A model generated the notes under the pieces. The model did no database searches. It worked only from the letters and a program-made list of their open reading frames with translations, and had not been told where the DNA came from. From Acidobacteriota bacterium (GTDB lineage: Bacteria; Acidobacteriota; Vicinamibacteria; Vicinamibacterales; SCN-69-37), in contig JADYYY010000002.1 in the NCBI GenBank assembly GCA_020853395.1, forward strand, positions 20,609 through 84,608: a stretch of 64,000 nucleotides of DNA. The letters run 5' to 3'. Of the stretch, positions 1 through 64,000 are shown one piece after another. A program made the translations under genes and the position numbers. Numbering within the stretch: position 1 is the stretch's first letter; each line of letters begins with the position of its first letter.

Positions 1-177
1 CGTCCACGCCGGGCATCTTGATGTCGAGGAAGACCAGATCCGGCGCCTCGCGATCGACGAGGGCGAGGGCTTCGGAACCCGAGCCCGCGAGCTGCACGTC
101 GTGCCCTTCGTACTCGAGAATCATCCGCATCGCATCCCGGATGGCGGGTTCGTCGTCGACGACGAGAATCCGGGCCT

Positions 178-181
<4 letters not shown>
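1..181 (-). CDS. Response regulator receiver (REC) domain protein, N-terminal part only (gene runs off the left edge)
   Basis: Reverse-strand ATG at 181..179 reads MKARILVVDDEPAIRDAMRMILEYEGHDVQLAGSGSEALALVDREAPDLVFLDIKMPGVD. This shows the acidic pocket (DD) and phospho-acceptor Asp context (FLDIKMP) of CheY-like receivers. ATGA start/stop overlap with htrA. Confidence 0.85.
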
Positions 182-4772
<4,591 letters not shown>

Positions 4773-4788
4773 TCAAAACCTGCCGGAA

Positions 4789-5604
4789 TCAGACCATAGG
4801 TTTCGCCGGGGTGTCAACGCGCGGAAGCGTCACGCGGAACAGCACGGCGAAGTTCGACGCGAGCACGGACACGAGATCCGGCTCGGACATGCGCCGCGTG
4901 GCGGCGAGGGCGCGCACGGTCTCGGTCACCCATGCGGGCTCGTTGCGCTGGCCGCGCCGCGGCACCGGCGCCAGATACGGCGCATCCGTTTCGACGAGCA
5001 GCCGATCGATCGGCACGAACGCGGCGACGTCGCGCAGGTCGGCGGCGCGCGGAAACGTCACGATGCCGGAGAACGACAGGTAGAAGCCAAGGTCCAACGC
5101 GCGCCGCGCCTCGTCGCGCGTGCCCGTGAAGCAGTGCAGCACGCCGCGGACGCCGGGTGCGCTCTGGAGCACGGCGTGCGTGTCGTCGGCTGCCTCACGC
5201 GTGTGGACGACCACCGGCAGGTCCCTGGACGCCGCAACGGCCACCTGCGCCGCGAACACGTCCCGCTGCACGCCGCGGGGCGAGAAGTCGTAGTGGTAGT
5301 CGAGGCCGACCTCGCCGACGGCAATCGCGCCGGTTCGCTCGAGCGCGGCCGTCACGACCTCCGCAGCCCGCGCGGCATCGGCCGCCCCGGCGCCGGCCCG
5401 GTGCGGGTGAATCGCGGTGGCGAACCACACCGCGGGCCAGACCTCGCGCACGGTCGCAGCCCGCGTCAACTCGTCAGGATCGTCGGCCGACAGGATGCAG
5501 AGCGCCCCGCCGAGCCCGGCCTCGCGGGCGCGTGCGGCCACCTCCGATAGGTCGGCCGCAAACGCCTCGTCAGCGAGATGACAGTGCGAGTCGACGAGGC
5601 TCAC
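4789..5604 (-). CDS. TatD-family metal-dependent hydrolase
   Basis: 271 aa from GTG 5604 (VSLVDSHCHL). Motifs GEVGLDY, VVHTREA and LVETDAPYL. GTGA overlap with the metG stop. Confidence 0.88.
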   Translation of the reverse strand: MSLVDSHCHLADEAFAADLSEVAARAREAGLGGALCILSADDPDELTRAATVREVWPAVWFATAIHPHRAGAGAADAARAAEVVTAALERTGAIAVGEVGLDYHYDFSPRGVQRDVFAAQVAVAASRDLPVVVHTREAADDTHAVLQSAPGVRGVLHCFTGTRDEARRALDLGFYLSFSGIVTFPRAADLRDVAAFVPIDRLLVETDAPYLAPVPRRGQRNEPAWVTETVRALAATRRMSEPDLVSVLASNFAVLFRVTLPRVDTPAKPMV

Positions 5605-7589
5605 CGAATCCTGGTGCCAGGGGCGGGCTGCCCGTCGAACGCCACGAGCATCGGCCGGCCGTCTGCCCCGCTGGCCGCGAGGATCATGCCGTTCGACTCG
5701 ATGCCCATCAGCTTCGCCGGTTTGAGGTTCGCGACGATGCCGACGGTGCGGCCGACGAGCGTCTCGGCGTCGTACGCCTCGGCGATGCCGGCGACGATGG
5801 TGCGCTGTTCGGTCCCGAGATCGATCGCGAGCTTCATCAGCTTCTTCGAGTTCGGAACGCGTTCGGCGCTGAGCACCCGGGCCACGCGAAGATCGATCTT
5901 CATGAACTGATCGATGTCCACGCGGGCGTCGTCGGAGGCCGGCGCCGCTGCGGCAGGCGCTGCGGCCGTTGGCGCGGGCGAGGCTGGCGCCGGCGCCGCG
6001 GGAGGTGGCACGTCTTTCGGCAGTTCGGTCACTCGGATCTCCTTCGCCGGCGCGCCGGCAGTGGGCGCCGGCTGCTCGAGCCGGGGCCAGAGTGCGTCGC
6101 CGCGCACGACGTCTCGCTCGCCGGCGGTCAGCAACTGCGCGTCGCGCTCGAGGCGCAGATCGCTCGTCCGCCGGACCGGCGCGCCGATGCGCTCGAGAAT
6201 GGTCTGGCACGAGCCGGGCATCACGGGGCTCAGCAGCACCGCCGCGATGCGCAGCGCCTCGGCGCTCGTCCAGAGCACGCGATCGAGATCGCGGTCGCGG
6301 CCCTGCTTCGCGAGCGCCCACGGCTCGCTCGCCGCGATGTACTCGTTCGTGGCGTCGACGAGGCGGAACGCGTCGTGGCACGCGCGATCGAGCGCGAGTT
6401 GGTCCATGTTGGCCCGGTACGACGCGACGAGCGCGGCGGCGGTGTCGGGAAGCCGATCGGCGCCGGCTACGGCCACGAGGCGTCCGCCGCGGTACCGCTC
6501 GGCCATCGCCGTGATCCGGTTGACGAGGTTCCCCAGGTTGTTGGCGAGATCGACGTTGTACTTCTCGTCGAACCGCTCCCAGGAGAAGTCACCGTCCGAG
6601 CCGAAGACGACTTCCTTGGCGAGATACAGCCGCAGCGGATCGGCGCCGCGCCGATGGGCGGCCTCAGCCGGGTCGATGATGGTCCCAGGGATCGACTTGC
6701 TCATCCGCTGGCCGTCCTTGGTCATGAACCCGTGACCGAAGATGCGGCGTGGAAGCGGCAGCTTCGCCGCCATCAGCATCGCGGGCCAGATCACGGCGTG
6801 GAACCGCGTGATGTCCTTGCCGATGACGTGCAGGTCGGCAGGCCACCATCGTTCGAAGAGGGCGGGATCGGTGCCGAGCCCGACCGCAGACGCGTAGTTG
6901 ATGAGCGCATCGAACCAGACGTAGACCACGCTCCCCGCGTCGAACGGCAGCGGGATGCCCCACGACTGTCCCGCGCGGCTCACCGACACGTCCTCGAGGC
7001 CGCTCTCGAGCAGCCGCAGGATCTCGTTGCGCCGGATGTCGGGCTCGAGGAATTCAGGATGCTCGGTGAAGTGCTCGATCAGCGGCTGCTGGTATTTCGA
7101 CAGGCGGAAGAAGTAGTTGCGTTCCTCGAGCCATTGCGGCTCGGACTGCGGGTGCAGCGGACAGCGCCCGTCGACGAGATCCTTCTCCTGTTTGAACGCC
7201 TCGCAGCCGACGCAATACCAGCCTTCGTACGTGCCCTGGTAGATGTCGCCGGCCTCATGGAGCCGCAACGCGAGGTCCGTCACCCCCGCTTTGTGCCGCG
7301 GTTCGGTCGTGCGGATGAAGTCGTCGAAGGAGATGTCGAGGCTCCGCCAGGCTCGGCGGAACTCTTCCTCCATGCGATCGCAGTAGGCAATCGGATCGAG
7401 CCCGGCTTCGGCGGCCTGCTTGAACACGTTCTGCGAGTGCTCGTCGTTGCCCATGAGAAAGCGCACGTCGAACCCGGCCAGGCGCTTGTACCGGGCGATG
7501 ACGTCGGCCGCCACCTTCTCGTACGCCGTGCCGAGGTGCGGCCGGCTGTTCACGTAGTCGATCGCGGTCGTGAGGAAGAATCGAGGCAT
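5601..7589 (-). CDS. metG: Methionyl-tRNA synthetase with C-terminal tRNA-binding domain
   Basis: 662 aa. Class I signatures (HLGTAY in the HIGH position, RMSKS for KMSKS). C-terminal EMAP/Trbp111-like domain (VARVLSAERVPNSKKLMKLAIDLG). Confidence 0.95.
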   Translation of the reverse strand: MPRFFLTTAIDYVNSRPHLGTAYEKVAADVIARYKRLAGFDVRFLMGNDEHSQNVFKQAAEAGLDPIAYCDRMEEEFRRAWRSLDISFDDFIRTTEPRHKAGVTDLALRLHEAGDIYQGTYEGWYCVGCEAFKQEKDLVDGRCPLHPQSEPQWLEERNYFFRLSKYQQPLIEHFTEHPEFLEPDIRRNEILRLLESGLEDVSVSRAGQSWGIPLPFDAGSVVYVWFDALINYASAVGLGTDPALFERWWPADLHVIGKDITRFHAVIWPAMLMAAKLPLPRRIFGHGFMTKDGQRMSKSIPGTIIDPAEAAHRRGADPLRLYLAKEVVFGSDGDFSWERFDEKYNVDLANNLGNLVNRITAMAERYRGGRLVAVAGADRLPDTAAALVASYRANMDQLALDRACHDAFRLVDATNEYIAASEPWALAKQGRDRDLDRVLWTSAEALRIAAVLLSPVMPGSCQTILERIGAPVRRTSDLRLERDAQLLTAGERDVVRGDALWPRLEQPAPTAGAPAKEIRVTELPKDVPPPAAPAPASPAPTAAAPAAAAPASDDARVDIDQFMKIDLRVARVLSAERVPNSKKLMKLAIDLGTEQRTIVAGIAEAYDAETLVGRTVGIVANLKPAKLMGIESNGMILAASGADGRPMLVAFDGQPAPGTRIR

Positions 7590-7643
7590 GGCGACGGCCG
7601 GCCACGACTGGCCGACCTCTGATTGTACAGGAAGGCCTCGATC

Positions 7644-9068
7644 CTATCGGTCGCGGCGGCCTGCGGCTGCGGTGTGCCAGGCCTGCATCGCGTCGGCCTG
7701 GACGTGCTTGACGGGTCGCCCCGTCGCCTCGGCGATGCGCACGCAGTCGTCGAACTCCGGAGCGGCGTTGAGGACTTCCCCGCCGCGCGTGCCGATCTTC
7801 ATCCGGACCACGCCGCCCAGCACCGAGACGTCTTCCCAGTGCCGCTCCAACGTCTCGCGTTCCATCCGCTCGAACCGCACGCCGAGCGTCGTCGTCTCGC
7901 GGAACAGCACGTCCGCGATGGCCTGCCGGCGGTCCTCCGGGCCGAGCACCGTGACCAGCGTACCCGGCCGGTTCTTCTTCATCTGGACAGGCGTCAGGAA
8001 CACGTCGAGCGCCCCTTGCGCCGACAGCCGCTCCATGGCCGGCGCGAAGAGTTGCGGGCTCATGTCGTCGATCTCGCATTCGATCTTCACGATCGACTCG
8101 GCCGAGCCCGCACCGGTGGCCGCCGCGCGTTCGCCGATCACGACGCGCACGACGTTCGGCACGTCGCGGAAATCGCGCGTGCCGGCGCCGTAGCCGACGT
8201 GCTCGATGCGCATGGGAGGCAGGGCCCCATAGCTCTTCGCATAGCCCGAGACGAGCAGCGCCCCGGTCGGTGTGAGCAGCTCGACCTGCGGTCCGGCGCT
8301 GTACACGGGCGCGCCGGTGATCAACCGCGCCGTCGCGGGTGCCGGTACTGGATAGCGGCCGTGCGCGATCTCGACGGTGCCGCCGCCGACGTTGACCGGC
8401 GACGCGACCACGTCGTCGATCCCGAACCACTCGAAGGCGAACACGTTGCCGACGATGTCGATGATCGAGTCGAGGGCGCCAACCTCGTGGAGGTGGACTT
8501 CGTCGAGCGGCATGTCGTGAATCGCCGCTTCTGCCTCGCCGAGGCGGTGGAACAGCGCCTTCGCGCGCGCCTTCCCCGCCGCGGACAACGACGAGTGATC
8601 GATCAGATGGGCGATCTCGTGCAGCGTCCGGTGCCCATCGGCGCCGTGCGCGTGCGGATGGCTGTGGCCACGGCCGCCGCCGTGGTCGTGCCCGTGATGA
8701 TGATGGCCATGGTCGTGCTGGTGATCGTGATCGTGGTGGTGGTGATGATCGTGATCGTGGTGATGGGAGTGGTGCTCGCGATCGGCGTGGTGGTCCGCCT
8801 CACCATGGTGGCCGTGGGCGTGCGGCGCCGCGCCGGCATCGGTGGGCGGCGCGCTCGACGCGGCCGGACGATGCGGATCGAGGACCTGCACGGAGGTGGC
8901 GGAGATGCCCGCGCGGATGACGCGCGTGACGCGGAGCTCGTGGTCCACGGCGAGGCTGCCGAGCGCCCGCTGGAGCGCCTCGAGCGGCAGGCCCGCATCG
9001 AGGAACGCGCCCAGCAACATGTCGCCGGCGGCGCCCGAGAAGCAGTCGAGGTACATCACACGTCCCAT
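7644..9068 (-). CDS. larC: LarC-type nickel insertion protein (DUF111; pyridinium-3,5-bisthiocarboxylate mononucleotide nickel chelatase family)
   Basis: 474 aa from ATG 9068. N-terminus MYLDCFSGAAGDMLLGAF is typical of LarC. A His/Asp-rich insert of about 64 residues follows, and the C-terminal half is conserved. The start overlaps the radC stop by 1 nt. Confidence 0.85.
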   Translation of the reverse strand: MGRVMYLDCFSGAAGDMLLGAFLDAGLPLEALQRALGSLAVDHELRVTRVIRAGISATSVQVLDPHRPAASSAPPTDAGAAPHAHGHHGEADHHADREHHSHHHDHDHHHHHDHDHQHDHGHHHHGHDHGGGRGHSHPHAHGADGHRTLHEIAHLIDHSSLSAAGKARAKALFHRLGEAEAAIHDMPLDEVHLHEVGALDSIIDIVGNVFAFEWFGIDDVVASPVNVGGGTVEIAHGRYPVPAPATARLITGAPVYSAGPQVELLTPTGALLVSGYAKSYGALPPMRIEHVGYGAGTRDFRDVPNVVRVVIGERAAATGAGSAESIVKIECEIDDMSPQLFAPAMERLSAQGALDVFLTPVQMKKNRPGTLVTVLGPEDRRQAIADVLFRETTTLGVRFERMERETLERHWEDVSVLGGVVRMKIGTRGGEVLNAAPEFDDCVRIAEATGRPVKHVQADAMQAWHTAAAGRRDR

Positions 9069-9757
9069 CACAGCACCTTGAGTTCCTTGAACGACCGGTA
9101 CTCCGCGTCGGTCAGAATCAGATGATCGAGCAGATCGATGCCGATCAGAGCGCCGGCGCGCTGCAGCCGTTCGGTCAGCAGCACGTCGTCTCGGCTCGGC
9201 GTCGGGTCGCCGGACGGGTGGTTGTGGAACGCCACGACCGACACCGCGCCCGCCACGATCGCGCCGCGGAAGACCTCCCGCGGGTGCGCGACGCTCGCAT
9301 CCAACGATCCTACCGAGATCAACTGCGTCGAGAGAAGCCGGTAGCGGGCGTCGAGCAGCAGCACGCCGAACCGTTCGACCGGATGGGCGCCGTACAGCGG
9401 CAGGAGGAACGCGGCGAGGTCGCGCGGATGCCGGAACTGCGGGCGAGCGCGCCGCGGTCCCGAGAGCGTGCGGCGGCCGAGCTCGATGGCCGCCGCGATG
9501 CGGCTGGCCTGGGCCGGTCCGACGCCCGGCAGGCTGGCGAGTTGATCGCGATGCATGCGGGTCAGGCCGGCGGAGCCGGCCGCGAGCGAGAGGATGGTGT
9601 TGGCGATCGCCAACGCGTCGGCGCCGCGGCCGCCGTGGCCGAGCAACACGGCGAGCAGCTCGTTGTCGCCGAGCGAGTGGGCCCCGCTGCGCTCCAGCTT
9701 CTCGCGCGGTCGATCCTGCGGCGCGAGCGCCGCGATGGTACCAGGGTGTCGTGCCAA
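9068..9757 (-). CDS. radC: RadC-like JAB/JAMM domain protein (UPF0758)
   Basis: 229 aa. HhH-like N-terminal part and JAMM-type motif HNHPSGDPTPSRDD. Confidence 0.88.
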   Translation of the reverse strand: MARHPGTIAALAPQDRPREKLERSGAHSLGDNELLAVLLGHGGRGADALAIANTILSLAAGSAGLTRMHRDQLASLPGVGPAQASRIAAAIELGRRTLSGPRRARPQFRHPRDLAAFLLPLYGAHPVERFGVLLLDARYRLLSTQLISVGSLDASVAHPREVFRGAIVAGAVSVVAFHNHPSGDPTPSRDDVLLTERLQRAGALIGIDLLDHLILTDAEYRSFKELKVL

Positions 9758-9779
9758 GGGCTGCTATACTCCACGGCGA

Positions 9780-10325
9780 ATGTTCTGGCGACGTCTCTGC
9801 GCCGTCGCGCTGGCGATCGGCGTACTGGGCTGTTCTGAACCCCCACTGAAAGAACGACAACAAGCGGAAGGCGCCGTGGCCGCGGCTCGTGCTGCCGGCG
9901 CGGACACGTACGCGCCGGCCGAACTGCGGGCAGCCGAACAGGCACTCGCCGGCTACGAGGCCGCCGTCCAGCAGCGCGACTACCGGCAGGCGCTGCGCTT
10001 CGCTGTCGAAGCGCGCAACGGCGCCTACGAGGCGGCCAAGCGCGCAGCCGACGAGAAGGCGGCCGCGCGCAGCCGCGCCGAGCAGTTGCTGGCCTCGTTC
10101 GACGATCTGGTCCGCGCCGCCAGCACACGGCCGACCGCCTCCCGGGCGGCCGCCGAGCGGCTTCGCGCCGGCGTCAAATCCGCGACCGCCACTCTGCAAA
10201 AGGCGCGCTCACTGGTCGAACAGCAGCAGTACGGGCAGGCGATCGCCGTGCTCACGCCGGCGATCGAGGCATTCAAGGCGGAACCGGCGGCTTCGCCGGG
10301 CCCGGCGGGCCGGCGCGCGCCCTAG
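9780..10325 (+). CDS. Lipoprotein with Ala-rich helical domain (DUF4398-like)
   Basis: 181 aa from ATG 9780. Signal peptide plus lipobox AIGVLGC|S. The remainder is Ala/Arg/Glu-rich helical repeats (AELRAAEQALAGYEAAVQQRDY). Confidence 0.7.
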   Translation: MFWRRLCAVALAIGVLGCSEPPLKERQQAEGAVAAARAAGADTYAPAELRAAEQALAGYEAAVQQRDYRQALRFAVEARNGAYEAAKRAADEKAAARSRAEQLLASFDDLVRAASTRPTASRAAAERLRAGVKSATATLQKARSLVEQQQYGQAIAVLTPAIEAFKAEPAASPGPAGRRAP

Positions 10326-10386
10326 CCTGGGGCGCCGGCATTGCAGCCCTTCGAGTCTCCGGCGGCGCCAGCCGATTGAAAGAACT

Positions 10387-11193
10387 TCAACGCCACCAGG
10401 CGATGTCGGCGACGATCTCCGCCCAGCCGGTGAGCCAGATGGTCTCGTCGGTCCACTCCACATGTTGCGCGCCGCCCGGCGATTCGACCGTCACGTCGCG
10501 GGCTGCGCCCCCGGCGAACGCCGACGCCACGGCGGCAGCGCAGGCGCCCGTGCCGGAGGCCTCGGTTGGGCCGACACCCCGTTCCCAAATCAGGATGCGA
10601 ACGTGGCCCGGACCGCGAACATCGGCCAGCTCGACGTTGCTGCCCTCGGGGAACGCCGGATGCACGCTGAGGCCGGCCGCAAGCCCATGTAACCGTTCTT
10701 CGGTCGCTGGACCGAGAACGACACATTGGGGATTGCCGACTCGCAGCGCGATCACGTCGACCTCCTCGTCATGGACGCGGAGCCGAAGCCGGCGAAGATC
10801 CGTCGGCGCCCCCATGTCAGCACGGAAGGTGAACCGTCGCGTGGAGGCCTCGAGCAGATCGAGGCGCTTCGGGCCGGCCGCCGTCTCGATGACGATGCGA
10901 TCGCCGGCTTGGAGCCCGCGGCGGCTCGCGAGCCATGCCGCGGCACAGCGCACGCCGTTGCCCGACACCTCGGCTCGGCTGCCGTCGGCATTGAACAGTT
11001 GCGTGCTGGCGCCCTCCGTGGTGTCTTCCACCAGCATCAGCCCGTCGGCGCCGATCCCTCGATGGCGATCGCAGGCCTGTCGAGCGAGGGCAGGCAGGTC
11101 CTGCTCGGCCGAAACGTCGGCCGCGTGCACCAGCAGGAAGTCGTTGCCGTAGGCGTGGGCCTTGACGAGCGCGATCGACGGGCGGCCGGTCAC
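10387..11193 (-). CDS. dapF: Diaminopimelate epimerase
   Basis: 268 aa. GNDF motif and both catalytic-Cys contexts (SGNGVRC, ASGTGACAA). Confidence 0.92.
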   Translation of the reverse strand: MTGRPSIALVKAHAYGNDFLLVHAADVSAEQDLPALARQACDRHRGIGADGLMLVEDTTEGASTQLFNADGSRAEVSGNGVRCAAAWLASRRGLQAGDRIVIETAAGPKRLDLLEASTRRFTFRADMGAPTDLRRLRLRVHDEEVDVIALRVGNPQCVVLGPATEERLHGLAAGLSVHPAFPEGSNVELADVRGPGHVRILIWERGVGPTEASGTGACAAAVASAFAGGAARDVTVESPGGAQHVEWTDETIWLTGWAEIVADIAWWR

Positions 11194-11197
11194 GACG

Positions 11198-11962
11198 TTA
11201 CTTCCGGCACCGCGCGAGCAGATGCCAGCCCCAGCGCCGAACCCACGCGCGCGGCATCGCGTTGAACGGGCCGACGAATGCGAGGTTGTAGAGCACGCCC
11301 TTCCAGCCCTTGTGCAGGCGGCTCTTCACGGGGAACCGTTCCGGGATGATCTCCGTGGAGGCGAACGGGGCCAGCAGCCGGCGGAACTCGGGAATCGTAT
11401 AGCGCCGCAGCACCGGCGCATCCTCGTGCTCCAGCGGGACGCGCATGACCTTCGACAGCACCTGCAGCCACGATCGACGGTTGTACACCTGGAACAGCGC
11501 CAGACCACCCGGCCGCAGCACGCGATGACATTCCGCGACGACGCGTCGATCGTCGGCCGCGTATTGGACGACACCGTGTGCGTACACGAAGTCGAAGGTA
11601 CTGTCGGGAAACGGCAGCCGCTCCCCGTCGGCGACGGCGAGCACGGCGGTCGCCTGCTGCTGGTGCAGGTTCTGCCGCGTGAGGCGCACCGACTGCTCGG
11701 ACACGTCCACGCCGACGACGTGCGCGCCGCCGCGCGCGAATCGCACGACCTCTACGCCGGTGCCGCACCCGACGTCGAGCACGCGGCGGTCGCGCCAGGC
11801 GTCGAAATCGACGAGCGTGAGCAGGTGGTGCAGCTTCTCGAAGTGGTAGGCGTCGAGGTCCCGGAAGAACTCGAGCGTCCCGGGCGGATGGGGCGTCATC
11901 TCGAGGTCGTGGATGTGAGCGTCCCAGTAGCGGCGGACGCTCGAGCTCGAGACGTCGGGCAT
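11198..11962 (-). CDS. Class I SAM-dependent methyltransferase
   Basis: 254 aa. SAM-binding motif VLDVGCGTG, Methyltransf_11-like layout. Confidence 0.85.
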   Translation of the reverse strand: MPDVSSSSVRRYWDAHIHDLEMTPHPPGTLEFFRDLDAYHFEKLHHLLTLVDFDAWRDRRVLDVGCGTGVEVVRFARGGAHVVGVDVSEQSVRLTRQNLHQQQATAVLAVADGERLPFPDSTFDFVYAHGVVQYAADDRRVVAECHRVLRPGGLALFQVYNRRSWLQVLSKVMRVPLEHEDAPVLRRYTIPEFRRLLAPFASTEIIPERFPVKSRLHKGWKGVLYNLAFVGPFNAMPRAWVRRWGWHLLARCRK

Positions 11963-11991
11963 CGGCGAATACTATAGGTGACTTCGTACGG

Positions 11992-13611
11992 ATGCGAACA
12001 GATCCTCGAACCCTCGCCGGCACGCGTCTCGATCTGCTGATCGCCGGCGGCGGCATCCACGGGCTCTTCGCCGCGTACGACGCCGCGCTGCGCGGGCTGT
12101 CGGTCGCGCTCGTCGAGCGCGACGATTTCGGCAGCGGCCTGTCGTTCAACCACCAGCGCACGATCCACGGCGGGCTGCGCGACCTCGGCGCGGGACGGCT
12201 CGCCAAAGCCCGCCGGCAGATCCTCGAGCGCCGCCGATGGGTCCACATGGCGCCGCGGCTCGTTCGGCCGCTGCCGTTCGTGACAGGGACGGCCGGCGCG
12301 TTCGCACGTTCGCGCTGGGCGCTCGGGCTGGGGCTGCGGGCATACGATGCCCTCGGCCGATCGACGAGCGCCGGCGTGCCGGAGGCTCTGCGCCTGCCCC
12401 GCAGCCGGCTGCGCGCGGCGGCCTGGGCGCACGAGGCCGGCGCGGACTTGCCGCCTCGGGGCCTGACAGGCGTCGCGTGCTGGCACGACTACCAGACGCC
12501 GTTTCCGGATCGGCTGAACTGGCTCGTCGCGATGGCGGCGACGTCGGCCGGCGCCAGGCTCGTCAACTACGCCGAGATCGCCGGCGCGCTCGTCGAGAGC
12601 GGCCGCGTCGTCGGCGCGAAGGTGCGGGATCGAGTCACCGGCGAGACCATGGACGTGCCGGCCCAGGCGACGCTGCTGGCCGTCGGCAGCCAGCTCGGTC
12701 CCGTCGGGGCGCTGTTCGGGATTGCGGGCGCGCCGCCGCTCGTGCGCGCGATGAACCTCCTGCTCGCGCGGCCCGCGCCGCGCGTCGCGGTCGCGTCGCG
12801 CGGACCGTCCGGACGCATGCTGACGCTCGTGCCGTGGCTCGGTCGCGCGCTCGTCGGGACCTCGCAGTCGGCCGAGGCAATCGACGCGAACGAACACGTC
12901 CCGCCCGCGTCGGCCGTCGCAGAGCTGCTCGCGGACGTGAACGCGACGTTCCCGCGGCTCGCCGTGAGCCGCGACGATGTTGCGCTCGTGCAGCACGGGT
13001 TGGTGCCCGCCGAGCGCCGCCATGGCCGCCTCGAGCTGAAGGGCGAGCCCGAGATCGTCTCGTTCGCACCGCGCGGCACGCCCGGCCTCGCCACGCTCGT
13101 CGGCGTGAAGTTCACGACGGCGCGCCTCGCGGCCGAGCGCGCGATCGACCTCGTGTGCGCCGAGCGCGGCGATGCGGCGCGCCGCTCGGTGACGGGCTTG
13201 ACGCAGTTGCCCCACGCCGGGCTCGACGACGTCGCCGGCACGGCGCGTGCGGTGGTCGACGCGGCGGGCGCAGCGCTCGACGCCGAGTCGCTCGCCGCCC
13301 TGACGGAGGTGTATGGGACGGAGGCGCCGGCGGTGCTGGCGTTTTCAGCCGAGCGCGGGCTGCTGGAGCGACTCGTCCCGGAATCGCCTGTGCTGGCCGG
13401 CGAAATCGCCTATGCCGCCGAACATGCCGCCGCCGTCCGGTTGGCCGACGTCGTCCAGCGGCGCACGGTCCTTGGCGCCGCTGGCCATCCCGGCGAGCAC
13501 GCGCTGGTGCGCGCCGCCGAGATCATGGGCACCGTGCGTCGTTGGACGCCACAGGAACGTCAAGAGGAGATCCGCGAGGCAGCACGACGCTACGTGCTGC
13601 CGCAAGTGTGA
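11992..13611 (+). CDS. glpD: FAD-dependent glycerol-3-phosphate dehydrogenase/oxidase-like
   Basis: 539 aa. N-terminal FAD fold DLLIAGGGIHGLFAAYDAALRG followed by SGLSFNHQRTIHGGLRDL, as in GlpD/DAO family proteins. Confidence 0.78.
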   Translation: MRTDPRTLAGTRLDLLIAGGGIHGLFAAYDAALRGLSVALVERDDFGSGLSFNHQRTIHGGLRDLGAGRLAKARRQILERRRWVHMAPRLVRPLPFVTGTAGAFARSRWALGLGLRAYDALGRSTSAGVPEALRLPRSRLRAAAWAHEAGADLPPRGLTGVACWHDYQTPFPDRLNWLVAMAATSAGARLVNYAEIAGALVESGRVVGAKVRDRVTGETMDVPAQATLLAVGSQLGPVGALFGIAGAPPLVRAMNLLLARPAPRVAVASRGPSGRMLTLVPWLGRALVGTSQSAEAIDANEHVPPASAVAELLADVNATFPRLAVSRDDVALVQHGLVPAERRHGRLELKGEPEIVSFAPRGTPGLATLVGVKFTTARLAAERAIDLVCAERGDAARRSVTGLTQLPHAGLDDVAGTARAVVDAAGAALDAESLAALTEVYGTEAPAVLAFSAERGLLERLVPESPVLAGEIAYAAEHAAAVRLADVVQRRTVLGAAGHPGEHALVRAAEIMGTVRRWTPQERQEEIREAARRYVLPQV

Positions 13612-13644
13612 GGCGGATCCCGGCTGTTGCCCCGCTGGGCGGGC

Positions 13645-14490
13645 TCAGTTGACGCTGAATGCCTTGAACACCCAGGTGACGCCGGCCGTGAAGCCCCAGG
13701 CCGGATCGCGATCGGTGATCCCGATGGCGAACGCGCCGTCGAGCCGGATGGGACCGCGCGTCAGCCGCGACCCGATTCGCATCATGGAGCGGCTCTCGGT
13801 GCCCACCGGCGGCTCGCCCGATCGGGTGTTCAGTCGGCCGTTCAGCTCGCCCACGAGCTCGACGCCCGTGCGGACCGCACGCGCCACCGACACGCCGTAG
13901 TCGAGCACGTCGTTCTGCCGATCGCCGCGGACGGGATCCGGCAGGATGCCGAACCCGATGTTGCCCACGACACGGATCGACTGGGTCGTCTTCCCCACCG
14001 CCAGGCCGAAGTGGAAATCGGTCGTGTCGAGGCCGAGCCCGCTCTCGTTGCCGGCATTCGGCAGCCGCGTCCAGAAGCGCACCGCCACGGCCGGCCGCGT
14101 GGCCGTCTCGGAGACGAACCGGATCTTGGCGCCGATGGCGACGTCCTCGACGTCGCCCGTGCTCGTCGCCGTGTCGAGGTCGAGCATCGACGCCAGCGGC
14201 GCCGGCGTCATCTCGCTGATCGACAGCCGGTTGCGCAGCCCGCCGTCGATCTGGATCTCGGCGATCGGGCTCACGCCGAAGCTCAACCCGAACGTGCCCA
14301 CGCGCCACAGGTTGCCGCGCAGGCCGGAGGCCGGATAGGTCACGTCATGACCATGATCCAGGCCGGCCTCGAGCAGGATGTTGCCGCTCGGTACCGTCTC
14401 GGGATCTTCCGTCGTCAGCGGCCGGGACTGCGCCGACGCCGAAGCGGCGGCGACGAACAGGGCGGTCAGCACGCCGACGATCGTTTTCAT
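13645..14490 (-). CDS. Outer-membrane beta-barrel protein, function unknown
   Basis: 281 aa from ATG 14490 (MKTIVGVLTALFVAAASASA|QS). Alternating amphipathic Gly/aromatic-rich strands and no enzyme motif. Confidence 0.7.
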   Translation of the reverse strand: MKTIVGVLTALFVAAASASAQSRPLTTEDPETVPSGNILLEAGLDHGHDVTYPASGLRGNLWRVGTFGLSFGVSPIAEIQIDGGLRNRLSISEMTPAPLASMLDLDTATSTGDVEDVAIGAKIRFVSETATRPAVAVRFWTRLPNAGNESGLGLDTTDFHFGLAVGKTTQSIRVVGNIGFGILPDPVRGDRQNDVLDYGVSVARAVRTGVELVGELNGRLNTRSGEPPVGTESRSMMRIGSRLTRGPIRLDGAFAIGITDRDPAWGFTAGVTWVFKAFSVN

Positions 14491-14662
14491 GTTTCCCCAC
14501 CTGGTGCATCTGGGCATCGGATTCCTTCGTCTGCCACCTCGCGGCGGCGTCTTGATGATCGGTCATCTGCCATCGGCGCCAGCGTCGATCATGCGCCACG
14601 CCGATCGCACGCACTCATCGGGAGGGGAACTCAGCACGCACGACGTCCGTGAACGACTGCTC

Positions 14663-15112
14663 TCAAAAGCGGCGCCGGCTGTCGAGCAGGATCGTGACCG
14701 GGCCGTGGTTGACGAGATCGATCGTCATCTCGGCTCGAAAGCGTCCGGTCTCCACCCTCAGGCCCAGCTCGCGGAGCCGGCCGGACAGCGCCTCGTAGAC
14801 CTCGAGCGCGCGTTCGGGCGCTTCGGCGTCGTCGAACGCCGGCCGGCGTCCTTTCCGGACGTCGCCGAGCAGCGTGAATTGGGAAACCAGCAGCACGGCG
14901 CCGTTGACGTCGCGCACCGACCGGTTCATGCGCCCGTCGGCGTCGTGGAAGATCCGCATCTCGGCGATCTTGGACGCCGTGTACTCCAGATCGGCCGGGC
15001 CGTCGCCGGCCGCGACGCCCACGAACGCCAGCAGGCCGTGACCGATCGCGCCGACGACGTCGCCGTCGACGGCGACCGAGGCGCGAAGGACGCGCTGGAT
15101 GACGGCCCGCAC
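14663..15112 (-). CDS. dtd: D-aminoacyl-tRNA deacylase
   Basis: 149 aa. MRAVIQRV N-terminus and SQFTL motif. Confidence 0.93.
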   Translation of the reverse strand: MRAVIQRVLRASVAVDGDVVGAIGHGLLAFVGVAAGDGPADLEYTASKIAEMRIFHDADGRMNRSVRDVNGAVLLVSQFTLLGDVRKGRRPAFDDAEAPERALEVYEALSGRLRELGLRVETGRFRAEMTIDLVNHGPVTILLDSRRRF

Positions 15113-15121
15113 GCCGCTGAA

Positions 15122-15901
15122 TCAGGCTTGCACGAGCGTCTCTGCCGCCGGATGGAGCCGGCGGTCCAGCAGATGCCCGGGCACCACGTTGCCGAGCGCG
15201 GTGATCATCGAGTTCTTGATGTCGGGATGCTCGAGCTCGAGCTCGGCGATCAGCCGTTTGACGCGTTGCCGCTTCATGCTGAGATCGCCGCACGCCGGGC
15301 AGCAGCAGCCGATCACCGGCAATCCCACTTCCTGCGTGTAGGCACGCGCCTCGGCCTCGGTCACGTACACGAGCGGCCGGATCACGACGTGCCGCTTGGT
15401 GTCGGACACCAGCCGCGCCGGCATCGACTTCAGCGAGCCCTGGAAGAACAGGTTCAGGAGCGTCGTTTCGACGAAGTCGTCGAGATGGTGACCGAGCGCG
15501 ATCTTGGTCACGCCGAACGCGTCGGCCAGCCGATACAGCACGCCGCGCCGCAGCCGCGCGCAGAGCGAGCACGGCGTGTCGCCGTCGTCCAGGATGTCAT
15601 CCATGATGGCGCCGATCGTCGTGTGCTCGACGTGCACTTCCCAGCCGCGTGCGGCGCAGGCGGACGTGACGAGATCGTGACGGAAGTCGGCGTAGCCGGA
15701 GTTCACGTTCACCGCGACGAGCGAGAAGTCGATGGGGGCGCGCCGGCGGAGCACGTCCAGCATCTCCATCAGCGCCCAACTGTCCTTGCCGCCCGACAGG
15801 CCGACCATCACGCGGTCGCCGTCCTCGATCAGGCCGTGTTCGACGATGGCCCTCGTGACCTTCCTGGCCAGACGGGCTTCGAGTGGTGTTCTGTAGCTCA
15901 C
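15122..15901 (-). CDS. ttcA: tRNA 2-thiocytidine biosynthesis protein TtcA (PP-loop ATPase)
   Basis: 259 aa from GTG 15901. PP-loop SGGKDS and Fe-S cysteines CSLCARLRRG and CCCPACG. Confidence 0.85.
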   Translation of the reverse strand: MSYRTPLEARLARKVTRAIVEHGLIEDGDRVMVGLSGGKDSWALMEMLDVLRRRAPIDFSLVAVNVNSGYADFRHDLVTSACAARGWEVHVEHTTIGAIMDDILDDGDTPCSLCARLRRGVLYRLADAFGVTKIALGHHLDDFVETTLLNLFFQGSLKSMPARLVSDTKRHVVIRPLVYVTEAEARAYTQEVGLPVIGCCCPACGDLSMKRQRVKRLIAELELEHPDIKNSMITALGNVVPGHLLDRRLHPAAETLVQA

Positions 15902-15974
15902 GAGTGCGCTTCCAGACGTAGGATACACGGACCGGCGCGTCGGCGGGTCGCCGTCGGCCGGAAGGAGCGAGCCG

Positions 15975-16976
15975 ATGGTCCGAGTGGCCGGTGTGCTGTT
16001 GTCGTTGTTCCTGCTGTCCGTGCCGGCGTCCGCGCAGGTGACGGCGGTCTCGCAGGACGCGAGCCTCCAGACCTCGCTCGGCACGCTGTCGGGGACCTGG
16101 CTCGTGCCGAAGGTGGACGGGCGTTTGCCGATCGTGCTGCTGATCGCCGGGTCCGGCCCGACCGACCGCGACGGCAACAGCACCGCGCTGCCCGGCAAGA
16201 ACGACAGCCTCAAGATGCTGGCCGAGGCGCTCGCGGCGCGCGGCGTCGCAACGCTGCGCTACGACAAGCGCGGCATCGGCCGCAGCGCCACGCCCGGCCA
16301 GCGCGAAGCCGATCTGCGCTTCGAGGACTACGTCAACGACGCGGCGAATCTCGTGGACATCATCCGCGGCGACGATCGGTTCTCCAGCATCACGATCGCC
16401 GGCCACAGCGAAGGATCCCTCATCGGCATGCTGGCCGCGAAGATGTCCGAGGCCGAGGGCTTCGTCTCGATCTCCGGCCCGGCGCGCAACGCGGCCGCCA
16501 TCCTCCGCGACCAGCTCCGGCCGCAGCTCTCGCCCGTGCCGGCGCTCTGGGAGGCCACGCAGACGATGATCGCGTCGCTCGAACGAGGCGAGACGTTGGC
16601 GCCCCCCGCGGCGCTCGCGAGCGTCCCGCCGGTCGCGGGCCTGTTCCGGCCCAGCGTGCAGCCCTATCTGATCTCGTGGTTCCGGTTCACGCCGTCGCTC
16701 GAGATCGCGAAGCTGGACGTGCCGGTGCTCGTCATCCAGGGCACGACCGACATCCAGGTGCCGGTCGGCGAGGCCGAGGCGCTCAAGGCCGCGAAACCCG
16801 ATGCGACGCTGACGATCGTCACCGGCATGAACCACATCATGAAGTCCGTGGAGGCCGACCCGAACAGGCAGATCGCGTCGTACAGCGATCCGAGCCTGAA
16901 GATCGCCCCCGAGGTGCCGAACGCGATCGCGGCGTTCACCAGCACGGTGCCGGTGAGGCCGAGGCGCCGGCCATGA
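15975..16976 (+). CDS. Secreted alpha/beta hydrolase
   Basis: 333 aa. Sec signal (LLSVPASA|QV) and nucleophile elbow GHSEG. ATGA overlap with the next gene. Confidence 0.8.
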   Translation: MVRVAGVLLSLFLLSVPASAQVTAVSQDASLQTSLGTLSGTWLVPKVDGRLPIVLLIAGSGPTDRDGNSTALPGKNDSLKMLAEALAARGVATLRYDKRGIGRSATPGQREADLRFEDYVNDAANLVDIIRGDDRFSSITIAGHSEGSLIGMLAAKMSEAEGFVSISGPARNAAAILRDQLRPQLSPVPALWEATQTMIASLERGETLAPPAALASVPPVAGLFRPSVQPYLISWFRFTPSLEIAKLDVPVLVIQGTTDIQVPVGEAEALKAAKPDATLTIVTGMNHIMKSVEADPNRQIASYSDPSLKIAPEVPNAIAAFTSTVPVRPRRRP

Positions 16977-18139
16977 CCCGGCGCCAGCCGCCCGTGCCGA
17001 TTCGGCAGCGCGAGGTCACCGCGTCCCTCAGCCGCCGGTCGTTCCTCGCAGCCGCGGCCGGAAGCGTGACGGCAGCCGCGGCCGCCACCCGCACGCGCGC
17101 CGCCGCCGAACGGCGTCTTCTCTACGTCGCCGAACCCGGCATTCGCAACTACGTCTGGTACGGCGGCGTCGGCATCCTCGTCTACGACATCGACGAGGGA
17201 TATCAGCTCGTCAGGCGGATCCCGACCTGGACGGTGCCGGCCGGAGAGGATCCCGATAACGTCAAAGGGATCGCCGCGCACGCGAAGACCGGCCGGCTCT
17301 TCGTGACGACGATACGCCGGCTGTGTTGCATCGACCTGTCCACCGATGACGTGATCTGGGACGTGGCGCCCGAGGGTGGGTGCGATCGGCTGACCGTGTC
17401 GCCGGACGGGCGCGTCCTGTACGTGCCCTCGTTCGAAGGGCCGCACTGGAACGTCGTCGACGCCTCGAACGGCCGGACGATCAAGACCATCGTGATGAAC
17501 TCGCGCGCGCACAACACGCTCTACTCGCTCGATGGCTCACGCGTGTACCTGTCCGGCCTGGCATCACCGCATCTTTCGATCGCCGACGCGCGCACGCACA
17601 CGCTCGTCGGAGCCGTCGGCCCGTTCTCGCGATCCGTGCGGCCGTTCACCGTCAATGGCACGCAGACGCTCGCGTACGTCAACGTCAACGAGCTGCTCGG
17701 GTTCGAAGTCGGCGACATCCGCACGGGCACGATGCTGCACCGCGTCGAGGTGCAGGGCTATCGTCAGGGGCCGGTCGATCGGCACGGCTGTCCCAGCCAC
17801 GGGATCGGCCTGACGCCAGACGAGCGCGAGGTCTGGGTGTGCGACGGCCACAACAAGGCCGTGCACGTGTTCGACAACACGGTCATGCCGCCGCGCCAGA
17901 TCGCGACGCTGGCCGTTCGGGATCAGCCCGGCTGGATCACGTTCAGCCTCGACGGCCGGCACGCGTGGCCCTCGACCGGCGAGGTGTTCGACGTGCGATC
18001 GCGCACGCTCGTCGCGACGCTCGAGGACGAGGCAGGCCGGCAGATCGGCAGCGAGAAGCTGCTCGAGGTCGTCTTCAACGGCGCGTCGGCCGTGCGGGCC
18101 GGCGATCAGTTCGGGATCGGGCGGAAGACGTCGAGCTAG
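16973..18139 (+). CDS. Tat-signal beta-propeller protein (YncE / lactonase-type repeat)
   Basis: 388 aa from ATG 16973. Twin-arginine signal SRRSFLAAAAG and repeated blade starts (LYVAEPG, RLFVTT, RVLYVPS, RVYLSG, EVWVCDG). The first 865 aa of the track ORF 14378..18139 is shadow. Confidence 0.7.
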   Translation: MTRRQPPVPIRQREVTASLSRRSFLAAAAGSVTAAAAATRTRAAAERRLLYVAEPGIRNYVWYGGVGILVYDIDEGYQLVRRIPTWTVPAGEDPDNVKGIAAHAKTGRLFVTTIRRLCCIDLSTDDVIWDVAPEGGCDRLTVSPDGRVLYVPSFEGPHWNVVDASNGRTIKTIVMNSRAHNTLYSLDGSRVYLSGLASPHLSIADARTHTLVGAVGPFSRSVRPFTVNGTQTLAYVNVNELLGFEVGDIRTGTMLHRVEVQGYRQGPVDRHGCPSHGIGLTPDEREVWVCDGHNKAVHVFDNTVMPPRQIATLAVRDQPGWITFSLDGRHAWPSTGEVFDVRSRTLVATLEDEAGRQIGSEKLLEVVFNGASAVRAGDQFGIGRKTSS

Positions 18140-18212
18140 CGAGCAGCAGTCGCGAATCGCGCGCGAGACGCAGGGGTGACGGACTCACAACCCGGCACTG
18201 ACGACCCCGCAC

Positions 18213-19280
18213 TCACAGCGCGGCATTCGGCCCAGCCTCGTTCTTCATCAGTTCGTCCACTGTCGCCTGCCAGGTGAGCGGGCGCACCCGCTCGAGCGCG
18301 GCGGTGCCCATGCGGACAGCGTCCGACGGGCTCTCCATAATCTGCGCCAGCGCACCGGCAAGGGCCTCGGGCGTCGGTTCGACGACGAACCCGGTGTCGC
18401 CGTGGCGGACGAACTCGAGCGGCCCGCCGCTGTCGGTCGTCGTGATGACCGGCTTCGCGCTCGCGAACGCCTCGACGGTCACGAACCCGTAGTCTTCGTC
18501 CTTCGGGACGAACACCACCGCGCGGCAGCGCGCGAGGTGATCGACGAGGATGTCTTCGTCGAGTCGCCCGGTGAACGTCACGCGTTCGCCGAGGCCAAGG
18601 TCGCGCGCGAGCGTCCGCAACCGCTCGAGGTCGTCGCCGTCGCCGCCAATCACGCAGCGGATCGCCGAAGCCTCCGGCCGTGCCAGCGCCTGCAGCAGCA
18701 GATCGGCCCGCTTCAGCGGCGTCAGCCGGGACGTGAAGAACAGGTAGTCGCCGTAACGATCCGTGCGGTAGGGGCGCTGTGGCGGCGGCGGGTGCAGCAC
18801 GTCCGCCCGAAGCCCGTGGAAGCGCGCGAGCCTCGCCTGAATCGTCGCCGACTGCGCCAGCAGCCGCGTGACGTGGTGCCGGAGCAGATATGTATCCGTT
18901 GCGCGGATCAACGCCCGGCGCACGCCCTCTTTGATCCGGCCCTGCGGTGAGAGGCGCGACGAGAACTGATCCCAGAGGTCGTAGTACTCGCGCATCGTGT
19001 GGTTGAGCCACGAGACGTGGGCTGGATGCCGCACGGCGAAGCTCGGGAACCGCAGGCTGATCACGCGGTCGACGCGCCGGCCATCGCCCGTCTGTCCGAC
19101 ATCGGTCAGCCAGTTCGCCAGGTAGGCGGCGCCCTGCCGGCCGAAGCGATTCGACGGGGTCGTGACGATCGCCGCGTCGTGGCCGCACTCGGTCATGGCG
19201 CGCACGAGCGCGCGGGCGATCACGAGATGGCCGCCTTCGACGAGTGGCGGCGCAGAGGTGACCACGAGGACGGTCGCCAC
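18213..19280 (-). CDS. Glycosyltransferase family 4 (GT-B, group 1)
   Basis: 355 aa from GTG 19280. C-terminal EX7E region GFVTVEAFASAKPVITTTDSGGPLEFV. Confidence 0.85.
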   Translation of the reverse strand: MATVLVVTSAPPLVEGGHLVIARALVRAMTECGHDAAIVTTPSNRFGRQGAAYLANWLTDVGQTGDGRRVDRVISLRFPSFAVRHPAHVSWLNHTMREYYDLWDQFSSRLSPQGRIKEGVRRALIRATDTYLLRHHVTRLLAQSATIQARLARFHGLRADVLHPPPPQRPYRTDRYGDYLFFTSRLTPLKRADLLLQALARPEASAIRCVIGGDGDDLERLRTLARDLGLGERVTFTGRLDEDILVDHLARCRAVVFVPKDEDYGFVTVEAFASAKPVITTTDSGGPLEFVRHGDTGFVVEPTPEALAGALAQIMESPSDAVRMGTAALERVRPLTWQATVDELMKNEAGPNAAL

Positions 19281-19281
19281 G

Positions 19282-20079
19282 CTACGCTGGTCCCTGCGTA
19301 TCGCCGGCCGCAACGCCCTGCGCGGATCGCGCGCCGACGAGCCGTGCCGGCACGCCGACGGCGGTGGCCTCGGCCGGCACCGACTCGCGCACGACCGCTC
19401 CGGCGCCCACCACGGCACGCTCGCCGATCGCCACACCGTCCAGCAGAATCGCGCCGGCGCCGATCCACGCGCCGGCGCCGATCGTCACGCCCGCCGACCG
19501 GCGTCCCTGCTCGAGGACGGCCGTCTGCCGGCCGGCGACATCGTGATCGCCGCCGACGACGTACACGTATGCGGCGACGAGCGCGTCGCGGCCGATCGTC
19601 ACGCGGCTCGCCGAGAAGACCTCGCAGTTGAACCCGATGTTCGCGCCATCGCCGAGCTCGATGTCGCCGTTCTTGCAGGAGAGGATCGTGTTCCGGCCAA
19701 CGAAGACGCGGCTGCCGATCGTGATGCCCTGGTTCGCGTCCCCCTTGGCGTCGAGCAGGCAGTGGTCGTCGATGACCACGTCGTCGCCGATCGCGATCTT
19801 GTGCGGGTGCCGGAGCACGACGTTCTGCCCGAACACCACGTTGCGGCCGCAGCGGCCGAGCAGCCATGGATAGCAGAGACGCCGCAGCGCGAGCCCGAGC
19901 GCTCCCGGGACCGCCTGCGTGCCCAGCGCGACGAGCTCGTGCAGCACGAGCGCGCCGAGGCTCGCCCGGCCGACGACGAGCGCGCGATATTTCGCGATGG
20001 CACCGCCGCGCGCGGCGAAGAGCTGGTCCTGCGCGCGCGGGATCACGCGGCCGCCGGCGTCAGATCCATTGGTGGGCAC
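19282..20079 (-). CDS. Hexapeptide-repeat (left-handed beta-helix) acyl/acetyltransferase
   Basis: 265 aa. Repeats IGDDVVI, IGSRVFV, LGDGANI and IGAGAWIGAGAIL. Confidence 0.85.
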   Translation of the reverse strand: MPTNGSDAGGRVIPRAQDQLFAARGGAIAKYRALVVGRASLGALVLHELVALGTQAVPGALGLALRRLCYPWLLGRCGRNVVFGQNVVLRHPHKIAIGDDVVIDDHCLLDAKGDANQGITIGSRVFVGRNTILSCKNGDIELGDGANIGFNCEVFSASRVTIGRDALVAAYVYVVGGDHDVAGRQTAVLEQGRRSAGVTIGAGAWIGAGAILLDGVAIGERAVVGAGAVVRESVPAEATAVGVPARLVGARSAQGVAAGDTQGPA

Positions 20080-21040
20080 GGTACCACTCCAGCGTGCGGC
20101 GGATGCCGGTCTCGACGTCGACCTGCGGATCGAAGCCCAGCTCCTGCCGCGCTCGCGAGATGTCGAACGATCGGCTCTTGCGGAAGAAGTCTACACGCCG
20201 GCGGTAGAGCGGAGGCTGCAGGCCGAACGGCGCGGCGATCGCTTCGCAGGCGGCGCCGGCCAGCCACACCGGCCACACCGGCACGCGCCACCGCGGCGGG
20301 CGGCGCCCGGCGACGCGCGCCGTGATGTCGACGATCTCCCGGAGCGTCGTCACGCGAGGGCCGCCGAGGATGTAGGTCCGCCCTGCGGCGGCCGCCACCG
20401 TTCCACACAGGCGAAACCCCTCGCACAGATCGTCGATGTAGGTCAGGTGGTAGTAGTTCTGGCCGTTGCCGAGCAGCACGAACCGCCCGCGGGCAATCGC
20501 GCCGAACATCTTGAGCAGCCGCCGGTCCCCGGGCCCGTAGATGCCCGTCGGCCTCACGATCACGAGCTCGATCCCCGTCCGCTTCGCGGCCTCGCGTGCC
20601 AGGCGCTCGCCGAGCAGCTTCGTCTCCTGGTAGACGTCGCCCGGCCTCAGCGGCGCATCTTCGTTGGCGGGCGGATGCTCGACGTCTCCATGAACGCCGA
20701 CCGTGCTGCAGTGGACGACGCGCCGCACGCCGGCTCGGACGGCCGCGTCGATCACGGCGGCGACCGCGTCGGCATTGACCGCCTTGTACGTCGAGGACGG
20801 AAGGCCTGCCGTCCGGAACAGCGCGGCCACGTGGTAGACGACGTCGATCCCGTGCATGGCGCGATCGAGGGAGGGCGAATCCAGCAGGTCGCCTTCGACG
20901 ATCTCGACGCCGGCGCCGTCGAGCGGGGCGCGCGAGGAGGTCGGCCGCACGAAGGCGCGCACCTGGTCCCGCTGCTGGTGCAGGTACCGCGCGAGATGGC
21001 TGCCGGTGAACCCGGATGCGCCTGTGACCAGGACGTTCAT
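20060..21040 (-). CDS. NAD-dependent sugar epimerase/dehydratase (SDR)
   Basis: 326 aa from ATG 21040. Rossmann motif GASGFTGSHL and catalytic YQETK (YxxxK). Confidence 0.88.
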   Translation of the reverse strand: MNVLVTGASGFTGSHLARYLHQQRDQVRAFVRPTSSRAPLDGAGVEIVEGDLLDSPSLDRAMHGIDVVYHVAALFRTAGLPSSTYKAVNADAVAAVIDAAVRAGVRRVVHCSTVGVHGDVEHPPANEDAPLRPGDVYQETKLLGERLAREAAKRTGIELVIVRPTGIYGPGDRRLLKMFGAIARGRFVLLGNGQNYYHLTYIDDLCEGFRLCGTVAAAAGRTYILGGPRVTTLREIVDITARVAGRRPPRWRVPVWPVWLAGAACEAIAAPFGLQPPLYRRRVDFFRKSRSFDISRARQELGFDPQVDVETGIRRTLEWYRAHQWI

Positions 21041-21801
21041 CGTTCGGCGACGAGCGTGACGGGCGATCCCAGCACGCGCGTCAGGCCCGCGGCCGCCAGC
21101 GCGCGTTCGCTCGCGCGCGTGAACGCCGGCGCGCCGATCGCCTTGTGCATCGCGATCGGCAGCACGAACAGGCGATGCACGCCGATCGTCCGGAAGCCGT
21201 GGCGCGCGAACGCGTCGCGCACGGCGCGCTCTCGGATGACGCGGTAGGGCTCGACGCGGCGGCCGAGCCCGTGCGCCGCCCGCCGGGCCGCGCTTTCGAT
21301 GGCCGCGGCGCTGAGCAACGCCGGAAAGTCGACCATCACGCGCCAACGCGCCACGCGGCACAGCTCCGCAACGCAGCGCCGCCAGTCGACGGCGTGCATC
21401 AGCACGCGCAGGCACACCGCCCCGTCGACGCTGCGATCCGCCAGCGGCAGATCGTGGGCGTCGGCAAGGCCGAGCTCCAGCGTGGCGCCGGCGGCCGCCG
21501 CCGCGCGCCGCGCGACGGCGATCATCTGCGGCGAGGCGTCGAGACCCAGCACGTCCGCGCCCTCGCGCGCGAGCGCGATCGAGGCGCGGCCCGTGCCCGT
21601 GCCGACGTCCAAGAGGCGACGACCGGCCACGGGCGCGAACGCCTCGAGGATCTGCCGCTCCTGCGTCTCGAGCAGATGCCGTCCGATCGGACCGCCGAAG
21701 CGCAGCGCGTCGAAGCCCTCGGCGACGGCAGGGTCGACGTAGTGGGTGTAGCTGTAGTGGCGACGTTCGGCGGCGCCCGTCGGCCGCGACTCCACGCTCA
21801 C
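21037..21801 (-). CDS. Class I SAM-dependent methyltransferase
   Basis: 254 aa from GTG 21801. SAM motif LLDVGTGTGR. Overlaps both neighbours by 4 nt. Confidence 0.8.
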   Translation of the reverse strand: MSVESRPTGAAERRHYSYTHYVDPAVAEGFDALRFGGPIGRHLLETQERQILEAFAPVAGRRLLDVGTGTGRASIALAREGADVLGLDASPQMIAVARRAAAAAGATLELGLADAHDLPLADRSVDGAVCLRVLMHAVDWRRCVAELCRVARWRVMVDFPALLSAAAIESAARRAAHGLGRRVEPYRVIRERAVRDAFARHGFRTIGVHRLFVLPIAMHKAIGAPAFTRASERALAAAGLTRVLGSPVTLVAER

Positions 21802-22997
21802 GCGACGCTCCGGCCGACCTCGGACGCGGGCGCGTCGAAGAGCAGGTCCAGCGCGTGGCGCGTCTTGGCGACGTACGCTTCGTCGTTGTAGCGGGCGTCG
21901 GCCACGCGGCGCGCTTCCTCGCCGATGCGCCGCGCGCGATCGGGATCGCTCAGCGCCGCCAGCATCGCGCCGGCGTAGCCCGATGGCGTCGCGTCGCCGA
22001 GAAACGCGATTTCGGGCGAGAGCACCTGCGTGTGCGTCCGCAGGTTCGTCGCGACGATGGGGCGGCCCGACCGCAGGTATTGGTAGATCTTGAGCGGCGT
22101 GTTGGTGCCGGTCGAGCGCGGCGACACGAGAATCGTCGCCGCGTCGAGGTACGCCGGGATGTCGTCGGCCGGCCGCTGCCCGGTCAGGATGACGTAGGGG
22201 GTCAGGCCCGCGGCGTGTACCTGCCGGCGCACCGTGGCGACTTGCCTTTCGTCTCCGCCGACGAGCACCAGCCGCGCGTCGGGACGGGTCTCGACGAGGA
22301 TCGCCATCGCCTCGAAGAGCAGGTCGAGGCCCTGGTAGGCCTCGAACGTTCCCGTGTACAGCGCGACCGGCGCGTCGGCGGCGAGGCCGAGGGCCGCCCG
22401 GATGCGCGCGCCGGTGCCGGCGGTGGGCATCGTGCCCGAACCGGGCGCGTTCTCGATCAGCACCGTCGGCACGTCCGGCCGGATCCCGTGCACCGTCGTG
22501 CGCAGGTCCTCGCAGATCACGATCACGACGCGCGATCGGGCGACCATGAGTCGCTCGAGCCAGCCGAGCAGATGCGACAGGCCCGGCACGCCGCGCACAC
22601 CGAAGTTCTTCACCTGCTGCGGCAGGCTCGAGTGCATGTCGTACAGATGCGGGATGCGAAGCATTGCCGCCAGGATCACGCCGATGCCGCCGCCTTCTTC
22701 GTGCGAGTGGACGGCGTCGTACTTCCCCGTCATCGCGAGCCGGACGGCCGTGAGCGTCAGCGACAGATTGAGCGGCACCTTGGCCCAGGAGGGGCCGATC
22801 TTGACGCGCGAGACGAACGGCGGCCGCGCGCAGCGGTGGATCCGCAGGCCGGGCAGATCCACGTCGCGGCCGAACGGATACGTCACGAGGTCGACCGTGT
22901 GGCCGAGCGACGTCAACGCGCGGATGCGATGGAACTCTGAGAAGGGGGTTCCCCGGGGCTCGAAGAACGGCTCCGGTGCGATCATCAGGATGTGCAT
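21798..22997 (-). CDS. Glycosyltransferase family 4
   Basis: 399 aa. MHILMIAPEPFFEPRGTP N-terminus and the overall layout are typical of GT4 (GT-B). Confidence 0.88.
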   Translation of the reverse strand: MHILMIAPEPFFEPRGTPFSEFHRIRALTSLGHTVDLVTYPFGRDVDLPGLRIHRCARPPFVSRVKIGPSWAKVPLNLSLTLTAVRLAMTGKYDAVHSHEEGGGIGVILAAMLRIPHLYDMHSSLPQQVKNFGVRGVPGLSHLLGWLERLMVARSRVVIVICEDLRTTVHGIRPDVPTVLIENAPGSGTMPTAGTGARIRAALGLAADAPVALYTGTFEAYQGLDLLFEAMAILVETRPDARLVLVGGDERQVATVRRQVHAAGLTPYVILTGQRPADDIPAYLDAATILVSPRSTGTNTPLKIYQYLRSGRPIVATNLRTHTQVLSPEIAFLGDATPSGYAGAMLAALSDPDRARRIGEEARRVADARYNDEAYVAKTRHALDLLFDAPASEVGRSVA

Positions 22998-23083
22998 GGC
23001 CGGGCCGCCCGCCCTCGCGGTCAGGCGCGCCGGCTAATGGTACACTACGCCGCCCGACACGACTACGGCGCGTCGCGGCGTGC

Positions 23084-24088
23084 ATGACCGACTCGGCCTC
23101 GTCCGCTCCTCCCCGCCACGCCCGACGGCACGCGCTGATCTGGACGCTGAAGATTCTCGTCAGCGGCGGCTTGCTGTACTGGTTGTTCAGCACGGTCGAC
23201 GCGCGCGAGGTCTGGCAGCTCGTCCGCACGGCGTCCGGCGTCTGGCTCGCCGCGGCGCTCGCCCTCTACGGCGCCATGGTCCTGCTGAGCGCGTGGCGAT
23301 GGGACCTGCTGCTCTCGGCGCAGGGCGTGGATCTGCCGTTCGGCTCGCTCTTCAGCTCGTTTCTCGTCGCGACGTTCTTCAACAACTTCCTGCCGTCGAA
23401 CATCGGCGGCGACGTGGTGCGCATTCGCGACACCGCCCGCGCGGCGGGATCGAAGACGCTGGCCACGACGATCATCCTGCTCGACCGCGGCCTCGGCCTG
23501 CTCGGCCTCGTGTTCGTCTCGGCCTGCGGCGCCACCATCGCGGCCGCGCGCAGCGAGGCGCTCGGACCGCTGGGCCCGGGTCTGCTCTGGCTCGCCTTCG
23601 CCGGCGGCCTCGCGGCGACCGTCGTGGCGGTCGTCGCGCCACGCACCATCAGCATGGCCCTTCGTCCGCTCGAGGTCGTCCACCAGGCGTGGGTCAGCGA
23701 ACGGGTCGAACGGCTGACGGCGGCGCTGAGCCGATTCCGCGCCGCGCCACGCGCGCTCGTGCAGTGCTTCGTCGGCGCCATCGGCGTCCAGGCGCTCATC
23801 GTTGCCTTCTACGCGGCCATCGCGCGGGCGCTCGGCATCGCGATACCTTCCGCGCATCTCGCGATCCTCGTGCCGATCTCGTTCATCGTGCAGATGCTGC
23901 CGGTGTCGGTGAACGGCTTCGGCGTACGCGAGAAGACCTTCGTCGAGTACTTCGCCGCGCTGCACCTGCCCACGGCTGGCGCGCTCGCGCTCTCGCTGAC
24001 GGGCGCGGCGATGATGATGGTGTTCTCGGTCAGCGGCGCCGTGGCCTACGTGACGCGTCCGCACGCCAGCGAGGTCGGATCGTCCTGA
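23084..24088 (+). CDS. UPF0104 / lysylphosphatidylglycerol-synthase-TM-region family membrane protein (flippase-like)
   Basis: 334 aa from ATG 23084. About 8 TM helices. Family hallmarks FNNFLPSNIGGDVVRI and LPVSVNGFGVRE. Confidence 0.75.
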   Translation: MTDSASSAPPRHARRHALIWTLKILVSGGLLYWLFSTVDAREVWQLVRTASGVWLAAALALYGAMVLLSAWRWDLLLSAQGVDLPFGSLFSSFLVATFFNNFLPSNIGGDVVRIRDTARAAGSKTLATTIILLDRGLGLLGLVFVSACGATIAAARSEALGPLGPGLLWLAFAGGLAATVVAVVAPRTISMALRPLEVVHQAWVSERVERLTAALSRFRAAPRALVQCFVGAIGVQALIVAFYAAIARALGIAIPSAHLAILVPISFIVQMLPVSVNGFGVREKTFVEYFAALHLPTAGALALSLTGAAMMMVFSVSGAVAYVTRPHASEVGSS

Positions 24089-24109
24089 TCGGCCGCCGGC
24101 GTCATCCCC

Positions 24110-25765
24110 TCAGCGCGGCGCGCCTGCTGGTGGCCAGCCAACGATCTCGAACAGCCACTCGTCCTCGTTCTGCACGATCGGGCGCAGGTAGGGCGCGTAT
24201 CGCTGGATGCGCGCGGCGATCTCCTCCCGGCCGCCGTTGCGGTAGTAATCGATGTGCCAGAGCACGTACCGCACCTGCCGCTCGTGCATGATCGCGAACG
24301 ACGCGGGATCCGGGAAGAAGTTGATCGGCCGGGCGATCGCGTCGAAGTCGGGCGGCACGAGGTCGCTGTAGCCGTTGACCATCGGCTGCCAGTGATAGGT
24401 GGACCAGTACATCGCGCTGCCGTGGTTGTGGTAGTTCGAACGCACGTACGGGAACGGGAACTCGACGAAGACGCCGCGGGGACGCTGGGCCACGGTCTGA
24501 TACGCCACCGATGGCGGCGTCGTCGTGCGGAGCGGCCATGAGGGCCAGCCCCAGTCGGTCTTGACCGCGAGCTCCGCGGCGAGCACGACGACGAGCAGGG
24601 CGCCAACCCAGGGCCGGCGGCGGCTCAGCGATGCGACGCCGAACCCGGCGAGCACGCTCAATCCGAGGACGACGATCACGCCGAAGCGCGCGGGCGCGCG
24701 CAGCAACGACGCGCCCGGCACGAGCATCACCAGCCGGTAGAAGCCCGCGTCCGGTCCGAACGACGCCCAGAGCCCAGCGAACGTCACGGCCAGATACGCC
24801 CAGAGGAGCCGGCGGGTGGACGGCGCGCGCCGCAGCGCCGCGACGCCGGCCGCGGCGAGTGCCAGAACGCCGATCCCGGGGAACAGCGCGTCGATCCAGG
24901 GGCGCCACGCGTGCAGCGCCGGCATCCACCAGTGATGCGCGAACGCTCCCGACGCGAGATAGGACGAGAGGTTCGCGGACCAGCCGCGCGCCTCTTCCGC
25001 CGACCGCGCGAGGTCCACGGCGCCCGACGCCGCACGCGCGCGTTCGTACACGCGGAGCACCGGCCAGAGCAACAGCGCGGCGGACACGACGGCGATGCCG
25101 AGCGAGGCCCAGTACCGCGGCGCGCGTTGCGCCAGCCCGAGCATCACGATCGCGAGCGCGACGCCGCCGTAGATGCCGTAGTAGCCGGACGCGAGCGCGG
25201 CGAGCGCGAGCGCGGCGCCGAGCACGCACCCGCGAAAGACGCCGGGCCGGTCGGCGAGCCGGTGGCCGGCCACGAGGAGCAGCGGTAGCACGAAGATCAT
25301 CAGCAACTGCACGTGAGGCGTGCGGGCCGACACGTAGGGCGAGAACGTGAAGGCCACGCCAGCGACGAGGCCGGCAGGCTCCGATGCGGTCAGCCGACGG
25401 ACGAGCGCGGCCATCGCGACGAACGACAAGAGCAGCGCGGTGGCGACCGAGCCGTTCAGAGCGGCGAGCGCGCTGCCGGTGGCGGCGTACCAGGGCCACC
25501 CGAGCACGCCGGCGACGAGGTTCAGCTCCGAGTACGCGAGCGTGCCCCGGTGCGGATAAAAGATGTTGGCGTCGAGCAGCGTGCGCGGGTCGGTCGAGAG
25601 CGCGTGCCCGATCCAGCCGACGTTCCAGATGCTGAACATCCCGTCGTTCGTGTCGAGCCGGCCAACCGTGGTGGCGCGCGGCACCGTCGGGTAGGTCATG
25701 ACGAGCACGAGCGCCGCGCCGACGAGGAGGGCGCGGACGTGCGGCGCCCAGCCCGTCGGGGTCAT
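24110..25765 (-). CDS. Polytopic membrane protein, GT-C-like (putative periplasmic-face glycosyltransferase)
   Basis: 551 aa. At least 10 TM helices and a C-terminal soluble part (YWSTYHWQPMVNGYSDLVPP). ATGA overlap with the upstream gene. Confidence 0.6.
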   Translation of the reverse strand: MTPTGWAPHVRALLVGAALVLVMTYPTVPRATTVGRLDTNDGMFSIWNVGWIGHALSTDPRTLLDANIFYPHRGTLAYSELNLVAGVLGWPWYAATGSALAALNGSVATALLLSFVAMAALVRRLTASEPAGLVAGVAFTFSPYVSARTPHVQLLMIFVLPLLLVAGHRLADRPGVFRGCVLGAALALAALASGYYGIYGGVALAIVMLGLAQRAPRYWASLGIAVVSAALLLWPVLRVYERARAASGAVDLARSAEEARGWSANLSSYLASGAFAHHWWMPALHAWRPWIDALFPGIGVLALAAAGVAALRRAPSTRRLLWAYLAVTFAGLWASFGPDAGFYRLVMLVPGASLLRAPARFGVIVVLGLSVLAGFGVASLSRRRPWVGALLVVVLAAELAVKTDWGWPSWPLRTTTPPSVAYQTVAQRPRGVFVEFPFPYVRSNYHNHGSAMYWSTYHWQPMVNGYSDLVPPDFDAIARPINFFPDPASFAIMHERQVRYVLWHIDYYRNGGREEIAARIQRYAPYLRPIVQNEDEWLFEIVGWPPAGAPR

Positions 25766-26781
25766 CGTCGCAGCGACCGCAGTGCGGTGAGGCGTCCGGC
25801 GGGCGTGCCGGGAGCAGGCGAGCTCGCCGGCGGCAGCTCGTAGCTCGCGGCGATGGCGGCGAGGAACGTGTCGGCGAGCACCTGGTTGCCGGCCACCGTG
25901 GTGTGGAGGCCATCGGTGCCGATCAGCGTCTCCTTCATTGGTGCGACCGCCGCGTACGTGTCGACCAGAACCGCGTGCTCGGCCGCTGCCCAGCCGCGGA
26001 TGCGTTCGTTCAGCGTCTCGATGCTGCCCGGCGCGGCGAACGCGCGGAACCGGCCCGGCACCTGCGGCGTGACCGTGGCGATGAAGACGGCGCCGACGCC
26101 TTCGTCGAACGCGCGGCGCACGTTGTCGCGGAGCGCGTCCGACACGAGCTCCGGCGCAATCTGCGCGCCGAGGTCGTTCGTGCCCTGCATCATGAGCAAC
26201 GCGTCGGGATGCTGACTCCGGATTTCCGAGACGAGCCGTCCGCTGCTGCAGCTCGCGCGCTCCGGCGGGCAGGTCACGAACTCGCCGCCGAGCCCCGCGT
26301 TGACCACGACGGGCGTCTGGAGCGCATACCGGCTCCGCAGCGCGTTCTGAAGCAGCGACGGATACGAGTCTTCCGGCCGGAAGACCATCACGCGATAGCC
26401 CGATGGTTCGCCGGTCTCACCTGACGTGATGCTGTCGCCGAAGGCGAGAAACCTCACGCCCTTGAGCTTCGGCGCGAGCTTCACCGTCACCTGGAACGAG
26501 CACTGCGTCGTCCGCGCGGCCCCATCGGTCGCCAGGCAGAGGACGTTGGTCGTCCCGAGCGGCACCGTCGAGCCCGACGGCACGGAGCACGCCGTGGTGA
26601 CGGGCGGGCGGCCGTCGGTGACGGTCGGCGCCGCGTAGTTCACCTCGACGCTCGAAGCGTCCGTATCGATCGTGAAGCTCGCCGGGCAACTGATCTGCGG
26701 CGGGTTCTCGAGCGACGGCACCGGTCCGGGCGCCGAGGGGCTCTTGTGGCATCCCGCCGCGACGAGCACCGGAAGCGCCAT
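25762..26781 (-). CDS. Lipoprotein: HYR (hyalin-repeat) domain fused to SGNH/GDSL hydrolase
   Basis: 339 aa from ATG 26781. Short signal with lipobox LVAAGC|H. HYR-like segment CPASFTID...VNYAAPTVTDG...CSVPSGSTVPLGTTNVLCLATDGAARTTQCSFQVTV. SGNH block I FLAFGDSITSGE. Confidence 0.7.
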   Translation of the reverse strand: MALPVLVAAGCHKSPSAPGPVPSLENPPQISCPASFTIDTDASSVEVNYAAPTVTDGRPPVTTACSVPSGSTVPLGTTNVLCLATDGAARTTQCSFQVTVKLAPKLKGVRFLAFGDSITSGETGEPSGYRVMVFRPEDSYPSLLQNALRSRYALQTPVVVNAGLGGEFVTCPPERASCSSGRLVSEIRSQHPDALLMMQGTNDLGAQIAPELVSDALRDNVRRAFDEGVGAVFIATVTPQVPGRFRAFAAPGSIETLNERIRGWAAAEHAVLVDTYAAVAPMKETLIGTDGLHTTVAGNQVLADTFLAAIAASYELPPASSPAPGTPAGRLTALRSLRR

Positions 26782-26917
26782 GACGAGCCAGACAGGAACG
26801 CCGCCGGGCGTTCGCGGGCGGGTCGGGGAGGGCGACGACAAGCGGCTCAACCTTACCGACGAGGCTGCGCGCGCGTCAAGGCGCCGGCGCCGGTCCGGCG
26901 GCACGCCCCCGTCAGGG

Positions 26918-28810
26918 TCATCGGACGATGATCGGTTCGACACGAACGCCGAGATAGCGCCGATCGGTCGACGCCGGATCGACGAGCGCGGGCACGAAGC
27001 CCGCCGTGCTGGACACCGACGCGACCCAGACGTACGTCGGCGCGCCGTACCGGCGGTACGGGAAGGGCGTGCCCAGATCCATCTGTACGGCCGTCGAGGC
27101 GTTCGCGGCGAGATCGACGCGTGCGAGGCGGCCGCCGATCCGCACCGCGGCCGTCGTCGGCACCGCACCGGACGAGATCGTGATTTGGAGCCGCGAGTAC
27201 GGCTTGTCGCTCTTGATGAGCAGCTCCGCCCGCGACGCACCTCGAGTCCAGAAGCTGCGGCGATCGGCCTCCTGCAGGTAGGCGTTGTCGTCCAGGTAGT
27301 AGATCTGAAAGCCCGGGTTGCCGCGATCCGTCTCGCCGTACCAGATCCGCACGCGCGACACGTCGGTGTTGATCGGCAGGTCGTTCACGTTCGTCAGCTC
27401 GATCGGCAGCAGCCGGAAGAGGCCCGCTTTCGCATGGTCGGCCGGCCGAATCGACGTGTGAAACGGATCGAGCACGAGCTTGCCCATGAACAGCCCGCCG
27501 ATGAGCCACGGCGCGGTGGCCGCCGCCAGCGAGCCGCTCGCCGGCAGCACGAAGAGCGCGAGCCCATACGGCCCGACGAAGTACCGGTTCCCGACGGATC
27601 CTCCCCCGCCGAAGTACGTGTACGGCTGGGTGATCACGAAGAGCGCGAGCTGCCCCAGCATGCCGGCCAGCACGAGCCATTGCCACACCGGACGGCCGCG
27701 CGGCCGGAAGGCGCAGGCCAGCACACCGGCGAGCGCAGGGAAGAAATACGCGAACAGCCCGGAGTACCGGCCGACGAGGACGTACAGGCCGTTGGCGCGG
27801 AGGTTGGTCCAGAAGCCCTCCGGATCGAAGATGACGTCGCCGAGCCCCTCGTCGCGGCCGCGCGGATCGCAGACGTCGATCCCCGCTGCCGTCGACTGGA
27901 ACGGATATTGGCCGTAGCAGGTCACCCGCTCGCCGCCCTGATAGTTCCAGTCGCCGCTGATCGCCACGTTCGCGCCGAAGAAGAGCAACGTCACCGCCCC
28001 CCAGGCCACGCCGGCCGCCAGCGCGCGCCGCCAGGCTCGCTCGGCGAGGAGTCCGATGCCGAACGGGACGAGCAGCAGCACGTTGGTCACCTTGGAGAAC
28101 GTGAGCACGCCGATGACCGCCGCCGCGAGCAGATCGGTCCACCACGCGCGCAGCCATGCGGTGCCGCGGCCAGAAGCTCGCGGCGCGACGTGCTTGTAGA
28201 GCCACAGGAAGCCGGTCGCCACCGTGAGCGCGAAGTTGAACAGCTCCGGGGCGATCCAGACGAAGTACACCGGCACGACCGTGGCGAACACGAACGCCGC
28301 GCCGAGCAGCAGGCCGGCTGCCGTGCCGGCTCGCGCGCTCAGAAAGGCATACGCCAAGAGAAACGAAGCCGTCAGCAGCAGCGCGTTCAGCACGAGAAAC
28401 CCCTTCGTGCCGAAGATCCAGACGAACGGCGCGGCGGCCAGCGGATAGGCGAACGACTTGCCGAAGTACAGGCGTGACGTGTTCGGATCGGGATGCCCGA
28501 CGATCCTGAAGAACGGCGGACGCGCGTCGAGCCGGAATCCGGTCGGCGTCACGCCGCGCTTCAGGAAGATGCCGGACGGGCCTGACGGAAACTCGCGATA
28601 CGTGCGGACGAGATCCTCGCGCCGGTACTCCAGGTCGCCATCGGCGGCGAGGCTGTGACCCGCCAGGTAATAGGTCGCTTCGTCGCTCTGGATCCCGATG
28701 GCGGCCGACGGGAAATCGACTGTCGCCGCGAGACCGCCGTAGAGCGCGAGGACGACGAGCGCTGCCGCCAGACCCGACCGCCGGCGCGCCGATCCGCTGG
28801 CGGGCATCAC
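26918..28810 (-). CDS. GT-C family membrane glycosyltransferase (ArnT/PMT_2-like)
   Basis: 630 aa (GTG 28810 or ATG 28807). First-loop acidic motif IQSDEATYYL, about 11 TM helices and a beta-rich C-terminal domain. Confidence 0.7.
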   Translation of the reverse strand: MMPASGSARRRSGLAAALVVLALYGGLAATVDFPSAAIGIQSDEATYYLAGHSLAADGDLEYRREDLVRTYREFPSGPSGIFLKRGVTPTGFRLDARPPFFRIVGHPDPNTSRLYFGKSFAYPLAAAPFVWIFGTKGFLVLNALLLTASFLLAYAFLSARAGTAAGLLLGAAFVFATVVPVYFVWIAPELFNFALTVATGFLWLYKHVAPRASGRGTAWLRAWWTDLLAAAVIGVLTFSKVTNVLLLVPFGIGLLAERAWRRALAAGVAWGAVTLLFFGANVAISGDWNYQGGERVTCYGQYPFQSTAAGIDVCDPRGRDEGLGDVIFDPEGFWTNLRANGLYVLVGRYSGLFAYFFPALAGVLACAFRPRGRPVWQWLVLAGMLGQLALFVITQPYTYFGGGGSVGNRYFVGPYGLALFVLPASGSLAAATAPWLIGGLFMGKLVLDPFHTSIRPADHAKAGLFRLLPIELTNVNDLPINTDVSRVRIWYGETDRGNPGFQIYYLDDNAYLQEADRRSFWTRGASRAELLIKSDKPYSRLQITISSGAVPTTAAVRIGGRLARVDLAANASTAVQMDLGTPFPYRRYGAPTYVWVASVSSTAGFVPALVDPASTDRRYLGVRVEPIIVR

Positions 28811-30036
28811 CGGATGGGCGGCTCGGTCAGGAACGCCATGTCCTTCGACTCGGCGATCCGCCGGTGCCGCGCCCGCGACTCACGGTGCAGCAGATCGTAG
28901 AGCCGTTCCATCTTGCGGACGAACGCGGTGATGTCATAAGCGGACGCGCTTCGACGCGCGGCGTGCCCGAGCGCCTGCCGCCGCTCGGGTGCATCCGCCA
29001 GCTCGATGATGCGGGCCGCGAGCGCCGCGGCATCGCGGCGCGGGACGATGACGGCGTTGGCGCCATCGACGAGCACTTCCGCGAGGCCGTCGGCGTCGGT
29101 CGCGACGATGGGCCGCGCGGCGGCGAGGGCTTCGAAGACCGTCAGCGGCGTGCCCTCCCAGAGCGACGGGAACACGGCGAGGTCGAATGCCCACAGCACG
29201 GCCGCCACGTCGCGAACGAACCCCGCGAAGCGAAATCGTTCGCCCAGCCCGAGGGCGCGCACGCGCGCCTCGAGCGACGCCCGGAGCGGTCCCTCCCCGA
29301 AGACGATGAAGCGGGCCTGGGGCCGCGCGTCGATCACCTGGCGCGCTGCGTCGACGAGGTACTCGTTGCCCTTCGACTCGTGCAGGCGCGTGACGGACCC
29401 GACGAGGAAGTCGCTCGGCGCGACGCCCAGCGAGCGCCGCGTTTCCGCGATCTGGTCGGCCGACCGCGGTGGGCCGAACTCCTCGACCGGAGCGCCGAGA
29501 TAGACGACGCGCACGCGTTCGGGCCGGACGAGCCGTGCCTCCGTGACGAACGTGGCCGTGCTGCGCGAGACCGCGATCGCGACGTCGGTCACCGGCTCGA
29601 GCATCCGATCGGCCACCTTCTGGAACCAGGGCGTCGCGGTCAGATTCGCGTGCTCGTGGAGCACGACGGGCAGGCCGACGATCGCCGCAGCCAGCCGGCC
29701 GAACGTCGTCGCGCCGTAGCCGTGCAGGTGCAACACGTCGGCGCGCTTCGCGCGGATCACCCGCAGCAGCGCCGGGAGCGTCGTCGGATCGAATCGCGAC
29801 TTGCCGAGATAGGTGATGTCGATGCCGAGCGCGTCGAGCGTCTCTTCCGACAGGTCGCGGCGGCGGAGGCTGACGAGCGAGACGCGGTACCTGGAGGCGT
29901 CGAACCGCGGGATCATCCAGGCGAACAGCCGCTTGACGCCGTGCATCCGCGACCCCTCCCACCCCAGGTGATCGCAGACCTGCAGGATGTTCAGCGGACG
30001 AGGGCTTGGACTGGCGTCTGAGACCACGGTGGGCAA
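28807..30036 (-). CDS. Glycosyltransferase family 4
   Basis: 409 aa from TTG 30036 (alternative GTG 30027). Motifs LNILQVCDHLGWEG, SLWEGTPLTVFEALAAARPIVATDADG. Confidence 0.85.
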   Translation of the reverse strand: MPTVVSDASPSPRPLNILQVCDHLGWEGSRMHGVKRLFAWMIPRFDASRYRVSLVSLRRRDLSEETLDALGIDITYLGKSRFDPTTLPALLRVIRAKRADVLHLHGYGATTFGRLAAAIVGLPVVLHEHANLTATPWFQKVADRMLEPVTDVAIAVSRSTATFVTEARLVRPERVRVVYLGAPVEEFGPPRSADQIAETRRSLGVAPSDFLVGSVTRLHESKGNEYLVDAARQVIDARPQARFIVFGEGPLRASLEARVRALGLGERFRFAGFVRDVAAVLWAFDLAVFPSLWEGTPLTVFEALAAARPIVATDADGLAEVLVDGANAVIVPRRDAAALAARIIELADAPERRQALGHAARRSASAYDITAFVRKMERLYDLLHRESRARHRRIAESKDMAFLTEPPIR

Positions 30037-30210
30037 TGGCTGCGCCTCACGCGTGCGATCGGCAGCCGGAACGACGGGACATGTTAGTGGCTCGCGCGCG
30101 GCCGGTCAAACACGGCACCGAACGCTAAAGTGTGTAGGCCAAGGGCTCGATAGAGACAGGAAGGGAGTGCAGACGCCGCCGGGACCTGGCCCGGGGCGGT
30201 CTGGAACGAT

Positions 30211-31344
30211 ATGCGTCGCACTTCAGGCCTTCTCGTCGTGTTCGCGGGCACCCTGCTCGCCCTCAACTGCGAGGTCACCAAGAGCAGCAATCCGCTGAGC
30301 CCGGTCGTCGCTGGCCCGATGGCCGGCATCGGGGTCAGCTATCCGGGCATGCTCTCGCCAGGAGCCGGCGCCAAGATTCGGGATCGCGAGCAGCCGATCA
30401 CGCTGGTCGTCGGCAGCGCGGACACGAACTCCCCGCGCACCATGTTCCTGCAGGTGCAGCTCGCCACGGACGCCGGGTTCAAGTCGATCGTGTTCTCGCG
30501 CAACGGTGTGCCGTTTGGCGCCGACGGCCAGACCAAAGTCTCGCTCGGCGACCGGCTGCCCGCGGGCCGCACGTACTACTGGCGCACGAACGCGACCGAC
30601 GGGGCCAACGAGAGCGGCTGGTCCGACCCGAACAGCTTCGAGATCATGCAGCCGATCACGCTGGGGATCCCGACGCCAGTCTCCCCCATCAACAACATCG
30701 TCACGCTCAGCGAGGGGCCGACGCTGACGGTCACGAACGGCACGGCCTCGGGCCCGACCGGGTCGATCCTCTATCACTTTCAGGTGAGCGAGTCCCAGAC
30801 GTTCAGCTCGCTCGCGGTGAACGGCCTGTCCTCCCAGGCCAGCGGCACGACGACGTTCGGGACGCTGCTGCAATTCGGCAAGTCGTACTTCTGGCGTGCG
30901 CGGATGCTCGCCGACGACAACACCGCCGGTGCCTGGTCGTCGGTCGCCACGTTCCGCACCCCCGACAAGGCTGCGAGCCCGTCGCCTTCGCCGAGCCCGT
31001 CTCCCTCGCCCGGCAATTGCTCGGCGATGAAGGACCCGCTCGACATCATCCAGTGCTACCGGGACCTGTACCCCACGCACATGGCGGCTGACCAGGCGGT
31101 CTCGTTCATGAAGAGCGTCGCGCACCAGTTCAACGTGGCCGGTGTCTCGAGCGGCGGCGTCGGGGCGTTCGGGGCGCTGCGCAAGGCGAGCGGCAACAAC
31201 TGCAACGGCTACTCCTGCGACGTGCTCTGCGCCGGTCAGGGCAGCAGCCAGAAGCAGTGGGACATCCTCGTGGACGAGAAATGGGCGACGTGGGGCAGCC
31301 CGATTCCTGGCGCGATTCGAATCGACGTCTGCGACATTCAGTGA
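30211..31344 (+). CDS. Lipoprotein A1: two FN3/Ig-like modules + (SP)6 linker + Cys-containing C-terminal domain, function unknown
   Basis: 377 aa. Signal peptide with atypical lipobox LLALNC|E and post-lipobox SSNPLSP. Two tandem modules of about 95 aa end in YYWRTNA..GWSD..F and YFWRARM..AWSS..FRTP. Linker ASPSPSPSPSPSPG. C-terminal segment NNCNGYSCDVLC...VCDIQ. Confidence 0.8.
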   Translation: MRRTSGLLVVFAGTLLALNCEVTKSSNPLSPVVAGPMAGIGVSYPGMLSPGAGAKIRDREQPITLVVGSADTNSPRTMFLQVQLATDAGFKSIVFSRNGVPFGADGQTKVSLGDRLPAGRTYYWRTNATDGANESGWSDPNSFEIMQPITLGIPTPVSPINNIVTLSEGPTLTVTNGTASGPTGSILYHFQVSESQTFSSLAVNGLSSQASGTTTFGTLLQFGKSYFWRARMLADDNTAGAWSSVATFRTPDKAASPSPSPSPSPSPGNCSAMKDPLDIIQCYRDLYPTHMAADQAVSFMKSVAHQFNVAGVSSGGVGAFGALRKASGNNCNGYSCDVLCAGQGSSQKQWDILVDEKWATWGSPIPGAIRIDVCDIQ

Positions 31345-31365
31345 ATCGGCGAGCGGTGGTCGTGA

Positions 31366-31419
31366 AGTTGTGAGTGGTGAGCTCCGGGGTCACCAGCCCG
31401 GGCTCGCCAACTCACAACT
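31366..31419 (+). terminator. Long imperfect hairpin directly after the A1 stop codon
   Basis: The arm AGTTGTGAGTGGTGAGCTCCGGGG pairs with CCCGGGCTCGCCAACTCACAACT across the loop TCACCAG. About 22 pairs with two small bulges. There is no clear U-tract. Confidence 0.5.
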
Positions 31420-31567
31420 GCAGTTGCCGCCGCGCTCCCCTGCTCAGCAGCGCCGGCGGACGCTACGCCACCCAGGAACAGTGGGACGTCCCGCTGGACG
31501 AGCGGCCGGCGGCGCCCACCCGATTCCTGGCGCGATGCGGGCCGCCCCTGAGACATCCCGTGAATCG
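31416..31567 (+). pseudogene. Decayed, frameshifted duplicate of the last ~150 nt of gene A1
   Basis: 31416-31567 aligns with 31198-31348. Both start AACTGCA. Shared blocks are CAGTGGGAC.TCC...TGGACGAG, an 18/18 identical CCCGATTCCTGGCGCGAT, and GA.ACAT.C.GTGAATCG. Indels break the reading frame. Confidence 0.55.
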
Positions 31568-31576
31568 TGCTTCGGT

Positions 31577-32314
31577 TCAGAATCGCAGCCGGACGCCGCC
31601 GCCGATCTGAAAGCCGCCGACCTTGATCTTCGTGTCGCCCGGCAGCGAGCCGGACGCGCGCTGGTAGCGCAGCAGGACGCCGACGTCCACGCGCTCCGTC
31701 AGGTCGTACTTCAGGTCCAGGCCCACTTGCACGCCGACGAGCGTCTTGCTGACCCGGCCCACGTGGGAATCGAGCTCCGGCGTGTCGCCCGGCTCGCTCA
31801 CGTCGATCGAGGACACGAGATCCTCCTGGACGCGCACCGCCGCGGGGCCGGCGAACGCCTGTGCCGTGACCTGGTTGTCCAGGAGCCTGATCGGCAGGTC
31901 GTACAGGACCACACCGCCGATCCACAGCTCGCGGTGAACGAGCGAGGGGACGTTTCCGGTGATCGCGCGCGGCGAATCGAACCGAATCGGATCCGGCAGG
32001 TCGGCGGTCAACCGGCCGTCGGACGTCGACGAGCCGCCGTTCACGTTCACGCCGACCGACCACGGCCCGCGCAGCGGAATTCCGCCCGTGACGTCGAACA
32101 CGATCCCGCCCGTTCCGCGCGTGACCGACAGGGTTGCGGGCTCGTTGTACAGGTCGAACGCCAGCCGCGTCGTGACGTCCGGCGAGCCTGTCTGCACCGC
32201 CACGTTCGCGTTCACGAACACGCGAGCCGTTGTCGGCGTCGCCTGCGCCGCCGCGCTCGTTGCGCCGGCGACCAGCAGTCCCAGGCTCCACACCAGTCCC
32301 ACTCCTCGTTTCAT
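31577..32314 (-). CDS. Small outer-membrane beta-barrel protein (barrel A), paralog of 43086..43820
   Basis: 245 aa. Signal LLVAGATSAAAQ|A, amphipathic strands and C-terminus GGFQIGGGVRLRF. Shares LPDP..FD....TG.V.SLVH.E.W with barrel B. Confidence 0.8.
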   Translation of the reverse strand: MKRGVGLVWSLGLLVAGATSAAAQATPTTARVFVNANVAVQTGSPDVTTRLAFDLYNEPATLSVTRGTGGIVFDVTGGIPLRGPWSVGVNVNGGSSTSDGRLTADLPDPIRFDSPRAITGNVPSLVHRELWIGGVVLYDLPIRLLDNQVTAQAFAGPAAVRVQEDLVSSIDVSEPGDTPELDSHVGRVSKTLVGVQVGLDLKYDLTERVDVGVLLRYQRASGSLPGDTKIKVGGFQIGGGVRLRF

Positions 32315-32486
32315 CCAATCCCCCTCGAGCGATCGCGCACGTCAGCGACGATGGTTCAGCCGCGCGGCGATCGTCTCTCTGGCGCGCGGGAACGAACGCG
32401 CCGCATTGTATGATAGGCGCGCGTTTGGAGAACGCCGGTGCGCCACGAAATCGACGCGCTGCGCAAGTTGAACGGGAGCACGTTGC

Positions 32487-33548
32487 ATGAGACAGAAGAC
32501 CAAGTGGTGGAGTGTGGCCTCGGGAATCGCGTCGGCGCTCATGATCGCCTGCTCGCAGTCTTCGAACCCGATCGTTCCCGGCGCGGTGCCGGGTGACTTC
32601 GGTGCGGGGCCGAGCGGCGAGACGTTGAAGATCGCGGCGCCGCCGTTGGTGTCTCCCGTCAACAACGCCGAGTTCTCGCCGAACTCGCCGATTGTGCTGC
32701 GCTTCCAGAACGTGAACGGGACGTTCAAGGCGTTTCCGGTCAGCTATGAGGCCCAGGTGCTGAGCGGCAACAACGTGGTGGCGACCGAAACGACCGGCGC
32801 GGCCGGCGGCAGCACCTCGTCGGTGACGGTTCGCACGAAGCTCAACGCCGAGTCGAACTACTCGTGGCGCGTGCGCGCGACCTACAACGGCGCGTTCGGG
32901 CCGTGGTCCTCGACCGCCACCTTCCGGACGCCCCCCTCCGCGTTCCTGCGCGGCAAGGAAATTTTCGATCCGCTCACGAACGGCTTCTCGGTCGGCAAGG
33001 TGACGGGCGGCACGTTCCTGCCGGGTGTCGGCTGGCGCGCCAACACCGGCACGGACGGCATCGACTACGACATCGAGACCTGCGAGCGCTGCCGGCTGGA
33101 ATTCGACGTCCTCGGGTTCGACGACGGCGGATACGCGTTCGGCCGGTTCGAGCCGAAGATCCTCAGCATGGGCGACGGCACCGCCTTCGGAAGCTTCGGC
33201 GCGTTCCGCGATCACGACTGGAAGATGCACTTCTCCATCCGTTCCGACGGCGACGGCACGGGCCTCGACGTCGTCTGGCGCAACGGCGAAGCGGGCGACG
33301 GCGATCCGGGCGATCATCGGGTCAAGGTGGAGCCTGGTCCGCGCTGGAACGAGATGCAGGCCTCGCACGTTGTGGTCGAGTGGGACCAGGGCGGATACCG
33401 GATCTTCGTGAACGGCGACGAGTGGGCGTCCGACGGGTGGGGCGAATCGTTCGGTCCGCCCAACCATCGGATTCAGCTCGGCTGCATCCCGCGCGCCGAG
33501 ACCTTCGAGTTCGCGATCTGGCGGAACGTGCAGTTGAGACCGTTCTAA
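32487..33548 (+). CDS. Lipoprotein A2: FN3-like module + jelly-roll (LamG/ConA-like) domain, function unknown
   Basis: 353 aa. Lipobox LMIAC|S and post-lipobox SSNPIVP. Module ends YSWRVRATYNGAFGPWSSTATFRTP. The C-terminal domain carries DGIDYDIETCERCRLEFDV, FRDHDWKMH, GDGDPGDH and AIWRNV. Paralog of 43845..44897. Confidence 0.82.
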   Translation: MRQKTKWWSVASGIASALMIACSQSSNPIVPGAVPGDFGAGPSGETLKIAAPPLVSPVNNAEFSPNSPIVLRFQNVNGTFKAFPVSYEAQVLSGNNVVATETTGAAGGSTSSVTVRTKLNAESNYSWRVRATYNGAFGPWSSTATFRTPPSAFLRGKEIFDPLTNGFSVGKVTGGTFLPGVGWRANTGTDGIDYDIETCERCRLEFDVLGFDDGGYAFGRFEPKILSMGDGTAFGSFGAFRDHDWKMHFSIRSDGDGTGLDVVWRNGEAGDGDPGDHRVKVEPGPRWNEMQASHVVVEWDQGGYRIFVNGDEWASDGWGESFGPPNHRIQLGCIPRAETFEFAIWRNVQLRPF

Positions 33549-33571
33549 CCGGCGCTCGTCGGGTACAGGCA

Positions 33572-33606
33572 AACGGCCCGGGCGGGTTCATCCCGTCCGG
33601 GCCGTT
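33572..33606. terminator. Bidirectional terminator-like hairpin between convergent genes
   Basis: Perfect 10-bp stem AACGGCCCGG / CCGGGCCGTT around a 15-nt loop that can extend the stem. Confidence 0.6.
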
Positions 33607-33623
33607 GTCGTCAGGGCTCTCGC

Positions 33624-34463
33624 CTACTGCTTCTTGACGACGACGTCGAACGCCCCGCTGTTGTCCTTCATCTCGTCGTCGTTGATGCTCAGCATCAGCC
33701 GGCCGGACGCCGGCATCGTGATCGGGTCGGTCTTGTCGCCGATGAGGAACATCCTCGTGCCGACGCGACCGACGAGCGCTCCGACCGGGCCATTCGGTAC
33801 GGGCACGTTCTTGCGGCGCCCCACGCTCATCGTGCCGGCGGGCGGCACCGCGGTGTTCTCATTGATCTTCACTTGACCGCTGGCCGAGAAGGCGACTTTC
33901 TCGTCGGCGGTGACCGTGATGGCGGTATCGACCCAGCGCTGCGTCGCCGACACGCGCACCGTCGTACCCGATCCGCCCGAGGCCGACGAGGCGACGGCGT
34001 CGCCGCCGAAGAGCGAACGCGCGCTCGGCGCGCTGAGATACAGCCGCGCGACATCGCTCATGTTGAAGCTCTGCCGATCGACGCCGCCCGACCCCGTGCG
34101 CGTGTCGAACACGACGCGCGAGTCGTTCGTGAAATCGTAGAGCTTGCCCTTGATGGCGCGCCCGTCCTTGAGCACGAGCATGTGGCGTTCGAGCTCGGGC
34201 GGGTTGTCACCGGTCGGGAGCTGGCCGACCTCGGACTTCGCCGGGCTCGCGTCGGCGAATGCGATCATCGCGATGTCGTCGAACTTGTAGCCCCGCTCGG
34301 TCTCCCCCGACACGAGATAGACCTCCGCGCCCTGCCGGTAGACGAGCTGGCCCGACTGACGCTCGCCGTTCTTCAAGACGAACGTCGCATCGGCCGCGCT
34401 CAAGAGAGCGCTGGCGGCAACGAACGCCACCCCTGCCATGACGAGAGACAATCTGCGAACCAT
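33624..34463 (-). CDS. Secreted protein with C-terminal LecA/PA-IL-like lectin domain
   Basis: 279 aa from ATG 34463. Sec signal VAASALLSA|ADA. Two N-terminal repeats (VLKNGERQSGQL / VLKDGRAIKGKL). The C-terminus GALVGRVGTRMFLIGDKT..ASGRLMLSINDDEMKDNSGAFDVVV parallels LecA GALVMKIGNSG...[23 protein letters not shown]. Confidence 0.72.
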   Translation of the reverse strand: MVRRLSLVMAGVAFVAASALLSAADATFVLKNGERQSGQLVYRQGAEVYLVSGETERGYKFDDIAMIAFADASPAKSEVGQLPTGDNPPELERHMLVLKDGRAIKGKLYDFTNDSRVVFDTRTGSGGVDRQSFNMSDVARLYLSAPSARSLFGGDAVASSASGGSGTTVRVSATQRWVDTAITVTADEKVAFSASGQVKINENTAVPPAGTMSVGRRKNVPVPNGPVGALVGRVGTRMFLIGDKTDPITMPASGRLMLSINDDEMKDNSGAFDVVVKKQ

Positions 34464-34541
34464 GTTCGGCCTCCTGCGCGTGTGATGTGCTGGATCGGCG
34501 CCGCGTGCGCGGCCATCGACGCCGTCCCGGTCCCAGTATCT

Positions 34542-34557
34542 TGCATGACGGATGCCA
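34542..34557 (-). promoter_or_regulatory. Sigma-54 (-24/-12) type promoter upstream of the lectin-like gene
   Basis: The minus strand reads TGGCATCCGTCATGCA. GG and GC are at the exact consensus spacing (TGGCAC-N5-TTGCA). It lies about 80 nt upstream of ATG 34463. Confidence 0.6.
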
Positions 34558-34746
34558 GAATGGATATGCCTCACTCCGACCGGCCAGGGCAAAGCGCTAC
34601 CCTTCGCAGGGCGGACGAGCGGCACGGATGTTTAGCCGCGCGTCACCAGCGCGTCCGTGACTCGATGCACATGGCCACCGGCTGGCGCCACACCGGAACG
34701 GCGGCGAGTCTCCGGGTGGCATCTCTGGTCTGGTGACTGAGACGCC

Positions 34747-34885
34747 TTCAAGACTCCCGCGGCGTGGATGGCGCCGGACGGGGCCGCCCTGCGTGGCACG
34801 CAGGCGGCGCCCGTGATCCCGCGCGTCGTGCCGAGGACCGCTCGGGGCTGTCCGGCGACGGGACCCGCGCTCGCCGAGTCTTGAA
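34747..34885 (-). other. Nested stem-loop element (possible structured RNA or complex terminator) in a 427-bp non-coding gap
   Basis: Outer perfect 10-bp inverted repeat TTCAAGACTC (34747-56) / GAGTCTTGAA (34876-85). Inner stem CCGGAC (34774-79) / GTCCGG (34850-55). Hairpins CCTGCGT-GGC-ACGCAGG (34788-34804) and CCGAG-GACCG-CTCGG (34831-45). Confidence 0.35.
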
Positions 34886-34890
34886 ACACG

Positions 34891-35943
34891 CTAGAAGAAG
34901 AGCTTCCCGACCCTGACGAGCCCCTGATTCCAGGCGGCGCGGTGGGAGACACCGGATGCCCGCTGGATGTCCTGCAGATGCGCGACGTACCAGTCGTAGT
35001 TGCGAAGCAGTGCCTGGACGTTCGAATACCGTGGCCGGAAACCCAGCCGCTGCTCGGCTCGCGCGATAGAGACGTAGGAGTCGGCGGCTGCCGTCTCGTA
35101 GACCCATTCGTATACGGGCGAAAGTCTCAGCCGCTCGAGCAGCTTGAGCACGGCGATGATGGGACCGGCGGGCAGCGACCGGACGCGCTTGCCGTGTCCC
35201 GCGCGATCGAGCACGGCCTGGAAGTCTTCCCGCATCGTGCCGAACGATTTCGCACCGACGTTGAAGACCTCGTCCACCGTCGCGGCCGGCAAGGTCATCG
35301 TCGCCCAGATGGCGTCGCAGAGATCGTCGACGTCGAGCAGTTGGTAGCGGTTGGTCCCGGGGCCGATCATCGGAAACCCGCAGCCGGAGTGCGCCCAGTC
35401 GAACAGAATCGCCCAGATGCCGAGCCGTTCGGGGCCGATGAACGTCTTCGGGCGCAGGATCGGGACGCACAGTCCACGGGCGCGGAACGCCGCGCACTCG
35501 CGTTCGGCGAGCACCTTCGCCTCGGCATAGGCGCCGAAGATCTCGACGCGCCCGTCCTCGGTGGTGCCTTGCACGTTGCGGCCGTAGATCGCCGTCGAGG
35601 AGATGTGCACCACCCGGGTGATGCCGTGAGCCCGCGCGGCCGCGAGCACGTTGCGCGTGCCGTCGACCTCGGTGGACATGATCTCCGCGTCGGCGTACGA
35701 CGGCAGCGCCGCGGCGCAGTGGACGACGATCGTGGCGCCCGCCAGCGCCGCCTCGAGCGAGGGCACGTCGCGGATGTCGCCTCGGATCGCGCGCACGCGA
35801 TCGCGCTCCGGGTAGTCGAACTCGGCGAGATCGTACGAGACGATCGCGCGCACCCGGGGAAGGAGGAAGCGCACGAGATTGATGCCGAGGAAGCCGGCGC
35901 CGCCCGTGATGAAGACGACGTCGTCGCTGTGATCCGGAGTCAT
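34891..35943 (-). CDS. NAD-dependent sugar epimerase/dehydratase (SDR) with hydrophobic C-terminal tail
   Basis: 350 aa from ATG 35943. Rossmann motif ITGGAGFLGINL and YAEAK (YxxxK). The upstream 530 aa of the track ORF is shadow. Confidence 0.85.
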   Translation of the reverse strand: MTPDHSDDVVFITGGAGFLGINLVRFLLPRVRAIVSYDLAEFDYPERDRVRAIRGDIRDVPSLEAALAGATIVVHCAAALPSYADAEIMSTEVDGTRNVLAAARAHGITRVVHISSTAIYGRNVQGTTEDGRVEIFGAYAEAKVLAERECAAFRARGLCVPILRPKTFIGPERLGIWAILFDWAHSGCGFPMIGPGTNRYQLLDVDDLCDAIWATMTLPAATVDEVFNVGAKSFGTMREDFQAVLDRAGHGKRVRSLPAGPIIAVLKLLERLRLSPVYEWVYETAAADSYVSIARAEQRLGFRPRYSNVQALLRNYDWYVAHLQDIQRASGVSHRAAWNQGLVRVGKLFF

Positions 35944-36054
35944 GCGTGGGGATGGCGTGAGGCTCGTCACGTCGCGCGGCCGCAAGTCGCGCGGCGAAGC
36001 CGGACACGCGTCACCGCGGAGCGAATGCGGCCCGTAGTATAGACTACGCCGCGC

Positions 36055-38094
36055 ATGTGGTCTCGCGTGCCCGCGCCGGCGCGCGCGGCGGTTGGCGGCC
36101 TTGCTGGCGCGGCGGGCTGGTTCGCGCTGCAACCGGTGCTCGCGGTCATGCCGCCGGCCGTGCGCTTCTTCACCGGCTGGATCCTCTTCACCTTCGGTCC
36201 CGGTCTTGCGATCACCGCTCCGCTCACGCGCGGTGACGACCGGCTGCGCCAGACCGTCCTTGCTCTTGGCGTCGGCGCAGCCGCGTCGGCCGCGATCGCC
36301 GACGTGCTCGGTCGGCTGCACCTTGCCGCCTGGTTCCCGGTGTCGACCTTCGCGTGCGGTGGTGCGGCGGCCGCCGTGTGGCGCCGTCCGTCCGCCCGGA
36401 AAATCGAACGTGCCGACATCGCCGCCGCGACGGCGATTGTCGCGATCGCGCTCCTCACGGGCGGCATCGCCTATGCTCACCGGACCGCCGAGGATCGCGG
36501 TGGCCTCCAGCTCTACGGCGACTACGACTCGCTGGATCTCGCCTACTACGCGAGCATCACGAGCGAAGCGACCCACACGATTCCGCCGACCGCGCCGTAC
36601 TACGCCGGCCGCGGGCTCAACTACGCGTACTACCCGCAGCTCGTGCCTGCGATGCTGCACCGGTTTCTGGCGGTGCCCGTCACCGGCATGTACTTCGGAT
36701 ACCTGTGGCCGTCGCTGCTCGCGCTGGCTGGGCTGACGGGGTATGTCTTCGTGCGGACGCTCGCGCCGCCGGTCGCGGCGTTCGTCTCCATGGCCTGGCT
36801 GATGGTCGGCGGCGACTTCTCGTACCTCGCCGCGTGGGCGCTCCCGCACGCGAACGTGGACTGGGACTACGTCTTGTGGCCGACCAACTTCCTGTCGCCC
36901 ACGATGGAAGTGCTGCACTTCAACTCGTGGACACCGTCGCTGCCGTTGTTCTTCGGAGTGCTCACGGCCGGAACGGAGGCCGTGCGTCGCTCGAGTCTCG
37001 GCTGGGCGGTGCTCGGCGGCCTGCTGCTGGCGGTTCTCTTTCAGTTCAAGCCGTTCGCGTTTCTCGTGCTGGCTGGGGCCTTGACCGCGGCGGCAGCGGC
37101 GGCTTGGCTCTTCTCGACGCACCGCCGTGTCGTTCGGCCCTACGTCACGATCCTGGGCATCGGCGCGATCTGCGCCCTGCCCTTTGCATGGCGGGCGTTC
37201 GCGCTCTACGCGGATCGCCGCTCGGAGCTGCGGATCGACTTCTTCCTGCTGCCGCAGCGCATGCTCATCAAGCTGGACCTCGCCGACACGTTTCACGCGA
37301 TGGCCGCGCGCGTGCTGCCGGAATCGCTGACGCGCCCGGTGGTCGTCGCGGCCGCCACGGTCGTGTTCCTCATCATCGGTCCGGCGCTGCGCTGGATCGG
37401 CGTGCCCGCGCTGGTGCGGGCACTGACCGGCACGCGATCGGCTGACGCCGCCGGTGATCCATGGCGCTTGTTGGCGTGGGTCGCGCTCGTCGGCATCGCC
37501 ACGCCGTTCGTGCTCGTGACCGAGCCGTACCACGACACGCTGCAGTTCTATCAGGCTGGCCTGTACGCGCTGTGGGTGTTCGCCGGCACGTCACTCGTGG
37601 CATGGGCGCGGCCGCGTGGCAGGGCCGGCACGGCGATCGCGATCGCGGCCGTGGCCATGACGCTGCCCTCGTCGGTCCACTACCTGGCGAGAAAGTGGCG
37701 CGACGATGGGCGACCGCCGTTGACGGTGCTCGATGCGCCGGCGCGGCTCGCCGCAGACTACCTGCGCGGTCGCGATCCACAGACCACGGTCGTGCTGCAC
37801 GATCGGCCGCTCGAGCCGTCACTGCTCCCGGTCGTCGCCGGGCGCCGCGTGGTGCTGGCGTGGGCGCGGTACGCGGTGGGCAGCGAGGAGCGGCTGGCGG
37901 ACGTCGAGGCGTTCTACGCGTCAGCCGACGGCGATCCCGACCGCGCGCTCGCCCTGCTCCAGCGCTACCGCGTGAGCCACGTGATCGTGCGGGCCCGCCG
38001 CGACCGCGTGCATCCCGCCGTCCTCGCGCGGCTGCTGCCCGTCCTCCGCGCCGACGACCTCACGCTCTACGCCGTGCCGGCAGGGCTGCCGTAG
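36055..38094 (+). CDS. Large polytopic membrane protein, GT-C-like (putative glycosyltransferase/polymerase)
   Basis: 679 aa. At least 12 TM helices, acidic/aromatic first loop YGDYDSLDLAYYASITSE...YYAGRGLNYAYYPQL, and a C-terminal soluble domain. Confidence 0.6.
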   Translation: MWSRVPAPARAAVGGLAGAAGWFALQPVLAVMPPAVRFFTGWILFTFGPGLAITAPLTRGDDRLRQTVLALGVGAAASAAIADVLGRLHLAAWFPVSTFACGGAAAAVWRRPSARKIERADIAAATAIVAIALLTGGIAYAHRTAEDRGGLQLYGDYDSLDLAYYASITSEATHTIPPTAPYYAGRGLNYAYYPQLVPAMLHRFLAVPVTGMYFGYLWPSLLALAGLTGYVFVRTLAPPVAAFVSMAWLMVGGDFSYLAAWALPHANVDWDYVLWPTNFLSPTMEVLHFNSWTPSLPLFFGVLTAGTEAVRRSSLGWAVLGGLLLAVLFQFKPFAFLVLAGALTAAAAAAWLFSTHRRVVRPYVTILGIGAICALPFAWRAFALYADRRSELRIDFFLLPQRMLIKLDLADTFHAMAARVLPESLTRPVVVAAATVVFLIIGPALRWIGVPALVRALTGTRSADAAGDPWRLLAWVALVGIATPFVLVTEPYHDTLQFYQAGLYALWVFAGTSLVAWARPRGRAGTAIAIAAVAMTLPSSVHYLARKWRDDGRPPLTVLDAPARLAADYLRGRDPQTTVVLHDRPLEPSLLPVVAGRRVVLAWARYAVGSEERLADVEAFYASADGDPDRALALLQRYRVSHVIVRARRDRVHPAVLARLLPVLRADDLTLYAVPAGLP

Positions 38095-38117
38095 CATCTG
38101 CCCTTCCCACCCTGCGC

Positions 38118-38148
38118 CCTGAGCGCGCTGCCCTTTGCCCCGCTCAGG
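38118..38148 (+). other. Stem-loop between the membrane-protein gene and the radical SAM gene
   Basis: Perfect 8-bp inverted repeat CCTGAGCG / CGCTCAGG with a 15-nt loop, followed by TGGTACTATCGT. Confidence 0.35.
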
Positions 38149-38168
38149 TGGTACTATCGTCTGGCCTG

Positions 38169-39329
38169 ATGTCCACGCAGACTTTCCGGCTCCGCTACCT
38201 CACCAAAGCGGCGGCAGGCGTGCCCCGAGACCTGGTCCAAGGAGCGGTGTCTCACGTCACCGCGATCCGGCCGACCGTGCTGATTTTCAACTGCACGTGG
38301 GTCTGCGACGCGCGCTGCGAGATGTGCAACAACTGGAAGTGGGGCAACCGGAAGGAAGACCTCACGCTCGAGCAGCTCGATCGCGTCCTTGCCGGCGATT
38401 TCTGGCACGCCGTGGAGAACCTGAACGTCTCGGGCGGCGAACCCACGACCAGAAACGACCTGCCCGACATCGTGGAGCTGTTCGTGCGGCGGCTGCCCCG
38501 CCTGCGCAAGGTGGGCATCAACACCACCGGGCTGACTCCGCAGCGTGCGATCCCGATGCTCACGCGCATCGTGGAGTTCTGCGGCGCCCATGACGTCCCC
38601 GTCAGCATTCGCGTGTCGCTCGACGGCATCGGCGACGTGCACGGCGAAGTGCGGCACGTCAAGAACGGCTTCGACAAGGCCGTCAAGACCATCGAGGCCA
38701 TGCAGGCGCTCGCCGCGCGGGCGCCGCACTTCCAGTTCGGGCTGGCGTCGACGATCTTCGCGAAGAACCTCGAGGACGCCACGCGCATCCGCGACTGGGC
38801 CCGCGCGCGGAATCTCGACATCGTCTTCAACATGCTCCGGTTCACGGACAACATGCTGCACAACCGTGATCTCGAGCGGACCATCGCGTTCGGGAGCCGC
38901 GAGGAAGAGTACATGCGCAAGTTCTTCCTCGACCGCGTGGCCGAGGAGTCGGTGCTGAGCGGCCAGGCGTTCATGTACCTGCACTACGCCGACATGATCG
39001 CCAACGGGTACCACCGCACCATGCCCTGCCCGTTCCAGCGGCAGGGGCTGCTGCTGAATCCGAACGGCGATCTCTTCTACTGCGAGAACTCGGCGAAGCT
39101 CGGCAACGTGCTCGAGACGCCGGCGGCCGATCTCTACTTCGCGGAGAAGAGCCTCGAGCAGCGGAAGGCCCTGAAGCGCGACACGTGCCCCACGTGCCTG
39201 AGCCCGTGCCAAGTCAACGTCGGCGCCATGAAGCAGGTCGTGCCCTACGTGAAGTTCCTCGCCCGCGCCTACCAGGTCAAACACGACCCTACGCGCCATC
39301 AGGACACGCTGCCAGACCCCGTGCGGTGA
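38169..39329 (+). CDS. Radical SAM enzyme with Cys-rich (twitch/SPASM-like) C-terminus, paralog 1
   Basis: 386 aa from ATG 38169. Cluster motif CDARCEMC (CX3CX2C) followed by NNW, and SAM motif SGGEP. C-terminal cysteines CPFQ..YCE..CPTCLSPC. Confidence 0.85.
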   Translation: MSTQTFRLRYLTKAAAGVPRDLVQGAVSHVTAIRPTVLIFNCTWVCDARCEMCNNWKWGNRKEDLTLEQLDRVLAGDFWHAVENLNVSGGEPTTRNDLPDIVELFVRRLPRLRKVGINTTGLTPQRAIPMLTRIVEFCGAHDVPVSIRVSLDGIGDVHGEVRHVKNGFDKAVKTIEAMQALAARAPHFQFGLASTIFAKNLEDATRIRDWARARNLDIVFNMLRFTDNMLHNRDLERTIAFGSREEEYMRKFFLDRVAEESVLSGQAFMYLHYADMIANGYHRTMPCPFQRQGLLLNPNGDLFYCENSAKLGNVLETPAADLYFAEKSLEQRKALKRDTCPTCLSPCQVNVGAMKQVVPYVKFLARAYQVKHDPTRHQDTLPDPVR

Positions 39330-40285
39330 TCGCCCGCAGCCTGCTGATTCGACTGGCCGTCGCGACGGGGTTGACCGCGATCATCGTCTGGATGGCCGAC
39401 CCGCGGGCCATCGGCGCCGCGCTCGCCGGCGTTTCCTGGGGATGGCTCGCCGCCGCGTGTGCGCTCGTGCTCGTCGATCGGGCGGTGATGGCCTACCGGT
39501 GGTGGGCGCTGCTCACGCCGCTCGCCCAGCATCGGCCGCGCCTCGCTCCCGTCATGCGGATCTTCTTCGTGAGCACGTTCGTCGGCACGTTCCTGCCGGC
39601 GAGCGTGGGCGGCGATGCCGTGCGAGCCTGGAGTCTCTCACGCGAGAACGTGCCCGGACCGGCGGCTGTCGCCTCGGTGGTGCTCGATCGCATGCTGGGC
39701 GTGGCCGGCGTGCTGCTCGTCGCGGCGGCCGGCCTCGCGCTGGCGCCTCGCCTGGCGGGCAGCACGGCGGTGCGGGCGGCGTTCGTCGTCACGGCGTTGG
39801 GATGCCTGCTGTGTCTGGCCGTGATCTTCAGCGAGCGCGTGGACGACGTCGTCAGACGATCGCTCGCTCGAGCGCCAGGCCGGCTCGGCGCGCTCGCGGC
39901 GAATGGCCTGTCCGGCCTTCAGCTCTACCGGACGGAGCACCGGCAGTTGCTGCTCGTGCTGATCGCCTCGGTGGCCGTCCAGGCGCTCCGGATCCTGCAG
40001 GCTTGGTTCCTCGGCCTGAGCCTCGGCGTGGCGGCGCCGCTCACGGCGTACATCGCGTTCGTGCCGGTGATCCTGCTGGTGATGTTGCTGCCGGTGACGG
40101 TCAACGGCCTCGGCACGGCGCAGGTGGCCTTCGTCTGGGCGTTCGCGCAGGTGGGCGTTTCGAGCGCGGACGCCGTCGCGTTGTCCGTGCTGTTCGTCGG
40201 CCTCGGGATCGTCGGCAACCTGCCCGGCGGCGTGCTGTACCTTTCGGCCGCCAGGACGCGCCGCCCGTCGCCCATGCATCAGTGA
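39326..40285 (+). CDS. UPF0104 / LPG-synthase-TM-region family membrane protein (flippase-like), copy 2
   Basis: 319 aa from GTG 39326 (GTGA overlap with the radical SAM stop). Hallmarks FVGTFLPASVGGDAVRA and LPVTVNGLGTAQ. Confidence 0.75.
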   Translation: MIARSLLIRLAVATGLTAIIVWMADPRAIGAALAGVSWGWLAAACALVLVDRAVMAYRWWALLTPLAQHRPRLAPVMRIFFVSTFVGTFLPASVGGDAVRAWSLSRENVPGPAAVASVVLDRMLGVAGVLLVAAAGLALAPRLAGSTAVRAAFVVTALGCLLCLAVIFSERVDDVVRRSLARAPGRLGALAANGLSGLQLYRTEHRQLLLVLIASVAVQALRILQAWFLGLSLGVAAPLTAYIAFVPVILLVMLLPVTVNGLGTAQVAFVWAFAQVGVSSADAVALSVLFVGLGIVGNLPGGVLYLSAARTRRPSPMHQ

Positions 40286-41250
40286 CGGACAGGCGGATGC
40301 CAGTGCTGGCGAAAGGCCGCGACGATCGCCGCCGCGGCGATGCGGTGTGCCACGGCGTTGGGGTGCGCGTCGAACTGCGTGATCTGGAGTGACGCCGGGT
40401 TCCTGACGGACGCGAACGCCGGCAGCAGGTCGAGGAACGGCACGCCCTCGGCCGCGAAGATCTTCTCCACACGGTCGTCGAGGAACCGGAACGGATACGC
40501 CGACGGATCGCGCGTCATGCTGTAGAACGCCGGGAACATCACGCCGCCCGCCGGCACGCCGGCGGCGCGCGCGCGTTCGAGGAAGCGCCGCAGCATCGCG
40601 GACGTCTCGACCGACTCCGCGGAGCTCGGATCGCGCAGATGTCGGATGACGAAGTCGGGATAGCCCTCGGTGACGCTGAGCTCGACCTGCAGCCGGTACC
40701 AGTCGTCGACCGCGAGGTGATAGAAGGCCGACGATTCTCGCAGCGTGTGGTCGAGCGATACCGGCAGCAGCGGGATCATCTGCGGGCGGTGGCGCTGCAT
40801 GCCCGACGTCTCGAAGTCGTTCTGGAAGAGCTGGAGCAGCACGAAATCCGGGTGGCAGCCCAGCGCCGTGTCCAGCGTGTCGACGTGTTCGGGCAGGTTG
40901 TTGCCGGACAGCCCGAAGTTGAGCACTTGGTACGCCGGACCGAGAAGCCGCTCCATCTCGTTCGTGAATCGGGCGTCTTGCTCGACGCCGACTCCCCATG
41001 TGAACGAGTCGCCGATCACGGCGATGCGGTACCGGCTGGGTTCGCTGTCGTCGAACTCCCGTTCACGGAAACCGCGACGGTTGACGTAGACGCGAGGCCG
41101 GGGCTCGAAGGCGCGGCCTCTCAGCACGAACCGGGCGGCGGCCTCGGCGGCCGCGAGCGCCAGCACGCAGCTGATGGCCGTCACGCCGACACGCGCCATC
41201 GTCCGGCCGAGGTCGAGCCGCCGTCGAGAGGAGGGAGAGGTCACGGGCAC
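40279..41250 (-). CDS. Membrane-anchored SGNH/GDSL hydrolase
   Basis: 323 aa (alternative start ATG 41199). N-terminal TM anchor, block I IAVIGDSFTWG, C-terminal DAHPN (block V-like). Confidence 0.78.
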   Translation of the reverse strand: MPVTSPSSRRRLDLGRTMARVGVTAISCVLALAAAEAAARFVLRGRAFEPRPRVYVNRRGFREREFDDSEPSRYRIAVIGDSFTWGVGVEQDARFTNEMERLLGPAYQVLNFGLSGNNLPEHVDTLDTALGCHPDFVLLQLFQNDFETSGMQRHRPQMIPLLPVSLDHTLRESSAFYHLAVDDWYRLQVELSVTEGYPDFVIRHLRDPSSAESVETSAMLRRFLERARAAGVPAGGVMFPAFYSMTRDPSAYPFRFLDDRVEKIFAAEGVPFLDLLPAFASVRNPASLQITQFDAHPNAVAHRIAAAAIVAAFRQHWHPPVRH

Positions 41251-41269
41251 GCGTCTCAGGCCCTCCGCA

Positions 41270-41782
41270 TCAGGACGTGCGTTTCAGGCCGGTCCGGCGC
41301 GTGGCCCGCAGCACGATGATGGTGCGCTCTTCGACGTGCACGGCGCGCGAGACACGAGTATCGCGAAGGATGCCCGCAACGGCCTCGAGCGCCTGTCGCT
41401 CTCCGGGCGGGACGCCCTTCTCCAGCGCATCCCGGATCGACAGCTCGAGTTGCGGCACGTTGCACGGCTGCTTGAGCGAGATCAGCGCGCGGCCGTTGCC
41501 GATCGGCACGAGCTCGACGCCCGGCAGGCGCTTCAGCGCGCGCACGGGGGTGACGACGATGACCGCGTGCCGGCCGTAGGCGGTGAGCTCGGCCGGCCCG
41601 CTCGCGCGGCGCGTGCGCGCCCGGCGTGGAGCCCGCTCGGCGACGTGCACGATCGCTCTGGCCAGGTCGGCGTCGATCGACGCCAGGTTCTGCAGAACGT
41701 CTTCGGGCAGCCGGATGGTGATGGCGCGAGCGGGCCGCCCGAACTTCTTCGGGCGGCCGGGACGGGCTTTGACGAGCGTCAT
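41270..41782 (-). CDS. Putative DNA-binding protein (AT-hook-like + ribbon-helix-helix-like N-terminus), unknown C-terminal domain
   Basis: 170 aa from ATG 41782. N-terminus MTLVKARPGRPKKFGRPARAITIRLPEDVLQNLASI. Divergent from the B1 operon. Longer starts (41806, 41854) are possible. Confidence 0.55.
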   Translation of the reverse strand: MTLVKARPGRPKKFGRPARAITIRLPEDVLQNLASIDADLARAIVHVAERAPRRARTRRASGPAELTAYGRHAVIVVTPVRALKRLPGVELVPIGNGRALISLKQPCNVPQLELSIRDALEKGVPPGERQALEAVAGILRDTRVSRAVHVEERTIIVLRATRRTGLKRTS

Positions 41783-41946
41783 CGATTGCCTCGGGACGGG
41801 CGCCATTCTACCCCATCGACTTCCACCGGTCAGGTTTTTGCCGAGAAAATCCATCTGACGGCTAATTATGTTTGTGAAATGAGGTGCACCCTGGATACAA
41901 TCGCCGCCGGCCGCGCGGTCGTGGTCCCGCCGGTGCACCGTGCCGA
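41783..41946. promoter_or_regulatory. Divergent promoter/operator region between the regulator and the lipoprotein operon
   Basis: Locally AT-rich (GCTAATTATGTTTGTGAAATGAGG). Imperfect palindrome GTCAGGTTTTTGCCGAGAAAATCCATCTGAC (41829-41859). Two copies of the 8-bp palindrome GGTGCACC (41883-90, 41932-39). Confidence 0.5.
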
Positions 41947-43089
41947 ATGAGACGATTCATTGCCCCGCATCTCCTCGTGCTGAGCGCCGCCGGATTCCTG
42001 GTGGCCTGTCAGAGCAAGACGACCGAACCGTCGCGCACCGTTGTCGTTGGAGACACCGGCGGCGTGTCCGCGGCGCTGACGGCGCCGGCGCCCGACTCGC
42101 CCGCCGATCGGACGCAGCTCTCGACGTTGCGTCCCACGCTCACGGTGCGCAACGGCACCTCCACGCAGGCTGGCGCACGCGTCTACGAGTTCCAAGTCTC
42201 GGATCAGGCGTCGTTCGCCAGCATCGCGCCCGCGTCGCGCTACTTCGCCGTCGTCGCCAATGCGACGGACGTGGCGGAGGGCACCAACGGCAGCACGAGC
42301 TTCACGCCCGCGCAGGATCTGCAGCCGACGACCAGGTTCTACTGGCGGGCGCGGGTGCGGCAGGGCACGGCCGTCTCCCAATGGTCGGAGACGCGGACCT
42401 TCAACAGCAAGCTCGTCGGGTACAACCGGCCGGGCGAGCTCTACGACCCGCTGATTCACGGCGAGACGGTCGGCGAGCGCATCGGCGCGACCACGTTCGT
42501 GGCCGGCAAAGGCCTGCGGATCGAGAACCAGCAGAGCTACGTCCGGTATGCCCTGCCGCAGACGATCGCCGCCGGCGAGTTCTCGGTCGAGATCGAAGGC
42601 CTGCGGCCGAACGGTCCGGGCGGGAAGCTGAAGCTGTTCTCGATGTTCAACGGGACGGGCGACCTGCTCGCGAGCAAGTACCTCATGAACGTCCAGTACC
42701 GCGGCGTTCCGGGCAACCCCGACAACGCGATCTCCTTCAAGACCCTCTTCGGCGACGAGGACTACAAGCTCGAGCCGGACTTCGGCACGCGCGCCGCGAA
42801 CGTCCTGATCGCCGATCCGGCCACCGCGTACTACTGGAAGGCAACGTGGAGCAACGAGTTCAGGCTCACCGTCCAGCGGGGCGGCCCGACTGGGTCCACC
42901 TTCTACAACGTCGGCGTCGTCTCGCCGGGCGGCAGCTACGGTCCGAGCCCGCACTACGCCTACCTCGGCGCGACTGACGGCAACTACGGCGTCGAGGACG
43001 GCTCCTGGCCTGGCGCCATCTATCGCAACGTCTGGATTGGTAATCGTCCGCGGCCCGAATCGCTCGGGAGCGCGCTCCTCTTCCCATGA
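41947..43089 (+). CDS. Lipoprotein B1: FN3-like module + LamG/ConA-like jelly-roll domain, function unknown
   Basis: 380 aa from ATG 41947. Lipobox FLVAC|Q. Module ends RFYWRARVRQGTAVSQWSETRTFNS. Jelly-roll part GELYDPLIHGETVGE...AAGEFSVEIEGL...KLFSM...AIYRNVWIG. Confidence 0.82.
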   Translation: MRRFIAPHLLVLSAAGFLVACQSKTTEPSRTVVVGDTGGVSAALTAPAPDSPADRTQLSTLRPTLTVRNGTSTQAGARVYEFQVSDQASFASIAPASRYFAVVANATDVAEGTNGSTSFTPAQDLQPTTRFYWRARVRQGTAVSQWSETRTFNSKLVGYNRPGELYDPLIHGETVGERIGATTFVAGKGLRIENQQSYVRYALPQTIAAGEFSVEIEGLRPNGPGGKLKLFSMFNGTGDLLASKYLMNVQYRGVPGNPDNAISFKTLFGDEDYKLEPDFGTRAANVLIADPATAYYWKATWSNEFRLTVQRGGPTGSTFYNVGVVSPGGSYGPSPHYAYLGATDGNYGVEDGSWPGAIYRNVWIGNRPRPESLGSALLFP

Positions 43090-43820
43090 CACATCGGCGG
43101 TCGGTGCGATGCTGGTGCGCCGGTGCGATCGCGCTGGCAGGGCTGACCGTGGCCGCGCGTCCGGTCACGGCGCAGGACGAGCCGCGCGCCCGTGCGTTCG
43201 TCAACGTCGATGTCGGCGCGGCGTTGACCGCGAAGGCCGACGACACACGGTTCGTGTTTCCGCTCTACGGCGAAGACGCCAGCGTCGGGCTCGCGCGGAA
43301 GATCGGCCGCGGCGGCGTGTGGGATCTCACGGGCGGCGTGACGCTGACGCAGCAGTTCGGCGTCGCCGTCCATTACCGCCGGCTCTCGAGTTCGGCCGCC
43401 GGCGCACTCGACGCCTCGCTCCCCGACCCGGCGTTCTTCGACACGGCCCACAGCGTCACCGGCGCCGTCGAATCGCTCGTGCACGAGGAGACCTGGTTCG
43501 CCGGGCTGCTCGCCTTCCGCGTCCTGACGAGGCCCGGGCTCGACGTCACCGTGCTCGGGGGTCCTGCCGTGGTGCGCGTGACCCACGAAGTCGCGGCGGA
43601 CGTCACGGCGCCGACGATCGCCAGCGTCGCGTTGACGCTCGAGAAACGGACTCGCGACTTGATGGGGGGCCAAATCGGCCTGGACGTCCGTCGGATGCTC
43701 GGCCGGCGAATCGGCATCGGCGGGTTCGTGCGCTACAGCGCCGCGAAGGGCCATCTCGGCGCGTACCGTGCGGACCTCGGTGGCGTCCAGGTCGGCGGCG
43801 GTGCCCGGCTGCGGTTCTGA
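43086..43820 (+). CDS. Small outer-membrane beta-barrel protein (barrel B)
   Basis: 244 aa. ATGA overlap with B1. Signal ...AARPVTAQ|D and C-terminus GGVQVGGGARLRF. Paralog of 31577..32314. Confidence 0.82.
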   Translation: MTHRRSVRCWCAGAIALAGLTVAARPVTAQDEPRARAFVNVDVGAALTAKADDTRFVFPLYGEDASVGLARKIGRGGVWDLTGGVTLTQQFGVAVHYRRLSSSAAGALDASLPDPAFFDTAHSVTGAVESLVHEETWFAGLLAFRVLTRPGLDVTVLGGPAVVRVTHEVAADVTAPTIASVALTLEKRTRDLMGGQIGLDVRRMLGRRIGIGGFVRYSAAKGHLGAYRADLGGVQVGGGARLRF

Positions 43821-43844
43821 CGGCCGGCGACCAAGAGACCGCTC

Positions 43845-44897
43845 ATGACGAGAAACGGATTCCTCCTCGCCAGCGCGATGGCCGCGCTGATCCTTGCGGC
43901 CTGCGACAGCGGCAGTAGTCTCACCTCGCCGTCCGGAACGGGCGGTGATGCCGCGGCCGCGGCAGACGGTTCCACGCTGAAGATCGCGGCCCCTACCCTC
44001 ATCTCACCCATCAACGGCGCACAGGCCGCCGGGCCGTCGATCGTGCTCACGGTCAGCAACGTGTCCGGCACCTACACGACGTTTCCCGTCACCTACGAGG
44101 TCGAAGTACGCGATCCGGCTGGGACGATCGTGGCGCACCCGACGTTCCCGAAAGGCAACGCCGGCTCGAGTTCGTATGCGTTGACGACGCCGCTCGCCTT
44201 CGACACGACGCACACCTGGCGCGCTCGCGCGACCTACTCGGGGCGCGTCGGGCCGTGGTCGTCGACCGGCGCGTTCAGGACGGGCCAGGCGGCGTTTCTT
44301 TCTGGATCGTCCGTCCTGGATCCGCTCACCACCGGCCGCACGGTCGGCAAGCAGCGCGGCGGGCACTTCGTCGCCGGCCAGGGCTGGCAGGCCGACACGC
44401 GCAGCGACGGCATCGACTACGACATCGCGACATGCGCCAGTTGTCGGCTCGAGTTCGACGTCACGAACGTCGGCAACGGTCTCGGCAACGGCGCCGATCT
44501 GAAGTTCATCTCGATGGGCGACGCGGCGATGTTCGGCGACTTCAACTCGTTCCGCGACCATCCGTGGAAGATGCACCTCGAGCAGCGCGGTGACGGCGAC
44601 GGCAAGGGGATGAAGCTGATCTGGCGCAACGGCGCCGTCGGCGACGGCGATCCGGGCGACCACCTCGGACAGGTGCCCTCGAATGGCCCCGCCTGGAGCG
44701 CGTCGCGCGTGTTCCATTTCGTGATCCAGTGGGGTCGCACGAGCTACACCGTATCGGTCGACGGGCAGGTCTGGTTCTCGGGCTCGTTCGCCGCGCCGTA
44801 TGCGCCGCCCAATCATCGCATCTCGCTGGGCACCTACCCGCGTTCCGAAACGCTGGCCGGAGCGATCTGGCGCAATGTGACGGTGACGCCGCAGTAG
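43845..44897 (+). CDS. Lipoprotein B2: FN3-like module + jelly-roll domain (paralog of A2)
   Basis: 350 aa. Lipobox LILAAC|D. Motifs HTWRARATYSGRVGPWSSTGAFRT, DGIDYDIATCASCRLEFDV, FRDHPWKMH, GDGDPGDH, AIWRNV. Confidence 0.82.
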   Translation: MTRNGFLLASAMAALILAACDSGSSLTSPSGTGGDAAAAADGSTLKIAAPTLISPINGAQAAGPSIVLTVSNVSGTYTTFPVTYEVEVRDPAGTIVAHPTFPKGNAGSSSYALTTPLAFDTTHTWRARATYSGRVGPWSSTGAFRTGQAAFLSGSSVLDPLTTGRTVGKQRGGHFVAGQGWQADTRSDGIDYDIATCASCRLEFDVTNVGNGLGNGADLKFISMGDAAMFGDFNSFRDHPWKMHLEQRGDGDGKGMKLIWRNGAVGDGDPGDHLGQVPSNGPAWSASRVFHFVIQWGRTSYTVSVDGQVWFSGSFAAPYAPPNHRISLGTYPRSETLAGAIWRNVTVTPQ

Positions 44898-45236
44898 GCT
44901 GATTCGCTCGCGGGGCGGCCTCTGTACGGGTCTGTCGGGCCAGGCCGACCGCGGCTGCCAGCCTGCAAGCACCTGTCGTCGCTCGTGCCGTACCCTGATA
45001 AGCTGAGTCGGCGCGACCTCGACGCCCTGTCGGGTGGCAGGCGTTCAGGTCTCTTGCGGGATCCGATGCGCGATCCAGCCTGACGAGCGATTCGGTTCGT
45101 CCGGCATTTCGTTCGGCAGCGACAGGGGTCACGGCGGGACACGTCGCTGCAGGCGCGGACGGACCCTGGAAACGGCGGCGGCGCGCGGGCGTGGACGCGC
45201 CCTCGCGGTCGGCTCCGGCGCAAGACGATTAGCAGC

Positions 45237-46331
45237 ATGCACACCAATCAGATCGGCCTTGGCGCGTCGGTGCTCGGCGCGAACGTGCGCTCCCCGCGTC
45301 TGCCCTACAAGGTGACGTTCGTCGCCACCTACCAGTGCAACTTCCGCTGCGTGATGTGCAACATCTGGCAGAAGAAGAGCACGAACGAGATGACGCCGGC
45401 CGAGGTGGAGCAGTTCTTCAGCCGCTGGCCGCAGTTCCGTTGGGTGCATCTGACCGGCGGCGAGCTCTTCATGCGGCGCGATCTCGACGACCTCATCGCG
45501 GCCATCCAGCGGAGCTGCCGGTCGCTCTTCCTGCTGAACTTCCCCACGACCGGTTGGTTCGGCGACAAGACCGTCTCGCTCGTCGAGAAGACGCTCGAGC
45601 GCGGCGTCGGACGCCTCATGACGACCGTCAGCCTCGACGGCCCGAAAGCGCTGCACGAGTCGCTGCGGGGCCTGCCGGGCAGTTGGGATCGCGCGATCGA
45701 GACGTTCCGCCGTCTGCGCGGCATCAGGAGATCGAACTTCCAGACCGTCATCGGCATGACCCTGATGGAGCAGAACGCCGACAAGGTGGACGAGACCGTC
45801 GCGGCGGTCCGGCAAGTCATCCCCGATTTCCAGCAGAGCGAGCTGCACCTGAACATCGGGCACGAGTCCGGCCACTACTTCGCGAATCTCGGGAAGGGTG
45901 GCGTGTCGGGGCACCATGCGGCGATTCTGCGCGCCGTGGAGGCGCACCGGCGGAAGACCGGGTCGCCGTTGCACCCGGTCAAGTTCCTCGAGGACCGCTA
46001 CCAGGCGCTCATCCGCAAGTACTACGAGACCGGCCGGTCGCCCCTGCCCTGCACTGCCCTCTCGTCGTCCTGCTTCATCGACACGTACTGGGACATGTAC
46101 GCGTGCTCGATCTGGGACGAGAAGGTGGGCAACCTGCGCGAGAACGGCTTCGATCTCCGAGCGCTCTGGGATGGTGCGCGCCGGAAGGAACTGCGGGAGG
46201 ACGTCGTCAACGAGCGCTGCTCCCATTGCTGGACGCCGTGTGAGGCCTACCCCACGATTCTCGGCAACCTCGGCCGGGCGGTGTTCAGCCGGACGTCGGC
46301 CGAGAAGACCGCGTTGCCGGCGACGAGCTGA
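45237..46331 (+). CDS. Radical SAM enzyme with Cys-rich (twitch/SPASM-like) C-terminus, paralog 2
   Basis: 364 aa. Cluster motif CNFRCVMC followed by NIW, and TGGE SAM motif. C-terminal cysteines CTALSSSC..ACS..CSHCWTPCE. Confidence 0.85.
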   Translation: MHTNQIGLGASVLGANVRSPRLPYKVTFVATYQCNFRCVMCNIWQKKSTNEMTPAEVEQFFSRWPQFRWVHLTGGELFMRRDLDDLIAAIQRSCRSLFLLNFPTTGWFGDKTVSLVEKTLERGVGRLMTTVSLDGPKALHESLRGLPGSWDRAIETFRRLRGIRRSNFQTVIGMTLMEQNADKVDETVAAVRQVIPDFQQSELHLNIGHESGHYFANLGKGGVSGHHAAILRAVEAHRRKTGSPLHPVKFLEDRYQALIRKYYETGRSPLPCTALSSSCFIDTYWDMYACSIWDEKVGNLRENGFDLRALWDGARRKELREDVVNERCSHCWTPCEAYPTILGNLGRAVFSRTSAEKTALPATS

Positions 46332-46361
46332 CCGCCGGTCCGATCGGTTCGCTGTACACTC

Positions 46362-47045
46362 TTGCGGATGTCCGCGGCCACGGTCACCGTCGTCATCCCG
46401 ACGCGCAACGAAGAAGGGATGATCGCCGAGATCATCGACGGCGTCCGGCCCTACGCGGACGAGGTGCTCGTCGTGGACGGCCACTCGACCGACCGCACGG
46501 CCGAGATCGCGCGATCGAAGGGCTCCCGCGTCGTCCTCGACAACAAGAAGGGCAAAGGCGAGGCGCTGCGCCTCTCGCTCAAGGAAGCCAAGAGCGACAT
46601 CGTCGTCTTCATCGACGCCGACGGTTCGCACGACGCGCGCGACATCCCGGCCATGGTGGCGCCGATTCGCGCCGGCACGGCGGACCTCGTCATCGGCTCG
46701 CGCGGCCGCGGCGGCAGCGACGAGCTGCACGGCACGGTCGACCAGTTCATCCGGTACATCGGATCGCAATTGATCATGCTGGCGATCAACTACCGCTGGC
46801 ACGTGCGGCTCACCGACAGCCAGAACGGCTTTCGAGCCATCCGGCGCGACGTCGGCTTGAAACTCGGGCTCACGTCGAACCTGACGACCATCGAGCAGGA
46901 AATGCTCATGAAAGCGCTGAAACAGGGCTATCGGGTCGACGAGATTCCCAGCCACGAGTACGAGCGCAAGTGGGGCGAGTCGAAGGTCGTCGTCTGGAAG
47001 CTGTGGTTCGCCTACGTCTGGTCGTTCCTTCGCAACCTCGTCTGA
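46362..47045 (+). CDS. Soluble GT2 glycosyltransferase, polyprenyl-phosphate sugar synthase-like (Dpm1/Ppm1-type)
   Basis: 227 aa. Motifs VVIPTRNEEGMI, VLVVDGHSTDRT and FIDADGSHD (DxD). Confidence 0.8.
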   Translation: MRMSAATVTVVIPTRNEEGMIAEIIDGVRPYADEVLVVDGHSTDRTAEIARSKGSRVVLDNKKGKGEALRLSLKEAKSDIVVFIDADGSHDARDIPAMVAPIRAGTADLVIGSRGRGGSDELHGTVDQFIRYIGSQLIMLAINYRWHVRLTDSQNGFRAIRRDVGLKLGLTSNLTTIEQEMLMKALKQGYRVDEIPSHEYERKWGESKVVVWKLWFAYVWSFLRNLV

Positions 47046-47049
47046 GGCC

Positions 47050-48783
47050 ATGGAGAGAGGCGCTCGCACCGGGCTGACCCGCGGCCGCGCGCTGCTCCTG
47101 CTGTCGCTCGTCACGCTCGCCGGCGGCGTGCTGCGCTTCGTCGGGATCGGCTGGGGCGCGCCGTACTTCCACTTCCACATGGACGAGCACTACGTGTTCA
47201 TGGGGGCCGACCTGCTCCGCAAGAGCATGCGCGACGCCGCCATGAGCGGCAAGTTCTTCATGTACGGCCCGCTGGCCATGTACGGCCTGAACGTCGTGCG
47301 CAGCGTGTACGAGAGCGTCAGCCACGAGCTGGTGCTGACGGTGTTCGACGATCAGGTCACCTACATGCGGATGGGACGCGCCATCTCGGCGGCGTTCAGC
47401 ACGGCGACGATCGTGCTGGTGTACGCGATCGCCGCGCGCGTCGCCGGCCGGCTCGCCGGCCTGCTGTCGGCGGCGTGCCTGGCCGTCACGGTGCTGCACG
47501 TTCGCGACGCGCACTTCTTCTCCGTGGACATGACGCTGACGTTCTTCTGCGTCCTGACGTGGCTGTGCGCCCTTCGGATGGCCGAGCGCGGCACGGCGCT
47601 CTGGAGCGTGCTCACGGGCAGCGCGTTCGCGCTCGCGCTCACGGCGAAGTACTCGGCCGCCTTTCTCGCGATCCCGATCGCGCTGGCCCACCTGCTCTCG
47701 CCCGCCCGGCCGTCAGCGCTGCGCGCCTGGGCGTCATGGCGCCGATGGGTGCTCCTCGGCGCCCTCATGGTGGCCGTCACCATCGCGACGTTTCTCGTCG
47801 TCGATCCGATGGTCGTCGCCTACTACGACAAGTTCCGCGAGGACGTGCGCCAGCAGATCACCGATCCGCTCACGGGCACGACGCGGCCGATGTACATGGC
47901 GCACTTCTCGGACCTGACGCACCCGCGCGTCTTCTGGTTCACGAACCTGCTCTGGTGGGGCATGGGGCCGGCGCTCGAGATCTGGGCGCTGGCCGGCGTG
48001 ATCTGGCTGCTCGTGCGCCGCAACAAGGCGGCGCTCGTCTCAGCGGTCGTGCCGCTCGCCTACTTCACGGTGGCGGGCAACTCGGTGGCGCCGTTCATCC
48101 GCTACGCGATTCCGATGGCCACGGCGCTCTCGGTGGCCGCCGGCGTGCTCAGCGCCGATCTCATCGCGCGCCGGCGATGGCGCCCGCTGGCCATCGCCGC
48201 CACGGCCGCCGTCATCGGCACGAGCGCGCTCTGGGCCGTCGCCTACACCCACATCTTCCGGACACCCGACACGCGGCTCGTGGCATCCCGCTGGATCATG
48301 CGGAACATCCCGCGCGGCGCCCCGGTCCTCGTCGAGCCGTCGCACAACATCCCTCCGACCGGTTCGCATCTGACGAACGTCGATTTCTACGGCAACTACG
48401 TCCTCTTCTATCCGGAGACCGAGCGCCGCGATCACTTCCGGCTCATCGCGCTCGATACGTACCGGAGCCTGTACAACCGCGGCCCGACGGACGAGTGGCG
48501 GCGCGAGTACATCGCCTCGCGCCTGCAGCTCGCCGACTGGATCGTCATGGACGACACGTACGTGCAGTGGTTCACGCATCTGCCCGCACCGGAGTACGCC
48601 GTGATGAAGCAGTACTACCGCGATCTGTTCGGCGGCCGGCTCGGCTTCGAGCTCGTGCGGACGTTCAAGACCCATCCGTCGCTCTTCGGCTACGAGATCG
48701 ACGACGATGCGTCGGAGTTCTCGTTCCGGTTGTTCGACCATCCGCGGATCTGGGTGTTCAAGCGGACCGGGGACGCCAGATGA
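47050..48783 (+). CDS. GT-C family membrane glycosyltransferase (PMT_2 / DUF2298-like)
   Basis: 577 aa. First loop FHFHMDEHYVFMGA, about 11 TM helices, and C-terminal soluble domain ending EFSFRLFDHPRIWVFKR. Confidence 0.72.
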   Translation: MERGARTGLTRGRALLLLSLVTLAGGVLRFVGIGWGAPYFHFHMDEHYVFMGADLLRKSMRDAAMSGKFFMYGPLAMYGLNVVRSVYESVSHELVLTVFDDQVTYMRMGRAISAAFSTATIVLVYAIAARVAGRLAGLLSAACLAVTVLHVRDAHFFSVDMTLTFFCVLTWLCALRMAERGTALWSVLTGSAFALALTAKYSAAFLAIPIALAHLLSPARPSALRAWASWRRWVLLGALMVAVTIATFLVVDPMVVAYYDKFREDVRQQITDPLTGTTRPMYMAHFSDLTHPRVFWFTNLLWWGMGPALEIWALAGVIWLLVRRNKAALVSAVVPLAYFTVAGNSVAPFIRYAIPMATALSVAAGVLSADLIARRRWRPLAIAATAAVIGTSALWAVAYTHIFRTPDTRLVASRWIMRNIPRGAPVLVEPSHNIPPTGSHLTNVDFYGNYVLFYPETERRDHFRLIALDTYRSLYNRGPTDEWRREYIASRLQLADWIVMDDTYVQWFTHLPAPEYAVMKQYYRDLFGGRLGFELVRTFKTHPSLFGYEIDDDASEFSFRLFDHPRIWVFKRTGDAR

Positions 48784-48899
48784 CGTGCGCGTTCGGCGCG
48801 CCGCGTGCGTGCTCGACGGACGCCGGATGAGGCGGCCCTGCCGTCGACCAGCCGCGGCCGTTTGCCGGTCGACGTCTTTTTCGCCACAATAGCTCTCCT

Positions 48900-49790
48900 G
48901 TGAGCTCACGGATCGTCTCGACGCTGGCTGCGGCCACCACGGTCTGGCTGGCGGCCCTGGCGTCGGGTTCCTGCAACGGCAAGTCGCCGGTCACGCCGGG
49001 GCCGACACCGCAACCCGTCAACAACGCGCCGCCGGTCATCCAGACGGTGAGCGTCGCCGCCGGCTCAGGTCGCCTGGAGCCCGACACCGACGTCGAGGTG
49101 ACGGCGCAGGTGCAGGATGCGGAGTCGACGCCGGCGAGCCTCACGTACGTGTGGTCCGCGACGGTCGGGACGTTCACCGGCTCCGGCCCTGCCGTGAAGT
49201 GGCGCTTGGCCAGCGGCGTCGTCTCCGCCCCTACCGCCGTGGTGGTTCGGCTCGAGGTCGTGGAGCGCTATCAGAGCTACGATGCCGCCGGCAATGCGAT
49301 CACGAAGGAGAACCGCGTCAGCAAGGATGCCGCGGCGTTCATCGTCCACGACTCGGTTGCGGAGATCTCGAAGATCACCGTCCGGTTCCTGGTCGATCTC
49401 TTCGGCAACTCCAACGTCCCGGCCGAGGCCTGCGTCGTCGACTTCTGGGACGATTGCCGCGGCAAGTCCGATGAGCTCGGCGACATTCAGGTGAATCGGC
49501 AGCTCTTCCAGGTGCTGAGCGCGCAGGCGACCGTGCAGTCGGTGACGTTCCGCAACGCCAACACCGCCGACGTCGTCGCGGCCTGCCGGTGGCAGGACCG
49601 CGTCATCGCAAACGGCTCGCAAGGCGTCTCGGAAGGCCCGTGCCTGCTGACCGCCGTCTATCACAACGACCGCTGGTGGCTCTGCAGCAGCAGCGTCGAT
49701 CACGACCTCTTCCGGCGATGGTGTCTCGACGGCACGTCCTCGTGCATCCCGCCGGCGCCGACGACCTTCAGCATCCGACGCTACGTGTAA
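48900..49790 (+). CDS. Lipoprotein B3: Ig/PKD-like segment + Cys-rich C-terminal domain, function unknown
   Basis: 296 aa from GTG 48900. Lipobox-like ALASGSC|N and a Pro-rich tether. Segment LTYVWSATVGTFTGSGPAVKW. Seven Cys in the C-terminal half. Confidence 0.7.
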   Translation: MSSRIVSTLAAATTVWLAALASGSCNGKSPVTPGPTPQPVNNAPPVIQTVSVAAGSGRLEPDTDVEVTAQVQDAESTPASLTYVWSATVGTFTGSGPAVKWRLASGVVSAPTAVVVRLEVVERYQSYDAAGNAITKENRVSKDAAAFIVHDSVAEISKITVRFLVDLFGNSNVPAEACVVDFWDDCRGKSDELGDIQVNRQLFQVLSAQATVQSVTFRNANTADVVAACRWQDRVIANGSQGVSEGPCLLTAVYHNDRWWLCSSSVDHDLFRRWCLDGTSSCIPPAPTTFSIRRYV

Positions 49791-49798
49791 CCGGGCGA

Positions 49799-51322
49799 TC
49801 ACTTCGCCGCCGGCGGCAGCCGAGTGCACAGGTAATGGGCGTTGACCCGCTCGCCGGCGTCACAGGGCTGTTCGCTGATGGTGACGAGCGCGGGGCCGGC
49901 CTCGTTCGCGAGCCGTTGGTACTCGTCGATGCGCGCGAAGTCCGTCGAGGCGACCTTGATCTGCTCGCGGGCGAGAAACGTGATCTTGTAGGCGCGCCAA
50001 TAGCCCGCTTCCGCGACGTGCGCGTTCCGCGCGCCCAGCGCCGCGATCACGTCGTGAAGATCGTGCGGGACGCCATGAGCCTCGTAGTAGCGCATGAGCG
50101 CGGCATGGTCGGCGGCCGACAGCACGCTCCAGCAGAGCACGGCGGCCACCGTCACGGTCCGGTACCACGCGCGCGTCTCGATCGCGAGATGACAGGCCGT
50201 CAGGCCCACTGGCACGAGCAGCACGAGCACGAAGTACCGGTCGACGGGATCGTCGGCGGGCCGCGTCAGCACGTAGACGGCGGCGGCGATGACGCCGACA
50301 CCCGTGAGATACAAGCCGACGGCCGGAACGCGCGCGGGTGGGCCACGCCGCCACAGCACGAGCACTCGTACGCCGATCAGGCTGAGCGCGGTGAGCAGCG
50401 GCCAGCGAAGCCACGCGTGACCGCTCTCGCCCAGCCCGTCGTTCCACGCGCGCGCACCCAACAGCCGCGGTGCGTGCTCGCCAATCATGGCCGCGGTGCG
50501 CCCGGGCAGCTCCGCCGCGACGAGCTCCATCCGTTGCCGGAGATTCCCGGCCTGCGACTCGTCGAATCCGCGCAGCAGCTCACCCCGGCTGCCCGGCCCG
50601 TAGTAGTCGGCGAACGGTTTGAGCGCCTGGACGGTCTGAACGAGGGCGAGCGCCGCGACGGCGGCAAGCATCCAGTGGCGAAGCCGCTCTCGTGTGAAGA
50701 GCCTGTGCTGCCACACGTCGACGACGAGCAGCATCGGAATGGCGTACGCGCTGAACTCGCGGTTCAGGAACGCCAGGGCCGCGATCGCGCCGAGCCACAC
50801 GGGCCGATCGCGCAGCAGCCATAGCAGCAGGACGTACAGGAAGGGCATGCCGTTGGCGCCGCCGGCGTCGAGGAGCCAGAAGACCGCGGCGCGCGGGGCG
50901 AGCGCGTAGAACAGCGCCGGGACGATCGCGAGCAGAGGACGCAGCTCGACGCTGCGGCACAGCAGGACGACGAGGATCGTGACGACGGCGAGGTTCGAGG
51001 CCAGAACCGAGCCGGTGAGCGCCGCCACGCTGGGGCCCGCCACCGCGAAGAACGGCACGGCGAGCCATGCCTGCACCGCCAGCAGGTACGGCTGGCCGTA
51101 GTAGAAGAGCGGAAACGCCCGCCCTTCGAGCAGGTGCTTGGCCATCAGCCCCGTGATCGCCTGATCCGAGTTGAAGAAGGTCTGATCGTCGATGAGGTAG
51201 ACGATGCTCCGTGCGATGACGAGCGCCCACGCGATCGCGAGAGCGACGGTCAGCTCGGCGAATGGGCGTGCGACCGCCGCGGCCGCGCGGGGCGGCTCGG
51301 CCGTGCGTCGCTCGCTGTGCAT
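49799..51322 (-). CDS. GT-C-like membrane glycosyltransferase (ArnT-like)
   Basis: 507 aa from ATG 51322. First loop DDQTFFNSDQAITGLMAKH, about 11 TM helices and a small C-terminal domain. The upstream 429 aa of the track ORF is shadow. Confidence 0.65.
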   Translation of the reverse strand: MHSERRTAEPPRAAAAVARPFAELTVALAIAWALVIARSIVYLIDDQTFFNSDQAITGLMAKHLLEGRAFPLFYYGQPYLLAVQAWLAVPFFAVAGPSVAALTGSVLASNLAVVTILVVLLCRSVELRPLLAIVPALFYALAPRAAVFWLLDAGGANGMPFLYVLLLWLLRDRPVWLGAIAALAFLNREFSAYAIPMLLVVDVWQHRLFTRERLRHWMLAAVAALALVQTVQALKPFADYYGPGSRGELLRGFDESQAGNLRQRMELVAAELPGRTAAMIGEHAPRLLGARAWNDGLGESGHAWLRWPLLTALSLIGVRVLVLWRRGPPARVPAVGLYLTGVGVIAAAVYVLTRPADDPVDRYFVLVLLVPVGLTACHLAIETRAWYRTVTVAAVLCWSVLSAADHAALMRYYEAHGVPHDLHDVIAALGARNAHVAEAGYWRAYKITFLAREQIKVASTDFARIDEYQRLANEAGPALVTISEQPCDAGERVNAHYLCTRLPPAAK

Positions 51323-51352
51323 GCTCCGCGGTATGCTAGCACGCTCGTTTCG

Positions 51353-53101
51353 ATGACCGGCGATCGCGCGCGATGGCAGGAGACGGCGGGTGTGCTGGCG
51401 GGCGCTGCACTGGCCGGCAGTGCCGTATGGTGGCTGCACCGCGTGCCGGCCATGCTCGCGCCGCCCGCGCCTTGTCCGGGCGTACTGGAGCTGGCGGCAG
51501 CCGCCATGGCGCGGGCGATGCCGGCGCTGCCGCTCGGCGCCGCGATGGCCCAGGCAAATTCCTGGCTCATGGCCGCCGGCGCGGCTGTGCTCGTGTGGGT
51601 CGTCGCGCGCGCGTCGGTCCACTGGGCGGTGGCCGGCGCGATCGGCGTTGCCGCTGCAGCCCTGCCCGTCTTCGATCCGAGCGTGTCCGTCGGAGAAGGC
51701 GTCGCGTTTCTCGTCGCCGCACTCACCTTCCTCGCGTTCACTGCCGCACGGTCGAGCGTGCGCTGGTGGCGGATGGGTGCCTTCGGCGTCTTCGTGTCGG
51801 CAGCGATCGAGCCTCGCCTCGCGCTCGCGCTGGTCCCGGTCGGCGCCTGGATCCTCCTCGCCGTGGCAGAGCCGCATCGCCGGCCGCCGGCGGTTGCCGG
51901 CCTCGTCGTCGCGGCCGTGCTCGTCGCCGTTGCGCCGCCGTTCGTCGCACCGCTGCCCGGCGATCGCCAACCGATGAGCGCTGTGGCGTGCCTGCTGCCG
52001 TCGCGTCTTCCGGAAGGGCTCGTCGTCGATCCCGCGTTCGCGCTCTTCGATGGCATCACGCCTTATGTCTTCGGGCTCGCGGCGCTCGGGGCATTTGCGT
52101 CGAGGGAACGCTGGCGCGATCGAGGCGTGCAGGCGGGCGCGCTCTATGCGGGCGTACCCGTGCTGCTCGCGCTCTGGACAGGTCCCCTGCGCAGCTTCGC
52201 GCTGAGCCCTGCCGCCATCGCGCTCTGGGTTACCGCCGCCGTCGGACTCGGCGAACTGGCCCGCGCGTGTACGACCCGTCGTGCAGGCTGGATAGGTGCG
52301 GCGTTCTTCGTCGGCCTCGTGCCGTTCGCGCAAGTCAATGCGATCCGCGAGCCGACGCCTCCCGGTGCGCTCGCCGAAGGCCACGACCGCCTCACGCGTG
52401 GCGATGTCGCCGCCATCCTGGGCGCCCTGCCTGACGCCAGCGTCCTCGCCATCGACGATGCGACGACGGACGTGCTGCTGCGCGCGTCGTATCGGAGCTG
52501 GCGCGGCACGGGGAAGACGCTGCACGTCGTCAGCGGTCCATCGCTCGAGATTCCACCGGCGATCCCTGGTGCCGGTGAGGTGTACGCGTTTCCCTGGACG
52601 GCCCGTCATCTCCTGTCATCAGGGTTTCAGGAGGTCGCGGGGCCACCGGCCGCGCCGTTGCTGACGCACCGGCTGCGACAGGCTGGCGCCTGCGTTCCGG
52701 TGCCGCGCACGTGGCGGAGGATCGACGGCCTCAGCCCCGCAAGCGACCTGAGCGTCGGAAGCGTACGCGGCCGCGACGAGGGGCCCGTCATCCTCTACGC
52801 GGCGACCGCCGCCCGCCCCACGCCTCAGTCGGTGGACTGGCCGGCCCTCGCGAGCCGCGGATTCAATGCGACCGTCTACGACGCCAGCGGGACAGGCGCG
52901 CTCGCACGGCAGATGGACGAAGATGCCGTGCCGATCGAGCTGAGGACGTCAGCGTCGTATGTCACCCGATTCGAGGTCTGGCGAACGCCGGGAGCACCGC
53001 GCATCCTTCGGGTTCGGCTGGGCGTGCCGGCACAGGACGTCGTCGCGAGGCTGCAGCTTCCCGACGAGCGGCATCGCCTCGTCGTTTGCCCGGCATATTG
53101 A
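51353..53101 (+). CDS. Polytopic membrane protein with C-terminal soluble domain, function unknown (possibly GT-C-like)
   Basis: 582 aa from ATG 51353. Ala/Val/Leu-rich TM region of about 330 aa followed by a soluble part of about 250 aa. Divergent from 49799..51322 with only 30 bp between the starts. Confidence 0.55.
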   Translation: MTGDRARWQETAGVLAGAALAGSAVWWLHRVPAMLAPPAPCPGVLELAAAAMARAMPALPLGAAMAQANSWLMAAGAAVLVWVVARASVHWAVAGAIGVAAAALPVFDPSVSVGEGVAFLVAALTFLAFTAARSSVRWWRMGAFGVFVSAAIEPRLALALVPVGAWILLAVAEPHRRPPAVAGLVVAAVLVAVAPPFVAPLPGDRQPMSAVACLLPSRLPEGLVVDPAFALFDGITPYVFGLAALGAFASRERWRDRGVQAGALYAGVPVLLALWTGPLRSFALSPAAIALWVTAAVGLGELARACTTRRAGWIGAAFFVGLVPFAQVNAIREPTPPGALAEGHDRLTRGDVAAILGALPDASVLAIDDATTDVLLRASYRSWRGTGKTLHVVSGPSLEIPPAIPGAGEVYAFPWTARHLLSSGFQEVAGPPAAPLLTHRLRQAGACVPVPRTWRRIDGLSPASDLSVGSVRGRDEGPVILYAATAARPTPQSVDWPALASRGFNATVYDASGTGALARQMDEDAVPIELRTSASYVTRFEVWRTPGAPRILRVRLGVPAQDVVARLQLPDERHRLVVCPAY

Positions 53102-53226
53102 GCGAGAATCCGTCGGCGCGAATCCGACCACCTCGAGCACGTACGGCGGCGATGCTGTGGCGGCGAGCGCGGTAGGGTCCATCCAGCGGCCGTCTTGGCA
53201 CGACCGCTCTTCGCAACACGACAGAA

Positions 53227-53293
53227 CCTGACGTGGTCGCCCGCCAGAGCACGCCGGCAGCGCGCGGCGAGTCCTGGCCGCGACCACGTCAGG
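53227..53293 (-). terminator. Terminator-like hairpin with a 14-bp perfect stem downstream of lipoprotein L5
   Basis: CCTGACGTGGTCGC (53227-40) pairs with GCGACCACGTCAGG (53280-93). The 39-nt loop contains CGCCG..CGGCG. On the minus strand it is followed by TTCTGTCGTGTT. Confidence 0.55.
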
Positions 53294-53305
53294 TCACGTC
53301 CGCTC

Positions 53306-54238
53306 TCAGGGCTTGATGGCCGGAACGTACAGGCTCGGCGAGACGTAGTCGTTGTCCGCCCAGCCAGGCCCGTTGCTCCCGCCGTCGCCCGCGTCCGTGA
53401 TCACCTTGAAGATGTGCCCATCGGGATAGCAGATCCGTGAGATCGAGAACGAGTAGCCCTGCCAGCCGATGATGTTCTCGCCGCCGTTCTTGATCAGCAG
53501 CCCGCCGCCTTCATGTCGCAGCAGCCACGCCACTCGCTTGGTGACCTCGAAGGCCCGCGCGCCCGAGCTGCCAGGCTGGATCGCCGAATGGACGCAGTCC
53601 ACGAGCTCGGGCTTGTCGTTGACGAACGCCGCGCAGTCCTCCCAGGGCTCGGACGTGGATGCCGGCGGCTCGGGAGCCGGTGGCGGCGGTTCCGGCGCGG
53701 GCGGCGGCTCGGGTGCCGGCGGGAAGAGGTCCTTCCTGTACAGCGTCTCGTTGCCGGAGAACGCTCCCAGGCACGACGTGCCGGTGAACGACAGGCGCAG
53801 CGCTTCGCCGTGATCCTCGATCACGCCGTCCGCCGTCACGTGAATCGCGCAGGTCGTTCCTTCGTACTGACCGGTCGCGTCGACCGTGATGGTCCCGGTG
53901 GTGTCGGTCGTGAGCTGCGCCGTGCCCGTGCCGGTGATCGGCATCCCCATGCAGACGGCCGTGAAGCCTCCGCTGACGCTCGTCGCGGTTTTCGCCGTGG
54001 CTGACCACTGGAACCGGCCGCACGTCCGGGCCTCGAACGATGCCGGCGCGCTCTCGCCGGCCGACGACCAGGTCGTCGCGAACGCCGATGAGGCCGGCGC
54101 TGGTGAGGGAGCCGACGCCGACGCCGAGGTCTGGCTCGGCGACAGCGGGTTGCTGCTGAGGTTCTGCACGTTGCAGCCCGTCACCGCGGTGACGAGCCCG
54201 AGAAGACAGATGGATCGAACGGCGGAATGTACACGCAT
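53306..54238 (-). CDS. Lipoprotein L5: Cys-paired N-terminal domain + PAPEPP-repeat linker + C-terminal domain shared with A1
   Basis: 310 aa. Lipobox AVTGC|N and post-lipobox SSNPLSP. Linker PPAPEPPPAPEPPPPAPEPP. C-terminal segment C-x12-C...AFEVTKRVA...GLLIKNGGENIIGWQGYSFSISRIC. Confidence 0.8.
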   Translation of the reverse strand: MRVHSAVRSICLLGLVTAVTGCNVQNLSSNPLSPSQTSASASAPSPAPASSAFATTWSSAGESAPASFEARTCGRFQWSATAKTATSVSGGFTAVCMGMPITGTGTAQLTTDTTGTITVDATGQYEGTTCAIHVTADGVIEDHGEALRLSFTGTSCLGAFSGNETLYRKDLFPPAPEPPPAPEPPPPAPEPPASTSEPWEDCAAFVNDKPELVDCVHSAIQPGSSGARAFEVTKRVAWLLRHEGGGLLIKNGGENIIGWQGYSFSISRICYPDGHIFKVITDAGDGGSNGPGWADNDYVSPSLYVPAIKP

Positions 54239-54252
54239 GGCGTTGCCTGAGG

Positions 54253-54268
54253 AGCGAATGTCGTGCCG
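54253..54268 (-). promoter_or_regulatory. Sigma-54-like -24/-12 motif immediately upstream of L5 (weak call)
   Basis: The minus strand reads CGGCACGACATTCGCT (GGCACG-N4-TCGC, correct spacing). The predicted start would lie only about 4 nt before ATG 54238. Confidence 0.35.
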
Positions 54269-54382
54269 GGCAAATCGCTCGAAATAGGCGCCGGAGGGAG
54301 GGGGACGGCGCGACGTCCTTGAAACCCGGATTTCAGATCTCGACTGCGACTCGTATCCGATATCGGCCGATGCGGCGTCCGA

Positions 54383-55399
54383 CTACAGGTTCGTGTTCGC
54401 GTACACGTCCGAGATCCGCGGATCGAGCGGGCCTGCCACGGCCAGCGGTTCGGCGTCGAGCACTCGGCGGATCGAGTACACCGGTTTGCCCTGCGACTCG
54501 TGGTACGTGCGAGCCTGCATTTCCGCGAGCAGGCCGAGCGTCACCAACTGCACGCCCGTGAACACGAACAGGATGCCGAGCAGCAGCAGCCAAGTGCGGT
54601 CGCCCGACCAAGCCGTGAAGTACTTCAGATACGCCACGTAGGCGCACACGAGCACGCCGGCGCCGCCCATCACGATGCCGTACAGCCCGAACACCTGGAG
54701 CGGACGCGTCGAGTAGCTCACGAGGAACTTGACCGTGAGCAGATCGAGCACCACACGAATCGTCCGTCCGATGCCGTACTTCGATCGGCCGTGCCGGCGC
54801 GGCCGGTGGTGCACGGCCTGCTCGGCGATCTTCACGCCCATCTCGCTCGCCAGCGCCGGGATGAACCGGTGGAGCTCGCCGTAGAGCCGCAGCGGCTTGA
54901 CGACCTCGGCGCGAAAGACCTTCAGCGAGCACCCGTAGTCGTTCAGATGCACGCCGGTGGCCCACGAGATCAGCCGATTCGCGATGTTCGACGGGAGCTT
55001 CCGGCTGAGCCACGCATCCTGCCGGTTCTTGCGCCATCCGCACACGATGTCCAGGTCGTCGTCTTCCAGCCGCTTGATCATGGCCGGAATGTCGCGCGGG
55101 TCGTTCTGCAGGTCGCCGTCGGCGGTGACGATCAGCCGCCCCCGCGCGCGTGCGAAGCCAGCGGCGAACGCCGCCGTCTGTCCGAAGTTCCGGCGGAACT
55201 GCACCACGCGCACGCGCGGATCGTCCCGGTGCAGGCGGGCTAGGATCGCGAACGAGTCGTCGGTGCTGCCGTCGTCGACGAAGAGCAGCTCGTACGTCCG
55301 GCCCCACGCGTCGAGCGTCGCTGTCAGCTCCCGGTACAGGTCGTCGAGGTTGGGCGATTCGTCATGGATCGGGATGACGACCGACAGCTCGAGGCTCAT
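54383..55399 (-). CDS. Membrane GT2, polyprenyl-phosphate glycosyltransferase (ArnC/GtrB-like)
   Basis: 338 aa. Motifs VVIPIHDESPNL, LLFVDDGSTDDS and ADGDLQNDP. Two C-terminal TM helices, as in GtrB/ArnC. Confidence 0.85.
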   Translation of the reverse strand: MSLELSVVIPIHDESPNLDDLYRELTATLDAWGRTYELLFVDDGSTDDSFAILARLHRDDPRVRVVQFRRNFGQTAAFAAGFARARGRLIVTADGDLQNDPRDIPAMIKRLEDDDLDIVCGWRKNRQDAWLSRKLPSNIANRLISWATGVHLNDYGCSLKVFRAEVVKPLRLYGELHRFIPALASEMGVKIAEQAVHHRPRRHGRSKYGIGRTIRVVLDLLTVKFLVSYSTRPLQVFGLYGIVMGGAGVLVCAYVAYLKYFTAWSGDRTWLLLLGILFVFTGVQLVTLGLLAEMQARTYHESQGKPVYSIRRVLDAEPLAVAGPLDPRISDVYANTNL

Positions 55400-55414
55400 G
55401 GCGAGACCCTCATT

Positions 55415-56026
55415 CTAGCGTCTCGTCCGCCGCCGCCAAATCGCCAGCGCAACCCCGACGATGCCGACCGAGACCGCTATCCAGATCGAAATGGCCGGCA
55501 GATTGTCGCGGATGAACGCCGTCGCGTGGTCGCCGTACCGGTAGGCCAGCCAGGCCTCGCCGAAGAATCGGGACCCGCGCCCGAGCGCCACCGCGGCAAG
55601 GAACGTCGCGGGCGTGATGTTGGCGATCCCGGCGAGCAGCACGAAGATCTTGAACGGCGCGGGCGGCGGCAGGATTGACGGCACGATCACCACGAGCATC
55701 CCGTAGCGCCGGAACAGGCCCAGGCCCCGATCGATGTGCTCCGCTCGAAAGCGCTTCCGAAGGAACGCCTCGCCGCCCTTCCGCGCAAGGGCGTAGATCG
55801 CATAGCAGCCGGCCGTCGAGCCGAGCGTGGCGCCGAGGGCGTAGTACGGCCAGCGCAAGGGCTCGTGCAGCACCGCCAGCACGAGCAGCGCGTCGGCCAC
55901 CTCTGGCAGCGACAGGAACGACGAATCCAGGAACGCGACGAGCGCGATGCCCGGGGCGCCGAGCGACTGGGCGAGCGGCTGAATCCACTGCGCGAGGCGC
56001 TGGAGAAGGTCAGTAACGCGGTGCAT
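55415..56026 (-). CDS. DedA/YqaA-family membrane protein
   Basis: 203 aa. Typical layout: ALVAFLDSSFLSLPEV, re-entrant GxxxG-rich segments, Arg-rich C-terminus. Confidence 0.8.
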   Translation of the reverse strand: MHRVTDLLQRLAQWIQPLAQSLGAPGIALVAFLDSSFLSLPEVADALLVLAVLHEPLRWPYYALGATLGSTAGCYAIYALARKGGEAFLRKRFRAEHIDRGLGLFRRYGMLVVIVPSILPPPAPFKIFVLLAGIANITPATFLAAVALGRGSRFFGEAWLAYRYGDHATAFIRDNLPAISIWIAVSVGIVGVALAIWRRRTRR

Positions 56027-56031
56027 CTACA

Positions 56032-57525
56032 ATGACGACGCGGGCCGGAGCGAACGTGCAGGAGTACAACCGCGTGATTATAGACGAGCCGCGCCGCGAG
56101 ACTCGCCGGAGACTGTTCTGGGCCGTGCTGTGCGCCAGCGTCGTCGTCGGCACCGCCGGCGCCGTCGCCTTCGCGCGCGAGGGCCTCACGCTCAGCCACT
56201 ACGACGCGCGCGCACACCTGGTGGTTGCGCGCCGCATCGTCGACAGCCTGACGCCCGGATGGCGGCAGATCGGCGCGGTCTGGCTCCCGCTTCCCCACCT
56301 GCTCAACCTGCTGCCAGCGCAGGTCGACTGGAACTTCCGCACTGGGTATCTCAGCGCCGGCCTCTCGATCGCCTCGCTGTCGATCGGGCTCGCGGCGCTG
56401 TCCGCCGTCCTTCTCAGAATGACCGGCTCGGTCGCGGCGGCGGCGAGCGCGCCGGCCATCATCCTGCTGAACCCCAACGTGCTCTACCTCCAGAGCACGC
56501 CGATGACCGAGCCGCTGCTGTTCGGATGTTCCCTGATCGCGCTGGCGGCAGTCGACGCGTGGATGAGGTCCCCGGGCCGCCGCCACGTCTGGGCGGCTGC
56601 CGGCGCTATCGGCGCGCTGACGCTATGCCGGTACGAGGGCTGGGCCATCGGCGCCGCGCTGGCCGGCTGGGCTGCGATCCACCGGCGGCAGGCGGCCCTG
56701 CCGCTCGTGGGCGCCTTCGTGGGAGCCGTCGCCGCATTTCTGCTGCTCGGGTGGGGCGCAACCGGCCAATGGTTCGTCGCGTCCGGATTCTTCGTGCCGG
56801 ACAATCCTGCTCGCCACGACATCCTCGCCGTGCTCCGCGACGTGTGGAACACGACACGCGCGCTCGGTGGCAACCTGCTGGCGGTGGGCGCGCTTGCCGG
56901 CACGGCGGCGGCGCTCGGTGCGCGCCGGAGCTCGAACGCGCCGATGCTGCTCGCGCTGGCCGCGGCGGCGGCCCTGCCGGTCGCGGCGTTCTACGAGGGC
57001 CATCCGCTCCGCGTCCGCTACATGGTGCCGCTCGTCGTCGCGGCCGGTGCGCTGACGGCGCTGGCGATTGCCGAGTGTCCCCGACGCGCGCGGCCGTGGG
57101 TGGCGGCCGCCGTGTGCGCGCTGATCGTCTGGAGCCGGCCGCCTCTGGACGCGACGGCACCGATGGTGACCGAAGCGCAATGGGAGACGCCGTATCGCCT
57201 GGAGCGTGAGGCCGTCAGCCGCTACCTCGACGTCCGCTATGACGGCACGCCGATTCTCGCGAGCATGGGCTCGCTCGCGCACTACATGCAGGAGTCGGCG
57301 GCGCACGGCCTCTCGCTGAGGAACTTCGTGCACGAAGGCAACGGCGACCTCTGGATCGAGGCGGTGCGAAGCCCGCGCCGCCACGTCCGCTGGATCGCGA
57401 TCGAGCAGCGTGCGGAGGGCGGCGACGTCCTTGCGCACCGGATGCGGGCCGATCCGACGTTTCTCGAGGGCTTCGACGAGGTCGCCGGCGGAGGCGGCAT
57501 CTCGCTGTTCAGACGCCGCGATTGA
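56032..57525 (+). CDS. GT-C family membrane glycosyltransferase (ArnT/PMT_2-like)
   Basis: 497 aa. First loop LSHYDARAHLVVARRIVDSLTPGWRQIGAVWLPLPHLL, about 10 TM helices and a C-terminal soluble domain. Confidence 0.7.
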   Translation: MTTRAGANVQEYNRVIIDEPRRETRRRLFWAVLCASVVVGTAGAVAFAREGLTLSHYDARAHLVVARRIVDSLTPGWRQIGAVWLPLPHLLNLLPAQVDWNFRTGYLSAGLSIASLSIGLAALSAVLLRMTGSVAAAASAPAIILLNPNVLYLQSTPMTEPLLFGCSLIALAAVDAWMRSPGRRHVWAAAGAIGALTLCRYEGWAIGAALAGWAAIHRRQAALPLVGAFVGAVAAFLLLGWGATGQWFVASGFFVPDNPARHDILAVLRDVWNTTRALGGNLLAVGALAGTAAALGARRSSNAPMLLALAAAAALPVAAFYEGHPLRVRYMVPLVVAAGALTALAIAECPRRARPWVAAAVCALIVWSRPPLDATAPMVTEAQWETPYRLEREAVSRYLDVRYDGTPILASMGSLAHYMQESAAHGLSLRNFVHEGNGDLWIEAVRSPRRHVRWIAIEQRAEGGDVLAHRMRADPTFLEGFDEVAGGGGISLFRRRD

Positions 57526-57740
57526 CGCCACGGCGGTCGCGATCGGGCTGGAAGCGGCCGCGTCGCAGCGTCGGCGGTCCGTGGTTCCGCGTTGGGTCCA
57601 ACCCTCGCGCGCCCGGCAAGGCTCGTCACCGCTCGAGAACGCTGCGCGGTCCTTGGTTCCACCGCGCGCGGCCTTGGTCTGGCGGTTCGCCGGTCGGTCG
57701 GGCTCAAGACCTGGGTTCTCTCACCCAGACCTGGCCGTCG

Positions 57741-58511
57741 TCAGAATCGAATCACGAACCCCACGTTCAGGTTGGCGCCGCCCAGATCGATCTTGTCGGC
57801 GACGAAGCCGCTCTCGGCGCCGCCCGTCTTCCCCTCCGCGAACTGATGACGGCCTTCGATCGAGAGCGCGTAGATGTCGCCGCCGACGGGAATGCGCAGG
57901 CCGTAGACGAACACGGTGCCGGGCGTCCATCCCGAGACCGCGTACGGTTCGCCGTCGTTGTCGTGGATTACGAGCGTCTCGGGATCAACGAAGTCGCCGA
58001 ACTCGCTGTAGCGAAACCTGATCGCGCTCACGCCGACGCCCACGTACGGCTGCACGGTCGACGCGTTCCCGAACGGCAGGAAGCGCACCATCGCTGTGAG
58101 CGGCACCATACGCAGCTTTATGGTCTGCTCGATGTCCCCGAGCGTCCGATCGTCGATCAAATCGCGGTAGACCGATGGCACATTGCGCGAGTAGATCCCG
58201 AGCCCGGCGCTGACCTCGACGTTCGGGCCGAAAGCGACGACCCACTCGCCGAACGCCTGAGCGCCGCGGAAGTCCTGCACGCGAATCGCCAGGGCGTCGG
58301 TGACGGTCGGGTCGCCGGTCAGGTCGGCCGGCAGGAACTCGCCCCGGATGTTGCGCCGGATGACGTCCGTATTCGACCGCGCATCCAGACCCTTTGGGAA
58401 GAACCCGCCAAGCCCGAAATGGATCGATTGCACGACCTGCGCGTGCGCCGCCGAGGCCGGCATCGCGAAGGCGATCAGTAGACCAGCCATGCGGCTCCAT
58501 CTGCGAATCAT
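57741..58511 (-). CDS. Outer-membrane beta-barrel protein, function unknown
   Basis: 256 aa from ATG 58511 (GGAG 8 nt upstream; alternative ATG 58517). Signal LLIAFAMPASAAHA|Q and C-terminus LNVGFVIRF. Confidence 0.78.
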   Translation of the reverse strand: MIRRWSRMAGLLIAFAMPASAAHAQVVQSIHFGLGGFFPKGLDARSNTDVIRRNIRGEFLPADLTGDPTVTDALAIRVQDFRGAQAFGEWVVAFGPNVEVSAGLGIYSRNVPSVYRDLIDDRTLGDIEQTIKLRMVPLTAMVRFLPFGNASTVQPYVGVGVSAIRFRYSEFGDFVDPETLVIHDNDGEPYAVSGWTPGTVFVYGLRIPVGGDIYALSIEGRHQFAEGKTGGAESGFVADKIDLGGANLNVGFVIRF

Positions 58512-58559
58512 GTGCATGCTCCTCGAGAGTGGCCGCGGAGTGCGCCCGACGCGGGTGTG

Positions 58560-58575
58560 AGCAGAAACAGTGCCA
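58560..58575 (-). promoter_or_regulatory. Sigma-54 (-24/-12) type promoter upstream of the beta-barrel gene
   Basis: The minus strand reads TGGCACTGTTTCTGCT (TGGCAC-N5-CTGCT, exact spacing). It lies about 50 nt upstream of ATG 58511. Confidence 0.6.
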
Positions 58576-58665
58576 AATGGCCGATCGCCGACAGTACGCT
58601 CGGCTTCCGGCGCGCTGTCCTCGACGCAGGCCACCGGCGGGCGACGGCAATGGTCGGGCGCGAGG

Positions 58666-59472
58666 TCAGGGCCGCGCGCCGTGGCGGGTGCGAAGAAACA
58701 CGTCGAGCATGCCCTGGTGCAGCGGGCCGTTCGACGCCATGATGTGGCCGGCGAACGGCTGGAACGCCGTGCCGTCGCCCCCCGTCACGGTCCCGCCAGC
58801 TTCCTGGACGATCAGCGAGCCGGCGGCGATGTCCCAGGCGTGCAGCTTCTCTTCCCAGTAGCCGTCGAGACGGCCGGCGGCGACGTACGCGAGATCCAGG
58901 GCTGCGGATCCCAGTCGCCGCACGGCCTGCGCCTCGCCGAGGAAGGCCGCGAAGGCCCTGACCTGCTCCTCGGGACTGTTGCGCACCGTGTAGGGGAATC
59001 CGGTGCACAGCAGCGCGTCGACGAGGTCAGTGACGCCGGTCACGCGGATCGGGCGCCCGTTGAGCCGCGCGCCTCCACCACGTTCGGCGGTGAACAGCTC
59101 GTCGGCGATGGGGTCGTAGACGACGCCGATCTCGATCGCGCCGTCGATCTGCAGGGCGATCGACACGCAGAAGATCGCCAGGCCGTGCGCGAAGTTCGTC
59201 GTGCCGTCCAGCGGATCGATGATCCACTCGCACCGAGCCCGGCCAGGCGCCAACGCGGCGCCCATCTCCTCGCCGATGACCACGTGCTCGGGGAAGCGGC
59301 CGGCGATGAGCGATGTGAAGTGCGCCTCCGCGGCGAGATCGGCCGCCGTCACGAGGTCCACCACACCCTTCTTGCGGACCGGAGGGGCCTGGCGGAAATG
59401 CTGGCGGTGAATCCGCCCGCAGGCGAGTGCACCTTCGACGGCCGTGGCGAGGAGCAGCGGGTCGAGCGCCAC
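58666..59472 (-). CDS. Inositol monophosphatase family protein (SuhB-like)
   Basis: 268 aa from GTG 59472. Motifs WIIDPLDGTTNF and WDIAAG. Confidence 0.88.
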   Translation of the reverse strand: MALDPLLLATAVEGALACGRIHRQHFRQAPPVRKKGVVDLVTAADLAAEAHFTSLIAGRFPEHVVIGEEMGAALAPGRARCEWIIDPLDGTTNFAHGLAIFCVSIALQIDGAIEIGVVYDPIADELFTAERGGGARLNGRPIRVTGVTDLVDALLCTGFPYTVRNSPEEQVRAFAAFLGEAQAVRRLGSAALDLAYVAAGRLDGYWEEKLHAWDIAAGSLIVQEAGGTVTGGDGTAFQPFAGHIMASNGPLHQGMLDVFLRTRHGARP

Positions 59473-59907
59473 TCAGGCCAGCTTCTTGGTCATGCGGACG
59501 TCCATGCCGCCCTCCGGCCGGCGGGCAATCGTGACGTCGTCCATGAAATTGCGCATGAAGAAGATGCCGCGGCCGCTGGACTTGAGCAGGTTCTCCGGGT
59601 CGAGCGGGTTCGCGACCGCGTCGGGTTCGAAGCCCGCGCCTTCGTCCAGGACCCGGATGACGAACTCCTGCGGGTTCACGCGCGGCCGCAGCGTGAACTC
59701 CACCGTGACGTGTTTGCTGAGATCCTCGCGGTTGCCGTGCTTGATGGCGTTGATGACCGACTCGCGCACGGCGACGCTGACCCAGTGCGTGATGTCCTCG
59801 TCGAGCCCGGCCATCGCCGACAGCCGGTCGCTGAGCAACTGAACGAGATCCAGAAGCTCGAATGAACTCGGCAATTCGAGCTGGATCACGTGGCCGTCGG
59901 TCGTCAT
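59473..59907 (-). CDS. Anti-sigma regulatory factor / Ser-Thr kinase (RsbW/SpoIIAB-like, HATPase_c_2)
   Basis: 144 aa. N-box ESVINAIKHGN and G-boxes DEGAGF and GRGIFFM. Confidence 0.82.
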   Translation of the reverse strand: MTTDGHVIQLELPSSFELLDLVQLLSDRLSAMAGLDEDITHWVSVAVRESVINAIKHGNREDLSKHVTVEFTLRPRVNPQEFVIRVLDEGAGFEPDAVANPLDPENLLKSSGRGIFFMRNFMDDVTIARRPEGGMDVRMTKKLA

Positions 59908-59978
59908 GCGCGCGGAGTAAGTAACATATTACGCGACAGGGGTTCAAGGAAGGGGCCGGTCCCCCGCCGGACACGACT

Positions 59979-61334
59979 GTGGCACATCATCGACTCGATC
60001 TGCGGCCGGTCCGCGCCATTCACGGCGACGTGCCGGTCCCGGGCGACAAGTCCATCTCTCATCGATACGTAATGCTGGGCAGCCTCGCGCAAGGCGTGAC
60101 GACGATCGAGCACCTCGCGCCGGGCGCCGACGTGGCCAGCACGGTGCGCTGTTTTCGGGGGCTCGGCGTGCAGATCGAGGACCTCGGCCCGAACGCCGTC
60201 CGCATCCACGGACGGGGTCGCGCGGGGCTGCACCGGCCGTCCGCGCCGCTCGACGCCGGCAATTCCGGCACGACCATGCGCCTGATCGCCGGAGTCCTGG
60301 CGGGTTGCCCCTTCGAGACCACGGTCGTCGGCGACAGCTCGCTGTCGCGCCGGCCGATGCGCCGGGTGATCGAGCCGCTCACGGCCATGGGGGCGGCCAT
60401 CGAGTCGCAGGACGGCCGGGCCCCGCTCCTCATCCGCGGCGGCACATTGCACCCGATGACCTGGGAGTGCCGCGTCGCCAGCGCGCAGGTGAAGAGCGCC
60501 ATCATGCTCGCGGGGCTCGTGCCCGCCGGGACGACGACGGTCGTCGAGCCACAGCCGACCCGCGACCACAGCGAACGTGCGTTCCCCACGTTCGGGCTCG
60601 CGGTGCGCGTCACGCCGCCGCGCCCGGCCGGGCTGGCGCCGCTGTCGGCCGAGGCCATCCACGCCGCGCTCACGGGGCCGATCGCCGTCGCGGTGGACGG
60701 CGGCCAGGAGGCGATCGCCCCCGCGCGGGCGCTCCACGTGCCAGGCGATCCCTCGACGGCCGCCGTGTGGGCCGCGGCGGCAGCCGCCTTGCCAGGCTCC
60801 TCCGTCGAACTCCGCGGTGTCTGCCTCAATCCGCATCGGCTCGGCTTCATCCGCGCCCTCGAACGCATGGGCGCAGTGATCACGATCACGGTGGACGACG
60901 AGATCGGCGGCGAGTCGGTCGGCCGCGTCAGGGTCGAGCACGGAGGCCATCGCGCGACGTCCATCGAGCCGGCCGAAGTGCCGAGCCTGATCGACGAGCT
61001 GCCCGTGCTGGCCGCGCGAGCCGCGCTCGGCGGGTACCTCGAGGTCGCCGGCGCCGGCGAACTGCGCGTCAAGGAGAGCGACCGCATCACCGCGCTCGTC
61101 ACCGGGTTCCGGGCGATGGGGGTGAACGCGCACGAACGGCCCGACGGGTTCGTGATCGACGGGGCGACGCCCCCGACGGGTGGAACCGCCGATGCCGCCG
61201 GTGACCATCGTCTCGTCATGGCGTTCACGTTGGTCGCCCTGGGTTCGACGGGCCCGTCGGCGGTGACGGATGCTGGCGCGGTCGCCGTGTCGTACCCGCA
61301 ATTCACGCAGGACCTGGAGAGGCTCACCGCGTGA
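59979..61334 (+). CDS. aroA: 3-phosphoshikimate 1-carboxyvinyltransferase (EPSP synthase)
   Basis: 451 aa from GTG 59979. Motifs VPGDKSISHR and LDAGNSGTTMRL. Confidence 0.92.
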   Translation: MAHHRLDLRPVRAIHGDVPVPGDKSISHRYVMLGSLAQGVTTIEHLAPGADVASTVRCFRGLGVQIEDLGPNAVRIHGRGRAGLHRPSAPLDAGNSGTTMRLIAGVLAGCPFETTVVGDSSLSRRPMRRVIEPLTAMGAAIESQDGRAPLLIRGGTLHPMTWECRVASAQVKSAIMLAGLVPAGTTTVVEPQPTRDHSERAFPTFGLAVRVTPPRPAGLAPLSAEAIHAALTGPIAVAVDGGQEAIAPARALHVPGDPSTAAVWAAAAAALPGSSVELRGVCLNPHRLGFIRALERMGAVITITVDDEIGGESVGRVRVEHGGHRATSIEPAEVPSLIDELPVLAARAALGGYLEVAGAGELRVKESDRITALVTGFRAMGVNAHERPDGFVIDGATPPTGGTADAAGDHRLVMAFTLVALGSTGPSAVTDAGAVAVSYPQFTQDLERLTA

Positions 61335-61867
61335 ACACCGACAAGATCTACCTCGTCGGGTTCATGGCGAGCGGCAAGAGCACGGTGGCGCGCGCGCTGG
61401 CCTCCCGTCTCCACTGGCGCGCCGAGGACGTGGACGATCTGATCGAGAAGCGCGAGCGCATGACCGTCGCGGAGATCTTCGCCAGGCACGGCGAGCCCTA
61501 CTTCCGTGCCGCGGAGAAGGACATCCTCGCGCTCCTCCGTCCCATGCGCCACGTCGTCGTCGCGACCGGCGGCGGAACGTTCGTCGATCCAGACAACCGC
61601 GCCGCCATCAATCTGGACGGCGTGTCGGTGTGGCTCGACGTGCCGCTGGCGGATCTGATTCCGCGCATGCCGCTCGACGGCCGCCGTCCGCTCGCCGCCG
61701 ATCGGACCCAGCTCGAGCGCCTGTACGCCGCGCGGCTCGACTGCTATCGGCTGGCGACGGTCCGCGTGAACGCCGCGCGTGTGCCGACGGCGGCGATCGT
61801 CGATGCCATTCTCGAGGCCATTCAGCACCTGCCGCCGATTCTGCGGCAGCCCGGGCTCGGCGCCTGA
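61331..61867 (+). CDS. aroK: Shikimate kinase
   Basis: 178 aa from GTG 61331 (GTGA overlap with aroA). Walker A GFMASGKST and VVATGGG. Confidence 0.9.
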   Translation: MNTDKIYLVGFMASGKSTVARALASRLHWRAEDVDDLIEKRERMTVAEIFARHGEPYFRAAEKDILALLRPMRHVVVATGGGTFVDPDNRAAINLDGVSVWLDVPLADLIPRMPLDGRRPLAADRTQLERLYAARLDCYRLATVRVNAARVPTAAIVDAILEAIQHLPPILRQPGLGA

Positions 61868-61869
61868 CC

Positions 61870-62607
61870 GTGCGCTATCTGCTGATCAGCGACATCCACG
61901 CCAACCTCCAGGCGCTCGAGGCGGTGCTCGAGGACGCCGCGCGCATCGGCTACGACGCGGCGCTCTGTCTGGGCGATCTCGTCGGCTACGGCGCGGATCC
62001 CGCCGGCGTGATTCAGCGCATCGACGCGCTTCGGCCCGCCGCCATCGTGCGGGGCAACCACGACAAGGTGTGCGCCGGGCTCGAGCCGCCGACGCTCTTC
62101 AACGACGCGGCGCGTCAGTCCGCCGAATGGACCTTCGCCACGCTGTCGGCCGGCGAGCGCGAGCGGCTCGCGCGCCTGCCGAAAGGGCCGGCGAGCGTGG
62201 AGGGCTCGGTCGAGATCTGTCATGGCGCGCCCTTCGACGAGGACTACTACGTCTTCACCGAGAACGACGCGAGCCGTGCGATTGACGCGGCGACGGTCCC
62301 GCTCTGCTTGTTCGGCCACACGCACGTGCCGGCGATCTTCTCGTCCGCGGACGATCCCGTCGTGCACGACAACGGAACGCCTGCCGGCGAGCTGCGGCTG
62401 CCCCGTGCCGGGCCCGCGCTCATCAATGTCGGATCGGTCGGCCAGCCTCGCGACGGCGACCCACGCGCCGCCTACGGCATCGTCGACGTCGCCAAGCGGG
62501 TCCTCCAACTGCGCCGCGTGGACTACGACGTCAAGGAAGCGCAGCGCCGTATTCGCGCCGCAGGGCTGCCGGAATGGCTCGCCGTGAGGCTGGGCCGAGG
62601 GCAATAG
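61870..62607 (+). CDS. Calcineurin-like metallophosphoesterase
   Basis: 245 aa from GTG 61870. Motifs ISDIHAN, LGDLVGYG, GNHD and GHTH. Confidence 0.85.
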   Translation: MRYLLISDIHANLQALEAVLEDAARIGYDAALCLGDLVGYGADPAGVIQRIDALRPAAIVRGNHDKVCAGLEPPTLFNDAARQSAEWTFATLSAGERERLARLPKGPASVEGSVEICHGAPFDEDYYVFTENDASRAIDAATVPLCLFGHTHVPAIFSSADDPVVHDNGTPAGELRLPRAGPALINVGSVGQPRDGDPRAAYGIVDVAKRVLQLRRVDYDVKEAQRRIRAAGLPEWLAVRLGRGQ

Positions 62608-62616
62608 GGGCCGGGG

Positions 62617-62639
62617 CCGGATCGCTGCCGGCGATCCGG
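62617..62639. terminator. Bidirectional terminator-like hairpin between convergent genes
   Basis: Perfect 9-bp stem CCGGATCGC / GCGATCCGG with the loop TGCCG. Confidence 0.6.
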
Positions 62640-62643
62640 AGTC

Positions 62644-62796
62644 TCACTGTCGCGACCGTTGTTCCCGCTTCCGAAGCTCCGCCGCATACGCATCGCGCGC
62701 CGCGCGCGACCCGAGGATCCAGCCAATCACCACCCCGATCAGGAGCACCGACGGGATGAACAGAAAGTGGCTGGCCGGCATCTCCGCGAAGTTCAT
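62644..62796 (-). CDS. Small single-TM protein coupled to the ccm genes
   Basis: 50 aa from ATG 62796 (MNFAEMPASHFLFIPSVLLIGVVIGWILGSRAARD...). ATGA overlap with the upstream CcmD-like gene. Confidence 0.5.
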   Translation of the reverse strand: MNFAEMPASHFLFIPSVLLIGVVIGWILGSRAARDAYAAELRKREQRSRQ

Positions 62797-63074
62797 CGGC
62801 GGGCCTGGAGGCGGGAGTTGACGTCGACCAGATCGCGCTCGACACGCGCGACGCGCCGCCACAGCGAGTAGACGTAGACGACGAGCGCGAGCCAGACGAA
62901 CGCGTAGGCGGCGAAGACGAGCGGCGCGGCGGGCAACTGCTCCTTCGCCATGTCCTCGGGCCGCACGGGCACGAAGCCCTCCACCGACGGCGGCTGCCCC
63001 TGCGCGGCGAAGACGAGCGCGGGCCAGATCGTCGTGGCAATCGCCAGCGCGGCCGTCCAGAGACGTCGAATCAC
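62793..63074 (-). CDS. CcmD-like heme exporter protein with N-terminal hydrophobic extension
   Basis: 93 aa from GTG 63074 (GTGA overlap with the ccmC stop). The C-terminal TM segment AYAFVWLALVVYVYSLWRR resembles the CcmD TM (E. coli YAFFVWLAVVMTV). Confidence 0.55.
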   Translation of the reverse strand: MIRRLWTAALAIATTIWPALVFAAQGQPPSVEGFVPVRPEDMAKEQLPAAPLVFAAYAFVWLALVVYVYSLWRRVARVERDLVDVNSRLQARR

Positions 63075-63742
63075 GATTGGTCCTCCAGGGCCAGGTAGGC
63101 CCGCTCGAGCGCAGCCGACGTTCGCTCGAGCCTGATCCGCATCAGGAGGAGCGCGGTGAAGAGCAGGGTGATCGCGGTCCAGCAGAACCACAGCGGGATG
63201 CCCATGTCCACGGGCAACGTCGGCACCACGCTCGTCTTCGGGTGAATCGTGCGCCAGAGGTTCACGGACCAGTAGATGAACGGCACGAGCGCCATGCCGA
63301 AGAAGCCGACCGCAGCGGCGAGCGTCTCGCTGCCCGCGCCGCCGAACCGCCGCAGCAGCAGGTACGAATTGAAGACCATCCACATCACGAACGTCGCCGT
63401 GATGCGCGCGTCCCACTCCCACCACACGCCCCACGACTTGCGCGCCCAGAGCGGGCCGGTCACGAGCGTGATGAGGCCGAAGACGACGGTCAGCTCGGCC
63501 GCGGCGACGGCGAGCCGATCCGCACCGGCGCGGCGCGTGAAGAGGTAGACCGCGCTCGCGCTTCCGCAGACGAGCGCCGCGATCATCATCGTCATCGCCG
63601 ACGGGAAGTGGAAGTAGAAGATCTTCTGGACGAGCCCCATCGTCGCTTCGGCCGGCGCGCGGTCGATGACGTAGGGCGCGGCGGTGAACATGACCGCCGA
63701 GAGGCCGAGCAGTACTGGGACGAGACGATCGGAGAGGCGCAT
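63071..63742 (-). CDS. ccmC: Heme exporter protein C (cytochrome c maturation system I)
   Basis: 223 aa from ATG 63742. Trp-rich motif WARKSWGVWWEWDARIT. Confidence 0.9.
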   Translation of the reverse strand: MRLSDRLVPVLLGLSAVMFTAAPYVIDRAPAEATMGLVQKIFYFHFPSAMTMMIAALVCGSASAVYLFTRRAGADRLAVAAAELTVVFGLITLVTGPLWARKSWGVWWEWDARITATFVMWMVFNSYLLLRRFGGAGSETLAAAVGFFGMALVPFIYWSVNLWRTIHPKTSVVPTLPVDMGIPLWFCWTAITLLFTALLLMRIRLERTSAALERAYLALEDQS

Positions 63743-63744
63743 GC

Positions 63745-64000
63745 CTATTCGCTCATGACCGGCGCGAACGTCCACAGCGCCAGAGTGACGAAAACCGCAT
63801 CAAAGAATACCAGCATCGACAGCCACGTTTCCGCCAGCGCCAGGTCCGGCTCCGGCGCGAAGATCGCGGCGGTGCCCTGGATGCCGCCGACGAGCGCCGG
63901 GAGCGTGACGGGATAGAGGACGACGGGCAGCAGCACGTCGCGCGACTCGGCGCGCACCAGCATGGCGGCGAACAGCGTTCCGACGGCGGCGAATCCGAGG
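63745..64000 (-). CDS. ccmB: Heme exporter protein B, C-terminal part (gene runs off the right edge)
   Basis: The frame stays open to the window edge (...LGFAAVGTLFAAMLVRAESRDVLLPVVLYPVTLP...FAPVMSE). The TAG stop lies 2 nt before the ccmC start. Confidence 0.75.
   Translation of the reverse strand, partial: LGFAAVGTLFAAMLVRAESRDVLLPVVLYPVTLPALVGGIQGTAAIFAPEPDLALAETWLSMLVFFDAVFVTLALWTFAPVMSE

Follow-up and report, generated by a model that had tools for sequence, protein, structure and literature searches.

A predicted outer-membrane barrel and two jelly-roll lipoproteins encoded within an envelope glycan locus of Vicinamibacterales

Three adjacent genes of an uncultured soil Acidobacterium of the order Vicinamibacterales, designated here B1, Bb and B2, are best explained as an operon of three envelope proteins serving a Vicinamibacterales-specific envelope glycan locus of about 40 kb. 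They lie in a 64,000-nucleotide stretch of DNA (the window) and, instead of forming a new export machine of their own, are accessory parts of a large conserved envelope sugar-polymer cluster. The protein families of all three are unnamed, the public label being "hypothetical protein"; none reached curated Pfam or NCBIfam thresholds, and no sequence relatives were found in the PDB beyond a generic FN3 domain. Open reading frames and translations gave the following coordinates.

41947..43089, + strand: B1, lipoprotein of 380 aa
43086..43820, + strand: Bb, outer-membrane beta-barrel of 244 aa
43845..44897, + strand: B2, lipoprotein of 350 aa

The tight, co-directional packing described in the earlier note was confirmed: the B1 stop and Bb start overlap in ATGA (TTCCCATGACAC), a spacer of 24 nt separates Bb from B2, both lipoboxes are present and Bb terminates in the beta-signal GGGARLRF. 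The N terminus of B1 is MRRFIAPHLLVLSAAGFLVAC followed by Q (lipobox LVAC, Cys21 at nucleotides 42007-42009), and that of B2 is ...ALILAAC followed by D (lipobox LAAC, Cys20 at nucleotides 43902-43904). GC3 is 0.87-0.88 in the three frames, in a window with a GC content of 69.7%. Each protein has many homologues (1325 matches for B1, 129 of them at E<=1e-30; 37 for Bb; and 414 at E<=1e-3 for B2, all unnamed or "FN3 domain-containing"), so these are genes and not chance open reading frames, and the lipobox Cys is present in every one of the 61 B2-family and 35 B1-family sequences aligned.

The combination of a lipobox, an FN3-like stalk and a LamG/ConA-like jelly roll claimed for both lipoproteins was borne out by an AlphaFold2 (AF2) model and Foldseek search of B2 and by hhalign comparison of B1 with B2. 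In the B2 model (pLDDT 88.5), residues 1-35 are disordered, with the tether placed at aa 21-45, and precede two domains, an FN3-like sandwich at aa 46-145 (nucleotides 43980-44279) and, at aa 150-350 (nucleotides 44292-44894), a ConA-like jelly roll whose polar surface is strongly conserved; conservation in the family is strongest in the jelly roll, not the tether. Foldseek returned LamG, BoNT-Hc, galectin, GH16 and PL7 folds at E values of 1e-6 to 1e-5, a generic ConA-like result only, in which the GH16 Crh5 transglycosylase 6ibu (TM-target 0.52), the PL7 alginate lyase 8bxz and the levan utilisome chain 8a9y_E were included. Pfam matches of the B2 family were uniformly weak, to fn3, Ig_Rha78A_N, Laminin_G_3 (10 of 61 members, best E 0.005) and, in two of 61 members, SusE; no lectin-family membership at the sequence level was found for the jelly-roll lipoproteins, nor any CAZy-type Pfam family at any threshold. 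The alignment reveals an unusually large number of invariant charged residues in the B2 jelly roll (D159, D205, K220, K242, R248, D250, R261, D272 and R333) together with the near-invariant E203, H273 and H291, a pattern that looks more like a putative active site than a simple lectin.

In B1 the tether leads to an FN3/Ig-like domain (about aa 44-152), which is followed by a ConA-like jelly roll (about aa 157-371) of divergent sequence; Pfam gave a weak Ig_Rha78A_N match, and a profile search matched FN3 structures only. Alignment of the B1 family (A4) with the B2 family (A1) over 341 columns (probability 100%, E 1.9e-67) identifies B1, on profile evidence, as a full-length distant paralogue of B2, in which a subset of the B2 residues is retained (equivalents of E203, K220, R248 and W260/R261). 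In both proteins the tether between the lipobox Cys and the FN3-like spacer is flexible and about 25 residues long, and the jelly roll has a conserved polar face. Most members of either family have G or S at +2; under the E. coli +2 rule, which may not transfer to this phylum, G or S signifies no retention in the inner membrane, a hint that these lipoproteins are sorted onward, against which stands the Asp at +2 of B2 itself. They are probably located in the outer membrane, and their jelly rolls may bind glycan.

Bb is predicted to form a small outer-membrane barrel of the BAM type with about ten strands, comparable in size to OmpA, OmpX, OmpW and OmpT, and the earlier description of the middle gene as encoding a signal peptide and a beta-barrel with a BAM-type ending therefore holds. 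In the AF2 model (pLDDT 88.2), a signal helix is followed by 10 strands in an all-beta fold; the signal peptide occupies about aa 1-29 and is probably cleaved after VTA. OmpA (1bxw, E 6e-6) headed the Foldseek matches, followed by pOmpT/Pla, OprG/OmpW, Ail and NspA, at E values of 6e-6 to 3e-4 and TM-scores of just 0.4-0.5 of the query. Membership of the barrel in PF13505, a broad superfamily, is remote: this profile is carried by 10 of 37 Bb relatives, Bb itself having no Pfam match at E<=1. Bb shares with PF13505 proteins (the OmpA N-domain, OmpX/Ail, NspA, OmpW/OprG and the 10-strand OmpT/Pla) a signal peptide, a C-terminal aromatic beta-signal (the final residue is F in 34 of 36 barrel relatives) and a closed barrel of 8-10 strands, but differs from them in the shortness of its loops and turns (all 2-7 residues), in four long strands (5-8, of 23-29 residues) that end in a conserved (S/L)(I/L)PDP turn, and in family-specific motifs, HxE, GP and GG.Q.GGG.R.RF as well as that turn; its family, unlike theirs, is tied to one glycan locus and to one Acidobacteriota order. 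From their length and the topology, strands 5-8 probably protrude above the membrane.

Gene order was compared across 43 related loci, in which all named organisms were Acidobacteriota/Vicinamibacterales and 39 B2-family genes were informative. The earlier note had linked the barrel to the lipoproteins, and co-occurrence with the B2-type lipoprotein was upheld: a barrel gene adjoins 27 of the 39. The same-strand trio did not survive as a conserved unit, since the barrel is divergent from the lipoprotein gene in 25 of these 27 (25/39 overall), the B1-barrel-B2 order recurring in one other organism only (L040/L041); the conserved arrangement is the divergent barrel and lipoprotein pair. Another same-strand order, A1-barrel-B2 family, occurs at L026, so that adjacency is seen in three orientations: the A module of the window (below), the B trio with L040/L041, and L026. 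The 12 of 39 B2-family genes lacking an adjacent barrel are mostly those beside B1-type genes, and most B1-B2 neighborhoods in related loci have no barrel. In one distant genome (L037), the barrel adjoins a membrane protein that is conserved in the locus, and no lipoprotein of this kind lies within 8 kb. The fuller loci among the 43 have the same surrounding glycan locus, and all nine barrel-anchored loci, like every barrel in the other loci seen, are in or beside glycan-locus genes. What had been proposed as an undescribed outer-membrane module is not independent but a lineage-specific part of the locus of about 40 kb.

A second group of genes in the window, at 30211-33548, had been regarded as a duplicate of the trio.

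30211..31344, + strand: A1, lipoprotein of 377 aa, LALNC (open reading frame, Pfam)
31577..32314, - strand: Ab, paralogous barrel of 245 aa, 38% identical to Bb
32487..33548, + strand: A2, B2-family lipoprotein of 353 aa, 47% identical to B2 over its full length
33624..34463, - strand: A3, secreted protein with a PA-IL/LecA-like C-terminal domain (PDB phmmer, synteny)

That proposal stands for the barrel and B2-type genes, the only true paralogue pairs (Ab/Bb and A2/B2), but not for the trio, since Ab is on the opposite strand, divergent from A2, and A1 is unlike B1. A1 was rejected as a B1 orthologue: it has two FN3/Ig_Rha78A_N-like domains (the Ig_Rha78A_N score of 36.7 bits exceeds the cut-off), followed by an (SP)6 linker and an unrelated Cys-rich C terminus without matches, and it has no jelly roll. 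Its position, upstream of the barrel gene and convergent to it, is conserved in about 24 loci. Ab scores 27.6 bits against PF13505, for which the cut-off is 28.7, and A2 (P0072, IT184_00785) has weak fn3 and Laminin_G_3 matches. Neighbor-joining trees place the window B2 within the A-type genes and make Bb, grouped with L040, the sister of Ab, a pattern suggestive of joint duplication of the barrel and the B2-type lipoprotein. A3 probably starts at MVRRLSL (34463), within a frame that reaches 34625, and matches PA-IL (E 1.6e-3) and PllA (E 1.7e-3); its place downstream of the A-type B2-family genes is conserved, and it constitutes a third lectin-like gene beside the barrel-lipoprotein pair.

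The trio is embedded in the following features.

Upstream flank: x684, multi-pass membrane protein of 683 aa (7 crude hydropathy segments)
38160..39326, + strand: radical-SAM gene (PF04055, E 2.8e-11)
39185..40285, + strand: LPG_synthase_TM membrane protein, putative lipid-linked-sugar flippase (PF03706, E 1e-42)
40279..41250, - strand: SGNH/GDSL hydrolase or acyltransferase (PF13472, E 7.5e-14)
41270..41806, - strand: reg222, conserved basic protein of about 178 aa, divergent from B1-family genes (alignment A5)
41805..41901, no strand assigned: divergent promoter-like region between reg222 and B1 (promoter scan)
45237..46331, + strand: radical SAM/SPASM gene (PF04055, PF13186)
46362..47045, + strand: GT2 of the polyprenyl-phosphate-sugar synthase type (PF00535, E 4e-26)
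46921..48783, + strand: PMT_2-type GT-C glycosyltransferase (PF13231, E 1e-13; PF02366, E 6e-9)

The divergent regulator claimed for the trio stands as a conserved divergent gene family, reg222, whose position next to B1-family genes is maintained, whereas its DNA-binding function is putative, being suggested by weak profile matches (AT_hook in 5 of 10 members, RHH_1, RHH_5 and BrnA; E 0.02-1 for AT-hook/RHH). The family has the invariant motif RGRPxKYGRPARAVTVTLPEDIL, and its start codon in the window may be at 41806 or farther upstream, as far as 41938. Within 41000-45400, promoter-like sites occur only between reg222 and B1, where there are three and 0.4 would be expected; they include TTGTGA-18-TACAAT on the + strand and CTGACC-17-TAGAAT on the - strand. 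An ATTTTC(G/T)CG box lies at 41842-41850 (- strand) and is unique in the window in its exact form; 12 loci have it, as well as TAGAAT, conserved upstream of their reg222 homologues.

Radical-SAM, GT2 and GT-C genes had been placed on both sides of the trio. Downstream, this is correct: the radical SAM/SPASM gene (with no specific NCBIfam family) is followed by the GT2, whose best NCBIfam models, all under their cut-offs, are AglJ, dolichyl-P-hexose transferase and PpgS, and by the PMT_2 protein, which has at least nine predicted transmembrane helices and an uncertain start codon; the upstream flank, however, contains a membrane protein, radical SAM and LPG_synthase_TM genes but no GT2. The locus as a whole encodes three GT4 and two GT2 enzymes (one AglJ/PpgS-like), the PMT_2 protein (the one confirmed GT-C among the multi-pass membrane proteins), a hexapeptide acyltransferase, an epimerase, an SGNH protein, at least five further multi-pass membrane proteins, two to three LPG_synthase_TM proteins, a DedA/VTT protein and two radical SAM proteins. 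No canonical exporter was found in this region of about 40 kb, and neither Wza, Wzc, Wzx, Wzy nor an ABC exporter was among the locus proteins scanned.

SusE, SusF and other surface glycan-binding proteins (SGBPs) of Bacteroidota utilisation loci are a functional analogy and resemble B1 and B2 in having a lipidated Cys, a linker, an Ig/FN3-like spacer, beta-sandwich domains of carbohydrate-binding type and a barrel gene nearby. Their partner, however, is the 22-strand TonB-dependent SusC with its SusD lid, whereas here the barrel has about ten strands and SusC and SusD are absent; SGBP loci are catabolic, and the present one is biosynthetic (glycosyltransferases, GT-C, flippases). MipA, an outer-membrane barrel that acts as a scaffold for the glycan-processing lipoprotein MltA, offers the best analogy for how Bb might work, being a barrel of about 250 aa that docks a lipoprotein working on a glycan polymer; Bb was nevertheless rejected as a MipA (no PF06629 match at E<=1), and B1 and B2 are unrelated to MltA. 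Barrels and lipoproteins likewise share polysaccharide loci in PgaA/PgaB, AlgE/AlgK, PelB/PelC, Myxococcus Wzp, whose porins are paired with OPX proteins (bioRxiv 10.1101/2022.02.11.480155), and Wzi, an outer-membrane lectin (PMC3791409). With 16-18 strands, against the ten or so of Bb, those barrels serve as a polymer channel or large lectin, and no OPX/Wza protein, TPR scaffold or synthase of such secretion systems was found in the window. In the proteobacterial Slam/TbpB systems, as here, a barrel gene adjoins lipoprotein genes, but Slam combines an N-terminal TPR domain with a 14-strand DUF560 barrel (PMC5449769), neither of which is present in the trio. The earlier judgment that the layout fits neither Slam nor SusCD was sound, and it does not match the 16-18-strand polysaccharide porins either.

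Our tentative preference, as a possibility, is that B1 and B2 are glycan-binding or glycan-trimming lipoproteins and Bb is their small outer-membrane partner barrel. Alternatively, the jelly rolls may be enzymes, a new glycanase, lyase or transglycosylase family that, tethered through its lipid and FN3 spacer, would trim or remodel the locus polysaccharide, with the barrel independent or acting as a scaffold; this is rather unlikely, although glycanases are commonly encoded in polysaccharide loci, and ExoK (GH16), AlgL and PslG would be the counterparts in other exopolysaccharide loci. Conserved charged and aromatic residues on consecutive strands (E203-x-D205-x-T207, K220, K242/R248, W260/R261, H273 and H291) and the Foldseek matches to Crh5 and the PL7 lyase are compatible with catalysis, and the residue subset of B1 would fit a pair of paralogues of which one is catalytic and the other has diverged. 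However, the third position of the GH16 motif holds a conserved Thr rather than Glu, which leaves the motif incomplete; CAZy-type families went unmatched, and the noncatalytic LamG, BoNT-Hc and galectin folds ranked equally high. It is less probable still that no dedicated module exists and that a generic structural barrel of the OmpA/OmpX class lies beside independent lipoproteins through shared envelope-gene regulation. The 12 of 39 B2-family genes without a barrel, the barrel without lipoproteins at L037, the usual divergent transcription of the barrel, outside the operon of the lipoprotein, and its remote PF13505 membership favor such an explanation, but adjacency has outlasted at least three orientation rearrangements, the pair was apparently duplicated together, and every barrel seen keeps its association with the glycan locus.

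The lipoproteins might also be substrates, their S/T/P-rich tethers being glycosylated by the neighboring polyprenyl-phosphate-sugar synthase and PMT_2 GT-C, on the model of actinobacterial Ppm1/Pmt lipoprotein O-mannosylation, and the resulting glycoprotein coat held at the outer membrane by the barrel. The AglJ/PpgS-like GT2 and PMT_2 genes directly downstream of B2, the flanking of such genes in other genomes (GT2 before the B2-family gene, PMT after the B1-family gene), the disordered tethers and the (SP)6 linker of A1 point in this direction; we nonetheless regard it as improbable, since PMT_2 also spans ArnT-like lipid and glycan transferases, conservation peaks in the jelly roll rather than the tether, and no glycosylation sequon is known for this phylum. 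Finally, the earlier suggestion that the barrel exports both lipoproteins, for which it would have to be a Slam-like translocon that flips them to the cell surface, is very improbable and already disfavored. The position of the barrel gene between two lipoprotein genes in one operon recalls the typical adjacency of Slam genes and their substrates (PMC5449769), but Bb, at 244 aa, has no N-terminal domain and no DUF560 match at E<=1, its nearest folds are OmpA, OmpT and OmpW, and most B1-B2 pairs elsewhere lack a barrel; a barrel of this size has no room for folded 35-kDa lipoproteins, so export is unlikely.

In the preferred reading, of glycan-handling lipoproteins with a partner barrel, the locus would build a glycan on the periplasmic side of the membrane from polyprenyl-phosphate sugars, by means of the GT2 synthase, putative flippases of the LPG_synthase_TM and DedA types and several membrane proteins of the multi-pass kind, the PMT_2 GT-C among them. 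The lipoprotein jelly rolls would then hold, and possibly trim, this glycan at the outer membrane. We suggest that Bb, perhaps in contact with a lipoprotein, would not be a conduit; embedded in the membrane, it would act as a partner or docking point for either the B2-type lipoprotein or the glycan itself.

The GC content of the window is 69.7%, so that no real gene is free of overlap with long, spurious ORFs, and a GC3 near 0.88 singles out by reading frame three plus-strand genes, which encode a lipoprotein (B1), an outer-membrane barrel (Bb) and a second lipoprotein (B2). These genes and the divergent gene upstream are as follows.

41270-41806, minus strand: reg222, divergent from B1, with the invariant motif RGRPxKYGRPARAVTVTLPEDIL
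41947-43089, plus strand: B1, 380 aa, with the feature MRRFIAPHLLVLSAAGFLVAC/Q
43086-43820, plus strand: Bb, 244 aa, with the C-terminal end GGGARLRF
43845-44897, plus strand: B2, 350 aa, with the feature ...ALILAAC/D

The B1 stop overlaps the Bb start in the sequence ATGA, and Bb is followed by a 24-nt gap before B2. A scan of 41000-45400 returned three sigma-70-like sites, against 0.4 expected by chance, all of them confined to the 140-bp gap between B1 and reg222, and no terminator-like site was found after B2; B1, Bb and B2 look like a single transcription unit. The gene structure, the ATGA overlap, the 24-nt spacer and the restriction of promoter-like sites to the upstream gap thus establish the core observation of the earlier note, whose account of co-directional genes with this overlap and spacing, lipoboxes and a GGGARLRF terminus was accurate as judged from ORFs and GC3. 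Proteins identical to B2 (IT184_00835), to Bb (IT184_00830) and to A2, a B2 paralogue elsewhere in the window (IT184_00785), occur in an Acidobacteria MAG, each named "hypothetical protein."

A lipobox of the form [LVI][ASTVI][GAS]C ending the signal peptide is the mark of signal peptidase II substrates, and B1 and B2 carry LVAC and LAAC, respectively. The Cys column is free of variation in 61 B2-family and 35 B1-family sequences, and the strict lipobox expression is matched by 51/61 and 28/35 of them. We found 414 homologues of B2 at an E value of ≤1e-3, the best 120 of which are 45 to 75% identical to it, and an exhaustive HMMER search with B1 yielded 1325 proteins (129 at E ≤1e-30), the full-length relatives being 360 to 390 aa long. 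The FN3/Ig_Rha78A_N-like unit of B1 also occurs in 6 to 33 copies in giant proteins of 1400 to 6600 aa (P0168, P0178, P0183, P0212 and P0228). In an hhalign comparison, 341 columns of the two lipoprotein families align (probability, 100%; E value, 1.9e-67), which makes B1 and B2 distant paralogues along their full length. When six proteins from this module and the related one at 30211-33548 were scanned with Pfam and NCBIfam, together with all sequences in the B2- and B1-family alignments, the only matches were to FN3/Ig, Laminin_G_3 and OMP_b-brl, below threshold except in A1, the first gene of the related module; for B1, Bb and B2, no model reached its cut-off. Weak matches to Ig_Rha78A_N came from 32/61 B2-family and 19/35 B1-family members, and matches to fn3 were weak as well; against a cut-off of 27.4 bits, Ig_Rha78A_N scored 36.7 for A1 and 20.5 for B1, with no match to B2. 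Laminin_G_3 (PF13385) was weak in 10/61 B2-family members (best E value, 0.0054); B1 and B2 had no match to ConA-like/LamG profiles such as this one, and A2, at 16.5 bits, fell short of the cut-off of 27.6. With both family profiles, PDB searches returned eukaryotic FN3 domains alone, at about residues 50 to 150 (E values, 2e-4 to 4e-4).

The AF2 model of B2 (pLDDT, 88.5; pTM, 0.73; 61 sequences in the alignment) has a disordered stretch at residues 1 to 35, a beta-sandwich of eight short strands at 46 to 145 and, at 150 to 350, a two-sheet beta-jelly-roll with the ConA-like/LamG fold in which the block pLDDT is mostly >90. Foldseek with the whole model gave 334 PDB matches at E ≤1e-3; those listed were mostly LamG/LNS domains, botulinum Hc-N, galectins, the GH16 protein Crh5, PL7 alginate lyase and a levan-utilisome chain, together with some FN3 pairs and multidomain glycosidases. 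No listed match stood out (best E values, 1e-6 to 1e-5; query TM-scores, ≤0.38), and this whole-model search defines a fold class only and not a family.

Bb is more divergent than the lipoproteins, with 3 relatives recovered by the single sequence and 37 by a profile. PF13505 (OMP_b-brl; gathering threshold, 28.7 bits) had no match to Bb at E ≤1, scored 27.6 bits with its paralogue Ab, and is present in the precomputed annotation of 10/37 barrel relatives; the barrel profile reached OmpW in the PDB at an E value of 0.8. In the AF2 model (pLDDT, 88.2; 36 sequences), a signal helix is followed by ten beta-strands (37-46, 50-60, 63-73, 77-86, 91-113, 121-149, 152-177, 180-205, 209-224 and 227-243) with connections of 2 to 7 residues each, and a C-terminal F is found in 34/36 relatives. 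The protein combines the signal peptide, closed antiparallel barrel of 8 to 10 strands and C-terminal aromatic residue of a small outer-membrane barrel, and its nearest structures by Foldseek are OmpA (1bxw; E value, 6e-6), pOmpT/Pla, OprG/OmpW, Ail and NspA. From the modeled strands and these neighbours, we assign Bb to the small barrels of OmpA/OmpX/OmpW/OmpT size, with four unusually long strands; about ten strands and OmpA/OmpT/OmpW-like nearest folds rule out a porin-sized or Slam-sized channel. Conserved in the family are the (S/L)(I/L)PDP turn that follows strand 5, the HxE pair of strand 6, the GP of strand 7 and the Gly-rich last strands (GG.Q.GGG.R.RF). The structural reading of the earlier note therefore holds for all three proteins: the middle gene encodes a signal-peptide-bearing outer-membrane barrel ending in GGGARLRF, and the FN3-like stalk and LamG/ConA-like jelly roll are present in the B2 model and, through hhalign, predicted in B1. 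A separate 305-aa Phenol_MetA_deg-type outer-membrane barrel (PF13557; E value, 5e-5) is encoded at 13645-14562 on the minus strand, among housekeeping genes outside the glycan locus.

The earlier note also held that the trio is duplicated at 30211-33548. The barrel and B2-type genes there are indeed paralogous (38% identity for Ab and Bb, 47% for A2 and B2), but the gene order is A1 (plus), Ab (minus), A2 (plus), and in A1 two FN3-like domains are combined with an (SP)6 linker (SPSPSPSPSPSP) and an unrelated Cys-rich C-terminal domain of about 120 aa that had no Pfam or PDB match; only the FN3 unit is shared with B1. Since Ab lies on the minus strand and the architecture of A1 is unlike that of B1, the trio was not simply duplicated. 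A1 and A3, a conserved gene beside A2, lie as follows.

30211-31344, plus strand: A1, the first gene
33624-34463 (ORF to 34625), minus strand: A3, secreted, with a PA-IL/LecA-like C-terminal region of about 100 residues

A phmmer search of the PDB with A3 found the galactophilic lectin PA-IL/LecA (E value, 1.6e-3) and PllA (1.7e-3), and in most related loci this gene is kept as the immediate downstream neighbour of the B2-family gene of A type.

We collected 43 related loci, all named ones from Acidobacteriota/Vicinamibacterales, and mapped the families with HMMs. About 24 have the A-type order, [big630 - GT4] A1 (plus), barrel (minus), B2 family (plus), A3 (minus), x684 ... radical SAM, LPG_synthase_TM, in which big630 and x684 encode membrane proteins. 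Among 39 informative B2-family genes, 25 have an adjacent barrel on the opposite strand, two (the window trio and L026) have one on the same strand, and 12 have none. The barrel-less genes form a second module, GT2 (plus), B2 family (plus), reg222 (minus), [SGNH], B1 family (plus), PMT (plus), and the two lipoprotein families adjoin directly in some loci (L019, L021 and L034). The window order of reg222 (minus) followed by B1, barrel and B2 (all plus) recurs in L040/L041 alone, with a barrel 54% identical to Bb, and several genomes, like the window, have two B2-family genes 11 to 12 kb apart. Neighbour-joining trees, which carry no support values, place window B2 among A-type genes, nearest to L001, and Bb with the L040 barrel as sister to window Ab; such sequence relationships are no more than suggestive of a barrel and lipoprotein pair having been copied into the B1 neighbourhood. 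The L001 barrel gene (9084-9817, minus strand) is called as two ORFs of 118 and 140 aa, so that it is a pseudogene with a frameshift or else was misassembled from long reads. In the distant relative L037 (7770-10661), the barrel adjoins a big630 homologue and an SGNH gene, the right flank has EPSP synthase, HATPase_c_2, inositol monophosphatase, VTT and GT2 genes in common with the window, and no FN3/jelly-roll lipoprotein was found within 8 kb of the barrel; a metagenome scan centred on the barrel, made with a closer alignment (A6), gave two short loci only, both A-type. The linkage of barrel and B2-type lipoprotein is genuine and outlasts rearrangement, and that of the barrel to the glycan locus is even more general.

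The reg222 motif comprises an AT-hook-like core and a ribbon-helix-helix-like strand, with weak matches to both families and none in the PDB. The family is always divergent from B1-family genes, and the region upstream of reg222 (41805-41901) contains an ATTTTC(G/T)CG box and a TAGAAT element conserved in 12 loci; a regulatory role for reg222 is plausible. The exact box occurs once in the window, and 17 one-mismatch copies compare with 17.1 expected by chance, which gives no sign that the box is a mark of barrel or lipoprotein promoters.

The glycan locus occupies about 17 to 57.5 kb of the window, between housekeeping genes for MetRS, Dtd, EPSP synthase and shikimate kinase. It encodes three GT4 and two GT2 glycosyltransferases, one of the latter most similar to AglJ and PpgS, which are polyprenyl-phosphate-sugar synthases, as well as a hexapeptide acyltransferase, an NAD-dependent epimerase, an SGNH protein and a PMT_2-type GT-C with at least five further multi-pass membrane proteins (5 to 8 hydropathy segments by a crude count). 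Other genes of the locus are listed here.

22805-24085 and 39185-40285: LPG_synthase_TM genes, two to three in all
38160-39326, plus strand: radical-SAM gene flanking the trio
45237-46331, plus strand: radical-SAM gene on the other flank, with a SPASM domain
48831-49790, plus strand: x320, 319 aa, kept beside the PMT-like GT-C in several genomes
55418-56026, minus strand: DedA/VTT gene

Among six multi-pass membrane proteins (5 to 9 hydropathy segments, PMT_2 included), a GT-C family match was obtained for the PMT_2 protein only; the others fell in no Pfam family and lacked sequence relatives in the PDB, and PDB searches with x684, big630 and the PMT-like protein gave no match. The sole match of x320 was to the NCBIfam "lipo-invert C-terminal anchoring domain," below cut-off (E value, 0.002). 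Both radical-SAM genes have a CxxxCxxC cluster (CDARCEMC and CNFRCVMC), each adjoins an LPG_synthase_TM or GT2 gene, and neither matched a specific NCBIfam family; scores of about 27 to 30 bits against cut-offs of 225 to 379 rule out an HpnH/HpnB hopanoid-type cassette for the radical-SAM and GT2 pair. Related loci additionally carry HldE/GmhA-like heptose genes and methyltransferases. The locus proteins scanned included no Wza/OPX, Wzc, Wzx, Wzy, ABC transporter or synthase-type porin, and the only outer-membrane parts that the locus encodes are the small barrel and the putatively outer-membrane FN3-plus-jelly-roll lipoproteins.

Slam is a type XI (DUF560) lipoprotein translocon. It has an N-terminal TPR domain and a 14-strand DUF560 barrel (PMC5449769). 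Bb, at 244 aa and about ten strands, lacks an N-terminal domain and matched neither DUF560 nor TPR at E ≤1, and we regard Slam-like export of the lipoproteins by the barrel as highly improbable. SusC/SusD systems pair a 22-strand, plug-containing TonB-dependent barrel with a SusD-like lipoprotein; no TonB_dep_Rec, Plug or SusD match was found in the trio or scanned neighbours, and Bb is far too small. The polysaccharide barrels PgaA, AlgE, Wzp and Wzi have 16 to 18 strands and usually an OPX or TPR partner. Wzp is a PgaA-like 18-strand polysaccharide porin (bioRxiv 10.1101/2022.02.11.480155), and Wzi is likewise an 18-strand barrel (PMC3791409). This type is excluded by the strand count of Bb, for which the polysaccharide secretin 4y25 ranked 38th by Foldseek (TM-score, 0.22), and no Poly_export or TPR partner was found among the scanned proteins. 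MipA/OmpV (PF06629) had no match to Bb or Ab at E ≤1, and the likeness of MipA-MltA to a barrel/lipoprotein pair is an analogy only. By these profiles and strand counts, the layout falls outside SusC/D and Slam, as had been proposed, and outside the polysaccharide-porin pairs; literature searches on Vicinamibacter/Vicinamibacterales lipoproteins, outer membrane and glycosyltransferase clusters found nothing relevant.

Two paralogous tether-FN3-jelly-roll lipoproteins and a small BAM-type barrel stand in conserved adjacency within a periplasm-oriented glycan pathway. We suggest, at somewhat less than an even chance, that the jelly rolls engage the glycan made by the locus, and that Bb may serve as their outer-membrane partner or docking point, in the manner of MipA-MltA or of surface glycan-binding lipoproteins beside a barrel. 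Bb would not act as a channel; known lipoprotein translocons (Slam) and polysaccharide porins (Wzp and Wzi) are much larger. The proposal that the trio is self-contained and duplicated, and that it anchors surface lipoproteins or exports them, survives in part: the barrel/B2-family linkage stands, simple duplication and the trio as a conserved unit do not, and a channel role is unlikely.

The main competing explanation, rather less likely, is a catalytic role for the B2-type jelly roll. Invariant or near-invariant charged residues are unusually numerous on successive strands in the B2 family (E203-x-D205-x-T207, K220, K242, R248, R261, D272/H273 and H291), which favors an active site. The GH16 catalytic motif is E-x-D-x(-x)-E on one jelly-roll strand, however, and the B2 family has E203-F-D205-V-T207, with a near-invariant Thr in the position of the acid/base Glu; there was no Glyco_hydro_16 match, nor did any CAZy-type profile match. 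It is unlikely that barrel and lipoproteins are independent neighbours, a reading to be set beside both the barrel-less module and the persistent linkage. Modification of the lipoproteins as substrates of the adjoining GT2/GT-C pair, genes that bracket them in the second module, appears improbable. We give similarly little credence to the proposal that the jelly-roll lipoproteins and the barrel, four of whose strands are very long, constitute a new device for the outer-membrane insertion or attachment of a lipid-linked glycan, whose periplasmic assembly would fall to the multi-pass membrane proteins, of which one is a confirmed GT-C. Functionally, such a device would resemble LptDE in miniature, or else an OmpW-like lateral gate, and, if real, it would explain surface delivery for a glycan locus of about 40 kb in which no Wza, Wzx/Wzy, ABC or synthase-type exporter was found among the proteins scanned.

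In summary, common folds make up the parts of the trio, and the barrel belongs remotely to a very large superfamily. The novelty lies in two unnamed lipoprotein families, a locus-specific barrel family and their conserved association, in a little-studied order, in a locus rich in multi-pass membrane proteins in which no exporter was found. We class the arrangement as an outer-membrane barrel encoded within a polysaccharide locus together with lipoproteins that would bind or process glycans. If barrel and lipoproteins do not cooperate, they are three further hypothetical envelope proteins on common folds. Among uncultured soil Acidobacteriota, Vicinamibacterales rank with the most abundant, and to our knowledge almost nothing has been reported of their envelope; the locus displays a conserved, lineage-specific glycan pathway built largely on polyprenyl-phosphate sugars and multi-pass membrane proteins, one of them a confirmed GT-C. 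The jelly-roll domain could found a new carbohydrate-binding or carbohydrate-active family, and cooperation between barrel and lipoproteins, if true, would represent a new way of holding or processing envelope polysaccharide at the outer membrane.
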